A stretch of 64,000 nt of DNA from Candidatus Dormiibacterota bacterium (GCA_963718525.1 OY970355.1:1888001-1952000), one strand, 5' to 3'; positions 1-64,000 are shown, numbered from the stretch's first letter. Numbers and translations are program-made. The notes: generated by a model not told the origin, from the letters alone.

Positions 1-762
1 GGTGCCGCGCGGGGTGGGGCTGGGCTGGTCGAGGTCTGCGTCCCCGAGGCGATCCACTCGATCGTCGCCGCCGGGTGCCTCGAGGTGATGCCGACTCCGC
101 TCCCCGACGCCGGCACGGGCACCCTCCACCCCGGCGCCGTGCCGGCTGTGCGCGAGCGGCTCGCCGGGGCCGATGCCGTCGTGATCGGGCCAGGGCTCGG
201 TCGCGCCCAGGAGACGGTCACCGCACTCCTCGAACTCCTCGTGGGGTTGCCGTGTCCCGCGGTCATCGACGCCGACGCCCTCAACATCGTCGCCGCCTCG
301 GGCTTCGACCTCCGACGGAGTGGCGGCTCCTGCGTCGTGACCCCGCATCCCACCGAGATGGCCCGTCTCGCCGGCACCGACACCGCCGCAGTGCAGGCGG
401 ATCGGGTTGGCACCGCGGAGCGCTACGCAGAACAGCACGGTGTGGTCGTCGTGCTCAAGGGCGCGGAAACCGTGATTGCGGCGCGCGGCCATCCGGCGCA
501 CATCGACACGCACCGGATCGTGGCCCTCGCCACCGGCGGGACCGGTGACGTGCTCGCGGGGTTGATCGGATCGATGCTCGCCCAGGGACTATCGCCGCGC
601 GACGCGGCGGTGGCGGGCGTGACCGTGCACGCTCAGGCCGGTCTGATGGTCCAGGCTCGTCGCGGACGCGCAGGCGCGCTCGCCTCAGACCTGATCGATG
701 CGCTTCCCGCGGCGCAGGAGCTCCTGCGCCAGGCGCTCGAGGCGGCTACTGCCCGTAGATGA
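1..762 (+). CDS. nnrD: ADP-dependent NAD(P)H-hydrate dehydratase (YjeF C-terminal domain), 5'-truncated by the window edge
   Basis: Frame open from position 1 (GAARGGAGLV...). Motifs VIGPGLG, VIDADAL, TPHPTEM, VLKG and ATGGTGDVLAG. Confidence 0.93.
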   Translation, partial: GAARGGAGLVEVCVPEAIHSIVAAGCLEVMPTPLPDAGTGTLHPGAVPAVRERLAGADAVVIGPGLGRAQETVTALLELLVGLPCPAVIDADALNIVAASGFDLRRSGGSCVVTPHPTEMARLAGTDTAAVQADRVGTAERYAEQHGVVVVLKGAETVIAARGHPAHIDTHRIVALATGGTGDVLAGLIGSMLAQGLSPRDAAVAGVTVHAQAGLMVQARRGRAGALASDLIDALPAAQELLRQALEAATARR

Positions 763-1840
763 AGCCTTCGATGCTGCCGTCCGTATCGCTGATCACGCGG
801 TAGTCGACGCGGTTCCAGCCGGCGAAGTTCATCTCCGAGAGCTTGAAGGATCCCGCCGGGATCCCTGCTGCAGGACCGACCGCCTCGACGTACGCGACGT
901 GACCCTCCCAGCTCACGCCGTCGACGCCGGGACGGAACACGACGATGGCGCCTGCAATTGGCGTCCTGCCTTCCTTGTAGCCCATCTGCGCCGCCGCGAT
1001 GAGCCAGCTGCTGGCGTTGCCGAGCCACGGGACGCATCGGCGCGTGGCGACGTAGTACGTGCAGAACCCGTACGCGAAGTGGTTGCCGCAGCTTCCCGAG
1101 CCGACGTGGATGGGGGACTCGAGCAGGGCGATCTCATTGTCGATGTTGGCGATCTCCGCGGCGATCTGGCGCGCAGGGCCGTTGAGCCCGGCGAACAGCG
1201 TGTTGCGGCTGGTGAGGATGGTGAGCAGCAGATCACTCTGGGCAGCGAGCTGGCCTTCGAGCGTCTGCGCTTTCGCTGCATCCGAACGGATCGACGCCTG
1301 CTCCGCGAGGATCGCGCGATTGGCCGCGGCGAGCTTCTCGACGAGGTCGAGCACCTGTTGCGACACCTGGTTCGCCGCCTTCAACTCGTCGATCGCCTGG
1401 TTGAACGATTGCGCGCTGAGCACCGCTGCGAGCACCTGGTTGCCGCCACTGGTTTCGTACGTTGCGCGCGTGATCCCGGCAAGCTGGGCCTTGTCCTGAG
1501 ACGCAGTCGCGTTGTTGCTGTTCAACTGGCTGCTCAGTGACAGCAGTAGTGCATTGAGCTTGGTGAGCTGGTTGCGCTCGTTCAACACCCGCGTCTGCTG
1601 CGCGTTGAACATCGCTTCGGCCGAACCGACGGAACCGCCGGCCGCACTCAAGCCCGGCTGCATCGCGGCGAGCTCTGCGATGAGGATCGCGCGCTTCTGC
1701 TGCAGCGCTGCGATCGCAGAGTTCGGCGCCTGCGAACCACTGGAAGGTGATGCCTGAGTGTCTGCGATGGTTCCGATTCCGGTGGCCAGAAGGGTGATGA
1801 CACCTGCGACGGTCAGGGCCACCTTCCGGCTCCACGTCAA
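746..1840 (-). CDS. Secreted coiled-coil plus CHAP-domain peptidoglycan hydrolase (PcsB/CwlO-like)
   Basis: N-terminal signal peptide, long Q/A/L-rich coiled coil, C-terminal YGFCTYY (Cys), GHVAYVE (His) and SEMN. TTG start preceded by GGAGG. Confidence 0.88.
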   Translation of the reverse strand: MTWSRKVALTVAGVITLLATGIGTIADTQASPSSGSQAPNSAIAALQQKRAILIAELAAMQPGLSAAGGSVGSAEAMFNAQQTRVLNERNQLTKLNALLLSLSSQLNSNNATASQDKAQLAGITRATYETSGGNQVLAAVLSAQSFNQAIDELKAANQVSQQVLDLVEKLAAANRAILAEQASIRSDAAKAQTLEGQLAAQSDLLLTILTSRNTLFAGLNGPARQIAAEIANIDNEIALLESPIHVGSGSCGNHFAYGFCTYYVATRRCVPWLGNASSWLIAAAQMGYKEGRTPIAGAIVVFRPGVDGVSWEGHVAYVEAVGPAAGIPAGSFKLSEMNFAGWNRVDYRVISDTDGSIEGFIYGQ

Positions 1841-1863
1841 AATAGGCGTCCTCCATGTGATCT

Positions 1864-1970
1864 GCCGCTGGTGCCCGGACGGGCATCGGTCGGTTCCCCG
1901 GGCGCACCTTACCGGCCTTGAGGGTCCGAGTGCAAGCCGGACACCCGGGCGCCACCGTACCCCAGCGACC
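1864..1970 (-). promoter_or_regulatory. Candidate structured 5' leader of the CHAP gene
   Basis: Nested complementarity on the minus strand: GTCGCTGG/CCAGCGGC, CGGT/ACCG, CCCGGG/CCCGGG, CCGGCTTG/CAAGGCCGG, plus a TGCCCG/CGGGCA hairpin just before the RBS. No known family recognised. Confidence 0.4.
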
Positions 1971-1991
1971 GTCCACGTATATTGCGGTCGT

Positions 1992-3036
1992 GTGACGTTG
2001 GATCCATACCCGGAGCGCGAGCGAGCGTTCGAACTCGGGGGGCGCGACGCTCGCCGACGTGGGTGAGCGGGCCCTGCTCAGCGCGCTCACCGAGATCGCG
2101 CGGCCGACATCGGTGACCCTCGCCGTGGGCTCCGGCGACGATGCCGCCGTGTGGTCGCCCGAGCCCGGCCGCGACGTTGCGTTGAGCCAGGACGCCCTCG
2201 TCGAGGGCGTCGATTTCCGCCGGTCCTGGATCAGCCCGCGGCGGTTGGGTGCCCGGGCATTGACCGTCGCCCTGTCCGACCTCGCCGGGATGGGAGCCCG
2301 CCCCGTCTGGTGCTCCGCGACGCTCTGTGCCCCCGCGAGCACGTGCTTCGAGGATGTCCTCGAGATCCAGCGCGGGCTCTGCGCTGCTGCAGTGAGCGCG
2401 GGATGCGCGGTCGCCGGGGGTGACGTGAGTGCCATCAGCGGACCGCTGCTCATCGACGTCTCTGTTGGGGGGACGGTGGTGGCGGGGCAGTTGCTCCGGC
2501 GCGATTCGGGTCGTCCCGGCGACGTGGTGGTGGTCAGCGGAACCCTGGGGAGGGCTGCCGCAGGACTGCGACTGCTCCTTGACGGCGGCGACGTGCTGTC
2601 CGAACAGGAGCGGGCCTGGGTCGACGCTCAGCTCTCGCCGGTCGCCCGGATCAATGAGGGCCTGGAACTGGTCGCTTACGGGATCCGCTGTGGCGGCGAC
2701 ATCAGCGACGGGCTGCTGGTCGACCTGGAGCGGATCACCGACCTCTCCGGCTGCGCCGCGGAGATCTGGCTGGACCGGCTCCCGGTCGAGCAGGCGCTGA
2801 TCAGCGATTTCGGCGCCGCCTGGCCCGAGCTGGCGGTCGGCGGTGGCGAGGACTTCGAGCTCGTCGCCACCGTTGCGCACGACCAGGCAGACGCGTTGCT
2901 CGCGTCCTGGCCGGGCTCGCTGGCGCCGCTGACCGTCGTCGGCTGCCTCCGCGAGGGCGCCGGCGTAACCGTCCTCGACCGCGAGGGCGGCGTGGCCGTC
3001 ACGCGGCCGCAGACGAGCTCGCGGCACTTCGCGTGA
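1992..3036 (+). CDS. thiL: Thiamine-monophosphate kinase
   Basis: GDDAAV, DALVEGVDF, LSDLAGMGA, GGD, DISDGL and GGEDFEL motifs. ORF track start is 2059; removing one A at GAACTC 2031-2036 extends the frame to GTG 1992. Confidence 0.92.
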
Positions 3037-3509
3037 GCGCCGAGGAAGGGGTGGCGGCTCGATGCGTGACCGAGGCGGACACTCTCGCCCTCGGGGAACG
3101 CGTCGGGACCCGGGTCGAGCCGGGTGACCTCATCCTTCTGAGCGGGCAGCTCGGCGCCGGCAAGACGGTGCTGGTCCGGGGTATCGCGACGGGCATGGGC
3201 ATCGACCCGATGCAGGTGCGTTCGCCGACCTTCGTGCTGCATCACGTCTACCGCGCCGGTGCCAAGGTCCTGAACCACCTCGACCTGTACCGGCTCGGAC
3301 CGGATGCCGACGTCCGCCTGCTGGATGTCGATGAGATGCTTGAGTCCGGTGGTGTGGTGGTCGTGGAGTGGGGCGAGCACGCCGGGCGCGACCTGAACGC
3401 GCAGATCCGCATCCGCATCGATATCGATGACGACGGTTCGCGTGTGATCACGTCGCGCGGCGCGCCCGAACGTCTCGCGTCAGCGTGGAAACAGGCGAGC
3501 CCACGGTGA
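3033..3509 (+). CDS. tsaE: tRNA t6A biosynthesis ATPase TsaE
   Basis: GQLGAGKT Walker A, SPTF, HLDLYRL and VEWG. Confidence 0.95.
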   Translation: MSAEEGVAARCVTEADTLALGERVGTRVEPGDLILLSGQLGAGKTVLVRGIATGMGIDPMQVRSPTFVLHHVYRAGAKVLNHLDLYRLGPDADVRLLDVDEMLESGGVVVVEWGEHAGRDLNAQIRIRIDIDDDGSRVITSRGAPERLASAWKQASPR

Positions 3510-4067
3510 CGGTCCTCGCCATCGACACCTCGTCGAGGTCGCGCGTCGTCTGCGTGCTCGCGACGCCCGGCGGCGAGCTGCTCGAACTCGGAGTTGATCC
3601 GCGGCCGGCCGGTTTCGTCATCACTGCCCGATGCGCTCGGGGAGCTGCTCCCCCGCGTGGACGGCGCGGTGGTGGTCGTCACCGGACCGGGCACCTACAC
3701 GGGCGTGCGCGCGGGGATGGCGGCCGCACTCGGCATCGCTCACGCGCGCGCACTGCCACTCCATGGTGTTGGCTCACTGGAGGTGACCGCGTGCGGCGAC
3801 GCCGGCGTGCGCGGTGATGACTGGGTCATCGCCGACGCGGGGCGGGGCGCTCTCTACGTGGCGCGCGCCGGCGCGGCGGCGGACGTCACCCGCATCGGGG
3901 TCGACGGGTTCGACGCCGATGGCGTTCGTGTGTTCAGCAGCGACGACGTGGCCGTCCCCGGTCTGATCCGAGTCGACGGAGCGCGAGCCCTGGCACGCGC
4001 GGTCGTGCTTGCGCTCGCGCGTCCGGCGCTCGAGCGCGCGGGGTTGAGCGCCGGCTACGTGGACTGA
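3506..4067 (+). CDS. tsaB: tRNA t6A biosynthesis protein TsaB, apparent +1 frameshift near 3585
   Basis: VLAIDTS in frame +2, then GPGTYTGVRAG and ADAGRG in frame +3. Deleting one A at GAACTC 3584-3589 joins them. Confidence 0.88.
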
Positions 4068-4076
4068 GCGCCGCCG

Positions 4077-4682
4077 CTACAGCCAGCCGTGCTGTTCGGC
4101 GGTGCGCACGGCCTCGAGGCGATTGCGTGCGCCGGTCTTCTGAATCGCGGAGGAGAGGTAGTTGCGCACTGTGCCCGGGGAGAGAAACATCGTGGTGGCG
4201 ATCGCCGCGATGCTGGCGCCATTCGACGCCGCGTGCAGCACGTCTCGCTCACGTGGGGTGAGCGGATTCGAACCATCGCTGAGCGCCGCCGCCGCGAGCG
4301 CGGTGTCGATGACCCGCTCACCGGTGACGGCGCGACGGATCGAGACCGCGAGCTGATCGGCCGGTCCGTCCTTGACGACGAACCCGGTTGCCCCCGCCTC
4401 CATGGCTTTGCGCAGGTAGCCGGGCCTGCCGAAGGTGGTGAGGATGATGATCGTGCACGCGGGCTGCGCTGCATGGAGCAGCGCCGCGGCGCTGAGCCCG
4501 TCGATGCCCGGCATCTCGATGTCCAGCAGGGCGACGTCCGGATTTGCAGCCTGGGCAGCGGCCACGACCTCGTCGCCGCGAGCGCACTGCGCCACCACGT
4601 CGATGTCCTCCTCGAGCGCGAGCAGCGTGGCGAGCGCGCCGCGGACCATGCCCTGGTCCTCGGCGATGAGCACACGAATCAC
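4077..4682 (-). CDS. NarL/DesR-family response regulator
   Basis: Receiver domain (AEDQ, LLDIEMP, LTTFGRPGY) and LuxR-type HTH (LTPRE...GTVRNY). Confidence 0.95.
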   Translation of the reverse strand: MIRVLIAEDQGMVRGALATLLALEEDIDVVAQCARGDEVVAAAQAANPDVALLDIEMPGIDGLSAAALLHAAQPACTIIILTTFGRPGYLRKAMEAGATGFVVKDGPADQLAVSIRRAVTGERVIDTALAAAALSDGSNPLTPRERDVLHAASNGASIAAIATTMFLSPGTVRNYLSSAIQKTGARNRLEAVRTAEQHGWL

Positions 4683-5830
4683 GCCGCGGCTCGGGGAACG
4701 TACGCCTGCAGGCGGAAACCGCCCGCGTCGCCCGGTCCCGCTTCGAGGCGGCCACCGGCGGCGCCGACGCGCTCGCGGAGCCCGTGCAGACCGGTGCCGC
4801 CCGCACTGGCGACACCGCCGACACCGTCGTCGACGATCGCAACCGTGAATCCGCCGTTGCTCGATTCGAGGGAGATCTCACAGTGGTGCGCGCGGCTGTG
4901 GCGGAGCACGTTGGTGACGCCCTCGCGCACGGTCCACGCGAGCAGGCTGTCCACCGGCGCCGGCGGCACGCTGCTGTCGCGGTTGACGGAGAACGCGATT
5001 CCGGCTGCGTCGAGCACGTCGCGCGCTCCCTGCAGCTCGTCGGCGAGCGAGCGCTGCCGGTAGCCGGTGACCATCGCGCGCACCTCTGCGAGCGAGTCAC
5101 GCGCCACCGACTCGACGTCGCCCATCGCCTCGGCAGCAGCGCCGGGGTCACTGTGCATCAAGCGGCGCGCGACCTGGGCCTTGAGCGCGATCACCGACAG
5201 GCTGTGGCCAAGGATGTCATGAACATCGCGGGAGATGCGGAGCCGCTCGTCGGCGATGGCGAGCCGCGCGACCTCGGCGCGCGCGGTGCGGAGCTCGATG
5301 ACCGTCGCGATGAGGCGGCGAAACGCGAGCATGGTGAACCCGAGCGCGACAGTGAGGAAGGTGATGAAGCCCAGGTCGGCCCAGGCATAGCCGAGCAGCA
5401 CGCCGGACACGACCATGAACACCCCGAGCGCGAGCAGGACGGGGACGAGGTAGCGCCAGCGCAGCGTCCAGCCTGCGGCGACGCCGCAGTACACGAGCAC
5501 GCCCGACCACTGTCCGCGGAAGAGCAGCGCAAGCGTGATCCCCAGGACGAAGAGCGCCACCAGCGGCAAGAGTTGCGCGCCGGTGGCGACGCGCGGCACC
5601 AGGGTGAGGCACGTCCACATCGCGAAGAGATACGTGGCTGCGAATGCCACCAGGCAGATCCACGCGACGATTGCGCGCGCCGGCGAGTATCCGGCGCCGA
5701 GGATGTCACCGATCGGATATCCCAGGAACACGAGCCAGATCGCCGCCCAGCCGAGCCGGGCGGCGGTCGGGATCGGCCACATCAGGTTGTCGGGCGCGCC
5801 CATCTGTCTGGCCCCATGTTTGCCGGGCAT
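4679..5830 (-). CDS. DesK-like membrane sensor histidine kinase (HisKA_3)
   Basis: About five TM segments, ERLRISRDVHDILGHSLS, REGVTNVLRHS, DDGVG and GLHGLRER. Confidence 0.95.
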   Translation of the reverse strand: MPGKHGARQMGAPDNLMWPIPTAARLGWAAIWLVFLGYPIGDILGAGYSPARAIVAWICLVAFAATYLFAMWTCLTLVPRVATGAQLLPLVALFVLGITLALLFRGQWSGVLVYCGVAAGWTLRWRYLVPVLLALGVFMVVSGVLLGYAWADLGFITFLTVALGFTMLAFRRLIATVIELRTARAEVARLAIADERLRISRDVHDILGHSLSVIALKAQVARRLMHSDPGAAAEAMGDVESVARDSLAEVRAMVTGYRQRSLADELQGARDVLDAAGIAFSVNRDSSVPPAPVDSLLAWTVREGVTNVLRHSRAHHCEISLESSNGGFTVAIVDDGVGGVASAGGTGLHGLRERVGAAGGRLEAGPGDAGGFRLQAYVPRAAA

Positions 5831-5851
5831 GCTCAGGATGCTAGGCCACCT

Positions 5852-6592
5852 TCAGGCGGTGCGCAGGGTGAGACGGCGGGACACCGCCACTGCGACCAGG
5901 GCCGCACCGGCAAACCATGCGAGCAGGATGAACCCGTCACCGAGCGCAGGCGCGACGCCGCGAGCGACGTACCAGCCGAGTTGCGCGAGGTGATACGAGG
6001 GCAGCGTCTTGGCGACGGTCTGCATCGCTGACGGGAGGATCTGGACGGGCATCCAGAGTCCGCCAAGTGCTGCGAGCACGAGGTACAGGACCATGGTGAG
6101 CCCCGTGGCGCCGTCACCGTCGGCGACGCTGCCGACCACGATGCCCATCGCCGCGAAGGGCAGACAGCCCGCCGAGATGAGCAGCGCGAGCACCGGCCAC
6201 TCCCACAGCGGCAGCGTCACGTTCTTGACCAGGGCCGCCGTGATGAACGTGAGCACGATCGCAGGAAGGCTCAGCGTCATCGCGCTGATCAGGCGGACGG
6301 CGAGGATCCGGGCGGGCGACATCGGCGTCAGGCTGAGCTGGCGGAGCCAGCCGATCTGCCGGTCGATGGCAAGGCGCGGTCCGGAAGCCATGAGCACACC
6401 GCCCATCGCACCGAAGGCAGCCATCGCGACCATGATGCCGATCGTCGGCGGCAGCCCTTCAGCCCTGTCGGCCGCTGAGCCGAAGACCGTGGAAAAGAGG
6501 AGGTACGCCGCAACCGGCCATCCGACGACGAGCAGCAGGTAGCGGCGGTCGCGCAGCGAGCGACGGAGTTCGAGTGCAAGGTAGGAGCGCAT
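5852..6592 (-). CDS. ABC-2 type transporter permease (YvfS-like)
   Basis: Six hydrophobic segments, GWLRQLSLTP and LGGLWMP...LPSY. Confidence 0.9.
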   Translation of the reverse strand: MRSYLALELRRSLRDRRYLLLVVGWPVAAYLLFSTVFGSAADRAEGLPPTIGIMVAMAAFGAMGGVLMASGPRLAIDRQIGWLRQLSLTPMSPARILAVRLISAMTLSLPAIVLTFITAALVKNVTLPLWEWPVLALLISAGCLPFAAMGIVVGSVADGDGATGLTMVLYLVLAALGGLWMPVQILPSAMQTVAKTLPSYHLAQLGWYVARGVAPALGDGFILLAWFAGAALVAVAVSRRLTLRTA

Positions 6593-6609
6593 GGCGTGTG
6601 GTTCCTTAT

Positions 6610-7578
6610 TCAGGCGGCGATGCCGTCGGTGATGGTGATGAAGGCGTCTTCGAGGCCGATCCCGGCGACCTCGATGTCATGAGCGTCGGCGCGAGCCGCG
6701 AGCAGGGCGCGAAGTGCGATGTCGGTGTCGCGGCAGCGCAGCTCCACGCGGTTGCCGTGCACGTTCGCTGAGACGACGCCGGGGAGAGCGTCGAGACCTG
6801 CGATGCCCGGCTGCACGATCGAGAAGCGGATCACCCGGAGGCCGACCGAGTCCTTGATCGATGCCGGGGTGCCGTCGGCGACGACGCGACCTCGGGCCAT
6901 CATCACGATGCGATCGGCGGCGACGTCCGCCTCCTCGAGGTAGTGGGTCGAGAAGAGGATGGTCCGGCCGCGCTCGGTGAACCCCTCCATGGCGTGCCAG
7001 AAGCTGCGCCGGGTCTCGACGTCCATCGCCGCCGTGGGCTCGTCGAGGATGAGCATCTTGGGGTCGCCGACGAGCGCCATGGCGAGGCGGAGCCGCTGCG
7101 ACTGGCCGCCGGAGAGGCGGTCGACGCGTCGCTTCTCGAGCCCGCGCAGCTGCGCGATGTCGATTGCCTCATCGAGGGGCAAGGGCGCGGGGTAGAGGCC
7201 GCGCACCATGGCGAGGAGCTCGCCGACCTGGACACCCGGCATCATGCCGCCGTCCTGGAGCATCGCGCCGACGCTGCCGTGCGCTGCCGCGGAACCAGGC
7301 GCCGCGCCGAAGACCTCGATCGTGCCGGCGTCCGGTGCGGAGAGCCCGAGCAGCATCGAGATGGTGGTCGTCTTGCCGGCGCCGTTCGGGCCGAGCAGCG
7401 CCAGTGTCTCGCCGCTTTTGACCGCGAGGCTGATGTTGTCGACCGCGAGGACCGGGCCGAACCGCCGGGTGACTCCGTCGACCCGGACGGCACACGCGCC
7501 GTCGCCGTCGGAGACCAGCAGGCCCGGCGCGCCCGACCGCGGGCCGTCCGCTGTCGAATCGTAGGTGTGATTTCTCAT
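6610..7578 (-). CDS. ABC transporter ATP-binding protein (YvfR-like)
   Basis: GPNGAGKT, LSGGQ, LILDEPT and STHYLEE. Start codon uncertain. Confidence 0.93.
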   Translation of the reverse strand: MRNHTYDSTADGPRSGAPGLLVSDGDGACAVRVDGVTRRFGPVLAVDNISLAVKSGETLALLGPNGAGKTTTISMLLGLSAPDAGTIEVFGAAPGSAAAHGSVGAMLQDGGMMPGVQVGELLAMVRGLYPAPLPLDEAIDIAQLRGLEKRRVDRLSGGQSQRLRLAMALVGDPKMLILDEPTAAMDVETRRSFWHAMEGFTERGRTILFSTHYLEEADVAADRIVMMARGRVVADGTPASIKDSVGLRVIRFSIVQPGIAGLDALPGVVSANVHGNRVELRCRDTDIALRALLAARADAHDIEVAGIGLEDAFITITDGIAA

Positions 7579-7638
7579 GTGCCCAGCGTGGGGGCGCGCC
7601 ACCTGTTCGCGGTAGTGAGACGGGTCAGCAACCTCGCA

Positions 7639-7650
7639 TGACATCTGTCA
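7639..7650. promoter_or_regulatory. Inverted repeat TGACA-N2-TGTCA, candidate binding site of the cognate response regulator
   Basis: Perfect 5-bp inverted repeat about 60 bp upstream of the ABC/two-component operon. Confidence 0.5.
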
Positions 7651-7723
7651 CCCACGCGGCTCCGTGTCCGGAGGCCGCGGTTATGATGCAGAGGCCGACT
7701 CCACCATAGATTTCAGGGCATGC

Positions 7724-8278
7724 ATGCAGGTCGTCCCCCGTCTCTCAGTCGAGCCGATGCGCTACGAGGACATCACCGCGGTGCAGGCGATCGAGCGCCA
7801 GGTCTTCGCGTCCCCGTGGCCGAAGAATGCGTACGCGAGCGAGCTGTCGCAGAACCGGCAGGCGTCGTACATCGTGCTCCGCCAGGAGGGCGCCATCGCC
7901 GGGTATGCGGGGCTGTGGCGGGTCGCGCTCGAAGCGCACGTCACCACCATCGGCGTGCGCGCGGGTGACCATTCGAAGGGCTACGGCACCGTCCTCTTCG
8001 CGGCGCTGGTGCAGCGGGCCTACGCGCTCGGGGCGCGCTGGATCACGCTCGAGGTGCGCGACACCAACGACCACGCCATCCGCCTGTACGAACGATTCGG
8101 CTTCAAGGCGATCGGCCGCCGGCGCGGCTACTACACCGACAACGGCGAGGACGCGGTGATCATGTGGAGCGACAGCATCCACGCACCGGAGTTCAAGCGC
8201 CGCTTCACGGCGATTCTCAGCGGCCTCGACGTGGCAGGGGTCGGTGGCGGTCCCACCATGGAGTACCCGTCCGCCTGA
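7724..8278 (+). CDS. rimI: Ribosomal-protein-alanine N-acetyltransferase
   Basis: FASPW, EAHVTTIGV, TLEVR..N..AIRLY..FGF, RRGYYTDNGEDA. Lies next to tsaD. Confidence 0.92.
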   Translation: MQVVPRLSVEPMRYEDITAVQAIERQVFASPWPKNAYASELSQNRQASYIVLRQEGAIAGYAGLWRVALEAHVTTIGVRAGDHSKGYGTVLFAALVQRAYALGARWITLEVRDTNDHAIRLYERFGFKAIGRRRGYYTDNGEDAVIMWSDSIHAPEFKRRFTAILSGLDVAGVGGGPTMEYPSA

Positions 8279-9291
8279 ACCTCCTCGCCATCGAAACCTC
8301 CTGCGACGAGACTGCCGCGGCGGTGCTGTCCGACGGCCGCGAGGTGCGCTCCTCAGTGGTGTCATCGCAGATCGCGCTGCACGCCGCGCATGGTGGTGTC
8401 GTCCCCGAGCTCGCCGCCCGCGCCCACCTCGAGGGGCTTGCCACGGTGGTCGAGGCCGCGCTCGCGCCGGTTGCGGGTGGCTGGGACGCCATCGACGCGA
8501 TGGCAGTCACCCGTGGTCCCGGTCTTGCCGGATGCCTGATCGTCGGCGCCATGTATGCCTCGGGCGCGGCGATGGCTCGTGGTCTCCCCATCGTGGGCGT
8601 GTCGCATCTCGCCGGTCACGTGTACAGCGCCTGGCTCGCCGATCCCGCGCTGGAGCCGCCGTACCTGGCGCTGCTGGTCAGCGGGGGACACACCGAGTGC
8701 GTCGTGCTCCGCGAACACGGTGTCGCCCAGCGGCTGGCAGCAACCCGAGACGATGCCGCAGGCGAGGCGTTTGACAAGGTCGCCCGCCTGCTCGGCCTGG
8801 AGTACCCGGGTGGCCCGGCGATCCAGCGGGTTGCAGCCTCCGGGGACCCGACCCGCTTTCCGCTCCCCCGCACCCGGCTCGACGGCGCCTTCTCGTTCAG
8901 CGGCCTCAAGACAGCGGTGCGATACATGGTCCGAGACCTCGGACCATCAGCGCTGACCGCCGCGGGTGTGCCCGCGGACGCGCAGGTCGTGGCCGACCTC
9001 GCGGCGAGCTTCCAGGTGGCGGCGGTCGATCAGCTGGTGGCCGGATTGGCGGCGTCGGTGGAGCGCACCGGCGCGACGACCGTGGCGGTGGTGGGGGGTG
9101 TCGCGGCCAACCGGGCACTGCGCGAGGCGGTCGGCGCGCGCTTCAGCGGGCTGCGCGTCGTGATTCCGCCGTTCGATCTGTGCACCGACAACGCGGCGAT
9201 GATCGCGGCCGCCGGGTGGCACCGGCTTCGGGTGCACGGTCCGGACGCTCCCGGCTTCGACGTGGATCCCTCGCTCGCGGAGTGCGCGTAG
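8275..9291 (+). CDS. tsaD: tRNA N6-threonylcarbamoyltransferase TsaD
   Basis: LAIETSCDET, GGVVPELAARAH, HLAGH, VSGGHT, GEAFDK and CTDNAAMIA. Probable CTG start at 8275 overlapping the rimI TGA. Confidence 0.95.
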   Translation: MNLLAIETSCDETAAAVLSDGREVRSSVVSSQIALHAAHGGVVPELAARAHLEGLATVVEAALAPVAGGWDAIDAMAVTRGPGLAGCLIVGAMYASGAAMARGLPIVGVSHLAGHVYSAWLADPALEPPYLALLVSGGHTECVVLREHGVAQRLAATRDDAAGEAFDKVARLLGLEYPGGPAIQRVAASGDPTRFPLPRTRLDGAFSFSGLKTAVRYMVRDLGPSALTAAGVPADAQVVADLAASFQVAAVDQLVAGLAASVERTGATTVAVVGGVAANRALREAVGARFSGLRVVIPPFDLCTDNAAMIAAAGWHRLRVHGPDAPGFDVDPSLAECA

Positions 9292-9302
9292 ATTCCATTC
9301 GC

Positions 9303-9998
9303 ATGACCGACGGTGACCCGCCGCTCCAGCGATCTGAGACCACCGAGCGATATCTCGAGGCGATCTACTACATCGAGCACGAGGGCGAGGTCCCGCGCCC
9401 CGGCCGGCTCGCCGAGTGGCTGGGCGTGAGCGCGCCGACGGTGTCGGTATCGCTGCAGCGTCTCGCCCGCGACGGGCTCATCCGGATCGCGGGGGACCGG
9501 TCGGTCGAGCTCACCGACGGCGGCGCCGAGGCGGCGGCGACCATAGTGCGCCGCCATCGGATCGTCGAGCGGTGGCTCACCGACGTGCTCGGATTCGACT
9601 GGGCGACCGCGGACCTCGAGGCACAAACCCTCACCCACGGCATGTCGGCGACGGTGCTCGAGCGTATCGACGAGTCGCTCGGGAGACCCACCACATGCCC
9701 CCACGGCAACGTGATCCCGGGACGGACCCCGCCGCTTGGCAGGCGGTTGATACGGGTGACCGAGCTCGAGGATGGCGACCAGGCGCGGGTTGCGCGGATC
9801 TCGGAGGTGGCCGAACATGAGGCGCCGCAGCTGCTCCATCTCCTCGACGAGCGCGGCATCGTCCCCGGGATCGAGATCGGCCTCGTGTCGCGCTCGCCCG
9901 GCACATGGAACCTCACTGTCGCGGACACCCACGCCGCGGTCGACGCGGCGACCGCCCGGGCGATCTGGGTCGAGGCTCCGAACGGACGGGTCGGTTAG
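9303..9998 (+). CDS. DtxR/IdeR/MntR-family metal-dependent repressor with C-terminal FeoA-like domain
   Basis: ERYLEAIY, wHTH VSAPTVS, RRHRIVERWL, LGRPTTCPHGNVIP and an SH3/FeoA-like tail. Confidence 0.92.
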   Translation: MTDGDPPLQRSETTERYLEAIYYIEHEGEVPRPGRLAEWLGVSAPTVSVSLQRLARDGLIRIAGDRSVELTDGGAEAAATIVRRHRIVERWLTDVLGFDWATADLEAQTLTHGMSATVLERIDESLGRPTTCPHGNVIPGRTPPLGRRLIRVTELEDGDQARVARISEVAEHEAPQLLHLLDERGIVPGIEIGLVSRSPGTWNLTVADTHAAVDAATARAIWVEAPNGRVG

Positions 9999-10013
9999 GT
10001 TAGGCTAAGCTAA
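9995..10013. promoter_or_regulatory. DtxR/IdeR iron box
   Basis: TTAGGTTAGGCTAAGCTAA matches the consensus TTAGGTTAGCCTAACCTAA at 17 of 19 positions and lies upstream of an iron permease. Confidence 0.9.
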
Positions 10014-10055
10014 CCGCGCTCGGGCGTCATTCACTCTGTCCAAAAGGGTCGATCC

Positions 10056-10901
10056 GTGGTCGGAAGCCTGCTGATCTTTGCCAGAGAGGGAATCGAAGGC
10101 ACGCTGATCTGCTCGATCCTGCTCACCTATCTGGCCTCAGCGGGGCGGCGCGACCTCTTTCGTTATGTGTTCGTGGGTGCGGGTGCGGCCGTCGTCCTGG
10201 CCACGGCCATCGGGATCGTGCTCTGGATCGTCAGCCGGGACGCGTTCATCGGCTCCGCATCCCAGCAGTGGTTCGAGACCGTCGTGTTTGCCGTCGCGGT
10301 CTGCGTCCTCACGTACATGACCTTCTGGATGCGACGGCACAGCCGCAACATGGGACGCGAGCTGCGCGCCCGTGTCTCCGGGGTGGTGAGCGGTGGCTCC
10401 GGGCTCGCCCTTGGCCTGGTCGCGTTCGTGACCGTTGGACGCGAGGCGGTCGAGACGGTGATCTTCCTGCTGGCGATCGCGTACCAGAGCTCGCCGTTGC
10501 AGGTGGTGATCGGCGCCGTGATCGGCTTGGGGATAGCGTTCGCCGCGAGCTTCGCGATGTATCGCGTTGGGCTGCGTCTCAACCTCAAGCGCTTCTTCGC
10601 CATCGTCGGCAGCCTGCTGATGGTGGTCGCCGCCGGCCTGCTCGCCGACGCCGTGCAGAACCTGCAGGAGCTCCGAGTGTTTCCCGGCGCCGCCGCGACC
10701 CTCTGGAACATGAGCGGCACCCTCCCCGACGATGCCGGGATCGGGGACGTGCTCCACGGGCTCGTCGGCTACAGCGCGGCGCCGACCGTGCTCCAGGCGA
10801 TCCTGTGGGTGGTCTTCCTCGCTGTGGGGCTCACCCTCTTCCTGCGGCCGGCGCGGCAGCGCATGTCCGGTCCGCCGTCGGCCCCCGCCGCCGCCGTGTG
10901 A
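10056..10901 (+). CDS. efeU: FTR1/EfeU-family iron permease
   Basis: Two RExxE motifs (REGIE, REAVE), MTFWM and about seven TM segments. Confidence 0.9.
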   Translation: MVGSLLIFAREGIEGTLICSILLTYLASAGRRDLFRYVFVGAGAAVVLATAIGIVLWIVSRDAFIGSASQQWFETVVFAVAVCVLTYMTFWMRRHSRNMGRELRARVSGVVSGGSGLALGLVAFVTVGREAVETVIFLLAIAYQSSPLQVVIGAVIGLGIAFAASFAMYRVGLRLNLKRFFAIVGSLLMVVAAGLLADAVQNLQELRVFPGAAATLWNMSGTLPDDAGIGDVLHGLVGYSAAPTVLQAILWVVFLAVGLTLFLRPARQRMSGPPSAPAAAV

Positions 10902-10928
10902 CAACCCCCCTGATTTCGGGGCTCAGGC

Positions 10929-10958
10929 TTGCACGGCTGGCACTCGGTTAGGTAGAGT
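10929..10958 (+). promoter_or_regulatory. Housekeeping-sigma promoter of groESL
   Basis: TTGCAC (10929-10934), 18-nt spacer, TAGAGT (10953-10958). Confidence 0.7.
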
Positions 10959-10986
10959 GTTAGCAGTCACCCACCAAGAGTGCTAA
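10937..10986. promoter_or_regulatory. Two overlapping CIRCE (HrcA operator) elements
   Basis: CTGGCACTC-N9-GAGTGTTAG (10937-10963) and TTAGCAGTC-N9-GAGTGCTAA (10960-10986), against consensus TTAGCACTC-N9-GAGTGCTAA. Confidence 0.9.
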
Positions 10987-11002
10987 GAACCCAGGAGGTC
11001 CC

Positions 11003-11314
11003 ATGTCCCTCAAGCTGCGCCCCCTCGCCGATCGCGTCGTCGTCAAACCGGTCGAGCGCGAAGAGATGACCAAGAGCGGCATCGTGCTGCCGGACACCAT
11101 CAAGGAGAAGCCCCAGGAGGGCATCATCGAGGCTGCAGGCAACGGCCGTTACAACGAGCAGACAGGCGTTCGCGTCCCGCTCGACGTGAAGGTTGGCGAT
11201 CGCGTGATGTACGCGAAGTACGCCGGCAGCGAGGTCAAGATCGACGATGTCGAGTACCTGATCCTCGGAGAGAAGGACATCCTGGCCGTCGTCGAGAAGA
11301 ACGGCACCAAGTAA
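11003..11314 (+). CDS. groES: Co-chaperonin GroES
   Basis: [27 protein letters not shown] and [17 protein letters not shown]. Confidence 0.98.
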
Positions 11315-11320
11315 GCAGCG

Positions 11321-12974
11321 ATGGCAGCCAAGCAGCTTCGCTTCGAGGCGCCCGCGCGCGCCGCGCTCGCACGCGGCGCGGCGATCGTCGCCGACGCCGT
11401 CGCGGTAACACTCGGACCACGCGGTCGCGCCGTGGTGCTGGACAAGAAGTTCGGCCCGCCTCTGATCAGCAATGACGGGGTGACGATCGCGCGTGAGCTC
11501 GAGCTCGAGGATCACTTCGAGAACATGGGCGCGCAGCTGCTCAAGGAAGTGGCGATCAAGACCAACGACATCGCGGGGGACGGCACCACAACGGCCACGG
11601 TGCTGGCCCGGTCGATGCTCGACGAGGGGTTGCGGAACCTCGCGGCGGGTGCTGCACCCAACGACCTGCGCCGCGGCATGATGGCCGCGTCCGACGCCGC
11701 CGTCGAGTTCGATCCGGGCGCGCTCGCACCCGGTCAAGGGCGGCGACGACATCCGTCGCGTGGCGACGATCAGCTCCGGAGACGACGTCATCGGCGCCAT
11801 GATCGCGGACGCCTTCGACAAGGTCGGCAAAGAGGGCGTGGTGTCGGTCGAGGACGGAACCGGGATCGAGACCGAGGTCGATGTCGTCGAGGGCATGCAG
11901 TTCGACCGGGGATACATTTCCGCGTACCTCGTCACCGACGCGCAGCGCATGGAGGCGGTCCTCACCGACGCTCGAGTTCTTGTCACAGATGCCAAGATCT
12001 CATCGGTCAGCGATCTCCTGCCCAGCCTCGAGCTGGTGATGCGTGCGGGCCGCCCGCTGCTCATCGTCGCCGAGGACGTCACGGCTGAAGCCCTGGCCAC
12101 GCTGGTCGTCAACCGCGCCCGGGGGACATTCACCGCGGTGGCGGTCAAGGCTCCCGCATTCGGGGAGCGCCGCGACGCCATCCTCCAGGACATCTCGGTG
12201 CTCACCGGAGCGACGGTCATCAGCGAGAAGACCGGCCTGCGCCTCGACGCCGTGCGTGACGACCAGCTCGGCTCCGCCGCGCGGGTCACCGTCACCAAGG
12301 ATGACACCACCATCGTCAGCGGCGGCGGGTCGAAGGCGGCGATCGAGGCACGCGCCGCCGAGATCCGCCAGCAGATGGAGGAGACGACCTCCGACTGGGA
12401 CCGCGAAAAGCTGCAGGAGCGGCTCGCGCGGCTGACGGGTGGCATCGCGGTGATCAAAGTCGGGGCGGCCACCGAGGTCGAGATGAAAGAGCGCAAGTCC
12501 CGCGTCGAGGATGCGCTCTCCGCAACGCGCGCCGCCATCGAGGAAGGCGTGGTCGTCGGAGGCGGCGTGGCATTGCTGCGCGCGATCCCGGCGGTCCAGG
12601 CGCTCAAGCTCGAGGGAACGGCACGTGTGGGCGCGGACATCGTTGCCCGGGCGCTTCGCGAGCCGCTCCGGATCATTGCCCAGAACGCCGGACTCGAGGG
12701 ACAGGTCGTCGTGAACGAGGTCCTGGAGGCCACGGGCGACCATGGCTTCGATGCAGCGACCGAGACCTACGGCAACCTCATCGAGCGTGGAGTCATCGAT
12801 CCCACCAAGGTCGTCGTCTCGGCGTTGGTCCATGCAACGTCGATCGCCACCATCGTGCTCAGCACCGACGCACTGATCGCGGATGCGCCGGAGCCAGAGC
12901 AGGCCCCCGCGGGCGGTGGCCACTCCCACGGCGGTGGTGGCATGGGCATGGACGACGACGACATGGACTTCTAG
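11321..12974 (+). CDS. groEL: Chaperonin GroEL, apparent +1 frameshift near 11708
   Basis: VTLGPRGR and [10 protein letters not shown] in frame +2; [15 protein letters not shown] and KLQERLA in frame +3. One extra T at GAGTTC 11705-11710. Confidence 0.95.
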
Positions 12975-13088
12975 CCTCGGGCAACCCAGCCTCGGCGCAT
13001 CCCCGGCGGCACGTCCGTGACCTCGACCGGTGTCGTACCGTTGCCATGGTCATGCACCGACCACCACTGACGCCGCCGACCCGCTGAC

Positions 13089-15761
13089 GTGTGCGGGATA
13101 GCGGGCTTCTGGGGGTCGCCCGACAGGGCGCTGCTCGAGGCGATGACCGAGTCGCTCCGGCACCGAGGTCCGGACGATGACGGGCATTTCGAGGATGCGG
13201 TCGCGTCGCTCGGGTTCCGCAGGCTCAGCATCATCGACCTCGCGCACGGCAACCAGCCGATGTCTATGGATGACGGCAAGCTGCAGATCGTCTACAACGG
13301 TGAGGTCTACAACTTTCGCGAGCTCCGGACCGAGTTGGAGGTTGCGGGACACGCCTTCAACACGACGTGCGACACCGAGGTGGTGCTCCACGCGTATGCG
13401 GAGTGGGGAACCGACTGCTTCCGCCGTTTCAACGGCATGTGGGGTCTCGCGATTCTCGACGAGCGTGCATCGGTGCCGAGGATGGTGCTCGCGCGCGACC
13501 ACTTCGGGATCAAGCCCCTCTTCTACGCGCGTCACCACGGCCGGGTCGTCTTCGCGTCGGAGATCAAGGCGATCCTCCAGGACGAGACCTTCCCTCGCGA
13601 GGTCGACGAGCAGCAGATGTACGAATACCTTCGTTTCGGTCTCTTCGACCACAACGACGGAACGTTCTTTCGCGGCATCCGCCAGGTCCCCGCAGCGGCA
13701 TTCGCGGTCATCGAAGGCGGCACGATCTCCGAGTCGGTGTACTGGACCCCGCGGCTGTCCGAGGACGGGGATGCGAGCCCGGAAGCGTTTCGGGCGATCT
13801 TCGAGCGTGCCGTGCAGCGGCGCCTGGTGGCCGATGTTCCCGTCGGCATCTGCCTGAGCGGCGGACTCAACTCGTCATCCATCTGCACGGTGATGGCCCA
13901 GCAACTCCGCGATCACGTTCGCGATACCGAGTCGCTCGGCGACCGCCTCAAGACGTTCTCCGCAGTGTTCCCCGGAGATCGCATCGACGAGAGCGCCTAC
14001 ATCGACAGCGTGCTCGAACTCACCGGCGCGGACAACAGCGCGGTGCAGCCGACCGACCAGGACTTCATCCGCGAGCTCGAAGCGTGGGTCTGGCACATGG
14101 AGGAGCCGATGGTCTCGTCCGCGCCGTTCGCGATGTGGATGGTGATGCGGCTCGCGCGACGCCAGGTCACGGTCACCCTCGACGGTCAGGCCGGGGACGA
14201 GCTGCTCGCCGGCTACGACCACTACCCGTACGTGCTGCTCCGCCAGCTGTTGCGCGACCGTCGCTACGCCGAGTTTGCTCGCGAAGCATGGCTGCTCCGC
14301 GACATCGTCGGGCCACTGGTGCGCAGGCGGCTGCGTGAGCGCGGCCAGCGCGTCGATGTGGCAGGGATGCTGTCGCCATCGTTCACGCGGGGGCGCAAGG
14401 CGCCGGCCGACGACCGGGTGGCCGACGATCTCAAGCGCCGCCTGCTTCAGGACTTCCGCACCTACAGCCTGCCGCCACTGCTCCGCTACGAGGATCGAGC
14501 CTCGATGGCGCATTCACTCGAAGCGCGTTTGCCCTACCTGGACCAGGAGCTCGTGGACTACATCCTCACCCTCCCGCGCAGGGCGATCATCCACAGCGGG
14601 TGGACGCGGGCGATCGTTCGCCAGGCGCTCCACGGGGTCCTGCCGGCGAAGGTCGAGGCGCGCCGCAAGAAGATCGGCTTCACCACACCCGAATTCCGCT
14701 GGTACCGCCGCCAGCGCGCGGTGCTGCAGAGCCTGATGCGCTCACCGTCGTTCCGTGCGCGTCCGTACTGGAAGGCCGCGGCGGTGGCCGAGAACTTCCG
14801 TCGCGCCTGCACCGGCGAGGTCGAGGAATCGATGTTCTTCTGGCGCGCCGTCAACGCCGAGGTGTGGTTGCGCGTCTACATCGACGGCAAGACGAAGGCA
14901 CTGGACAAGCACAGCTATGAGGGCGGGTTCGTCCGTCGCGGTGATCGCGCGGCCGCGCGCAGGCTGGCCGGCGGCGAGGCGCTGCTCGAAGGTGCGCGGC
15001 TCAACTGGGGCCGGCATCTTTTCCTCGAGGACAGGGGGCGCATCTGGGCCCGATTCCCGCTCCGCTCGAGCCTGATCAAGCCCGGCGACGATATCCTCGA
15101 AGCGATCGCCGCCAGCGTCGAGCGGCTGCGCGGCGACGGCGTCGCCATCGAGGACGGCGACGTGCTGCTGGTGAGTGAGAAGGCGCTGGCCATCAGTCAG
15201 GGCCGCTCCTACCCGATCGACGAGATCCCCGTCTCGCGAACGGCGCGCGTGCTCTCCCGGTATGTGAGCCACGAGCCCACCGGGATCGGCCTTTCGCATC
15301 CCACCACCATGCAACTGGCCATCGATGAAGCAGGAGCACCGCGGATTCTCATGGCCGCGATCGCCGCCGCCGCGACCAAGCCACTGGGGATGCGCGGCAT
15401 CTTCTACCGCGTCGCCGGACACGGGGTCAACGCGATCGACGGGCCTTCGTCGCTCAACTTGCCTCCCTACGACAAGTGGGCGACCAAGTCGCCGCTCGAT
15501 CCGTCGGGCGCTGCGCTCGAGATCGCCGCGGACCTGCGCCGCCGCACCGCGCGCCGTGTCGCCGTGGCGATCATCGACGCCAACGACATGGCCGCCGAGG
15601 TGTTCGCATCGGTCGGTGTCGACGCCGAGTCAGTTCTAGCCATGGTTGCCGACAACCCGCTGGGACAGTCGGATGAGCAGACGCCCTTCGGTCTGGTGCG
15701 CCGCGTCGCGCCGGCAGAGGTTGCAGCGCCTGCGCCGGAGCCCGTACCGGTCGGAGCGTGA
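13089..15761 (+). CDS. asnB: Glutamine-hydrolysing asparagine-synthase-family amidotransferase fused to a C-terminal CofE (F420-0:gamma-glutamyl ligase)-like domain
   Basis: MCGIAG N-terminal Cys, HRGPD, RRLSIID, YNGEVYN, LSGGLNSS, DGQAGDEL, EARLPYLD and RKKIGF. The last ~240 aa carry IKPGDD, GDVLLVSEK.LAISQGR, NAIDG, AIIDAND and DNPLGQSDEQTP. Confidence 0.85.
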   Translation: MCGIAGFWGSPDRALLEAMTESLRHRGPDDDGHFEDAVASLGFRRLSIIDLAHGNQPMSMDDGKLQIVYNGEVYNFRELRTELEVAGHAFNTTCDTEVVLHAYAEWGTDCFRRFNGMWGLAILDERASVPRMVLARDHFGIKPLFYARHHGRVVFASEIKAILQDETFPREVDEQQMYEYLRFGLFDHNDGTFFRGIRQVPAAAFAVIEGGTISESVYWTPRLSEDGDASPEAFRAIFERAVQRRLVADVPVGICLSGGLNSSSICTVMAQQLRDHVRDTESLGDRLKTFSAVFPGDRIDESAYIDSVLELTGADNSAVQPTDQDFIRELEAWVWHMEEPMVSSAPFAMWMVMRLARRQVTVTLDGQAGDELLAGYDHYPYVLLRQLLRDRRYAEFAREAWLLRDIVGPLVRRRLRERGQRVDVAGMLSPSFTRGRKAPADDRVADDLKRRLLQDFRTYSLPPLLRYEDRASMAHSLEARLPYLDQELVDYILTLPRRAIIHSGWTRAIVRQALHGVLPAKVEARRKKIGFTTPEFRWYRRQRAVLQSLMRSPSFRARPYWKAAAVAENFRRACTGEVEESMFFWRAVNAEVWLRVYIDGKTKALDKHSYEGGFVRRGDRAAARRLAGGEALLEGARLNWGRHLFLEDRGRIWARFPLRSSLIKPGDDILEAIAASVERLRGDGVAIEDGDVLLVSEKALAISQGRSYPIDEIPVSRTARVLSRYVSHEPTGIGLSHPTTMQLAIDEAGAPRILMAAIAAAATKPLGMRGIFYRVAGHGVNAIDGPSSLNLPPYDKWATKSPLDPSGAALEIAADLRRRTARRVAVAIIDANDMAAEVFASVGVDAESVLAMVADNPLGQSDEQTPFGLVRRVAPAEVAAPAPEPVPVGA

Positions 15762-16888
15762 GCCCGAACGGCGCGGGGGACCCGCTCCGCTGGGCGGAGA
15801 TCGACGTCGCCGCGCTGGCGGGAAATGCCGAGGTGATCGCGACGCTCGTGCGCCCGGCGCAGGTGATGGTCATGGTCAAGTCGAACGGCTACGGGCACGG
15901 TATCACCATCGCGGCACGCGCGGCGCTTGACGGCGGGGCATCGTGGCTCGGGGTCTACACCCCCGACGAGGCGCTCCTGCTCAGAGCGGCTGGGTTCGAC
16001 GCACCCGTGCTGGTCGTGGGCTGGAGCCCGCCCGCGACACTGGATGCGCTGATCGGCGCCGGCGTCGATGTCAGCGTTCTGGACGCCGACGGGCTGCGCG
16101 CGGTGGCCCACGCCGCTGCCGGTCACCGACCTCGCATCCATCTCAAGATCGACACGGGCCTGCATCGCCTCGGCACGCAGCCCGAGAGCGTGGACTCGCT
16201 GACCTCGGCGGTGCGTGACGCGGGCCATCGCGTGGAGGTGGCCGGGATCTTCACCCACTTCGCCGACGCGGGCGAGGACGCGGCGTTCACAGTCACCCAG
16301 CACGGGCGTTTCCTCGAGGCCGTGGCAGCACTTCGGGGGGTGGCGCCGGAGGCGCTGCTGCACACGTCGGGCAGCGCCGCGATCCTGGCGCATCCCGCGA
16401 TGCACCACGACCTGGTGCGTGTCGGTATCGCCTTCTACGGCTACCCGCCGGTCCCTGTTCCGGAATCGCTGAAGCTCGCGATGCACGTGTTCGGCCGCGT
16501 CGCCCAGGTGCGCACCGTCGAGCCCGGCGAGAGCGTCGGCTACGGGCGCACCTGGCGTGCCGCCTCCACGCGCCGGATCGCAACGGTGACGCTCGGCTAC
16601 GGGCAGGGCCTGCCACGGGCGCTCTCCAACCGCGGGCATATCGGCATCCGCGGCAGCCTGTGCCCGATCGTCGGGATCGTGAGCATGGATCAGGTCGGCG
16701 TTGATGTGTCCGACGTCGACGGCGCTGTGGCCGGCGACGCCGCCATGTTCATCGGCGAACGCGACGGAATTCGCATCGGCGCCGACCGAGTGGCCGACCT
16801 CGCGGGCACCCTGCCGCACGAGATTCTCTGCGGCATCTCGGAGGGCATCCCTCGCCATCCTGGGGTCACGCCGGCTGCGCTACCGTGA
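15758..16888 (+). CDS. alr: Alanine racemase
   Basis: VKSNGYGHG (PLP lysine), HLKIDTGLHRLG, FTHFADA, VRVGIAFYG, VGYG and VSMDQ. Confidence 0.95.
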   Translation: MSPNGAGDPLRWAEIDVAALAGNAEVIATLVRPAQVMVMVKSNGYGHGITIAARAALDGGASWLGVYTPDEALLLRAAGFDAPVLVVGWSPPATLDALIGAGVDVSVLDADGLRAVAHAAAGHRPRIHLKIDTGLHRLGTQPESVDSLTSAVRDAGHRVEVAGIFTHFADAGEDAAFTVTQHGRFLEAVAALRGVAPEALLHTSGSAAILAHPAMHHDLVRVGIAFYGYPPVPVPESLKLAMHVFGRVAQVRTVEPGESVGYGRTWRAASTRRIATVTLGYGQGLPRALSNRGHIGIRGSLCPIVGIVSMDQVGVDVSDVDGAVAGDAAMFIGERDGIRIGADRVADLAGTLPHEILCGISEGIPRHPGVTPAALP

Positions 16889-16892
16889 GGGC

Positions 16893-17764
16893 ATGAGCCG
16901 CCCGGTACGCATCGCTGTCGCCCAGTACGAGCCGCGTGTCGGCCAGCTCGAGCACAACCGGTCGCAGGCGGTGCTCTGGGCGACAGCGGCTGCGGACCGG
17001 GGAGCGAACCTGATCGTGCTTCCCGAGCTGGCGTCCAGTGGCTACGTGTTCGGCGATGACGCAGAGGCGCAGCGCGCGGCCGAGGACCCCGACGACGGGC
17101 CGACGGTCCGGGCACTGCGCGAGGTGAGTGCGACGCACGGGTGCTACATCGTTGCAGGCATCAGCGAGCGCGCCGGCGACTGCAGGCACAACAGCGCGGT
17201 GCTCATCGGCGCGTCGGGGCGCATGGCCACGTATCGCAAGCTGCACCTCTATTACGACGAGCAGACGTGGTTCGAACCCGGTGACGACCTGCCGATCGTC
17301 GACCTTCCCTTCGGGCGGGTCGGCATGATCATCTGCTTCGACCTCTGGTTCCCCGAACCCGCCCGGGCCCTCGCGCTCGCCGGTGCGGAGATCATCGCAG
17401 TGCCGACCAACTGGGTCGCGTCGTTCAAGCGCACCGTCTGGGACGAGCGAGGCTACTGCCAGGGTGATTACGTCGCGATGGCGACCGCTGCGCAAAACGG
17501 CGTGGTGATGGCCTGCGCGGACCGCGTGGGGGTTGAACGCGACGTCAACTTCATCGGCGCCTCGATCATCGTCGGGGCTGATGGCTGGCCGGTGTCCGGC
17601 CCCGCGAGCAAGGATGCGGAAGAGTTGCTCCTCGCCGACGTCGACCTCGATTCCGTCGAACAGGCGAGACGGCGCACGCCGCGCAACCATCTGCACGGCG
17701 ACCGGCGACCCGATGCCTATCACGCATCGATGGGGAGCACCGCGCCGGCGACCGAGGCCCGCGC

Positions 17765-17768
<4 letters not shown>
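16893..17768 (+). CDS. Nitrilase/carbon-nitrogen hydrolase family protein
   Basis: Glu-Lys-Cys triad in LPEL, YRKLHL and ICFD.WFPE. Confidence 0.9.
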
Positions 17769-22028
<4,260 letters not shown>

Positions 22029-22045
22029 GCAGCGATACTGAATTC

Positions 22046-24073
22046 GTGACAACCATGGCCACCGCACGGCGCGCGGAGCGCCTCCTGGACGACAAAGCGC
22101 AGCTGCGCGCGCGATTGCGGGCGTCTCCGGACGGTCCGGGCGTCTATGTGATGCGCGGGCCGGACGCGCGGGTCATCTACGTTGGCAAGGCCTCGAACGT
22201 CCGCAACCGTCTGCGCTCGTGGTTCAGCGGCGTCGATGCGCTGCAGCCCCGCACCCATCAGCTGATCGGCACCGTGTTCGATTTCGAGGTGATCGCGTGC
22301 CAGAGCGAGCACGAGGCCCTCGTCCTCGAGAACACGCTCATCAAGCAGCACCGGCCGCGGTTCAACGTGCGCCTGAAGGATGACAAGAGTTATCTCTATC
22401 TCAAGATTCCGCGTCCCGGGGTGCACGACGCGGTCGCACCCGGCACGGCGCGCGAGGAGGTCCGCAAGCCCCGGGGCAAGAGCGCCGAGGGAGCGACGGA
22501 GTTCCCGAGGCCGTACTACACCCGCAAGGTGATCCGCGACGGCGCGCGATATTTCGGGCCGTACACGAGCGCGCAGTCGCTGCGCACCACCGTCCGATCA
22601 CTGCGCACCATCTTTCCGTTCCGAACCTGCAGCGACGAGGTCTTTCGTCGCGGCAGGGTGTGTCTCGACTACCACATCAAACGATGTGCGGGACCCTGTG
22701 AAGGCAGGATCGGCGGTCCGGAGTATGCGGAGCTGCTCGATCAGGTCCAGGAATTCATGGACGGCAAATCCGACACCCTCCACGACGAATTGCGCGATCA
22801 GATGGACGCGGCCGCCGGCAATCGCGACTACGAGCTCGCGGCGCGATTCCGCGACCGTCTGCGTGCGATCGAGCGCATCAGCGAGCGCCAGACCGTGCTT
22901 CGCGGGGCGCGATCCGACGAGGACTGCATCGCCGTCGCCGTCGAGGCCGGGCGTGCGATGGCGGCGGTGCTGAGCATCCGCCAGGGACGCGTCATGGCGA
23001 TGGAGACTCACGAGCTCGAGGGGGTCGCGGGGCTCGATGCCGCCGCCTGCCTCGCTGGTTTCCTTCCTCAGTATTACGCGAACGCGACCTCGATTCCCCG
23101 TCGCGTGCTGGCGTCGGAGGACATCGAGGAACGCCAGGTGCTCGAGGAATTCCTGTCGGCGCAACGCGGTGCTCCCGTGGAGGTGCACGTCCCCAAACGC
23201 GGCGACTCGAGGCGGCTCATCGAGCAGGCCGCAGAGACCGCGCTGGTCGCGCTCCGGCAGCAGCGCATCGTCGACGACTATGACGCCGCGAAAACCGAGG
23301 CGCTGCTGGACGATCTCGCGACCCGGCTGCAGCTCCCGGCTCCCCCCCGGCGGATCGAGTGCTACGACATCAGCAACACCATGGGCACGAACTCCGTGGG
23401 GTCGATGGTGGTGTTCGAGGAGGGCCGTCCGGCGCCTGCGAGCTACCGGCATTTCGGCATCAAGACCGTCGAGGGATCCAACGATTTCGCCTCCATCGAG
23501 GAGACCCTGCGCCGCCGCTTCCGGAGGCTCGGACCTCGCGACGGTGGCCCGGATTCCGACGTTCCGGTGCTGGATCCGGCGGGTGCGAACGGTACGAACG
23601 AGCGGCCGCGGCGTGCACCGCGTGGTGGTGACGATGCGGACATGAGCTTCTCGGTGCTGCCTGACCTGATCCTCATCGACGGCGGCAAGGGCCAGTTGAG
23701 CGCCGCGGTGAAAGCACTTCGGGAGGCAGGTCTCAACCAAGTCCCCGTGTTCGGGCTGGCGAAGCGAAACGAAGAGCTCTACAAACCGGGACGATCGCGG
23801 CCGATCATCATCGAGCGAGACAGCCCAACGCTGTTCCTCGTGCAGCGGGTGCGCGACGAGGCGCATCGTTTTGCGATCACCCGCCATCGAGCACGTCGCG
23901 GACGCGCTGCGCTGCGCTCCAAGCTGGACGTCGTGCCGGGTCTCGGCCCCGTTCGCCGGCGGGCGTTGCTCAGGCAGTTCGGCAGCATCGACGCCATCCG
24001 TGATGCACCGGTGGAGCAGCTCAGCACAGTGGTGCCGAGGCCGGTGGCGCTGCGCGTCAAGGAACTCCTGTGA
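22046..24073 (+). CDS. uvrC: Excinuclease ABC subunit C
   Basis: GIY-YIG (PGVY, IYVGKA), LKDDKSY, IECYDISN, LIDGGKGQ, RDEAHRFA and HhH. Start may be GTG 22046, ATG 22055 or CTG 22025. Confidence 0.96.
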   Translation: MTTMATARRAERLLDDKAQLRARLRASPDGPGVYVMRGPDARVIYVGKASNVRNRLRSWFSGVDALQPRTHQLIGTVFDFEVIACQSEHEALVLENTLIKQHRPRFNVRLKDDKSYLYLKIPRPGVHDAVAPGTAREEVRKPRGKSAEGATEFPRPYYTRKVIRDGARYFGPYTSAQSLRTTVRSLRTIFPFRTCSDEVFRRGRVCLDYHIKRCAGPCEGRIGGPEYAELLDQVQEFMDGKSDTLHDELRDQMDAAAGNRDYELAARFRDRLRAIERISERQTVLRGARSDEDCIAVAVEAGRAMAAVLSIRQGRVMAMETHELEGVAGLDAAACLAGFLPQYYANATSIPRRVLASEDIEERQVLEEFLSAQRGAPVEVHVPKRGDSRRLIEQAAETALVALRQQRIVDDYDAAKTEALLDDLATRLQLPAPPRRIECYDISNTMGTNSVGSMVVFEEGRPAPASYRHFGIKTVEGSNDFASIEETLRRRFRRLGPRDGGPDSDVPVLDPAGANGTNERPRRAPRGGDDADMSFSVLPDLILIDGGKGQLSAAVKALREAGLNQVPVFGLAKRNEELYKPGRSRPIIIERDSPTLFLVQRVRDEAHRFAITRHRARRGRAALRSKLDVVPGLGPVRRRALLRQFGSIDAIRDAPVEQLSTVVPRPVALRVKELL

Positions 24074-24480
24074 GCGAAGCGGAATCCGCGGGAGACGTCG
24101 CTGTCGCGATGATGTCGTTCGGCTTCAAGTTCGGTCTGCCTCCTGACGCCGGCTGGGTCCTGGACGCGCGCATGGTGCGCAACCCCTTCTGGGTCCCCGC
24201 GTTGCGCTCGTACACCGGGCTCGATGCCGCAGTTCGTGACTACGTCCTCGAGGATGCCGTGGCGCACGAGCTCATCGAGCGCGCCCATGCGCTTGTGCTG
24301 TGGACGGCTCAGCGGTCTGCGGAACGCAGCCGGGACCACCTGAGCTTCGCCGTCGGTTGCACCGGAGGCCGGCATCGATCGGTGGCCATCGTCGAGGCGC
24401 TCGCGGGCAGGTTGCGGGATGACGGGCTGGGCGTTGCCGTGACCCACCGCGATGTCGACGTCCCGGATCCTCGCCTGTGA
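24070..24480 (+). CDS. rapZ: Stand-alone RapZ/YvcJ C-terminal domain protein
   Basis: SFGFKFG, DAR..RNPFW, GCTGGRHRSV and HRD. Only 136 aa, with no P-loop domain. Confidence 0.8.
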   Translation: MSEAESAGDVAVAMMSFGFKFGLPPDAGWVLDARMVRNPFWVPALRSYTGLDAAVRDYVLEDAVAHELIERAHALVLWTAQRSAERSRDHLSFAVGCTGGRHRSVAIVEALAGRLRDDGLGVAVTHRDVDVPDPRL

Positions 24481-24526
24481 CCACCTCCGCGTGATGCACG
24501 AGCGCAAGACCCACGAGCGCAAGGCA

Positions 24527-26432
<1,906 letters not shown>

Positions 26433-26441
26433 GCGCCTTCG

Positions 26442-27647
26442 ATGACAGCGACGTCGAAGGCGACGATCGACGACATCGACGTCCATGGCAAGCGCGTCCT
26501 CCTCCGTGAGGACCTCAACGTACCGATGCGTGACGGTGCCATCGCCGACGATCGCCGGATCCGAGAGTCGATTCCCACCATCGACGCGCTCCGGTCAAGG
26601 GGCGCGCGCGTGGTCGTCATGGCCCACCTCGGACGTCCCAAGGGCAAGATCGACGACAGCGTCAGGCTCGGACCGATCGCGGCACGCCTGAGCAGCCTGC
26701 TCGGCGAAGACGTGCGTCTGGCTTCCGACGTGGTCGGCGACAGTGCACAGAGCATGGTCAACTCGCTGCGTGACGGCGATGTCGGCATGCTCGAGAACGT
26801 CCGTTTCGAACCCGGCGAGGAGGAGAACAGCCCCGAGTTTGCGGGGCGGCTCGCAGCGTTCGGCGACGTCTTCGTGAACGACGCGTTCGGGACTGCCCAC
26901 CGTGCGCACGCGTCCACCGAGGGGGTGGCGCACCTCCTTCCGGCGGTTGCGGGCAAGCTGATGGCGCGCGAGCTCGAGAAGCTCGGCGGCGTCTTGGACA
27001 ATCCGCGAACGCCCGTGGTCGCCATCGTCGGCGGTTCGAAGATCTCGACAAAGGTCGGCGTGCTCGACCACCTGCTCGATCGCGTCGACGTCCTCTGGGT
27101 CGGTGGCGCCATGGCCTGCACGTTCTACCGCGCGCTCGGCGAGAGCACCGGCACCTCACTGGTGGAGGAGGACCAGGTGGACACCGCCCGCCGCCTGCTT
27201 GAATCGGCCGCGGGCCGTCGTGCCGATCTCCGCCTCCCAGTCGACGGGGTCGTCGTCGAGAAGGTCGCCGCCGACTCGCCTACGCAGATCGTCGCCTGGA
27301 AGGCGATCCCCGACGGTTGGATGGTTGTCGACGCCGGCCCGGACACGGTCCGGCGCATCGCCGCTGATTGCGCGGCCGCCGGGACGATCATCTGGAACGG
27401 ACCGCTGGGCATCTATGAGGTCCCGGCATTCGCGACCGGCACTCGCGATGTCGCGCGTGCCGTGGCCGCATCCAAGGCCACCACGGTGATCGGCGGGGGC
27501 GACCTCGCCGCCGCAGTCCAGGACGCCGGCGTTGCCGACAAGATTGGCTTCATCAGCACGGGCGGTGGCGCGACCATCGAGTTCCTCGAAGGGAGGACAC
27601 TGCCGGGTGTTGCGGCGCTTCGAGATCGCGAGGTCGCTCGGCGTTGA
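26442..27647 (+). CDS. pgk: Phosphoglycerate kinase
   Basis: DLNVP, HLGRP, LENVRF, NDAFGTAHR, WNGP and STGGGA. Confidence 0.98.
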   Translation: MTATSKATIDDIDVHGKRVLLREDLNVPMRDGAIADDRRIRESIPTIDALRSRGARVVVMAHLGRPKGKIDDSVRLGPIAARLSSLLGEDVRLASDVVGDSAQSMVNSLRDGDVGMLENVRFEPGEEENSPEFAGRLAAFGDVFVNDAFGTAHRAHASTEGVAHLLPAVAGKLMARELEKLGGVLDNPRTPVVAIVGGSKISTKVGVLDHLLDRVDVLWVGGAMACTFYRALGESTGTSLVEEDQVDTARRLLESAAGRRADLRLPVDGVVVEKVAADSPTQIVAWKAIPDGWMVVDAGPDTVRRIAADCAAAGTIIWNGPLGIYEVPAFATGTRDVARAVAASKATTVIGGGDLAAAVQDAGVADKIGFISTGGGATIEFLEGRTLPGVAALRDREVARR

Positions 27648-28426
27648 CGGTGCAATCCCGGCTGATGGTGGCCGGGAATTGGAAGATGAACACCACGGTG
27701 GAGGAGGGTGTCGCCCTGGCGCGGGCGGTGTGCGCCGTCACCGCGCCGACCGACGAGGTTGACGTCGCACTCCTGCCGCCGTTCACGCACCTCTGGGCCG
27801 TGCACCCCGTCCTGGCCGGGAGTGGCGTCCTGCTCGGTGCGCAGAACGTGTACTGGAAGGATTCGGGCGCGTTCACGGGCGAGATCTCGCCGTCGATGCT
27901 GGCGGGCTGGTGCGACCTCGTGCTCGTCGGGCATTCCGAGCGCCGTCATGTGTTCGGCGAGCGCGATGACGAGGTGGGAAAGAAGTTTGTGGCTTCGCTT
28001 GCACACGCGCTCCAGGTGATCGTCGCAGTCGGTGAGACGAGCGAGGAGCGCGACGCCGGTAGCACGTTCGCTGTCGTGGAGCGCCAGCTCGATGCCGTGT
28101 TCGACGAGCTGGACGGGACGCCCGACATGGATGCATGGGTGATTGCCTACGAGCCCGTGTGGGCGATTGGCACCGGCCGGACTGCGACGCCGGAACAGGC
28201 GCAGGAGGTGATCGCGCACATCAAGCAGCATGTGCGCGCGAGGTTCCTCGACGGCGCACCCCGCGTCCTCTACGGCGGCAGCGTCACCGCCGCCAACGCC
28301 GCCTCACTGTTCGCCGAACCGGATATCGACGGCGCGCTGGTCGGTGGCGTGAGCCTGCGGGCCGAGGAATTCGGCGTGATCGTCGCCGCGGCCGTGTCGG
28401 CCGCGGGCACCCGCCGCGCCTCCTAG
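27644..28426 (+). CDS. tpiA: Triosephosphate isomerase
   Basis: AGNWKMN, GHSERR, AYEPVWAIGTG and YGGSV. Confidence 0.98.
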   Translation: MTVQSRLMVAGNWKMNTTVEEGVALARAVCAVTAPTDEVDVALLPPFTHLWAVHPVLAGSGVLLGAQNVYWKDSGAFTGEISPSMLAGWCDLVLVGHSERRHVFGERDDEVGKKFVASLAHALQVIVAVGETSEERDAGSTFAVVERQLDAVFDELDGTPDMDAWVIAYEPVWAIGTGRTATPEQAQEVIAHIKQHVRARFLDGAPRVLYGGSVTAANAASLFAEPDIDGALVGGVSLRAEEFGVIVAAAVSAAGTRRAS

Positions 28427-28433
28427 CCGCACG

Positions 28434-29972
28434 GTGAGTCGCGGGGTGCGGCCGTTCGTGCTCGTCATCCTCGACGGATGGGGCAGCAACGCGGATCCGT
28501 ATGGCAACGCGATCGCGGCCGCGCGTACGCCCGAGCTGGACGCGCTCGAGCAACGCTGGCCGCACACCGAGGTCGAGGCCAGCGGTGAGGCGGTGGGATT
28601 GCCGCCTGGCCAGCAGGGCAACTCCGAGGTGGGCCACCTCACCATCGGCACCGGCCGTCTGATCCACCAGCCGCTGTCGCGCATCAGCCGTGCGATCGAG
28701 GACGGCAGCTTCTACGAAAACCCCGCGCTCTGCGAGGCGGTCGATCGCGCACGCGAGCGCGGCGGCGCGGTGCACTGCCTCGGATTGATCTCGCCCGGTG
28801 GGGTGCACAGCCACCAGAATCACGCGGTTGCACTCGCCGCACTCGCCCGCCGGCGCGGCCTGGACTCGGTGTGGTTCCACGTGTTTCTCGACGGCCGTGA
28901 CGAGCCGCCGACGAGCGCCGCGGGGTTCGTGCGCACGTTCGTCGGCGAGCTCGATGGCGTCGGCGCCGGGGCGATCGCGTCGGTATCCGGCAGGTATTTC
29001 GCGATGGATCGCGACCGCCGCTGGGACCGGATACAGCGCGCCTACGAGGTCATCGCCGGCGCGGGTGGCGGCACCGCTGCCGACCCCGTCGCCTACATCG
29101 AGTCGCAGTACGCGTCGGGGATCACCGACGAGTTCGTTCCGCCAGTGTCGATCCTCCACGACGGCAGGCGAGTGCGCATCGAGGACGGCAACTCGATCAT
29201 CTTTTTCAACTTCCGTCCGGACCGCGCGCGCCAGCTGTCGCACGCACTCGTCGACCGAGACTTCGACGGGTTCCCGCGGTCGAAGGTGTTGCAGGATGTC
29301 GACCTCGTCACGTTCACCGAGTACGAGCGCCACCTCGACGCGCGTGTGGCATTTCCGCGTGAGGACGCCGGCCACACCCTCGCGGAGGAGGTGAGTGCGG
29401 CGGGGTTGCGCCAGTTCCACGTCGCGGAGACCGAGAAGTACGCGCATGTCACGTACTTCATCAACGGAGGACGCGAGGACGCGTTCGATGGCGAGGAGCG
29501 GTTGCTCGTCCCTTCCCCTCGGGTCGCGACCTACGACGCGGTGCCCGAGATGAGCGCCGCCGGCGTCACGGATGCCGTGATCGCTCGACTTCAGAGCAGC
29601 GACGACGCGCTGCTCATCGCCAACTACGCCAACGCCGATATGGTCGGCCATACCGGCGATTTCGATGCCACCGTACGCGCCGTCGAGTTCGTCGACACCT
29701 GCCTCGGGCGCCTCGCCCGCGCGGTCGACGCTGCGCGGGGCGGTTTGCTCATCACCGCAGACCACGGCAACGCCGAGTACAAGATCGATCGCAGTGACGG
29801 GTCGGTGCTCACCGCCCACACCACCAGCCCGGTGCCGGTGATCCTCTGCGGCGCCGGCGACGGCGGGCTCCGTGGCGGGGGAGGGTTGCGTGACGTGGCG
29901 CCCACGGTGCTGGAGGCGATGGGGCTCCCCGTCCCGGCGGTCATGACGGGCCGGTCGCTGCGCGAGGCCTGA
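28434..29972 (+). CDS. gpmI: 2,3-bisphosphoglycerate-independent phosphoglycerate mutase
   Basis: ILDGWG, GNSEVGH, GGVHSH, AMDRD, AETEKYAHVT, DMVGHTG and TADHGN. Confidence 0.97.
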   Translation: MSRGVRPFVLVILDGWGSNADPYGNAIAAARTPELDALEQRWPHTEVEASGEAVGLPPGQQGNSEVGHLTIGTGRLIHQPLSRISRAIEDGSFYENPALCEAVDRARERGGAVHCLGLISPGGVHSHQNHAVALAALARRRGLDSVWFHVFLDGRDEPPTSAAGFVRTFVGELDGVGAGAIASVSGRYFAMDRDRRWDRIQRAYEVIAGAGGGTAADPVAYIESQYASGITDEFVPPVSILHDGRRVRIEDGNSIIFFNFRPDRARQLSHALVDRDFDGFPRSKVLQDVDLVTFTEYERHLDARVAFPREDAGHTLAEEVSAAGLRQFHVAETEKYAHVTYFINGGREDAFDGEERLLVPSPRVATYDAVPEMSAAGVTDAVIARLQSSDDALLIANYANADMVGHTGDFDATVRAVEFVDTCLGRLARAVDAARGGLLITADHGNAEYKIDRSDGSVLTAHTTSPVPVILCGAGDGGLRGGGGLRDVAPTVLEAMGLPVPAVMTGRSLREA

Positions 29973-29982
29973 ATCCGCCCCT

Positions 29983-31254
29983 CTACGGCGAAGGCGACGG
30001 GGACTGGTAGGGGACAGGCTCGATCTGGTCGACGGGATGCGGACCGCTTCGCCATCCATCGCCGGGCCCGAGGGTCAGGTGACAGTCGGCGCCGGTGACC
30101 GGGTTGCAGGCCACCGGTTGGGTGTGGATCGCAACTCCGTCACTCCAGCTCACCGTGATGCTGATGGTGAAGGTCTCCGTCGCCGTGACGGTCGCGCCGG
30201 CCGAGACCACCGCATAGTCGTGGCTCACCGCGCACGGGTCGTTCCAGCGCTGCGTCGACGGGTCATACAGCGGCAGGAGTGCCGGTACACGCTCGGCCGG
30301 GCCTGGCGCGATCGTGGTCGAGCCGTCGCCCCAACTCCACGCGACCGGTCCCGGCGTCACCGTGACGTCGTAGAGCAGGAACAGCGTGTACCCGCCGACG
30401 ACCGTGGTCGTGAGTGCGTGCGATGCGACGGGCGCTGCCGGAACCGTTGAGTCGGTCCACGCGCAGGTCGGGATGTGCACGAAGGTGCGCGACGTCGTCG
30501 AGCCACCGGGCAGCATGTCGATGCTTCCAACCGTCCACGCGCTGGTCAGCGCGGCGACGAGGTTCGCGCCGGTCGGAAATGGCGGGCGGTCGAGCACGCC
30601 GGTCGGAGGCACCGGCGGCGGTGCGTTGCCGGCGAGGTATGGAGCGCTGAACACGAACATCGCCCCCTGGCAGCTTCCGCCAAAGGGTGCCACCGGCTGC
30701 GCGTCCTGCCAGGTGCCGCGGGTGTACAGGAAGGCCGTCACGGCGATCAGGTGGCCTGCGACATTTGCGGCGGTCGCGAGCGCGCCCGGCGCAGTGTCGG
30801 TCGCGACGCCGCCCGGCGGGATCGCGCCCGCGACCGCGTACGCGAACCGCGCTTCGGACCCGTCGTAGCCTCCCGCCGCATTCCGCGTGAAGACCGGATG
30901 GATCGAGATCACCGCGACGATGCCGCCGCCGGGCGACGGCGATCCAGGACCGACATGGAACACGTTTGACTGCGGGCAGGCCATCCCCTGCGGATTCGGC
31001 CCGGGCGGCGGGGTCTCGAGTGGGTTGTGCGGGTCAGTTCCCGGTGGGGTGATGGTCGACGGCACGATTGGGAGATACGTCCCTCCGGCACCGGCGACCA
31101 GCTTGCCATGCGTCACCGCCGCAATGCCGGCGCTCGACGGCCCGGGAGCGGCGCCGCCCGAGCCGCCTCCGCCACCGGATGCGATCGCGGTTGAGGTCGG
31201 GATCACGGCGAGCACAACGCCGGTGACGAGCATTCGGCGGGCGCGACCCGTCAT
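29983..31254 (-). CDS. Secreted Pro/Gly/Thr-rich hypothetical protein with a possible PKD/Ig-like C-terminal region
   Basis: Signal peptide ending AIA, Gly-rich linker, several Cys, and a WSWGDG...VSHDY beta-rich motif. Confidence 0.65.
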   Translation of the reverse strand: MTGRARRMLVTGVVLAVIPTSTAIASGGGGGSGGAAPGPSSAGIAAVTHGKLVAGAGGTYLPIVPSTITPPGTDPHNPLETPPPGPNPQGMACPQSNVFHVGPGSPSPGGGIVAVISIHPVFTRNAAGGYDGSEARFAYAVAGAIPPGGVATDTAPGALATAANVAGHLIAVTAFLYTRGTWQDAQPVAPFGGSCQGAMFVFSAPYLAGNAPPPVPPTGVLDRPPFPTGANLVAALTSAWTVGSIDMLPGGSTTSRTFVHIPTCAWTDSTVPAAPVASHALTTTVVGGYTLFLLYDVTVTPGPVAWSWGDGSTTIAPGPAERVPALLPLYDPSTQRWNDPCAVSHDYAVVSAGATVTATETFTISITVSWSDGVAIHTQPVACNPVTGADCHLTLGPGDGWRSGPHPVDQIEPVPYQSPSPSP

Positions 31255-31487
31255 CGTCCGCACCCGGTCACGGCGAGCAGCCATGCACCGATCAACGTCA
31301 TCGCGAGCCCCCTCACCACCTCACCTCGAAACTCTCGCTGTGCGCAACGGACGGCGAACGCCCGATGGCCGCTTCGCTCGGCCCTCCCCGTGGGGCGGCT
31401 AGCATGGCAGTTCGCGGTGTCCGCCGGGGCTGAGGACGGTGACGGACCGGTCACCTGCGCGCAAGTTTCGCTGGGTACGCTGGATGA

Positions 31488-31793
31488 ATGGCAGGTCCGG
31501 GCGATCTCAACTCCGCGCGCCTGCGTCGTGACCTGAGCCTCGTGCTGCGACGCAAGCTCACGCTCTATTCGGGGATCGGCGCCGTGGGCCTCACCGTGGT
31601 CTTCTCGGTGGTCGCGGCCACAACGGCGCCGGGCAAAGCGTCGCCGGTCGTGCCCTCAGCGTCGCCGTCCAATCCAGGCGCGAGCCAGCAGCCCGAGGCG
31701 CCGGCCGCCAATCAACCCAGCCTCGTGATCCCGGTGCAGCCTCCTCAGAGCGGTTTCGGCGGCTCGCCGGCCACGATTTCCGGCGGCTCCTGA
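31488..31793 (+). CDS. Small membrane-anchored protein with a Pro/Ser-rich tail
   Basis: One TM segment followed by a low-complexity tail. TACGCT lies 6 nt upstream of the ATG. Confidence 0.6.
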   Translation: MAGPGDLNSARLRRDLSLVLRRKLTLYSGIGAVGLTVVFSVVAATTAPGKASPVVPSASPSNPGASQQPEAPAANQPSLVIPVQPPQSGFGGSPATISGGS

Positions 31794-31821
31794 TGCGCTC
31801 GCGGCTCGCAAGCCGCGCCGA

Positions 31822-32547
31822 TCATCGACTGCTCGCAGCCTCGGTGAGCAATTCCCCGAGCCGCGAGCCGTCGAGGTTGCCGCCGCTGACGATCGCCACC
31901 GTGCGCGGCGTGGATCGCCCGTCGAGCATGGCCGCATAGCCAAGCGCACCGGCACCCTCCGCGACGACCTTCAGCTCGGTCGCCATGCGCGCGACCGTCC
32001 TCCGCAGCGTTGTCTCGGGCACGACGGCCCAATCGCCCACCACTCGCTCGACGTCCGGAAGGTCCGCGAGGATCTCCGGAACGATCGACGCGTGCCCGGT
32101 GATGACCGCGGTGTCGGCGAACGGGTGGATGAACACCTCGGGGTCGCGTTCCCAGGCGCGCGTGGCCATCCACTCGAAAAGCCGGTCCCGTGGCAAGAGC
32201 ACGGTCTCGGCGCCGAGTGCGCGCACCCCGTCGACCTTGAGCGCCGGTGCGGTGTCGAACATCACAACTCTGCACGGAACGTGCAGCGCGCGAGCCACGT
32301 ACGCGCACGCCAGCGCCGCATTGCCTGCGCTGACCGTGAGCAACCCACGGGCCACCCGCTCGCGGTCCACGACGTGAGCCGCGGCGAAGAAGCCTCGCAC
32401 TTTGAAGCTGCCGGTGGGCTGCAGCAACTCCAACTTGAGGAAGCCTCCGGCCGGCGCGGCGATCGACGGCGTGCGGCGGATGTGGGGCGCGAGGAGGCGG
32501 GCGATCTCGTGGACGCGCGCCGCGTCGACCCCCTCGATGGGAGTCAC
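31822..32547 (-). pseudogene. Threonine/serine dehydratase-like PLP enzyme with an in-frame internal deletion
   Basis: FLKLELLQPTGSFKVRG, SAGNA, HPFAD, AEGAGA and SGGN are present, but the central GGGG PLP-phosphate loop segment is missing (241 aa against ~320 typical). Confidence 0.6.
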
Positions 32548-33482
32548 AGCTTGACGTCCGTTCCCACTCGCGCGGCAAGCGCAGCCTCATATACGACGCG
32601 AGCCACCACCGCATCCTCGAAACCGCTGCCCGTCGACTTGTACAGCGTGACCTCGACATCGCTCTGCCGCCCGGGTTGGAGTCCCGCGATCACCGCGCCG
32701 ACCTCGGTGATCGTCGCCAAGTCCCGGCCCTGCAACTCGTGAGCGCCCGCCGGAGGCGGATTCTCGGCGGCGCCTTTCCATTCAACGAACACACGGGCGT
32801 TGCGGACCGTCTCCGGGTCGACCTCGGCGCCGAACGTGCCCCCCACAGACGTGACGTGGGTTCCGGGATCGAGCCACTCGTACCGCGTGATCGGCTCGCG
32901 CGCATCGGTGCAGCAGCACACGACATCAGCACCGCGGATCGCCGCCTCGAAACCGTCGACGACGACGCATCGTGGGTCGGTCGCGGCGACCGCCGACGCT
33001 CGCTCGCGGTCACGCGAGGCGATGCGGATGGTGGTGAAGTCTCGAACCAGCGGCACGGTCGCGAGATGGGAGTGGCCCTGCACGCCGGCGCCGAGGATGG
33101 TCAGGGTTGTCGAGTCCGGTCGCGCGAGGACGCGGGTTGACACAGCGGCGCCGCCGCCGATACGCATCGCCGTGATGTGCTCGCCGTCCATCACGCTGAG
33201 CAGGGAGCCGTCGCGCTCATCGAACAGGGTGATCATCCCCTGGTAAGTCGGCAGCCCTCGCGCACCGTTGTCCGGGAAGACGCTGACCGCCTTGAGCGCG
33301 AACCCACGCCCCGCGACCCAGCCGGGCATGGCCCCGAGCAGGCCCGCAGGGGCCCGCGCGGCGGTGCGGGGAGGCACCGACGCCTGCCCGGTGGAGTAGG
33401 CGCGAAAGCCCTCCTCGAGCGCGGTGAGCATCTCCGGAGCGAAGAGCAGGCCCTCGACGTCGTGCCTGCTGAGCACCAGCAT
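32544..33482 (-). CDS. Ornithine cyclodeaminase/mu-crystallin family protein
   Basis: MPGW, LKAVSVFPDN, ITAMR, ILGAGVQG, GTHVTSVG and YKSTG..FED. Confidence 0.9.
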   Translation of the reverse strand: MLVLSRHDVEGLLFAPEMLTALEEGFRAYSTGQASVPPRTAARAPAGLLGAMPGWVAGRGFALKAVSVFPDNGARGLPTYQGMITLFDERDGSLLSVMDGEHITAMRIGGGAAVSTRVLARPDSTTLTILGAGVQGHSHLATVPLVRDFTTIRIASRDRERASAVAATDPRCVVVDGFEAAIRGADVVCCCTDAREPITRYEWLDPGTHVTSVGGTFGAEVDPETVRNARVFVEWKGAAENPPPAGAHELQGRDLATITEVGAVIAGLQPGRQSDVEVTLYKSTGSGFEDAVVARVVYEAALAARVGTDVKL

Positions 33483-33520
33483 GACCGGGCATGTTGGCAC
33501 GGTTAGGCACAATGGAGGCG

Positions 33521-34234
33521 ATGACTCAGGAGCAGGCAGCCGCAGAGCCGGTCACCGCTGATCGCGAGGTCGACGCGGTGATCTTCGATCTCGGCGGGGT
33601 GATGACCGAGCCCCCCTTCAACCACCGGACCGACGTCCCTCCCGAGTACTTCAGCGTGATCGCCTTCTTCCTCGGGGAGTTCCGCGATCACTACCACCTG
33701 ACCACAGGTGTCCATGATCTGCACCTGCTGGAGATGGGCAAGATCTCGGACGACGAGTTCTTCGACCGGATGATGGCTCGGTACGCCGAGGCCGGCAATG
33801 ATCCGGTGGACCCGCGGGAGGCGCAGCAGGTCGTCTTCGGCCGCGGCATGGTCGCCTGCGGCGCCATGGCCGACGCGGTGCGCCAGATCCGCGCCGCCGG
33901 GTACAGGACCGCGCTGCTGACCAACATCTCTCGTGAGGGAGAGGCGATCTTCACGAAGCTCTTCCCCGTCGACGAGCTCTTCGATGTCATCGTCGATTCG
34001 TCGAAGGTGGGGATGCGCAAGCCCGATCCGGAGATCTACCGGCTGACGTGCAGCCGGCTCGGAGTTGCGCCCGAGCGCTGTCTCTTCATCGACGACCTGC
34101 TCTGCAACGTCGAGGCGGCGGACGCACTGGGGATGCAGACGATCCAGTGCCTCGACCCGGTCGCCGTCGCGGATGAGGTCGTCCAGCGTCTGCTCGGCCA
34201 TCGCGCCGCTGCCGAGGCCGGGGCCGGGGCGTGA
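33521..34234 (+). CDS. HAD-family phosphatase
   Basis: IFDLGGV, LLTN, MRKPDPEIY and FIDD. Confidence 0.9.
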   Translation: MTQEQAAAEPVTADREVDAVIFDLGGVMTEPPFNHRTDVPPEYFSVIAFFLGEFRDHYHLTTGVHDLHLLEMGKISDDEFFDRMMARYAEAGNDPVDPREAQQVVFGRGMVACGAMADAVRQIRAAGYRTALLTNISREGEAIFTKLFPVDELFDVIVDSSKVGMRKPDPEIYRLTCSRLGVAPERCLFIDDLLCNVEAADALGMQTIQCLDPVAVADEVVQRLLGHRAAAEAGAGA

Positions 34235-35022
34235 CCGACGACCGCGCAGCGCGGTCGATCACCGGCGAGGGAGAGGCACTGGAGATCGCCGGGATCACCG
34301 ATCGTGGCCCCGTCCGCACCCAGAACCAGGATGTCTGGGACGCGCGCATCGGCCCCGACGGTCGCGATGCAGTCCTGGCGCTGGCCGATGGTATGGGTGG
34401 TCACAAGGGTGGCCTCGAATCAGCAGAGGCGGCCGTCATCGCCGCGATGGAGGTGCTCAACGCGGCGGATTCGTCATCGGAGCCGGCCGACACCCTCCGG
34501 CAGGCCGTGGCCGCCGCAAACGACGGCGTGGCCACCGCACGCGTGACGATCGGCGGCAATCCGGGAACCACCCTGGTGCTGGCCATCGTGCGTGGGCTGC
34601 GTGCCTCGGTCGCCAACGTGGGCGACAGCCGCGCCTACCTGGTGCGCAGCGGATCGGTGACCCAGATCACCGACGACCACTCGTGGGCAGCGGGCCAGGT
34701 GCGGCTTGGCATGCTCGACGCCGACGAGGCCCGCCATCACGCCAGGCGCAACCTCATCGAGCGGGCGGTGATGGGCGACCCGGTCGACGCCGACATCTTC
34801 GAGGTGGAAGCCGAACCCGGCGATGTGCTCCTGCTGTGCTCGGACGGCCTCTGGGAACCGCTCTCGGACCCGGCTCTCGCGGCGATCATCGTCACTCCGG
34901 ACCCCCTGGGCGTCGCTCTGACGATGGCGTGCGACGCTGCTCTCGCTGCTGGGGGGACCGACAACGTGACCATGGTCGCGGCTCGCTGGCTCCCATCGCA
35001 TCCGCTAACGTCTGAGCGCTGA
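34231..35022 (+). CDS. PP2C-family Ser/Thr protein phosphatase
   Basis: R..NQD, ADGMGG, GTT, NVGDSRAY, TDDHS, LCSDGL and GGTDNVT. Confidence 0.93.
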   Translation: MTDDRAARSITGEGEALEIAGITDRGPVRTQNQDVWDARIGPDGRDAVLALADGMGGHKGGLESAEAAVIAAMEVLNAADSSSEPADTLRQAVAAANDGVATARVTIGGNPGTTLVLAIVRGLRASVANVGDSRAYLVRSGSVTQITDDHSWAAGQVRLGMLDADEARHHARRNLIERAVMGDPVDADIFEVEAEPGDVLLLCSDGLWEPLSDPALAAIIVTPDPLGVALTMACDAALAAGGTDNVTMVAARWLPSHPLTSER

Positions 35023-35438
35023 TGGCTCGTCTCTATGCGCAGTTCGGTGCGATCGTGTTCCTGGCGGTCGGGCTCGGCGGGCTCCTGACGGGCGACGCCG
35101 GGACCCTGATGCACCACCAACCCGGCGGGAACGTCGGGCCGATGGTCCTCCACCTGACCTACATCCGCGATGTCCTCGACCTGGTCATCGGCGCCGCGCT
35201 TGCCTTCGCAGGCTTTCGAACCGACGAGCGGATCGCCGCGGAGATCGTGCTCACTGTCGGCGTCGTGCTGCTGCTCCTGGCGGTGGTCGGCTTCGCTCAC
35301 CCCGACGACATGGCCGGGACCAGAGGCATCATCGGCGTGCACTTCACGCTGCCCATGAATATCCTCGACGCCGTCGCCGGCGCTCTCGGGGTTCTCTGCG
35401 GCGTCGGCGCCTCGGCCACCACGACAGCGGCCGCCTGA
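35022..35438 (+). CDS. Small multi-pass membrane protein (DUF4383-like)
   Basis: About four hydrophobic helices. TGATG coupling with the PP2C gene. Confidence 0.65.
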   Translation: MARLYAQFGAIVFLAVGLGGLLTGDAGTLMHHQPGGNVGPMVLHLTYIRDVLDLVIGAALAFAGFRTDERIAAEIVLTVGVVLLLLAVVGFAHPDDMAGTRGIIGVHFTLPMNILDAVAGALGVLCGVGASATTTAAA

Positions 35439-35456
35439 GACCCAGGCTGGGACCGC

Positions 35457-35720
35457 CTAGACTGCTGCCGGCCTCGCCGCGGCTGTGCCGTTGGAGGCGT
35501 GCTCACCGCGATGGCGCGCAGTCGCCACGATGTGCACCGCGCCGGTCGCAAACGGCTTCGCCCTGCTCAGCGCACGCCCCGCCGACGTGACCCCCTCGCG
35601 AGCGGCAGCGGTCGCGACGCGAAGCTGGGCGCGGGTCTTGTCGCCGGTCTGCGGCGCGATAGACAGGCCGACCACGGTGCCGACCGCAGCTCCGTGCATG
35701 AATCCTCGGACATAGCCCAT
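35457..35720 (-). CDS. YtxH-domain protein
   Basis: GF..GAAVG.VVGL.IAP.TG.KTR signature. RBS AAGGAGG. Confidence 0.8.
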   Translation of the reverse strand: MGYVRGFMHGAAVGTVVGLSIAPQTGDKTRAQLRVATAAAREGVTSAGRALSRAKPFATGAVHIVATARHRGEHASNGTAAARPAAV

Positions 35721-35782
35721 GGCCGCGCCTCCTTTTGTTCGATGGTGAACTCTGTCAATTCACCCTACACCGCCGCACCAGT

Positions 35783-36119
35783 TCAGGTCAGCGACGTGGC
35801 CGACCAGGGACCGTCGGGCACGATGCGCAGGTGCTCGACCGGGCGGCCAGCGATGAGGTGCTCGGCGATGATCTCGTCGACGTCGTCAACCCTGAGGCGC
35901 CCGTACCAGAACTCCGTCCGGGTAGACGATCAAGATCGGTCCCTGGTGGTGCTGCTGGTTGCAGCCCATCCTCGTGGTGCGCACCCACGTCAGCTCGAGG
36001 CGCTCCACCTCGTCGCGCAGGCGCTGGAGGATGTGCTCGGAACCCTGGCCACCGCAGTGGTGACGCCCGACCGTGGTACAGATGAAGACGTGCAGGTTGC
36101 GTGGCGCGGGATCGCTCAT
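35783..36119 (-). CDS. Thioredoxin-like [2Fe-2S] ferredoxin, apparent frameshift near 35910
   Basis: HVFIC...C...GC...GPILIVYPDG. Removing one base at 35909-35914 continues as VWYGRLRVDDVDEIIAEHLIAGRPV. Confidence 0.82.
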
Positions 36120-36184
36120 CACGAGCAATGGTCGCCCACGCGGCCGCGGCTCCGCGCTGTGCCGGCGTGCGAAAGTACCGCACG

Positions 36185-36619
36185 ATGGACTTGAGCTTCG
36201 CCTTCTTCGCGGACAGCGCCGTGGTTCCTCCCGACGGCAAGCTGTATGTCCTCGGCGGCGGTTTCAGTGCCCTCTCGATGGCGACGTTGCCGGGCCGGGC
36301 GGCCTTTGCCGTGGTTGCGGGGTTCCGCTTCAACGCAGCCGATGTGGGTCAGGCGCACCAGGTCGAGCTGCGCCTCACCAACTCCCAGGGCAAGCTCGTG
36401 CTCGCACCGGTTGTGCTGCAGTTCCAGGCGGCCGGCGCGAAGCTGGTGCCGGGCCAGGAGGTGAGCATCTCCACCGTCACCATCCTCCAGCCGATGTTCG
36501 GCGAGCCCGGTGTCTATGCCACCGAATTCTGGACAGGTGGGAACCGCATCGGATCGGTCAGCCTCAGCGTCGAGGAGCGCCAGTTGCCGGAGCCGGTCCC
36601 CGCAGACCGGCCCAACTGA
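36185..36619 (+). CDS. Conserved hypothetical beta-rich protein (DUF6941-like)
   Basis: FADSA....GKLYVLGGGF and F.EPG.Y motifs. Confidence 0.7.
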   Translation: MDLSFAFFADSAVVPPDGKLYVLGGGFSALSMATLPGRAAFAVVAGFRFNAADVGQAHQVELRLTNSQGKLVLAPVVLQFQAAGAKLVPGQEVSISTVTILQPMFGEPGVYATEFWTGGNRIGSVSLSVEERQLPEPVPADRPN

Positions 36620-36633
36620 GCACGTCCGCCAGG

Positions 36634-37482
36634 TCAGTACTCGTAGAACCCGCGACCGCTCTTCTTGCCGAGGTAGCCGGCGGCCACCATGCGGCGGAGC
36701 AGCGGGGGAGGTGCGTAATCGCTGTTCGCGTACTCCTCGTAGAGCGATTCGCAGACGAACATCGCCGTGTCGAGGCCGATGTAGTCGAGCAGCTGGAGCG
36801 GTCCCATCGGATGGCCGCAGCCCAGGCGCATCCCCTCGTCGATGTCGTCCCGTGTGGCGAACCCGGATTCGTACACCCTGATCGCGTGGGTGAGGAACGG
36901 GATCAGCAGCAGGTTGACGATGAAGCCGCCGCGATCCTGGGCAACGATGATCCGCTTGCCGAGCCGCTCACCGAGGGCGCGCGTATCCGTCAGGGTGTCG
37001 TCGCTGGTGGCGATGCTGCGCACCACCTCGATGAGCTTCATCACCGGCGCCGGGTTGAAGAAGTGGGTCCCGATCACGCGATCCGGACGCCGGGTTGCGC
37101 GAGCGATCTCGATGATGGGCAGCGCCGAGGTGTTGGTCGAAAGGATCGCGTCGTCGCCGACGATGTGGTCGAGCTGCTCGAAGAGGGCAACCTTCGCCGG
37201 CAGCTGCTCGACGATGGCTTCGATGCAGAAGTCGCATTCCCCGAAGTCCTCGAGGCGCGGCGTGAATGTCAGGAGTCCGTTGATCCGATCGACATCCTCG
37301 TCGGTCAGCTTCCCGGTCCTGCGACCGCGCTCGAGCGACGCGTCGACGCGACGCTCACCGGCCGCGAGCTGCTCGGGTCCGGACTCGGTGACCAGGGTCC
37401 GGATCCCGTTGCGGGCACACACTTCAGCGATTCCCGAGCCCATCAGCCCCGCGCCGATGATCCCAACACACTGGATCTCCAT
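36634..37482 (-). CDS. hbd: 3-hydroxybutyryl-CoA dehydrogenase
   Basis: IGAGLMGSGIA, EAIVE, TNTSAL, HFFNPAP, HPMGPL and GKKSGRGFY. RBS AAGGAG. Confidence 0.92.
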   Translation of the reverse strand: MEIQCVGIIGAGLMGSGIAEVCARNGIRTLVTESGPEQLAAGERRVDASLERGRRTGKLTDEDVDRINGLLTFTPRLEDFGECDFCIEAIVEQLPAKVALFEQLDHIVGDDAILSTNTSALPIIEIARATRRPDRVIGTHFFNPAPVMKLIEVVRSIATSDDTLTDTRALGERLGKRIIVAQDRGGFIVNLLLIPFLTHAIRVYESGFATRDDIDEGMRLGCGHPMGPLQLLDYIGLDTAMFVCESLYEEYANSDYAPPPLLRRMVAAGYLGKKSGRGFYEY

Positions 37483-37582
37483 GGTTGACACTCCTTGAGG
37501 CGCATTCGATGGATCACGGTCGCGCGTTCGCGTGCCGCAGTCTGCCCGAGGGCGGGCGGCTCGCGCACCTATGATGGGCGGC

Positions 37583-37933
37583 ATGGGGTCACCGGGCACG
37601 ATCGCGCTGGTCAGTGACGATCTCATGTTCGCCAGTCAGCTCAGCACCACCATGAAGCGAGCGGGCGGGAGCGCTGTCATCGTCGCCGGTGATCCCGTCC
37701 CGGACGTGGACCTGGTCTTCGTGGACCTCAACACGGCCGTCGAGGCCCGCCTGGCGCTGATCGGTCGCCTGCGCAGCGAGCGCCCCGAGCAGGAGATCAT
37801 CGGCTTCTCGCATCATGGCGACCTCGAGATGCGCCGGCGCGCTCGTGCGGCGGGAGCGAACCGGGTGGTCAACAACGGCTCGATCCAGGTGGTGGCGCTC
37901 CGCCGGTCGGCTGACACCGAGCGAAGCGCGTGA
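37583..37933 (+). CDS. Single-domain CheY-like receiver protein (degenerate)
   Basis: DDLMF, LVFVDL, IIGFSH and ARAAGA pattern. TATGAT lies 7 nt upstream. Confidence 0.65.
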   Translation: MGSPGTIALVSDDLMFASQLSTTMKRAGGSAVIVAGDPVPDVDLVFVDLNTAVEARLALIGRLRSERPEQEIIGFSHHGDLEMRRRARAAGANRVVNNGSIQVVALRRSADTERSA

Positions 37934-39126
37934 TGACCGCCGTCACCGAAGGTCTCGACGCTCGCATTCGCTCCGAGGTTGACAGGACGCGCGAGGAGGT
38001 GGTCGAGACGCGGCGCACGCTGCACCGGCATCCCGAGCTGTCACTCGAGGAACGCGACACCGCTGACCTCGTCGCGCAGCGCAGCGCCGGCCTCGGTTTC
38101 ACGGTGCGCACGGGTATCGGTGGGACCGGCGTGCTCGCCGATCTCGACAGTGGCAGGCCGGGTCCGACCCTGATGCTGCGGGCCGACATGGATGCGCTAC
38201 CCATCGTGGAGCGGGGCGACGGTCGCGTGGTCACGTCGGAGGTCGATGGAGTCATGCATGCGTGCGGGCACGACGGCCACGTCGCGATGACGCTCGGAGC
38301 CGCGGCTGCGATGGTCGCGATGCGAGACAGCTGGTCGGGGCGTGTGCGGCTCTGCTTTCAGCCGGCCGAGGAGACCGCGTCCGGCGCGATGCCGATGATC
38401 AAGGACGGGGCTGCCGACGGTGTCGACCGCGTCCTCGGGATTCACCTCTGGGCGCCGCTCGCCACCGGACGTGTTGCAGTCAAGTCTGGCGTTATCTTCG
38501 GGAGCGCCGACAGCTTCTCCGTCACGATCCAGGGCCGTGGAGGTCACGGCGGCATGCCCCATACCGCCATCGACCCGGTGGTCGTCACGGCTCAGGTGAT
38601 CCTCGCAATCCAGTCGATCATCAGCCGCGAGACGTCGCCCTTCTCGCCCGCGGTGATCACCATCGGCAGGGTCACCGCCGGCACCGCGTTCAATGTCATC
38701 GCTGATTCCGCGGAGTTGCTAGGCACCACGCGCGCCATCGATGCGAGCGAGCGCGAACGCCTTCTCAAGCGTGTCGCGGAGATCGCCACAGCGGTGGCGA
38801 GTGGCTACGGCGCCGAGGCGCACTTCTGGCGGGGGAGTGGTTGCCCACCGGTTGTCTCGGACGCCGCGACCGCCGACCTCGTGCGCAGTGCCGCGGCGGC
38901 CACCGTCGGCGACGACCACGTCGACATCGCCGTGCCCATCACGGTCGGCGACGACATCGCCTGCTTCCTCGAACGCGCCCCCGGGTGCTACTTCCTGGTC
39001 GGCGCCGGCCATCCCGAACGGGGGCCCGTACCGCCGCATCACAGCGCGTACTTCGACATCGATGAGGCCGCGCTTCCGGTGGGAGTCGAGACGCTCGTGC
39101 GGGCCGGCCTCGACGTGCTCGGTTGA
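37930..39126 (+). CDS. M20 family amidohydrolase
   Basis: HRHPELS, RADMDALP, MHACGHD, FQPAEE, GGHG and HH. Confidence 0.93.
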   Translation: MMTAVTEGLDARIRSEVDRTREEVVETRRTLHRHPELSLEERDTADLVAQRSAGLGFTVRTGIGGTGVLADLDSGRPGPTLMLRADMDALPIVERGDGRVVTSEVDGVMHACGHDGHVAMTLGAAAAMVAMRDSWSGRVRLCFQPAEETASGAMPMIKDGAADGVDRVLGIHLWAPLATGRVAVKSGVIFGSADSFSVTIQGRGGHGGMPHTAIDPVVVTAQVILAIQSIISRETSPFSPAVITIGRVTAGTAFNVIADSAELLGTTRAIDASERERLLKRVAEIATAVASGYGAEAHFWRGSGCPPVVSDAATADLVRSAAAATVGDDHVDIAVPITVGDDIACFLERAPGCYFLVGAGHPERGPVPPHHSAYFDIDEAALPVGVETLVRAGLDVLG

Positions 39127-39674
39127 TGGACTTCATCCGTTCGCGCGAGGACCGCAACGACCTGTACAGCAACGTGGATCTCACCCCGCGCGCGACATCG
39201 GAGTCCGAGACCCTGCTGTCAATTGCGATGGAGATCGAGCACGCGAACAACTCGGGATACGTGCATGGCGGCACGATCATGCGTCTGGTCGATACCGCGG
39301 CCGGCATCGCCGCGGTGAAGCACGCGAGGCGGCGTGTCGTGACAGCGACCATGGACGAGATGAGCTTTCTCGCCCCGGTGTACATTGGCGACCTGCTCAC
39401 CGTGCGGGCACGGGTCAACGACGCGCACCGCACGTCGATGGAGATCAGCGTCCGCGTCGACGTCGAGCGCATCCCGTCCGGCGAGAAGTTGCATGTGGCA
39501 AGCGCGCACCTCGTCTACGTCGGCCTCGACCGCGACGGCCGTCCTGCGGAGGTCGCCAAGGTCATCGCCGAGACCAAGGAGGAGCGCCGCCGCCAGGCCG
39601 AGGCGCGAGTCCGCCGCGAGCAGCGCCTGCTGCGCAAGCGCGCGCTCGCCGACGCCGTGCACGATGCGGAGTGA
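39123..39674 (+). CDS. Hot-dog acyl-CoA thioesterase (YciA-like)
   Basis: AN..G.VHGG.IMRLVD, F.APV..GD and RTSMEI. Confidence 0.9.
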   Translation: MMDFIRSREDRNDLYSNVDLTPRATSESETLLSIAMEIEHANNSGYVHGGTIMRLVDTAAGIAAVKHARRRVVTATMDEMSFLAPVYIGDLLTVRARVNDAHRTSMEISVRVDVERIPSGEKLHVASAHLVYVGLDRDGRPAEVAKVIAETKEERRRQAEARVRREQRLLRKRALADAVHDAE

Positions 39675-39722
39675 CGGGGATGCTGCCCTCCCGCGCAATC
39701 CCTCGGGTACGATGACCGCGCC

Positions 39723-40472
39723 ATGTCCGAGGTGACCGCACCGCTGACCGTTCGGGACGCCACGGCGCCGACGGCCACCGCGCGTCAGCACATCCGCTTC
39801 GCCTTCCACCGGGTGCGGCCGGAATGGCGTCTCCGGCCCGCCACGGAGCGCGCCGCCGACCGGGAGGAGGTGGCTGCCCTGGTCCGCGACGTCGGTGACC
39901 GCGATGGCGTGCTCATCCGTTCATACAGCACCGTGGGCACACGCGGTGACGCCGATTTCCTGCTCTGGCTGGTCAGCGAACGTCTCGATGATCTGCACGA
40001 GTTCGCCGCGCGGCTGAACCGCACCCGGCTCGCCGCCTACCTCGAGTCTCCCTACAGCTACTTCTCGATGACCAAGCAGAGCATGTACGTCGAGAAGCAC
40101 CGCCACGAGCACCAGGAGGGGAGGAGCAACCGTCTGGTCATCGCGCCCACGGGACGTCGCTATCTCTTCGTCTACCCGTTCGTGAAGACTCGCGCCTGGT
40201 ACCGGCTGAGCCCCGACGAGCGCCAGCGCCAGATGAGCGAGCACATCGCCATGGGGCACAAGTACCCCGGGGTGAAGATCAACACCACCTACTCATTCGG
40301 GCTTGACGATCAGGACTTCGTGGTTGCGTTCGAGAGCGATTCCGTTGCGGATTTTCTCGACCTCGTGCACGAGATGCGTAGCAGCGAGGCATCCACCCAC
40401 ACCGTGCGCGACGTGCCGTCGTTCACATGCATCGCCATGGATATCGACGAGGTGCTGTCAGCGCTCGGTTAG
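39723..40472 (+). CDS. Chlorite dismutase-family heme protein, likely coproheme decarboxylase (ChdC/HemQ)
   Basis: YSTVGTRGDADF, S.Y, VYPFVK..AWY, M.EH...G and YSFGLDDQDFVV. Confidence 0.8.
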   Translation: MSEVTAPLTVRDATAPTATARQHIRFAFHRVRPEWRLRPATERAADREEVAALVRDVGDRDGVLIRSYSTVGTRGDADFLLWLVSERLDDLHEFAARLNRTRLAAYLESPYSYFSMTKQSMYVEKHRHEHQEGRSNRLVIAPTGRRYLFVYPFVKTRAWYRLSPDERQRQMSEHIAMGHKYPGVKINTTYSFGLDDQDFVVAFESDSVADFLDLVHEMRSSEASTHTVRDVPSFTCIAMDIDEVLSALG

Positions 40473-41779
40473 CCCGCGAGCACCGCGCGTCGACGCTCCG
40501 CGGCCTGCAGTGAGGCGAGCATCACCTCCATGATGTGCATCACCTTGACGTTCGGCGCGTAGCGCGCGGCCCCTGCGCGCAGCTGGAGCAGGCACGAGAT
40601 GTTCTCGGTCACCACGATCTCCGCTCCACTGGCGCGGATGTTGTCGAATTTGCGACGGAGGATCGCCTCACTGCGCTCGGGTTGCCGCGCGAAGTACGTC
40701 CCCGCGCCGCCACAGCACATCGCACGCTCGTTCAGCGGGACGACGTCGAGATGGGGGATCTGCTCGAGCAGCCGCCGCATCGCACCTCGCTCGGGTCCGT
40801 CGATCGGCAGCGCGCACGGCTCATCGACGGTGACGCGCCAGCGGAGCGGCCCGAGGGTGCCGCGGACGCCGTTGCGGTCGAGGAAATCACTGGCGAGGGC
40901 TGTGTGATGGGCAATCTCCACCGCGCGATGACCGACCTGGCGATCATCGCCGGCGATGCTCCCATACTCGCGGTAGTGCTCGGTGCATGACGCGGTGTCG
41001 CCGATGTATGCGTCGACGTCGAGGTGGCTCATCGCCGCGCTGTTCTTGACCGCCATGTCCACCATCGCGTCGCGGTCACCGAGGGTGCGCGCCGGCAAAC
41101 CGCTGCAGCCGAGCTGCGGCACCTGGACGCTGTAGCCGGAGCCGAGCAACACCCGGATGGTTGCGTCGGTTGATTCCGGCGCGGTGAGATTCTCGAGGCA
41201 GCAGACCAGCACCGCCACGTTGCCGCGCAGCGGCAGCGTGGGCGCCGGCAGGTCACCGAGCATCTGGTGGACCGTGCGATCCGGCGGGGGACCGCTCTGC
41301 TCGGCGAGCGCGCCGAGGGTACCCAGCCACGACAGCATCCCGGTGCGGCGCGCCAGCCCGTAGAGCCCGGTGCGCCGGGTGAAACGCGCGAACGTGTGGA
41401 GCGCACGCAGCGCACCGGGCCGTGGCAGCACGTTGCGCAGCGCGAAGGACTGGGCCCACGGATACCCCTCCTGCGCATGCAGCTCCTGGCGCGCTCTGCT
41501 GACGATGTGCCCGGTCGGAACGCGCGGCGCGCATGCGGCGACGCAGTTGTCGCAGGTCAGGCAGGTCGACAGCGGGCCGTCGGCGATGTCACGCAGCTCG
41601 AGGCGGCCCTCCATGGCATCGCGAATCAGTGCGATCCGTCCGCGCGCCGTCTCCCATTCCACGGGATTCACGACGTATGCCGGGCACGTGGCCTGACACA
41701 GCGAGCACTTGTTGCATTCGCTCGCCGCCTCGTAGACGTCGGCAAGGAAGCGCGGGGTCGGGACGGCGGCGCCGGCCAT
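40469..41779 (-). CDS. GlcF-like Fe-S oxidoreductase subunit (two 4Fe-4S motifs plus CCG domains)
   Basis: CNKCSLCQATCP, CLTCDNCVAAC, CCGGAG and NISC. Confidence 0.85.
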   Translation of the reverse strand: MAGAAVPTPRFLADVYEAASECNKCSLCQATCPAYVVNPVEWETARGRIALIRDAMEGRLELRDIADGPLSTCLTCDNCVAACAPRVPTGHIVSRARQELHAQEGYPWAQSFALRNVLPRPGALRALHTFARFTRRTGLYGLARRTGMLSWLGTLGALAEQSGPPPDRTVHQMLGDLPAPTLPLRGNVAVLVCCLENLTAPESTDATIRVLLGSGYSVQVPQLGCSGLPARTLGDRDAMVDMAVKNSAAMSHLDVDAYIGDTASCTEHYREYGSIAGDDRQVGHRAVEIAHHTALASDFLDRNGVRGTLGPLRWRVTVDEPCALPIDGPERGAMRRLLEQIPHLDVVPLNERAMCCGGAGTYFARQPERSEAILRRKFDNIRASGAEIVVTENISCLLQLRAGAARYAPNVKVMHIMEVMLASLQAAERRRAVLAG

Positions 41780-41856
41780 TGGGCCGGGATTGTAGACGAG
41801 ATCGCGAACCGCTCAACCGGCGATGGCGCGGGCCGCCGATCCGTAGAGTTGCGTCG

Positions 41857-43440
41857 ATGATCGCGGACTACCACGTGGAAGCTTTCACGGACGAGGAGCG
41901 GCAGCTGCTCGCCCCGCATGTGACCAATCTCGATCGCCCGGTGTTCGCGCTCACCAATCTTCCGCAGGTCACCGCCGCCGCGCTGTTCGCCCGGTACAGC
42001 CGCAGCTCGAAAAGCCTTCGCCGTCTCCTCGTCGACGAATTCCTTGCCGGGGGCTCGGCGGGCGCGGCAGCATCGGCCGATGCGGGGCGGGAGCGGGCGT
42101 CGGATCTCTTTGGACGTGTGCTCGCCGAATACGGGGACGACTCCGTTGCCCAGCTCGCCGGCGTGCACCTCGCGTGCGAACAGGTCTCCCAACCGCTTGC
42201 CAAGGCGATCGAATGGGGACGGCTCGCCGCCTATTTGGAGCAGTCGACGCGCTACATCCCGTACACGGATCGCCGGGACGGTCACTATCGCTACCTGCGC
42301 GACCGCGAGCTGCTCTCGTCGCCGCTCGGCGCGACCTACTCGAAGGCGATGGACCTGCTCTTCGACACGTACTCGGAGCTGCGCGAGCCACTCGCCCGGC
42401 ACCTCGACGAGACCCTGCCGCCCGAACCGGACGAGAAGGCGCGCCGCCGCGCGATCCGGGCGCTCGCGCTCGACCTGATGCGTGGACTGCTCCCGGCGGG
42501 GACGGTGAGCAACGTTGGGATGTTCGCGTCTCCCCAGGCGTACGAGCAACTCGTGCTCCGCCTTCGTGCGCACCCGCTGCCCGAGGCGCGCGCATATGCC
42601 GAGCTGATCAACGCGGAACTGCAGAAGCTCATCCCTGAGTTCCTGACGCGTCTCGATCGCCCCGACCGAGGTGCTGTGTGGGTCGCATACCTGCGCGAAA
42701 CGGCTGCCGCGCTCGCTCACCAGGCAGACGCGCTCTCCCCGGAGGGCGAATGGGGGCCCACCGGCGTGACGCTGGTGGAGTGGGACGGCGACGGCGAGGA
42801 CCGGATCCTCGCCTCAGCGCTCTTCCCGTACTCACACGCGTCGCAGGAACGGCTGCTGGCTGCGGTACGTCCGCTCTCGGATGCTCGGCGCCAGGCGCTC
42901 TTCGCGGCCGCCGTCGGGCATCGCGGCAATCGCCGCCATCGCCCCGGCCGTGGGTTCGAGCACTGTGACTACACCTTCGAGGTCGTCTCCGACTACGGCG
43001 CTTTCCGCGACCTGCAGCGCCACCGCATGCTCACGATCCAGTGGCAGGAGCTGACGCCGTCGCTGGGGTACGAGGTCCCCGATGCGGTCGTCGATGCCGG
43101 GCTCGCCGAACGCTGGCATGTCGCCGTCCGGGAGGCAGAGGCCGCGTATCGCGAGATCGCCGACACGTTCCCGCAGCAGGCCGGCTACCTGGTCACGCTC
43201 GGCCACCGCGTGCGATACGTGATCAAGCTCAACGCACGCGAGGCGATGCACATGATCGAGCTGCGCACGTCGCCGCAGGGCCATCCGAGCTACCGGCAGA
43301 TCTGCAAGGAGATGCTCCGTCTCATCGATGAGGTCGCCGGTCACCATCTGATAGCGAGGGCGGTTCGTTTTGTGGGATTGGACGACGTCCACCTGCCGCG
43401 ATACGCTGCCGAGGCCGCGAGCACGTCAACGGCTGACTGA
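41857..43440 (+). CDS. thyX: FAD-dependent thymidylate synthase, tandem two-domain form
   Basis: ARYSRS, YGDDSVAQL, EQSTRY, R.LLP, FRDLQRHR, NAREAMH.IELR and GH.SYR. Confidence 0.85.
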   Translation: MIADYHVEAFTDEERQLLAPHVTNLDRPVFALTNLPQVTAAALFARYSRSSKSLRRLLVDEFLAGGSAGAAASADAGRERASDLFGRVLAEYGDDSVAQLAGVHLACEQVSQPLAKAIEWGRLAAYLEQSTRYIPYTDRRDGHYRYLRDRELLSSPLGATYSKAMDLLFDTYSELREPLARHLDETLPPEPDEKARRRAIRALALDLMRGLLPAGTVSNVGMFASPQAYEQLVLRLRAHPLPEARAYAELINAELQKLIPEFLTRLDRPDRGAVWVAYLRETAAALAHQADALSPEGEWGPTGVTLVEWDGDGEDRILASALFPYSHASQERLLAAVRPLSDARRQALFAAAVGHRGNRRHRPGRGFEHCDYTFEVVSDYGAFRDLQRHRMLTIQWQELTPSLGYEVPDAVVDAGLAERWHVAVREAEAAYREIADTFPQQAGYLVTLGHRVRYVIKLNAREAMHMIELRTSPQGHPSYRQICKEMLRLIDEVAGHHLIARAVRFVGLDDVHLPRYAAEAASTSTAD

Positions 43441-43496
43441 GCACCCGGGCCGAGGAACGGCCGTCCACGGCCGGTACAGCATGTCAATCTGACGTC

Positions 43497-44387
43497 GTGA
43501 AGCGCCGCGTGACATCGATCGCCGGATGGGCAACACACACATATCCTGGACGGCTCATCGCCGCATTCGGCTCGAGCCAGGCGGGCAACTATGCGTCGGG
43601 TCTGGCGTTCAACGCGTTCCTCAGCATGTTCCCGCTCATCCTCGGGTTGCTCGCGATCCTCGGCTTCGCGACGCAGTCACCTGACGCCAAGATGAAGGTC
43701 CTCGACGCGATTCTCGGGTTCTTCCCGCAAACAGCCCATGCGGAGCTGGTGGCCACGTTCACCGGTGTCCAGCAGCATTCGGGGCTGCTCGGCATCGTCA
43801 GCCTGGTGGGCCTCCTATGGGGCGGCAGCAGCCTCTTCACTGGGATGGAGTTCGCGCTGAGCGTGATCATCGGTGGCCGCCAGCGCAGCTTTCTACGGCA
43901 GCGAGGCATGGCGCTGGCCATGACCATCCTGTTCGTCGTCGCCCTGGTCGCCACCGTCGGCATCAATTCGATCGTCGCGATTCCTGGAGTCATCTGGATC
44001 TTTGAGCCGGTGGTCGGCCTGCTGGTGTGGTGCGGGTTCATGCTCGCGGTGTACCGGCTGGTCCCCAACCGCACCCACCGGGTGTCGGAAACCTGGCCCG
44101 GCGTGGTCATCGCCGGGACCGCGATGGAGATCCTCACGCTGCTGTGGCCCCTGTACGGACGCCTTTCCCACAACTTTTCGACGTATGGCTCGACCTTCGC
44201 CCTGTTCTTCGTGCTCGCCAGCTGGCTGTACTTCCTGGCTCAGTTCATCCTGCTCGGCGCCGTCGCCAACCGCATGCACGCCGGCGAGCCGGATGCTCGC
44301 GGCCTTCTCGGCGAACGGCCGGCCAGTCGACAGAAGGTCGCAGAAGCGTCTCGGACCGGTGGCGAGGTTTCCCGGACGGGGGCGTGA
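43497..44387 (+). CDS. YihY/BrkB-family membrane protein
   Basis: A..LAF..FLSMFP, YRLVPN, TYG and WLY...ILLGA. Confidence 0.88.
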   Translation: MKRRVTSIAGWATHTYPGRLIAAFGSSQAGNYASGLAFNAFLSMFPLILGLLAILGFATQSPDAKMKVLDAILGFFPQTAHAELVATFTGVQQHSGLLGIVSLVGLLWGGSSLFTGMEFALSVIIGGRQRSFLRQRGMALAMTILFVVALVATVGINSIVAIPGVIWIFEPVVGLLVWCGFMLAVYRLVPNRTHRVSETWPGVVIAGTAMEILTLLWPLYGRLSHNFSTYGSTFALFFVLASWLYFLAQFILLGAVANRMHAGEPDARGLLGERPASRQKVAEASRTGGEVSRTGA

Positions 44388-44405
44388 CGTATGATTGGGA
44401 GCACC

Positions 44406-44795
44406 ATGGCAATCACCTCTCCCTCGATCGTCACGATCTCCGACACCGCCCGTGAGCAGCTCAAGGGTCTCATCGCCGACCAGCCTGCCGACCGCGCACT
44501 CGGACTTCGGGTCTTCATCCAGTCTGGTGGATGCTCAGGCTTCTCGTACGGCATGGGCCTGGATGAGAATCCACCCCGCGACGACGACCAGGTTGTCGAC
44601 GTCGATGGAGGCATCAAGGTGTATGTGGATGCGTACTCGTCGCAGTACCTCCAGGGCGCCGAGATCGATTACGTCGACGAGCTGATGGGTGGCGGATTCA
44701 CCATCCACAATCCCAACGCCGTTCGCACTTGCGGTTGTGGTCACTCGTTCCAGACTGCAGACTCCGCGGGCGAAGCCAAGTCCTGCTCCCACTGA
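44406..44795 (+). CDS. A-type Fe-S carrier (HesB/IscA/ErpA)
   Basis: GGCSGFSY, IDY and NPNAVRTCGCGHSF. Confidence 0.95.
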   Translation: MAITSPSIVTISDTAREQLKGLIADQPADRALGLRVFIQSGGCSGFSYGMGLDENPPRDDDQVVDVDGGIKVYVDAYSSQYLQGAEIDYVDELMGGGFTIHNPNAVRTCGCGHSFQTADSAGEAKSCSH

Positions 44796-44839
44796 GGGAG
44801 TTCTGACCGGCGGCTGGCCGGCGCTGCATCCGTCTGGGC

Positions 44840-46303
44840 TCAGGCGACAGGCACGGCGCTCGTCGCATCCGCGGTGCGGCGCATCGTTGAGGCTGCGTCG
44901 CGGTCTTTGATGGCGAGGGCGATGATGGCGCCGACCAGGGTGAATCCGGCGGCGGCGAAGAAGGCGATACGGAACACGGTGACGTTGCCTGCGAGGCTCG
45001 CAGTCCCGCTCTGGGTGCCGATGATGGTCGAGAGCGTCGCCACGCCGAGGGCGGCCGCGAGCTGGCGCTGGGCGTTGTAGAGCGCGGTGGCTCGCCCTGT
45101 GTCACGGGGCGAGATCTGCGCGAAGACACCGGCGTTCATCGAGATCACCACGTATGCCCATCCCACACCGACGAAGAACATCACCACTCGGAAGACCCAG
45201 AGGTTGCCGTTCAGCAGGAATGCAAGCAGGGAGGTCGCGACGGTGACGCCGACCAGGCCCCCGCTGATGAGACGGCGAGGCCCGATGCGTGGGTAGAGGC
45301 GCCCGACCAGCTGCGACGAGACCAGCACCCCGAGCGCTTCCGGAGCTGTGCTCGACCCGGACACGAGAGCGGAGAGTCCGCGGCCGGTCTGCAGCCAGAT
45401 CGGCGCGACGAAGAGCAGCCCGAGGAATCCCGCGGCGGCGAACAGTGACGCGAGGTTGGCCACCCCGAAGAGGCGGTTGCGCAGCAGCCTGAAGTCGATC
45501 ATCGGTTGCTCGGTATGCAGCTCCACCCAGACGAGCGCGGCGATGAGCGCCGCTCCGCCCACCGCGGTGACGACGATGAGCGGCGACGCCCAGCCGAGGG
45601 TCGCCGCCTCGCTGAGCGCGTAGAGGAAGAGTCCAAAGCCGAGGGCCGCCAGGAGAAAGCCCGGCAGGTCGAAACGCTCCCCGGCGCGCTCGCGATGCTC
45701 GGTGAGCTGCAGCGCGCTGAAGACCAGGGCGGCGAGGCCGATCGGGACGTTCACGAAGAACACCCAGCGCCAGGATAGGCTGTCGACGAGCGCGCCCCCG
45801 ATGAGGGGTCCAAGGGCCGGCGCCATCACGGTGGGGATCACGAGGATGCGCGCGACTCGCGCACGCTGCGCGGGCGGGTAGGCGCGGTACAGCATCGCCA
45901 TGCCCACCGGCGTGAGCATGCCGCCGCCCGCGCCCTGGAGAACGCGGAACAGCACCAGTTCGACCAGCGACTGGGACAGCCCGCAGAGCGCCGACGCGGC
46001 CGTGAACAGCAGGACCGCCGCAATGAAGGTGCGCTTGGTGCCGAAGCGATCACCGACCCATCCCGAGGCGGGGATCCAGACGGCGAGACTCACCAGGTAG
46101 CCGACCACGACGCCGTCGGTCGCCGCAGGACTCACGCTGAAGTTGCGAGCGATCGCCGGCAGCGCGACATAGACGATCGTCGCATCCATGATCGTCATGA
46201 ACATGGCGACGACGTAGATCATCGCGATGATCTGCTGGTAGGAGAGTCGCACCCCGCGCACGCCACCATCCTCGCTCAGGCGTCTCGATCGCCGCCTCGG
46301 CAC
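44840..46303 (-). CDS. DHA2 (EmrB/QacA) MFS efflux transporter
   Basis: D.TIV.VALP, GWVGDRFG, FRVLQG, WRWVFFVNVPIG and about 14 TM segments. Start uncertain. Confidence 0.92.
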   Translation of the reverse strand: MPRRRSRRLSEDGGVRGVRLSYQQIIAMIYVVAMFMTIMDATIVYVALPAIARNFSVSPAATDGVVVGYLVSLAVWIPASGWVGDRFGTKRTFIAAVLLFTAASALCGLSQSLVELVLFRVLQGAGGGMLTPVGMAMLYRAYPPAQRARVARILVIPTVMAPALGPLIGGALVDSLSWRWVFFVNVPIGLAALVFSALQLTEHRERAGERFDLPGFLLAALGFGLFLYALSEAATLGWASPLIVVTAVGGAALIAALVWVELHTEQPMIDFRLLRNRLFGVANLASLFAAAGFLGLLFVAPIWLQTGRGLSALVSGSSTAPEALGVLVSSQLVGRLYPRIGPRRLISGGLVGVTVATSLLAFLLNGNLWVFRVVMFFVGVGWAYVVISMNAGVFAQISPRDTGRATALYNAQRQLAAALGVATLSTIIGTQSGTASLAGNVTVFRIAFFAAAGFTLVGAIIALAIKDRDAASTMRRTADATSAVPVA

Positions 46304-46344
46304 GCCCCTGTTTGGCTCGAGAGCGTGCGGGTAAGCTTGACGCC

Positions 46345-46803
46345 ATGGAAGTCAAGGAACTCGGTCACATCGTCCTGTACGTTCACAACATCGAGCGATC
46401 CGCCACGTTCTACGGCGACGTCCTCGGCTGGAAGCGGCTCGTGGCCGCCGAGGGCGGCCCCTTGGGCCGCGTGCCGGTTGCCCTGTTCAGCAGCGGCCGG
46501 ACGCATCATGAGTTGCTGCTCATCGAGGTGGGCGAGGACGCGCAGGACCTGCCGCGCGGCAGGCACGTCGGTCTCTATCACTTCGGCCTCAAGGTGGGGG
46601 ACACCGACGACGAGTTGCGCGACGCGATACGCCGCTGTCAGGAGGCGGGCGTGCAGATCGTCGGCACCAGTGACCACACCGTCAGCCACAGCCTGTACAT
46701 CGTCGATCCCGATGGCAACGAGATCGAGCTGTATATCGACGTCCCCGGCGTGAGCTGGGACCTGGAACATGTCATGGCGCCCGTGAAGGCGCTTGCTCTG
46801 TAA
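46345..46803 (+). CDS. VOC/glyoxalase family protein
   Basis: LGHIVL, FYGDVLG, HHEL, LYHFGL and DPDGNEIE. Confidence 0.9.
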   Translation: MEVKELGHIVLYVHNIERSATFYGDVLGWKRLVAAEGGPLGRVPVALFSSGRTHHELLLIEVGEDAQDLPRGRHVGLYHFGLKVGDTDDELRDAIRRCQEAGVQIVGTSDHTVSHSLYIVDPDGNEIELYIDVPGVSWDLEHVMAPVKALAL

Positions 46804-46815
46804 GGAATTTCGACC

Positions 46816-47781
46816 ATGCCAGCTGTGACCGTCGACGACATCTCCGCGCTGCCCCACATCCCTCAGCCTGATCCGACCGCCACGTCGTTCCGTCCGGTGA
46901 TCAGCGTGACCACCGCGCCACGCGGCTTCGAGGGTGAGGGGTTCCCGGTGCACCGCGCGTTCGCCGGTACCGATCCGGCACTCATCGATCCGTTCATTCA
47001 CATGGATCAGATGGGCGAGGTCGAATACGCGCCGGGCGAGCCCAAGGGAACGCCATGGCATCCGCATCGCGGCTTCGAAACGGTGACCTACATGATCGAT
47101 GGGACGTTTCAACACCAGGACAGCAACGGTGGTGGCGGCCTGATCACCAATGGCGACACGCAGTGGATGACGGCCGGCGCGGGCATCCTGCACATCGAGC
47201 GTCCGCCGGAAGAGCTCATCGCCAGTGGCGGTCTCTTCCACGGATTCCAGTTGTGGGTGAACCTTCCCGCCGCGCAGAAGTGGGTGCCCGCCCGCTATCA
47301 GGACATCCGCGCGGGCAACGTCGCGCTGCTGACCTCGTACGACGGGGGTGCGCTGTTGCGGGTCATCGCCGGCGAGGTCGCCGGTCATCGTGGACCTGGC
47401 GTCACCTACACCCCGATATCGCTAGCGCACGTCACCGTGAGCCCCGGGGCGCGGCTCGTGCTGCCCTGGCCGCGTGATTTCAACGCCCTGGTGTATGCGC
47501 TCTCCGGCAGTGGAACCGTCGGTGAGGAGCGACGTCCGATTGAGTCCGGTCAGCTCGCCGCACTCGGCGCGGGCGACGTCATCACGGCCACCGCTGGAAC
47601 CCACCAGGAGAGCCGGCATCCGAACCTGGACCTGCTCATCCTCGGCGGCAGCCCGATCCGCGAACCGGTGGCGCACTACGGCCCGTTCGTCATGAACACG
47701 CACGCGGAGATCGCGCAGGCGCTCGCCGACTACCAGTCCGGCAAGATGGGCGCCGTTCCTGCGAACCACATCGGGAACTGA
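46816..47781 (+). CDS. Pirin family protein
   Basis: DPF, HPHRGFETVTY, QWMTAGAGILHIE, QLWVNLP and GPFVMN. Confidence 0.95.
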   Translation: MPAVTVDDISALPHIPQPDPTATSFRPVISVTTAPRGFEGEGFPVHRAFAGTDPALIDPFIHMDQMGEVEYAPGEPKGTPWHPHRGFETVTYMIDGTFQHQDSNGGGGLITNGDTQWMTAGAGILHIERPPEELIASGGLFHGFQLWVNLPAAQKWVPARYQDIRAGNVALLTSYDGGALLRVIAGEVAGHRGPGVTYTPISLAHVTVSPGARLVLPWPRDFNALVYALSGSGTVGEERRPIESGQLAALGAGDVITATAGTHQESRHPNLDLLILGGSPIREPVAHYGPFVMNTHAEIAQALADYQSGKMGAVPANHIGN

Positions 47782-47782
47782 C

Positions 47783-49240
47783 CTACAGGCCGTACGTCTC
47801 GAGGAGCCGGAGCCAGATCTCGCTGATCGTCGGGTACGACGGCACGGCGTGCCAGAGCCGGTCGAGCGGCACCTGGCCGACCACGGCAACCGTTGCGGCG
47901 TGGATGAGGTCGCCGACCCCCGGCCCCGCGAAGGTCACCCCGACGATGACCTTGCGATCCTCGTCGACCACCATCCGCGCGCGGCCGGCATAGCCGTCCG
48001 CGAGCAACTCCGCTCCTGATACCTCGCCGATCTCGTAGTCGACCGCGCGCACCCGCAGGCCGGCGGCAACCGCGCCCGCGTGGGTGAGGCCCACCGCGGA
48101 CACTTCGGGATCGGTGAAGACCACCTGGGGTATCGCGCCGTGATCCGCAGTTGCGCTGAAGGCGGACCAGGGCGGCGGATCGCCCGTCAGCTCGCCCTTG
48201 GCGCGGGCCACGATGGCGTCGCCGCAGGCGCGCGCCTGATATTTGCCCATGTGGGTGAGCAGCGCTCGGTGGTTGAGATCCCCCGCGGCGTAGAGCCAGT
48301 CACCGCCGCCCTCCACCCGACACGTGTCGTCGACGTTGAGCCATGAGCCGGGCCGGAGGCCGACGCTGTCGAGGCCGACCTCGTCGGTGCGGGGCGCCCG
48401 GCCGGTGGCCACCAGGAGCTCGTCGCCCGTGAGTGTCCTCCGGTTGCCGCCATCGCCATCGGCGATGTCCACGGAGATCTCGCCCCCGGCTGCACGTGTG
48501 ACCCGCTCGGTGGCGGTGCTGAGCAGCACATCGATGCCGCGCCTCTCGAAGGACGCGAGCACCGCCTCACCCGCGAAGTCCTCGGTGTTGCCGAGGATCC
48601 GGTCGTCGCGGACGACGAGCGTCACCTCCTCGCTGCCGAGGCTCTTGAATGCGTCGGCCATCTCGCAGGCGACGACGCCGCCGCCGATGATGACGAGGCG
48701 GCGGGGCACCACCTGGGCGCTGGTGGCCTCATGGCTGGTCCACGCATGGGCGGATTCGATACCGGGAATCGGCGGGATCGAGGCCCTGCTGCCGGTGCAC
48801 AGCGCGACGGCATACCGAGCGGCGAGTGTGAACTCGGGACCTTCTGCCGGGGTCACGGTGACCCGCAGCTTCCCCGCGAGACGCCCCCTGCCTCGAGCCA
48901 GGTCGATCGGCTGGCGGTCCAGCCACTGGACCTGGCTGTCGTCCTTCCAATGAGAAGTGAAGCTGTCACGGCGGCGGAAGACGGCTGCGCTGTCGAGGGT
49001 GCCGGTGACCGCCTGCCTGGCGCCGTCGACCGCCAGCGCCGCGCGCAGCGCCTGCCCGCTGCGGAGGAGCGCCTTGCTCGGCATGCATGCCCAGTAGGAG
49101 CACTCACCGCCGACCAGCTCGCTCTCGACCACCGCGCAGGTCAGACCGCCTCTGACCACGCGACCGGCGACGTTCTCGCCGGTCGATCCCGCTCCCACGA
49201 CGACAACGTCGTACTCACCGTCGTGATCGATCACAGGCAT
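47783..49240 (-). CDS. Pyridine nucleotide-disulfide oxidoreductase (Lpd-like)
   Basis: VGAG, GGECSYWACMPSK, ATGR.P, AAGD and HAVPSYPT.SE. Confidence 0.9.
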   Translation of the reverse strand: MPVIDHDGEYDVVVVGAGSTGENVAGRVVRGGLTCAVVESELVGGECSYWACMPSKALLRSGQALRAALAVDGARQAVTGTLDSAAVFRRRDSFTSHWKDDSQVQWLDRQPIDLARGRGRLAGKLRVTVTPAEGPEFTLAARYAVALCTGSRASIPPIPGIESAHAWTSHEATSAQVVPRRLVIIGGGVVACEMADAFKSLGSEEVTLVVRDDRILGNTEDFAGEAVLASFERRGIDVLLSTATERVTRAAGGEISVDIADGDGGNRRTLTGDELLVATGRAPRTDEVGLDSVGLRPGSWLNVDDTCRVEGGGDWLYAAGDLNHRALLTHMGKYQARACGDAIVARAKGELTGDPPPWSAFSATADHGAIPQVVFTDPEVSAVGLTHAGAVAAGLRVRAVDYEIGEVSGAELLADGYAGRARMVVDEDRKVIVGVTFAGPGVGDLIHAATVAVVGQVPLDRLWHAVPSYPTISEIWLRLLETYGL

Positions 49241-49279
49241 GGGTGCCCCTCCAGGTGGTGATGCGCTGCCGTGGCTGTC

Positions 49280-51774
<2,495 letters not shown>

Positions 51775-51779
51775 CGCCG

Positions 51780-52523
51780 GTGGCGCTACCCGAGGTCGAC
51801 GTCAGCCTGACGATCCCGGCCCACAACGAGGCTGAGAACATCGGACGCGTCCTCCGGGATGTCATGGCGGTCCTGTCCCAGGAGGGGAGGGCCTACGAGA
51901 TCGTCCTCGTGGACGACGCCAGCCAGGACGACACGGTTGGTGCTGCGCGACGGGCCATGGGCGAGGCGGCGAGGAACCTGACCGTTGTGACCCACAAGCA
52001 GCAGCGCGGCTACGCGGTGACCGTCTGCGACGGGCTCCGCGCGTCGCGGGGCAGGATCCTCGCCTTCATGGACGGCGACGGCCAGTTTGATCCGGCCGAC
52101 CTGGGGAGGCTGATCGCCGGGCTCGACCGCGCGGACATGGTGGCCGGGATCCGCAACCGCCGAGCCGACCCGTGGTATCGATCATTTGTCAGCGGCGTGT
52201 ACAACCGCATGGTTCGCCTCGCCTTCGGTATCCGTGAGCTCGACTTCGATTGCGGGCTCAAGGTTTTCACCCGCGCGCTCTGGGATGCCGTCACCCCCAT
52301 CCGCGCTCGGTCGGCGGTGTTCAATCCGGAGATGTTCTTCAAGGCTCACCGGCTGGGATTCCGGGTGATCCAGATGCGCGTCGAGCACCTGCCCCGGCTG
52401 GCCGGCCGCCGGTCGGGAGGACGGCTGATCCCCGTGGCTCGAGCCATGCGCGACGTGATTCGTCTGCGGGTGTCACTCGCGATGACCTGGCGACCGGAGG
52501 GCGCCCGCCGGGAGCGAGTCTAG
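51780..52523 (+). CDS. GT2 polyprenol-phosphate glycosyltransferase (DPM-synthase-like)
   Basis: IPAHNE, VDDASQD.T, MDGDGQF, G.R..R.D, DFDCGLK and H.PR.AG. Confidence 0.88.
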   Translation: MALPEVDVSLTIPAHNEAENIGRVLRDVMAVLSQEGRAYEIVLVDDASQDDTVGAARRAMGEAARNLTVVTHKQQRGYAVTVCDGLRASRGRILAFMDGDGQFDPADLGRLIAGLDRADMVAGIRNRRADPWYRSFVSGVYNRMVRLAFGIRELDFDCGLKVFTRALWDAVTPIRARSAVFNPEMFFKAHRLGFRVIQMRVEHLPRLAGRRSGGRLIPVARAMRDVIRLRVSLAMTWRPEGARRERV

Positions 52524-54061
52524 GTGCGCAGAGCGGCGATTCCAGGATTGCTCGTCCTGGCCGTGCTCCGGCTGCCGTCGCTCATGGAGCCGCACTGGTA
52601 CACCGACGAGGCGGGGTACCTGAATGTTGCCCGTGAGCTGCTCAAGGGCAAGGTGCTCTACTCGCAGACCTGGAACAACAAGCCCCCGCTGATGCTCTGG
52701 ACGATCGCTCTCGACGTGAAGCTGTTCGGGTCGAGCGAGATCGCGCTCCATGTCCTGACGCTCATCAGCGGCGTGGTGGCGATCCTCGCCATCGTGTGGG
52801 CGGCGACGCGCCTCTACACACCGCGACGTGCACTGGTCGCCGGCGTGATCGCCGCGGTCATCCTGGGGACGCCGCTGGTGGACGCTGAACTGGCGCTCCC
52901 CGAGAGCCTGATGATCGCGCCGCTTTCATGGGCCGGCGCGATTGTTCTGATCAGGATTTACCGGGGCGATCCGAGCGATCATCCGCGCCGGATCCCGCGC
53001 TGGCCGCTCGTGGTCGGCGTGCTCATGGCTGCAGCGGTCGCCTACCAGCAAACCGCGGTAGCCGAGACGTCGGCATTCTTCCTGGCGATGCTCGTCGCCC
53101 CGAAGCTGCTACGCCGTGACGCCTTCATCTTTCTCGGCACGGTCGCCGCGATCACCTGCGTCTGGCTGTCTGCGGCGATCATCACAGCCGGGGCGGGCAA
53201 TGTCGCGTTCGCCCTTGCCGGTTTCTACGTGGGCTACACGAAGCAGACGCTCCCCACGAGCGCTCTTGGTGGCTTCGCGCATTTCGCCCTGGCCGGTGGG
53301 GCGGCGCTGCTCATCGCTGTCGGGGCGATCCTGAGCCGTCATCGCCCACGAGTTCGACTGGGTGCTCGCACTCTGGGCCGGAGCGACCCTGGTCGTGACC
53401 GCGGTGGCCGGCCAGCAGTATCCGCACTTCCTGGAGCCGGCGGTCGCACCGCTCACGCTGCTCGCTGCAGGCATCGCCCTGCCCTCGAGGAGCTGGATCG
53501 GCGCCGGCGGCCCGCGGTCGCTGGCCGGCCCAGCCCTGCAGGCTGCCGGCCTGGTGATCGCGATCCTGATGGCGAAGGTCGCCGGGTTGGACTGGGTGCC
53601 GGTCACGCCGTCGGCGACCAACTCCCACACCCTGAGCGACTACTACGGGGGCGCAGTCGTCGCGGCATTCGACCCGACCTGGCGGACGCAGTGGCTCGAT
53701 CATTTCGACTACCGGGTCGCCGGCGATGCCAACGCCGCGGCGTGGATCACCGCGCACGGGTTCAGCGGGGACACCGCGGTCGTCTGGTCGTATGAACTCG
53801 TGGGTCTATGCGCTTGCAGACTTGCAGATCGTCATGCGCACTCCGCCCATCTACAACGATGAGGTGCTGCTCGGGTATGGCGGCCCGGTCGAGCAGTACG
53901 TCGCGAAACAGCGACCCGTGTTGATCGTCGTCAACTCCGGCGCGCAGGTGCTCTTTCCGGAGATCGGCACGCTGCTTGACAGCGGCGACTACGTCGACGA
54001 GTACCACAGCGGCCCCGACACCGTCTGGGTTCGGGCGGACAGCGCCCAGCGACTCCCGTGA
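52524..54061 (+). CDS. GT-C fold (ArnT/PMT-like) polytopic glycosyltransferase, two apparent +1 frameshifts near 53352 and 53795
   Basis: DE motif after TM1 (YTDEAGY), LY...NNKPP and many TM segments. Frames +3, +1, +2 join at GAGTTC 53350 and GAACTC 53794. Confidence 0.72.
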
Positions 54062-55297
54062 ACCCCATGACTTCCGCGGCTCGCTCGCCCTGGTATCGCG
54101 CCGACCGGGTGCTGCTCGGCGCAGCGCTCGCGATCTTCGTCGGGTTCGCGATCGCCTACACACGCATCACGCCGGTGGGTGCCTCGCCCGACGAGCTGTC
54201 CCACCTCCACTACATCAACGGCATCGCCGATCACCTCCGGCTGCCGCCGGCGGGTGAGCCGGAGCGCCAGCAGCCCCCCCTCTACTACCTCCTGGGAGCA
54301 ATCGTCGCGAAGCTCACCGGCGATGACCCGCGCCTGATCCGGTTGGTCTCCGTGGTTCTCGGCGTGCTGACCATCCTCACGGTCTACGCGGTAGGGCGCC
54401 GTCTCTTTCCGCTCAGGCCCGCGCTCGCGGTCGGGGCTGCCGCACTGGTGGCGCTGCTCCCCGAGGCCCAGTACCTCGCCGGGGCGATCAATGACGACAA
54501 CCTCGCGTGGCTCGCGGGTGCGCTCCTCGTGCTGGCGGGCGTCGTCGTGATGCAGAGCACGCAGCTGACCCCGCGCCTCGCCCTCGGGGTTGGGCTCGCA
54601 GTCGCGCTCGCGGTGCTCGCCAAGGAAACCGTCTGGGTCCTGGCGGCACTGCTCCTGCTCGTTGTCGTCGTGCGTTTCGCCCGCCAGCTGCGTGCTGTCC
54701 ATGTGACAGCCCTGGTCCTGCCCGCGATCGTGCTGGCGGGATGGTGGTTCGTGCGCAACGCAGTGGAATTCGGCAGCCCGCTCCCGCCGCTGCACCCGAT
54801 CACCGCGCAGCGTCAGGTGTTCGAACTCGTTCGCCCAGGTGCGCGGCTACATCGCCGCGACGGCCGTGAGCCTGGTGGGCATGTACGGCAACGGGGCGCA
54901 CCTGGTGGCGATCTCGATCCTCGGGATCCGGCCACTGCCGAGCACGCTCGCCATCGCCGTCATCGCGGTCGTCGCCCTGGCGGCATGCGTCGCGGTGGCA
55001 CGCTCCTGGGCGCGATGGGACACGACGCGCCGGGGCGTCGCGATCGTGCTGCTCGCCGTGCTCATGGTGGCGGCAGCGCAGTCGTTGCTGAACTCGGCCA
55101 CGTTCGATCTCCAGCCGCAGGCCCGCTATCTCCTCGTGGCCGTGGCAGCCGCCGCGCCGATCACGGCCTGGACGATCGCCTGGCGCCGGGCCGGCCCGCT
55201 CTCCCAGGCGCGAGGCGCGGCGATCGCTCTCCTCGTGGCCGTGGCGCTGGTGCTCGATGTCTCCGGCCTCATGACCGCCGCCCACGCGGCTGCGTGA
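54058..55297 (+). CDS. Second GT-C-like polytopic membrane protein, apparent +1 frameshift near 54824
   Basis: PDE..H..Y, QPPLYY, RLVS, INDD, LAK, WWFVRN and QARYL. Frames join at GAACTC 54823. Confidence 0.72.
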
Positions 55298-56242
55298 TCA
55301 GCGAACCTGTTCGCGAAAGCTCTCGAGTGTCCGCGTCAGGCCCTCGTCGAGGCTGACGGTGGGGCTCCATCCCAGGCGCTCGGCGGCGAGCGAGTTGTCC
55401 AGTGCGCTGCGAGTCACCTCGCCAGGTGGGAGGGGCTCGCGCTCGGGTTGGCCGGGATAGCCCGCGAGCGTGCAGAGGCGGCCGACGAGATCGCCGATCG
55501 CCGTCTCGCGCCCGGTGCCGATGTTGATCGCACCGGTGACCTTCGAGGTCAGGCCGAGCACGTTCGCAGCCACGATATCGCCGACGTAGATGAAGTCACG
55601 TGTCTGGGTTCCATCGCCCCGAATCACCGGCCCCTTGCCGTCGAGCACCCTGTGGCTGGAGATCGCCACCACACCGGCTTCGCCGGTGCCGTCCTGCCCC
55701 GGACCGTAGACATTGCCGTAACGGAGCGCCAGCGCGTCGATCGCGCCGGCGCGCGTGAAGTGACCAAGGTAGTACTCGATGCTGAGCTTCGCCGTGCCGT
55801 AGGGTGAACGCGGCAGCGCCGGCTCGTCCTCCGGGGTCGGCAGGCGACGTGATGCGCCGTACAGAGCTCCGCCCGACGATGCGACGACGACCCGCCGGCA
55901 TCCGGACGCCATCGCGGCCGCGAGCACGCTCACGGTGCCGAGCACGTTGATGTGTGCATCGGCCGCGGGTTCGCGCCAGGACCTGTTGACGCCGCCCTGC
56001 GCCGCGAGATGGAGGATCGCCGCCGGCTGCCACGCTTGGATGGCAGCGCGTGCCTCCGGCTCGGCGACGTCCACGGGCTCGAGCATTGCGGCGGCGGGCA
56101 ACGGCCGGTACGAGGCATGGCGCAGGTCGTCGATGACCAGCACATCCGCACCGGCGCCGAGCAACGCTTCGACACTGTGAACGCCGATAAAACCGGCGCC
56201 GCCGGTGACGACGAGGCGCTGGCCGGACATCTCCAATGCCAT
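55298..56242 (-). CDS. NAD-dependent nucleotide-sugar epimerase/dehydratase (GalE-like)
   Basis: TGGAGFIG, HLAAQ, SSGGALYG, YGTAK, RYGNVYGP and RDFIYV. Confidence 0.9.
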   Translation of the reverse strand: MALEMSGQRLVVTGGAGFIGVHSVEALLGAGADVLVIDDLRHASYRPLPAAAMLEPVDVAEPEARAAIQAWQPAAILHLAAQGGVNRSWREPAADAHINVLGTVSVLAAAMASGCRRVVVASSGGALYGASRRLPTPEDEPALPRSPYGTAKLSIEYYLGHFTRAGAIDALALRYGNVYGPGQDGTGEAGVVAISSHRVLDGKGPVIRGDGTQTRDFIYVGDIVAANVLGLTSKVTGAINIGTGRETAIGDLVGRLCTLAGYPGQPEREPLPPGEVTRSALDNSLAAERLGWSPTVSLDEGLTRTLESFREQVR

Positions 56243-57225
56243 CAGTTCCTGCTCATCAGTGCGCGCAGGAAGAGCGCCGTGTTGGCGGGCCGCTCGGCCA
56301 TGCGGCGCATGAGATAGCCGTACCACTGCACGCCGAAAGGCACGTAGACCCGCACCGTCTCACCCGCCGCACTCAGGCGATGCTGCTCATCGGGTCGAAT
56401 CCCGTACAGCATCTGATACTCATGGCTGAATCCGGATCCGCCGAGATCGCTGACGAGGCGGCCGGTCGCCTCGACAAGCTTCGGATCGTGCGTGGCCGCC
56501 ATCGGGAGCGCGCCACCGGTGATCAGCGCGCGGAGGCAGCGAAGGTACGCGCTGCGGATGTCGTCGGGGCGCTGCCACGCGATGGACGGCGGCTCCAGGT
56601 ACGCGCCCTTGCACAGCCGGATACGCGACCCGGGCACTCCCAGCGCGCGACAGTCGTCCTCGGTGCGGTGGAGCGATGCCTGGAGGACCGCCCCGGTCGA
56701 CGGGAAGTCCCTGCGCAGCAGGCCGACGATGCACAGCGTGGAGTCGGTGGTGGTGTGGTCCTCCATGTCGATCGTCACCGAGGACCCGGCGGAGCGCGCC
56801 GCCTCGCAGATGACCCGCGCATTGTCGAGGGCCATGAACTCGTCGAGTGCCTGGCCGACTGCGGACAGCTTTACCGACATCTCCGCACGGGCCGCGAGTC
56901 CCTCGTCAGATAGACGGCCGGCGAGCGAGCAATACGCCTCGACTGCGGCGCGGGCCGTCGCAGCGTCCAGCGTGTCCTCACCGAGATGATCGAGGGAGAC
57001 GTGCAGCCTTTCGCTGGTCAGCGCCCTGGTGACCCGGAGAGCGTCGTCGATGGTCTCGCCGGCGACGAAGCGGCGGACGACGTCACGCGTCAGCGGGGCT
57101 GAGGTCACGACGCGCTTGATCTGGGGACGCCGGGATGCCCAGAGGAGCACATGCCGGAGTGCGGCAGACGGACTCGCGCCGGAGGTTGTGAAGGGCGATT
57201 GCGAACCCCAGGCCTGGCTGGTCAC
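56242..57225 (-). CDS. putB: Monofunctional proline dehydrogenase
   Basis: RFVAGE, DHLGE, SVKLS, IDMED, RLCKGAY, ATHD, YQMLYG and YLMRRMAERPAN. Confidence 0.93.
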   Translation of the reverse strand: MTSQAWGSQSPFTTSGASPSAALRHVLLWASRRPQIKRVVTSAPLTRDVVRRFVAGETIDDALRVTRALTSERLHVSLDHLGEDTLDAATARAAVEAYCSLAGRLSDEGLAARAEMSVKLSAVGQALDEFMALDNARVICEAARSAGSSVTIDMEDHTTTDSTLCIVGLLRRDFPSTGAVLQASLHRTEDDCRALGVPGSRIRLCKGAYLEPPSIAWQRPDDIRSAYLRCLRALITGGALPMAATHDPKLVEATGRLVSDLGGSGFSHEYQMLYGIRPDEQHRLSAAGETVRVYVPFGVQWYGYLMRRMAERPANTALFLRALMSRN

Positions 57226-57260
57226 CGCGCGGATTATGTCCTCGCCCCCTGGTGGTCTGG

Positions 57261-58022
57261 TCAGGACGCCCACCGCGGCGGCCGGCGTTCGAGGAATGCC
57301 GTCATCCCCTCGTGAGCCTCGTCAGAGGCGAAGAGGCGTGCGGACAGTGCCACCATGTCGTCCCCGTACCGCTCGATGGCCTCCCGGACACCGCGGTTCA
57401 CGATGCGCTTCGACTCGACCAGCCCCTGCGGCGAACATCGGCGAATTTCGGCGGTGAGGCTCGCGACGGCGCCGTCGATTGCGTCGGTCGCGAGGGTGAT
57501 CAGGCCGATGCGCTGTGCTTCCGCGGCATCGAAGGTCTCGCCGGTGAGGAAGTAGCGGGCCGCAGAACGTTCGTCCAGCCGGGGGAGCACCGCCACGGAG
57601 ATGACCGCGGCCGCGAGTCCGAGCCGAGCCTCGGTGATCGCGAAGGTGCTCCGCGGGCCTGCGATGGCGATGTCACATGCCCCGATGAGCCCGATGCCGC
57701 CGGCCCGCACATTACCGTCGATCTTGGCAATAACCGGCTGGCGGACGTCGACGATCAGGCGAATCAGCGCGAGGAGTGCGCTTGCGGTACCGGTCATGGG
57801 GCCTGTCGAAGCCTCGGAAAGGTCCGCGCCCGCGCTGAACGTCGTGCCCGTGTGCGTCAGGACGACGGCGCGGACCGCGCCGTCCTCGCTCGCCGCCCGG
57901 AGCCGATCGGTGAGCTCGGCGACGAGCTGCCGCGACAGCGCGTTGCGGTTGTGTGGCGAATCGAGCGTGACGGTGGCGATGCCCCCGTCCACGCCGAGGT
58001 GGATCAGCTCGGTGTCGGTCAT
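57261..58022 (-). CDS. Enoyl-CoA hydratase/isomerase family protein
   Basis: RNALS, FSAGADL, AGGIGL..ACD, TEARLG and EGM.AFLERR. Confidence 0.92.
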   Translation of the reverse strand: MTDTELIHLGVDGGIATVTLDSPHNRNALSRQLVAELTDRLRAASEDGAVRAVVLTHTGTTFSAGADLSEASTGPMTGTASALLALIRLIVDVRQPVIAKIDGNVRAGGIGLIGACDIAIAGPRSTFAITEARLGLAAAVISVAVLPRLDERSAARYFLTGETFDAAEAQRIGLITLATDAIDGAVASLTAEIRRCSPQGLVESKRIVNRGVREAIERYGDDMVALSARLFASDEAHEGMTAFLERRPPRWAS

Positions 58023-59191
58023 GTGCGTTGCGCCTCCAGGCGTTTGAGGAACTCGTCGAAGAGGGGGACCGTGAATGCGGTGTCCCCGTGCGCGGGACTG
58101 TAGATGATGCCCTTGGCGATGAGTGCCGAACGTCGTGGCGCGACCAACTCGACGCGCACCCCGAGCGCTGCGGCGATGTCGCCGGAGCGCTGCGGTCCCG
58201 GGCCTAGGGACGCCATGGCAACCAGGTACTCCCGCTCTCGGGGCGTGAGCCGGTCGAGACGAACCAGGAAAAAGTTCTGGTCAAGCTGGTCTTGAACTCG
58301 CGGGGCGGCGCGATCGACGTCATCGACGTTGATGGGGCTCTGCGGTGCGATGTTCCAGACGTGGTATCCCCACTCCTGCAGGAAGTACGGGTACCCGTGG
58401 GCGCGCTCGACCATGATGTCGAGAGCTTCGCGGTCAATCGCGGCGCCGCTCTCCTCCGCAGGTGCGGCGAGGGCGGTGCGAGCATCGTCGTCACCGAGCG
58501 AACCGATTTCGGGAAAGTCGAACAGCCGCTCGGCATACGACTTCGCCTCGCCCGCCAGGGCGCGCAGCTGCGGAAGGCCGGCGCCCGTGAGGATCACCGG
58601 AAGGTTGAGCTGATTGGTCCGGTGGATGGCGACGATCAGCGCCGAGAGCTCCTCGGGCCTCACGTACTGCAGCTCATCGACGGCGAGCACGATGCCGGTG
58701 CCCCGGTCGCGCGCCGCCTCGCCGCACGCGACCAGGAGGTCGGTGACGTCATCGGCGAGGTTCCCGGAGTCCGCCACCCCCTTGAGCGCCTCGACGTCGA
58801 TGGAGACGCGCGTGCCGTCAGGAAGCTGCAGCGTGAAGGCCTTCAGGACGCGAAGCGCACGGGTGACGGCTGTCGAGACGACGTTGCTGCTCAGCGGGAT
58901 GAGAATCCGGCGCAGGCGAGCCGCGAGGAGCGAGGGGAAATGGCCGTGCTCTGGCGCCTCGATCAGCCCGACCCGGAATCCTTCCTGATCGGCGATCTCG
59001 ACAAACCGGTTCAGCAGGACGGTCTTGCCGGCTCCGCGCAATCCGATCATCAGGAGGCTCTTGCCGGGTCGCCCCGCGGCTGCACGGCGGAAAGCGACCC
59101 CGAATCGATTGATGAGCTCGTCCCGGCCGGTCAGCGCGGGAGGGGGAGTACCCGCTCCTGGACGGTACGGATTAGCAAGTTCATCCACCAA
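58019..59191 (-). CDS. P-loop ATPase (AAA_16/STAND-like) with a probable C-terminal winged helix
   Basis: NPYRPG, GLRGAGKT Walker A, LAVDELQ Walker B, GYPYFLQ and FTVPLF. Confidence 0.85.
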   Translation of the reverse strand: MVDELANPYRPGAGTPPPALTGRDELINRFGVAFRRAAAGRPGKSLLMIGLRGAGKTVLLNRFVEIADQEGFRVGLIEAPEHGHFPSLLAARLRRILIPLSSNVVSTAVTRALRVLKAFTLQLPDGTRVSIDVEALKGVADSGNLADDVTDLLVACGEAARDRGTGIVLAVDELQYVRPEELSALIVAIHRTNQLNLPVILTGAGLPQLRALAGEAKSYAERLFDFPEIGSLGDDDARTALAAPAEESGAAIDREALDIMVERAHGYPYFLQEWGYHVWNIAPQSPINVDDVDRAAPRVQDQLDQNFFLVRLDRLTPREREYLVAMASLGPGPQRSGDIAAALGVRVELVAPRRSALIAKGIIYSPAHGDTAFTVPLFDEFLKRLEAQRT

Positions 59192-59401
59192 CTCAACGAA
59201 TCTTATGTGAATAGACTGGTCTTATGGAACTTACGTGAGTTAGCCAGTTCGTAGCAAAGGTCGCGAAAGCTCGGCCCAAATGACCTATGCGACGACCACT
59301 GCCGGCGTCTGACCATGGTGCCGAACGCCATCGAAGCCGAGGATTGCCAGGGCGATCCACCGTGAGGGTTCGCCGAGCACGCGGCGGGGCGCGACGCCGA
59401 A

Positions 59402-60529
59402 CTAGTAGATGAAGGCCTCGACGTCGTAGAGCGACCCGATGTGGCGCTGATCGACGACCCCCAGACCGAGCATGTTCGCCTCATCGACGGTGAAGCTCGA
59501 CGATCCCTGCACGGCGACAACGTATGCCACATGGCCGAACTGGCTGTAGCCGTTGCCCGGTCCGAACACCACAAGACTGCCGACCCGCGGTGTCCTGCCC
59601 TCGGGTCGCCCGGCGAGCCGTGCGGTGTACGCCCATTCCCACGCGTTCCCACTCCAGTAGACATTGCGCAACGACGCCACGTACCAGGTGCACTGTCCCC
59701 ACGGATAGTCGTCGAGACGTGGACCGAAGGCGAACGGCCGCAACGCATTCCCGAGCACGTGCGCGGCCCCGGCGCCCGCTGCTGCAGCTGCCGCAGCGGC
59801 CGCGGCCTCCTGTTCGCGACGCACCTCGACGATCTTCGACCGCACGCCCTGGAGTTCCGCCAGCAGCGTGGCCGCCTTGCCCTTCAGCGACGACGCCTGC
59901 TGTCGATAGGTCAGCTCCTCGCTCGTCTGCTGCGCGGCGAGGGTCTGGAGATTGGCGACCAGCGCGTTCGCATGCTGCTGGTCCCGTTGTTGTTGGGTCT
60001 GCAGCCTGTCGAGCTGGTCTCGCTTTCCCTGGATCTGCGTCACCAACTGCCGCACGCGCGTGCTCACCTGATCGGCGCTCGTGAGCGCATCCATCGCGTC
60101 GATGAAGCTCTTGCTGTCCACGAGAATCGCGGTGACCGATCCGTCGTCGGTCAGTTCGTACACATGCTTGAGAATCTGGGCGAGATCGGCCTGGTCGGCT
60201 GTGTATTGACTGTGGACGATCTGCAGTTGCGCACTCGTGTTCGCGAGATTCTTGTTCGCCTGATCGAGCTCCAGCTGCGCCTGCCCAAGTTGCGCCTGCG
60301 TGTTCGCGATGGCCTGCGCGGATGCGAGCGCATTCCCGAGCGCGGCCGAACTCGCAGTGCTCAGCGATGCGATTGCATGGCTCAGCGCACTCGCCTGGGC
60401 CGAGAGCGACTGGATCTGCTGGGTGAACTGATCAGCTAGGACGTTACCCTGACTGAACGGCGAGCCGGCCACCAGCAGTGCGATCGCGCCGGCCGAGGCG
60501 ACGAGGGACACGCGGCGAGCGAGCAACAA
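59402..60529 (-). CDS. Second secreted coiled-coil plus CHAP-domain peptidoglycan hydrolase
   Basis: Signal peptide, Q-rich coiled coil, poly-Ala linker, YPWGQCTWY, GNAWEW, GHVAYV and DEAN. Confidence 0.9.
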   Translation of the reverse strand: MLLARRVSLVASAGAIALLVAGSPFSQGNVLADQFTQQIQSLSAQASALSHAIASLSTASSAALGNALASAQAIANTQAQLGQAQLELDQANKNLANTSAQLQIVHSQYTADQADLAQILKHVYELTDDGSVTAILVDSKSFIDAMDALTSADQVSTRVRQLVTQIQGKRDQLDRLQTQQQRDQQHANALVANLQTLAAQQTSEELTYRQQASSLKGKAATLLAELQGVRSKIVEVRREQEAAAAAAAAAAGAGAAHVLGNALRPFAFGPRLDDYPWGQCTWYVASLRNVYWSGNAWEWAYTARLAGRPEGRTPRVGSLVVFGPGNGYSQFGHVAYVVAVQGSSSFTVDEANMLGLGVVDQRHIGSLYDVEAFIY

Positions 60530-60573
60530 CGGCCTCCGTGAGCTGGACGCGAACTGGATCGAAACGGTCCCCG

Positions 60574-60602
60574 ACCGTAACAGGCATCCTCCGAACGGTC
60601 AA
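60574..60602 (-). promoter_or_regulatory. Housekeeping-sigma promoter of the second CHAP gene
   Basis: TTGACC, 17-nt spacer, TACGGT with an extended TG on the minus strand. Confidence 0.6.
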
Positions 60603-60707
60603 CCCCATTGCGACGCTTTTGTCGATTGCACGCGCCCAACATCGCAACCACCGGACACTTCAGACGTTCCAGTCGCGTCGCGACAGCGCGATACACTGAT
60701 GATTCGC

Positions 60708-60923
60708 ATGGACATCGCAGGGCATCTCCCCGAGCTGATCATCGTTTTCGTGGTAGTCCTGATCATCTGGGGACCCGGGAAGCTTCCCGACCTGGGCGCT
60801 GCGCTTGGACGCGGCATCCGCGAGTTCCGGAAAGCTTCGGCCGAAACCCGTGACGCGGTGCGTCGCGCGACGGACACCCCGGATGACCCGGGCCCGGGAC
60901 CACCGGACTCCCAGGCGGGCTGA
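60708..60923 (+). CDS. tatA: Twin-arginine translocase TatA/TatE subunit
   Basis: PELIIVFVVVLIIWGPGKLPDLG..LGRGIREFRK. Confidence 0.92.
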   Translation: MDIAGHLPELIIVFVVVLIIWGPGKLPDLGAALGRGIREFRKASAETRDAVRRATDTPDDPGPGPPDSQAG

Positions 60924-60934
60924 GGAACCCCGCG

Positions 60935-61321
60935 TCAGTTGGGCGCAGCGGCCTCCACGGCGCCGAAGGCCTCCTCGCGGCTTCGGTAGTCATCGATGCG
61001 CACGATCCGGCCGTCGCGGACCTTGAACACCATGAAGATCTCCCCGTTCAGAAACGGGATCTCGCGAAATCGTGGCCCCGCGATGCCGACCACGACGCTC
61101 TCGCCGGCCGCGTTGAGCTCGAGGTGCTCGATGCCGGTATCGCCGCCGTCGAGGGAGGCGCGCATGCGGTCAACAACCGCGCCCCGTCCGTTGCACAGGA
61201 GCTCGGGCAGAACCCCCTGGTGGACCACGTCGGGATCGAGGCTGGCGGCGACGGCGTCGACGTCTCTGCGGCGCCTGGCGTGGAAGTGGTCGAAGACCGT
61301 CGTCATCGCTGCGTCGGTCAT
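60935..61321 (-). CDS. SnoaL/NTF2-like protein
   Basis: D.DAV...LDPDVV and VFKVRDGRIV..DDY. RBS AAGGAG. Confidence 0.8.
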   Translation of the reverse strand: MTDAAMTTVFDHFHARRRRDVDAVAASLDPDVVHQGVLPELLCNGRGAVVDRMRASLDGGDTGIEHLELNAAGESVVVGIAGPRFREIPFLNGEIFMVFKVRDGRIVRIDDYRSREEAFGAVEAAAPN

Positions 61322-61428
61322 CTCGATCTCCTTCATCACCGGCTGCGGCTTTCCCGGTCGACTAGTATCGAGCCCAGGCGTGCCAATGAAAGCGAACAGA
61401 AAGGCCCGACCGTGCACCATGGTGACTG

Positions 61429-62391
61429 ATGAACGATGACCGCTGGGCATTTCCACCCCAGCCGCCGGCATGGCCGCCCGCACCTTCGACGGCGCCACCG
61501 CGGCGCAACTCGCGAACGCTTGCAGCCGTGGCCCTGTTCGCGACCACCGGGCTCGTCGCCGCAGCGATTGGCGTCGGTGGCGTGCTCCTGGTGCGCCATC
61601 TCCAGGGCACTTCGTCGGCCACGAACGGACCGACGGCCGCTCCCGGGTCCAGTGCTGGAGCCGCCCAGGCCAGGGCGCTCTACGCTCAAGCGATCGCCGC
61701 AACTCGAGCCACGGCGGGTTTCCACTACGTGGCCGTCTCCAGCGGAGGCTCTTCCCAGACCATCGTGGGGGACGCCGGCCAGTCGGGCGGACGTCAGACC
61801 ATCACCTTGGCCTCGAGCTACGGCACGGAGCAGTTCACCCTGCTGCTGGTCAACGGCACTGTCTACTTCCAGGGCAACACGCCGGCTGTCGAGGACCAGC
61901 TCGGAGTGTCGGCGGCGACAGCCCCGAACTTTGCGAACAAGGTGATCTCGGTCGTGCAGGGCGACGGTCCATACACGGTGCTCCAGCCAGGGATCACCAC
62001 CTCGAGCCAGGCCGGCGAAATGGCCTTGACGCCACAGTCGAGCGCCAGGGTGACGGCCCCGGGGGGCGTCGCCGCCACGCGGATCTCTGGAATCGTCCCG
62101 CCAATCAATGGGCTTCCGGCGGGAACGGGATCACTTGACATCGCCCCGAGCTCTGACTTGCCGATCACCTACACGTCGAGGGTGGCCGCAAATACGGCGT
62201 CCGGGAGTGTTGTGTTGACGTTCACCACGAACTTCAGCGCCTGGGGGACTGCCCCTTCGGTCACTGCACCGAGCGGAGCAACCGCGTGGTCAACTCTGAC
62301 CACGGCGCAACCTCCGGGCGGGTATGGTTCCGGCGCGACGCCGGCTGCCGCGCCGACGGCGTCGCCCAGCGCAACGCCCGGCGCGATCTAA
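61429..62391 (+). CDS. Membrane-anchored extracellular Ser/Thr/Ala-rich protein, possibly LolA/LppX-like fold
   Basis: Pro-rich N-terminus, single TM, beta-rich body ending FSAWG...VTAP, and a Pro/Thr-rich tail. Confidence 0.6.
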   Translation: MNDDRWAFPPQPPAWPPAPSTAPPRRNSRTLAAVALFATTGLVAAAIGVGGVLLVRHLQGTSSATNGPTAAPGSSAGAAQARALYAQAIAATRATAGFHYVAVSSGGSSQTIVGDAGQSGGRQTITLASSYGTEQFTLLLVNGTVYFQGNTPAVEDQLGVSAATAPNFANKVISVVQGDGPYTVLQPGITTSSQAGEMALTPQSSARVTAPGGVAATRISGIVPPINGLPAGTGSLDIAPSSDLPITYTSRVAANTASGSVVLTFTTNFSAWGTAPSVTAPSGATAWSTLTTAQPPGGYGSGATPAAAPTASPSATPGAI

Positions 62392-62415
62392 CCGGCGTCC
62401 GTCACGCCGCGAGAC

Positions 62416-62616
62416 TCACTGCACGAAGCGTTCGGCGATGAGGTCCTCGAGGACTGCGCGACCGATCTCGGCGGCGTCCTTATCCTTGACGGCGTGGGGA
62501 TCGAGGTCGGGGAAGAAGTGCGCGACCTCGGCCGGATCCTCATTGATCAGCCAGCGGATGAATGCGTGACCGAACTCGGCCGCCTGCAAATCGGTCAGCT
62601 CCTCGATCTTTGCCAT
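62416..62616 (-). CDS. Small hypothetical protein (66 aa)
   Basis: MAKIEELTDL... with an AGGAG RBS and GC3-rich codons. Confidence 0.65.
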   Translation of the reverse strand: MAKIEELTDLQAAEFGHAFIRWLINEDPAEVAHFFPDLDPHAVKDKDAAEIGRAVLEDLIAERFVQ

Positions 62617-62999
62617 CTGCGCTCTCCTCGCTCGATGCTCGCTGCGACCAATCTGGCCTGTCGCGGGATTATGCCGCGTTCGTACCGGACTGGATGGAGA
62701 AGGTATGGCCGCCAGGAGCAGGAGGGGGAGAGACGCTCCAGCGGCGGCCATACCTGTCAGGTCGTGGAGCTCGCGCGCGGCTCCGTCGGGCTCGAGGACT
62801 CTGCCAGGCAGATCGACGTCATGCGAGAGTGGGGGAACGCACTCCGCCATGTCCTCGAGACATCGAGCTTGGAACGCGCTCACCACGGTGTCGGTCCGCG
62901 ACCGCACACAACCGGGGTTCGGCGGCGGCTTGCTCGAATCACCGAAGAACGGGCCGCGCCCGACTGCATGAATCCATCGCGCGAGCGCAGAGTGGAAGC

Positions 63000-63893
63000 A
63001 TGGGCGCCAGGAAATGGTCCGAGGTGGATCTCCCCGACATGACCGGCCGAACCGTCATCGTGACCGGGGCTTCGAGCGGCCTGGGTGCGGTGACCACTGC
63101 GGAGCTGGCGCGAGCCGGCGCGCGTGTGGTCCTTGCGGTTCGCAATGTCGCGAAAGGTGAAGAGGTCGCACGCCACGCAGAGGGCTCGACAGAGGTCCGG
63201 GAGCTGGACCTCAGCGACCTGGCGTCGATACGCGCATTCGCCGCAGCATGGAGCGGCGAGCTCGATGTCCTCATCAACAACGCCGGCATCATGATGGTGC
63301 CGCAGGGCAGGACCGCCGACGGATTCGAGCTCCAGATCGGCACCAACCACCTCGGCCACTTTGCGCTGACCAACCTGCTGCTGCCGCACGTCACCGATCG
63401 AGTGGTGACGGTCTCCTCGCAGCTCCACCGAAATGGTCGCGTCGATGTCGACGATCTCAACTGGGAGCGGCGGCCCTACAACCGGGATCGCGCGTACGCG
63501 GACTCGAAACAGGCGAACCTGCTCTTCACGCTGGAACTGCAGCGACGCCTCGAAGCCGCGGGCAGCGCTGTGCGAGCCGTGTCAGCCCATCCCGGGATCA
63601 CGAAGACGAACCTTGCGTCTCACCTCAGCGGCTTCCGTGGCATGGTCGCGCAGATCGGCATCAGCGTTGTTGCCCAGGACGCCGAGCACGGTGCTCTGCC
63701 AACTCTGTACGCCGCCACACATGACATTCCCGGCAACACATACGTCGGGCCGGATGGGATCGGCCAGGTCCGTGGAGCACCGGTGGTATCAGCGCCGTCA
63801 AAGAGCTCGCAGGATCCCGATCTCGCCGCACGTCTCTGGGCGCGCTCGGCTCAGCTCACCGGCGTCGACTTCCCGGCGCGGGTTGCTGCCTGA
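63000..63893 (+). CDS. Short-chain dehydrogenase/reductase (retinol dehydrogenase-like)
   Basis: TGASSGLG, LINNAG, NHLGHF, YADSK and AHPG. Confidence 0.92.
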   Translation: MGARKWSEVDLPDMTGRTVIVTGASSGLGAVTTAELARAGARVVLAVRNVAKGEEVARHAEGSTEVRELDLSDLASIRAFAAAWSGELDVLINNAGIMMVPQGRTADGFELQIGTNHLGHFALTNLLLPHVTDRVVTVSSQLHRNGRVDVDDLNWERRPYNRDRAYADSKQANLLFTLELQRRLEAAGSAVRAVSAHPGITKTNLASHLSGFRGMVAQIGISVVAQDAEHGALPTLYAATHDIPGNTYVGPDGIGQVRGAPVVSAPSKSSQDPDLAARLWARSAQLTGVDFPARVAA

Positions 63894-63965
63894 GCGCTCC
63901 TATAGTTGACCCCCGGCCGGTCAGTGCCGGCCGCAGGTGCACAACGCAACGATGAGGAGACCGAG

Positions 63966-64000
63966 GTGACACGAGCAGCGCATCTCGTGGGCAGCATGCC
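63966..64000 (+). CDS. Start of a gene running off the window (MTRAAHLVGSM...)
   Basis: GTG preceded by GAGGAG. HLVGS resembles the N-terminus of cobalamin-independent methionine synthase-like proteins, but only 11 codons are visible. Confidence 0.4.
   Translation, partial: MTRAAHLVGSM

Follow-up and report, generated by a model that had tools for sequence, protein, structure and literature searches.

The window, that is, the whole 64,000-nucleotide stretch of Dormiibacterota DNA analysed here, encodes an 890-aa protein in which an AsnB-type amidotransferase is joined to a CofE-fold domain (hereafter the tail), and genomes with a member of the tail family almost never carry MurT, an observation that is new here. 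By analogy with MurT/GatD, we favour, at about even confidence, a reading in which the fusion would modify a carboxylate of the peptidoglycan stem peptide, most likely the α-carboxyl of D-iso-glutamate, thereby replacing MurT/GatD.

Fusion of an AsnB-type amidotransferase to a CofE-fold domain is conserved

The fusion ORF occupies positions 13089-15761 on the plus strand and starts with GTG-TGC-GGG-ATA, read as M-C-G-I (Table 1). Pfam assigns GATase_7 to residues 44-164 (154.5 bits), GATase_6 to residues 28-158, Asn_synthase PF00733 to residues 234-595 (247.3 bits) and F420_ligase PF01996 to residues 658-837 (E 1.5e-15; 57.8 bits, gathering cut-off 25), the last match spanning profile positions 2-155 of 218. 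This confirms the original prediction of a full Ntn-amidotransferase/asparagine-synthase region and a CofE-family tail within one 890-aa ORF. A promoter and terminator scan of positions 12700-18100 gave nothing above shuffles.

Table 1. Features of the fusion gene and of the two genes downstream
Feature	Position	Strand	Evidence
Ntn (class II) glutaminase domain, Cys2 nucleophile (M-C-G-I)	13089..13688	+	GATase_7, GATase_6, start sequence
Asn_synthase (PP-loop adenylating) domain, CLSGGLNSS motif	13788..14873	+	PF00733, TIGR01536, alignments to 1ct9 and 6gq3, family consensus
Linker between AsnB part and CofE-like domain	14874..15002	+	Lies between the two aligned regions; no Pfam match
Divergent CofE-fold domain, SEK.LAISQGR, IDGP, IDAND, DNPLGQS.EQTP	15003..15713	+	Family profile, PF01996, fold, hhalign
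C-terminal end rich in Pro/Ala, with the stop codon; overlaps alr start	15714..15761	+	Sequence; pLDDT <50 for last residues
Alanine racemase alr, translationally coupled (GTGA)	15758..16888	+	TIGR00492 278 bits, cut-off 168
Nitrilase-superfamily C-N hydrolase nit, resident of groEL-pcrA interval	16893..17768	+	PF00795 176.5 bits

At E<=0.001, 423 proteins of 489-1558 aa match the tail, and nearly all of the 120 matches listed are 850-935 aa long and carry both PF00733 and PF01996. Because fusions of like length recur in many independent assemblies, a read-through artefact is ruled out. Hundreds of homologues with lengths of 870-920 aa are found across Dormibacteria and Actinomycetota. Cultured Brachybacterium, Terrabacter and Intrasporangium are among the carriers, the protein of Intrasporangium calvum (P0402) being 891 aa long. 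Within the class, 47 of the 201 genomes bear the tail, and in all 47 an AsnB match is fused or directly adjacent to it; the split form, with AsnB followed by a separate tail gene, is seen in six genomes (G332, G273, G258, G249, G003 and G052). An intact AsnB-type amidotransferase and a CofE-fold domain are thus shown to form a conserved unit, either fused or encoded by adjacent genes.

The tail family itself is wider. Searching genome contigs with a seven-sequence tail alignment yielded at least 554 relatives, among them members from CPR/Saccharibacteria, Bacteroidales, Clostridia, Armatimonadota and Microbacterium, and stand-alone tail proteins of about 230 aa exist in CPR/Saccharibacteria, Bacteroidales and Microbacterium. 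Three loci (L058, L059 and L061) have no AsnB within 10 kb of the tail gene. Additionally, the tail is fused to a GNAT domain in P0137, L092, L095 and L097, and these fusions sit directly upstream of MurJ. Literature searches for a fusion of CofE and asparagine synthase returned nothing relevant; those on CofE-like proteins led to F420 work, and those joining F420 ligase, peptidoglycan and asparagine synthetase listed no paper that mentions F420 ligase.

The tail is a divergent CofE-fold domain

An AlphaFold model of residues 640-890 has a pLDDT of 88.9, and its only Foldseek matches in the PDB at E<=0.001 are chains of Archaeoglobus fulgidus CofE (2phn, 2g9i and 7uld), with a TM-score of about 0.56 and 19-21% identity. 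The Pfam and structure checks suggested with the prediction therefore both lead to CofE. The tail-family profile scores the domain in the window (G000:C1:1903003-1903713) at 289.5 bits, and hhalign relates the family to canonical CofE with a probability of 98.3%. PF01996 labels are missing from the precomputed annotation of many Actinomycetales members.

In the hhalign alignment, the Lys of SEK and the Asp of IDAND are retained in the tail, as is probably the Asp of IDGP, which is shifted by one column. The S-K, G-R and D-E motifs that are invariant in canonical CofE are absent. The set of CofE motifs VSKAEGR, ANAGID.SN, D(S/T)xGR and ADE is likewise incomplete in the tail, which scores 27.5 bits against the TIGR01916 equivalog cut-off of 180.65; it has invariant acidic and polar motifs of its own. 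CofE acts via an acyl-phosphate intermediate and contacts F420 through a hairpin (PMC10861534), and the region of this hairpin has no aligned counterpart in the tail. Since several nucleotide-site motifs of CofE, S-K, G-R and D-E among them, are lost, ligase activity of the tail is putative.

The tail family and MurT are nearly mutually exclusive

MurT was traced by one Pfam model, PF08353 (MurT_C), for which the control, C. glutamicum, was positive. Across three samples, in which many genomes are MAGs of 82-93% completeness, MurT_C occurs in only 1 of 79 tail-bearing genomes. Specifically, it is found in 1/47 tail-bearing against 132/154 tail-less genomes in the class sample, in 0/11 against 92/140 in the phylum sample, and in 0/23 against 75/228 in the order around Microbacterium; Fisher tests were run on these counts, in which related genomes are not independent. 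The exclusion holds at finer scale: family f1 has MurT_C in 1/42 tail-bearing and 8/9 tail-less genomes (1/11 and 5/6 when counted by genus), and family f3 in 0/5 and 66/68, respectively. In the phylum sample it covers the stand-alone forms of family f12, and also one genus (g48) that is represented by a single genome of either kind. A single genome (G228) carries both genes, and the genome to which the window belongs has no PF08353 candidate. For Actinomycetales the exclusion is weak, because 153 of the 251 genomes sampled have neither the tail nor MurT.

The anticorrelation with MurT points to the α-carboxyl of D-iso-glutamate in the stem peptide. It favours this target over the amidated acidic-amino-acid bridge that the original prediction had named as the product, which finds no support here.

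Gene neighbourhoods of the fusion and the tail family

Immediately downstream of the fusion, the GTG of alr at position 15758 overlaps the TGA of the fusion at 15759-15761, and the C-N hydrolase follows alr after four nucleotides (gggc), with its ATG at 16893, exactly as had been described. This alr is the only one in the genome, and alr is also found downstream in two loci from Actinomycetota (L081 and L083). In tail-less relatives, however, alr occupies the same housekeeping neighbourhood (alr...tsaD-groES-groEL), so its linkage to the fusion may partly be inherited synteny. A tree of 14 alr sequences, from which L081 was left out because its alr match was truncated, did not resolve co-transfer with the fusion (57 and 17 support at the deep forks). 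Overall, coupling to alr finds partial support. The proposed coupling to nit lacks specificity, as nit and pcrA are also adjacent where the fusion is missing; nit was rejected as a specific partner because one genome (G004) has it between groES and pcrA and lacks the fusion.

No universal neighbour emerged among the 80 loci clustered, and neighbourhoods vary by lineage. MurJ lies directly downstream of the tail gene in 6 of the 80 loci listed (of at least 554 relatives), and three loci (L052, L054 and L101) have a class-A PBP downstream. Upstream genes include a Polysacc_synt flippase (L053 and L101) and a YkuD L,D-transpeptidase (L085). The fusion adjoins dapA, as identified by Pfam, in L159 and L163, while asd is nearby in L167 and L168. 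In 4 of 10 loci of the organism's own family, the genes that flank the fusion encode GNAT and GGDEF-EAL proteins and are not cell-wall genes. Stand-alone tail genes adjoin MurJ in CPR/Saccharibacteria, and an ATP-grasp gene and a racemase gene in Microbacterium.

The cell-wall role that had been anticipated fits this recurring set of genes (MurJ, class-A PBP, flippase, L,D-transpeptidase, dapA, asd and alr) and, more strongly, the exclusion of MurT.

Proposed role in peptidoglycan tailoring

We propose that the 890-aa protein may be a bifunctional cytoplasmic enzyme that tailors a peptidoglycan precursor and substitutes for MurT/GatD. Like CofE, its tail would use a nucleotide triphosphate to activate a carboxylate of the substrate and would join it to an amine, either ammonia from the glutaminase or a small amino acid of the Gly/D-Ala type. 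The AsnB synthetase domain would adenylate and amidate a second carboxylate. This could belong to the added residue, so that a Gly-amide or D-Ala-amide cap results, or to diaminopimelate, as with LtsA/AsnB. The net effect would be to neutralise free stem-peptide carboxylates, as MurT/GatD (and LtsA) do elsewhere. Glycine amide and D-alanine amide are reportedly peptidoglycan chemotypes, which Schleifer and Kandler in 1972 and Vollmer in 2008 are said to have recorded; a literature search for the two amides in peptidoglycan yielded no chemotaxonomic source.

Among organisms with the fusion, Intrasporangium calvum is reported to have peptidoglycan with glycine on the α-carboxyl of D-Glu at position 2 (PMC3035309). 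The murein of B. faecium is reported to hold only mDAP, Ala and Glu (PMC3035206), and Gly addition is therefore not the general reaction.

More tentatively, the whole CofE-fold family might be an unrecognised peptidoglycan-building class in which the α-carboxyl of D-iso-glutamate acylates an amine. On such a scheme, the stand-alone form would attach Gly, D-Ala or a diamine, the AsnB-fused form would yield glycine-amide or D-alanine-amide caps or iso-glutamine, and the GNAT-fused form would yield an N-acetylated amine. If correct, this would identify the enzymes behind the classical "substituted α-carboxyl of D-Glu" chemotypes, and it would account for the ability of these lineages to do without MurT/GatD.

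Alternative functions of the fusion

In alignments to human ASNS (6gq3) and E. coli AsnB (1ct9), the Asp-binding D (of the pair D384/R387 in E. coli AsnB) is replaced by P in the fusion and the R is kept (LLRYEDR), within an SLP.LLRYEDR consensus common to 19 fused proteins. The D and R pair of asparagine-making enzymes (PMC8554201) is thus incomplete. The same source describes the mDAP-amidating AsnB/LtsA subgroup as having neither D nor R and as carrying an additional loop in its substrate region; compared with E. coli AsnB, the fusion has about 60 extra residues between query positions 380 and 468, the LtsA subgroup being compared by its published description.

The loss of the D would suit an enzyme that, like LtsA/AsnB, amidates the ε-carboxyl of diaminopimelate only, with the CofE-like domain as a non-catalytic substrate- or nucleotide-binding module. 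Such a reading, which we consider unlikely, also agrees with the dapA and asd neighbours and with the lost nucleotide-site motifs of CofE, and amidation of mDAP by AsnB paralogues is documented (PMC5485061, PMC7920481, PMC8554201). It leaves the exclusion with MurT unexplained, and the tail family also stands alone in the three loci without nearby AsnB, in genomes that lack MurT too; moreover, the tail's own invariant acidic and polar residues are what a catalyst would have. In Corynebacterium, mDAP amidation and MurT systems coexist.

Synthesis of a small soluble amide unrelated to the wall, an osmolyte or peptide-like compound made with the ligase, amidotransferase and N-acetyltransferase logic of NAGGN, is somewhat less probable still. 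GNAT genes directly upstream in L048, L050 and L065 and the tail-GNAT fusions speak for it, as does a score of 327.6 bits with the NAGGN amidotransferase model TIGR03104; this score, however, falls far under the cut-off of 570, the tail-GNAT fusions lie next to MurJ, and the exclusion of MurT again goes unexplained.

A housekeeping role as asparagine synthetase, with the C-terminal domain as an accessory, is very doubtful for the protein, although it has the N-terminal Cys (MCGI) and the PP-loop CLSGGLNSS that asparagine synthase requires, scores 447.4 bits with TIGR01536 (cut-off 267.1), is the genome's sole genuine AsnB and has counterparts annotated in this way in public records. Against this, no AsnRS in the genome reaches the cut-off and gatB is present, and 97 of the 201 class genomes have no AsnB at E<=1e-40, so the fusion appears not to be needed for translation; the aligned D is replaced, and the obligatory link to the tail would be left unexplained.

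The 890-aa protein is ruled out as the organism's F420 ligase, given its score below the TIGR01916 cut-off and a separate canonical cofE elsewhere in the genome (TIGR01916 277.5 bits; PF01996 238.8 bits), adjoining cofD (276 bits). In line with the claim that the window holds no other F420 genes, no F420-biosynthesis family was seen among the 56 window ORFs scanned with Pfam, a scan of the window outside 29972-31822, 41779-43497, 52523-53362 and 60529-64000. The phyletic check against cof genes agrees: the tail family is present in G336 (a Microbacterium arborescens record, 308 bits) and G337 (a Bacteroidetes oral taxon 274 record, 324 bits), neither of which has a cofD match, and cofD is absent at 1e-50 from five tail-bearing class genomes. 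Some other F420-related role, such as modification of the oligoglutamate tail, would fit the fold and Pfam family and the presence of cofD in 8/8 tested tail-bearing Chloroflexota outside the class (of 9 in the phylum sample; for comparison, cofE is in 34/61 of a phylum sample), but is highly improbable in view of the canonical cofE, the unaligned hairpin region and the occurrence of the family without cofD and in CPR lineages. These same findings bear out the predicted non-F420 role of the CofE fold.

Significance and comparison with known systems

Many Gram-positive bacteria require amidation or substitution of the D-iso-Glu α-carboxyl for cross-linking, and MurT/GatD is regarded as a target for drugs. 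If the preferred role as a MurT/GatD substitute is true, the performance of this task by an unrelated enzyme would be a non-orthologous displacement in a core pathway, the CofE fold would gain its first function outside F420 biosynthesis, and hundreds of "asparagine synthase" database entries would need re-annotation; wall tailoring in CPR/Saccharibacteria may also be revealed. Because the family occurs in easily grown Actinomycetes (Brachybacterium, Intrasporangium, Terrabacter and Microbacterium), the idea is directly testable.

The closest solved AsnB-like chain is the TsnB9-type hydroxyamidotransferase (7YLZ; 201.9 bits over residues 1-595), a secondary-metabolite enzyme that, unlike the fusion, has no C-terminal CofE-like domain. 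With CofE and FbiB's N-terminal domain (PF01996; 2PHN, 2G9I, 7ULD), the tail shares the fold, an N-terminal GD..V.S.K....GR segment, an LLP.DP segment and the Asp of I.D.N. Unlike CofE, it lacks about 40 residues around the domain-swapped hairpin, has DNPLGQS.EQTP as its family's own motif, has fusion partners that include AsnB and GNAT, and is found without F420 genes. The peptidoglycan AsnB family (C. glutamicum LtsA; B. subtilis and L. monocytogenes AsnB; Lactobacillus/Lactococcus AsnH) has the same combination of Ntn glutaminase and PP-loop synthetase, and the fusion, having lost one of the two Asp-binding residues, probably likewise does not serve asparagine supply; in contrast to these enzymes, it carries a CofE-like domain and keeps the R of the D/R pair.

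MurT/GatD, which amidates the D-iso-Glu α-carboxyl of lipid II, has the target and outcome that we propose for the fusion. MurT is a Mur-ligase relative whose acyl-phosphate chemistry is of the same kind as that of CofE, and GatD is a class-I glutaminase. The two systems are not homologous, and the analogy is one of distribution and context only; both nevertheless pair a carboxylate-activating module with a glutaminase, and their phyletic distributions are complementary.

Architecture of the fusion and fold of its tail

The fusion lies in DNA of ~68% G+C and opens with GTG-TGC-GGG-ATA, read as M-C-G-I, a start that is a hallmark of Ntn amidotransferases. Pfam recognises three consecutive regions in it (table below), and its N-terminal 530 residues match TIGR01536 at 447 bits against a cut-off of 267 (NCBIfam). 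The C-terminal F420_ligase match covers positions 2–155 of the 218 in the profile. An AlphaFold model of residues 640–890, built from an alignment of the tail with 19 stand-alone relatives, has a mean pLDDT of 88.9, and its only PDB matches at E ≤ 0.001 are chains of A. fulgidus CofE (TM ~0.56, 19–21% identity). Both the AsnB-type region and the CofE-family tail of the original prediction are thus confirmed.

Coordinates of features in the window, the fusion protein and other loci
Feature	Position	Strand	Detail
Fusion ORF	window 13089–15761	+	2,673 nt
GATase_7/GATase_6	fusion residues 28–164		Pfam
Asn_synthase	fusion residues 234–595		Pfam, 247 bits
F420_ligase (PF01996)	fusion residues 658–837		Pfam, E 1.5e-15, 57.8 bits vs threshold 25
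groEL, first frame	window 11321–12088		Cpn60 profile 1–103
groEL, second frame	window 11760–12974		Cpn60 profile 138–489
RapZ C-terminal domain ORF	window 24070–24480		136 aa
CHAP-domain protein	window 746–1840	-	peptidoglycan amidase/peptidase
CHAP-domain protein	window 59402–60529	-	peptidoglycan amidase/peptidase
Protein ending in CofE-like domain	L167 8189–10621	-	Actinomycetales
Protein ending in CofE-like domain	L168 8476–11061	-	Actinomycetales
Tail with C-terminal GNAT	L092 597–1739		MurJ locus
Tail with C-terminal GNAT	L095 2135–3286		MurJ locus
Tail with C-terminal GNAT	L097 7980–9197		MurJ locus

Spread of the fusion and of the tail family

A search with the tail among proteins of 489–1558 aa returned 423 matches at E ≤ 0.001. 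Of the 120 matches listed, nearly all are 850–935 aa long and carry Asn_synthase and F420_ligase together, and the source labels of these 120 are Dormibacteria, Chloroflexota or Acidimicrobiia; the nearest (88–90% identity) are labelled Candidatus Dormibacteraeota, which places the window in that group. Cultured Actinomycetes have the same architecture at ~40% identity in either half, under records that say just asparagine synthase. By record name, the carriers are Brachybacterium, Helcobacillus, Flexivirga, Knoellia, Oryzobacter, Terrabacter, Terracoccus, Humibacillus and Intrasporangium, including I. calvum. The fusion is therefore real, and its wide spread in relatives rules out a read-through artefact, a possibility that the original prediction had itself raised. 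A library-wide phmmer search with the tail yielded 707 representative clusters at E ≤ 0.001 (445 at E ≤ 1e-10), which take in fused proteins and stand-alone proteins of ~230–250 aa at ~40% identity. A genome-collection scan gave at least 554 relatives, many as stand-alone genes, with record labels of Saccharibacteria, Parcubacteria and other CPR groups, Bacteroidales, Clostridia, Armatimonadota and Microbacterium arborescens DSM 20754.

In the class sample, the tail family occurs in 47 of 201 genomes, and an AsnB match is fused or directly adjacent to it in all 47; some genera have a split version at the same locus, in which the tail has a gene of its own after an AsnB of ~615 aa. This obligatory linkage shows that AsnB and tail are a functional couple.

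In genus g5, one genome (G119, L046) has a fused gene that shares 68%/58% identity with the window's fusion, and two others (G332, L055; G273, L064) have at this locus split genes that share only ~41%/36%, identities which suggest replacement of the module by a distant version. Other predicted tail fusions (P0161, P0171, P0147, P0193, P0204, P0234) have adenylate kinase, M20 peptidase, HD_4 domain, AhpC/TSA, PlsY and CDP-alcohol phosphatidyltransferase as partners, some of which may be gene-calling artefacts. The Actinomycetales protein of L167 and L168 (810–861 aa) has no Pfam family at E ≤ 1e-6, and tblastn with the AsnB part gave no match in its first ~570 residues; its gene adjoins asd, a TetR regulator, and sugar-nucleotide or GT4 genes.

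The tail is not the F420 ligase, nor, probably, the fusion an asparagine supplier

As the organism's F420 ligase the tail is rejected: a canonical cofE (277.5 bits) lies immediately upstream of cofD (276 bits) ~1.45 Mb from the window, and the tail scores 27.5 bits on the NCBIfam CofE equivalog model against a cut-off of 180.65. cofD is matched at 1e-50 in 183 of 201 class genomes, irrespective of tail status. Five tail-bearing class genomes (G222, G180, G328, G210, G288) have no cofD match at 1e-50, and the two isolates tested (G336, G337), with strong tail matches, have none of any strength. Profile-profile alignment of the tail family with 11 canonical Chloroflexota CofE sequences gives a homology probability of 98.3%. 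Specifically, the Lys of SEK and the Asp of IDAND are common to both, and the Asp of IDGP is probably also kept, one column out of register. The tail lacks the invariant S-K, G-R and D-E motifs of CofE, and a ~40-residue stretch including the domain-swapped hairpin is unaligned; this hairpin makes critical contacts with F420, according to an excerpt of PMC10861534. The predicted non-F420 role for the CofE fold is upheld by the separate cofE and cofD, by the occurrence of the tail family in isolates without cofD, and by the unaligned hairpin stretch.

The fusion probably does not serve to supply asparagine. It is the sole genuine AsnB of its genome, in which gatB reaches the cut-off and no AsnRS does, so we infer that Asn-tRNA is made by transamidation; an AsnB match is present in 104 of 201 class genomes, and about half show none. 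When the fusion is aligned by HMMER with human ASNS and E. coli AsnB, Pro stands opposite the Asp of the Asp-binding D..R pair (D384/R387 in E. coli numbering), and 19 fused proteins share the consensus SLP.LLRYEDR. Wall-amidating AsnBs are without both the D and R residues in an excerpt of PMC8554201, whereas the fusion keeps the Arg.

Mutual exclusion with MurT

MurT/GatD amidates the α-carboxyl of D-iso-Glu on lipid II (excerpts of PMC3266927 and PMC6113224). MurT was traced by PF08353 (MurT_C) in the same genome samples as the tail family.

Genomes with MurT_C, by presence of the tail family
Sample	Tail-bearing	Tail-less
Class	1/47 (G228)	132/154
Class, minus its 14 unpublished genomes	1/45	124/142
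Family f1, own genome counted	1/42	8/9
Family f1, by genus	1/11	5/6
Family f3	0/5	66/68
Phylum (takes in stand-alone forms of family f12)	0/11	92/140
Order around Microbacterium	0/23	75/228

With the three samples pooled and the overlap (G000, G119) removed, MurT_C is found in one of 79 tail-bearing genomes. Five of the seven f3 genomes without MurT are the tail-bearing ones; within genus g48 of the phylum sample, G052 has the tail without MurT and G136 MurT without the tail. The switch is seen repeatedly, in at least six families; as related genomes are not independent of each other, Fisher tests on these counts exaggerate significance. The tallies take in genomes flagged as unpublished (G164, G180, G198, G214, G224, G225, G235, G236, G257, G259, G270, G283, G287, G312, G038, G145). 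So sharp a complementary distribution usually points to non-orthologous displacement or to a competing modification at one and the same atom. G228, alone in having both the tail family and MurT_C, has a MurT_C match (E 2.6e-21, profile 2–108) similar to the second, weaker MurT-like copies that certain other genomes carry; it may be a paralogue.

Genomic neighbourhoods

The window is housekeeping DNA, ordered nnrD, thiL, tsaE, tsaB, two-component system, ABC transporter, rimI-like GNAT, tsaD, ideR, FTR1, groES, groEL, [fusion, alr, nit], pcrA, ligA, uvrC, rapZ, whiA, gap, pgk, tpi. The order groES-groEL-[fusion]-...-pcrA-ligA is conserved in ten own-family loci, but the genes after the fusion differ: five loci have alr and nit there (L046, L051, L055, L063, L064), one has just nit (L049), and four have a GGDEF-EAL gene (L047, L048, L050, L065), three of these four with a GNAT directly upstream. 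As originally described, the GTG start of alr overlaps the fusion stop (GTGA), and 4 nt separate the alr stop from the ATG of nit, the CN_hydrolase gene.

The predicted coupling to these genes fared unevenly. The window's alr is the only one of its genome; since alr lies 3–8 kb upstream of tsaD in five tail-less family genomes, it is part of the same ancestral neighbourhood. Actinobacteria have an alr-tsaEBD-groESL cluster. Two Actinomycetota loci (L081, L083) also have alr immediately after the fusion, so a real link to D-Ala supply is possible, though part of the linkage may be inherited synteny. In a tree of 14 alr sequences, from which L081 was left out for its truncated alr match, the deep forks have support of 57/17. 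Specific coupling to nit fails: tail-less G004 has nit between groES and pcrA with the fusion absent, so nit is a resident of the groEL-pcrA interval. In this 1.5-Mb relative (L200), nit and then pcrA directly follow groES, with no groEL match between groES and pcrA.

The window's groEL is frameshifted, by assembly error or as a pseudogene, and the uvrD/pcrA and uvrC ORF starts look displaced too. Of RapZ, an ORF covers just the C-terminal domain; it comes directly after the long uvrC frame and before whiA, with no yvcK-like gene between rapZ and whiA. Two CHAP-domain proteins are also encoded.

Outside the window, neighbours point to the envelope, with none common to all 80 loci examined (of at least 554 relatives). 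MurJ lies directly downstream of the tail gene in six of the 80, all CPR/Saccharibacteria, and in three of them (L092, L095, L097; MurJ assigned by blastp clustering, with Pfam run on the L095 gene as cluster representative) the tail is fused to a GNAT. Dormibacteria loci (L052, L053, L054, L101: family f3 and one further record) have a Polysacc_synt flippase upstream, a class-A PBP downstream, or both. Additionally, there is a YkuD L,D-transpeptidase upstream in L085, a polysaccharide deacetylase nearby in L081, Lgt downstream in three Bacteroidales loci, and dapA-rnj-ftsK (L159), dapA (L163) or asd (L167, L168) beside the gene in Actinomycetales. Microbacterium-type loci have ATP-grasp and alr-like racemase genes beside the stand-alone gene (annotated in L143, L172, L173; tblastn alr matches in L171–L173). 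In these loci (L143, L171, L172, L173), that gene has on one side a principal-type sigma-70 gene (Pfam in L143, L172) and on the other an ATPgrasp_ST gene (Pfam in L143, L172, L173), beyond which come one or two alr-like racemase ORFs (L171–L173) and a gyrB/parE-like gene; the whole looks like a small amino-acid-ligation cluster.

Proposed role in stem-peptide tailoring

We propose that the fusion takes over from MurT/GatD in modifying the stem peptide, a reading we regard as evenly balanced; the wider statement, that it tailors a cell-wall precursor and does not serve F420, is probable. CofE activates a carboxylate as acyl phosphate in a nucleotide-dependent step, followed by amine attack (excerpt of PMC10861534), and by analogy such chemistry would be what modification of the D-iso-Glu α-carboxyl needs. 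Ammonia would come from the fused Ntn glutaminase, and a second carboxylate would be amidated by the intact PP-loop synthetase domain. In a first version, the tail would activate D-iGlu, glutaminase ammonia would yield iso-Gln, and the synthetase domain would amidate DAP like LtsA. In a second, the tail would ligate Gly or D-Ala to the D-iGlu α-carboxyl and AsnB would amidate the new terminus. This version fits I. calvum, which carries a fusion (P0402) and whose D-Glu α-carboxyl is reported to bear glycine (excerpt of PMC3035309), and is likewise consistent with the linkage to alr. According to an excerpt of PMC3035206, the murein of B. faecium has only mDAP, Ala and Glu; therefore, Gly addition cannot be general. 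In a third, AsnB alone would amidate and the tail would just bind substrate.

In the literature searched, no paper dealt with an AsnB-CofE-like fusion or a non-F420 CofE-like family. Tailoring of stem-peptide carboxylates by an amidotransferase is known, and in the proposed role the CofE-like fold of its partner would be unprecedented.
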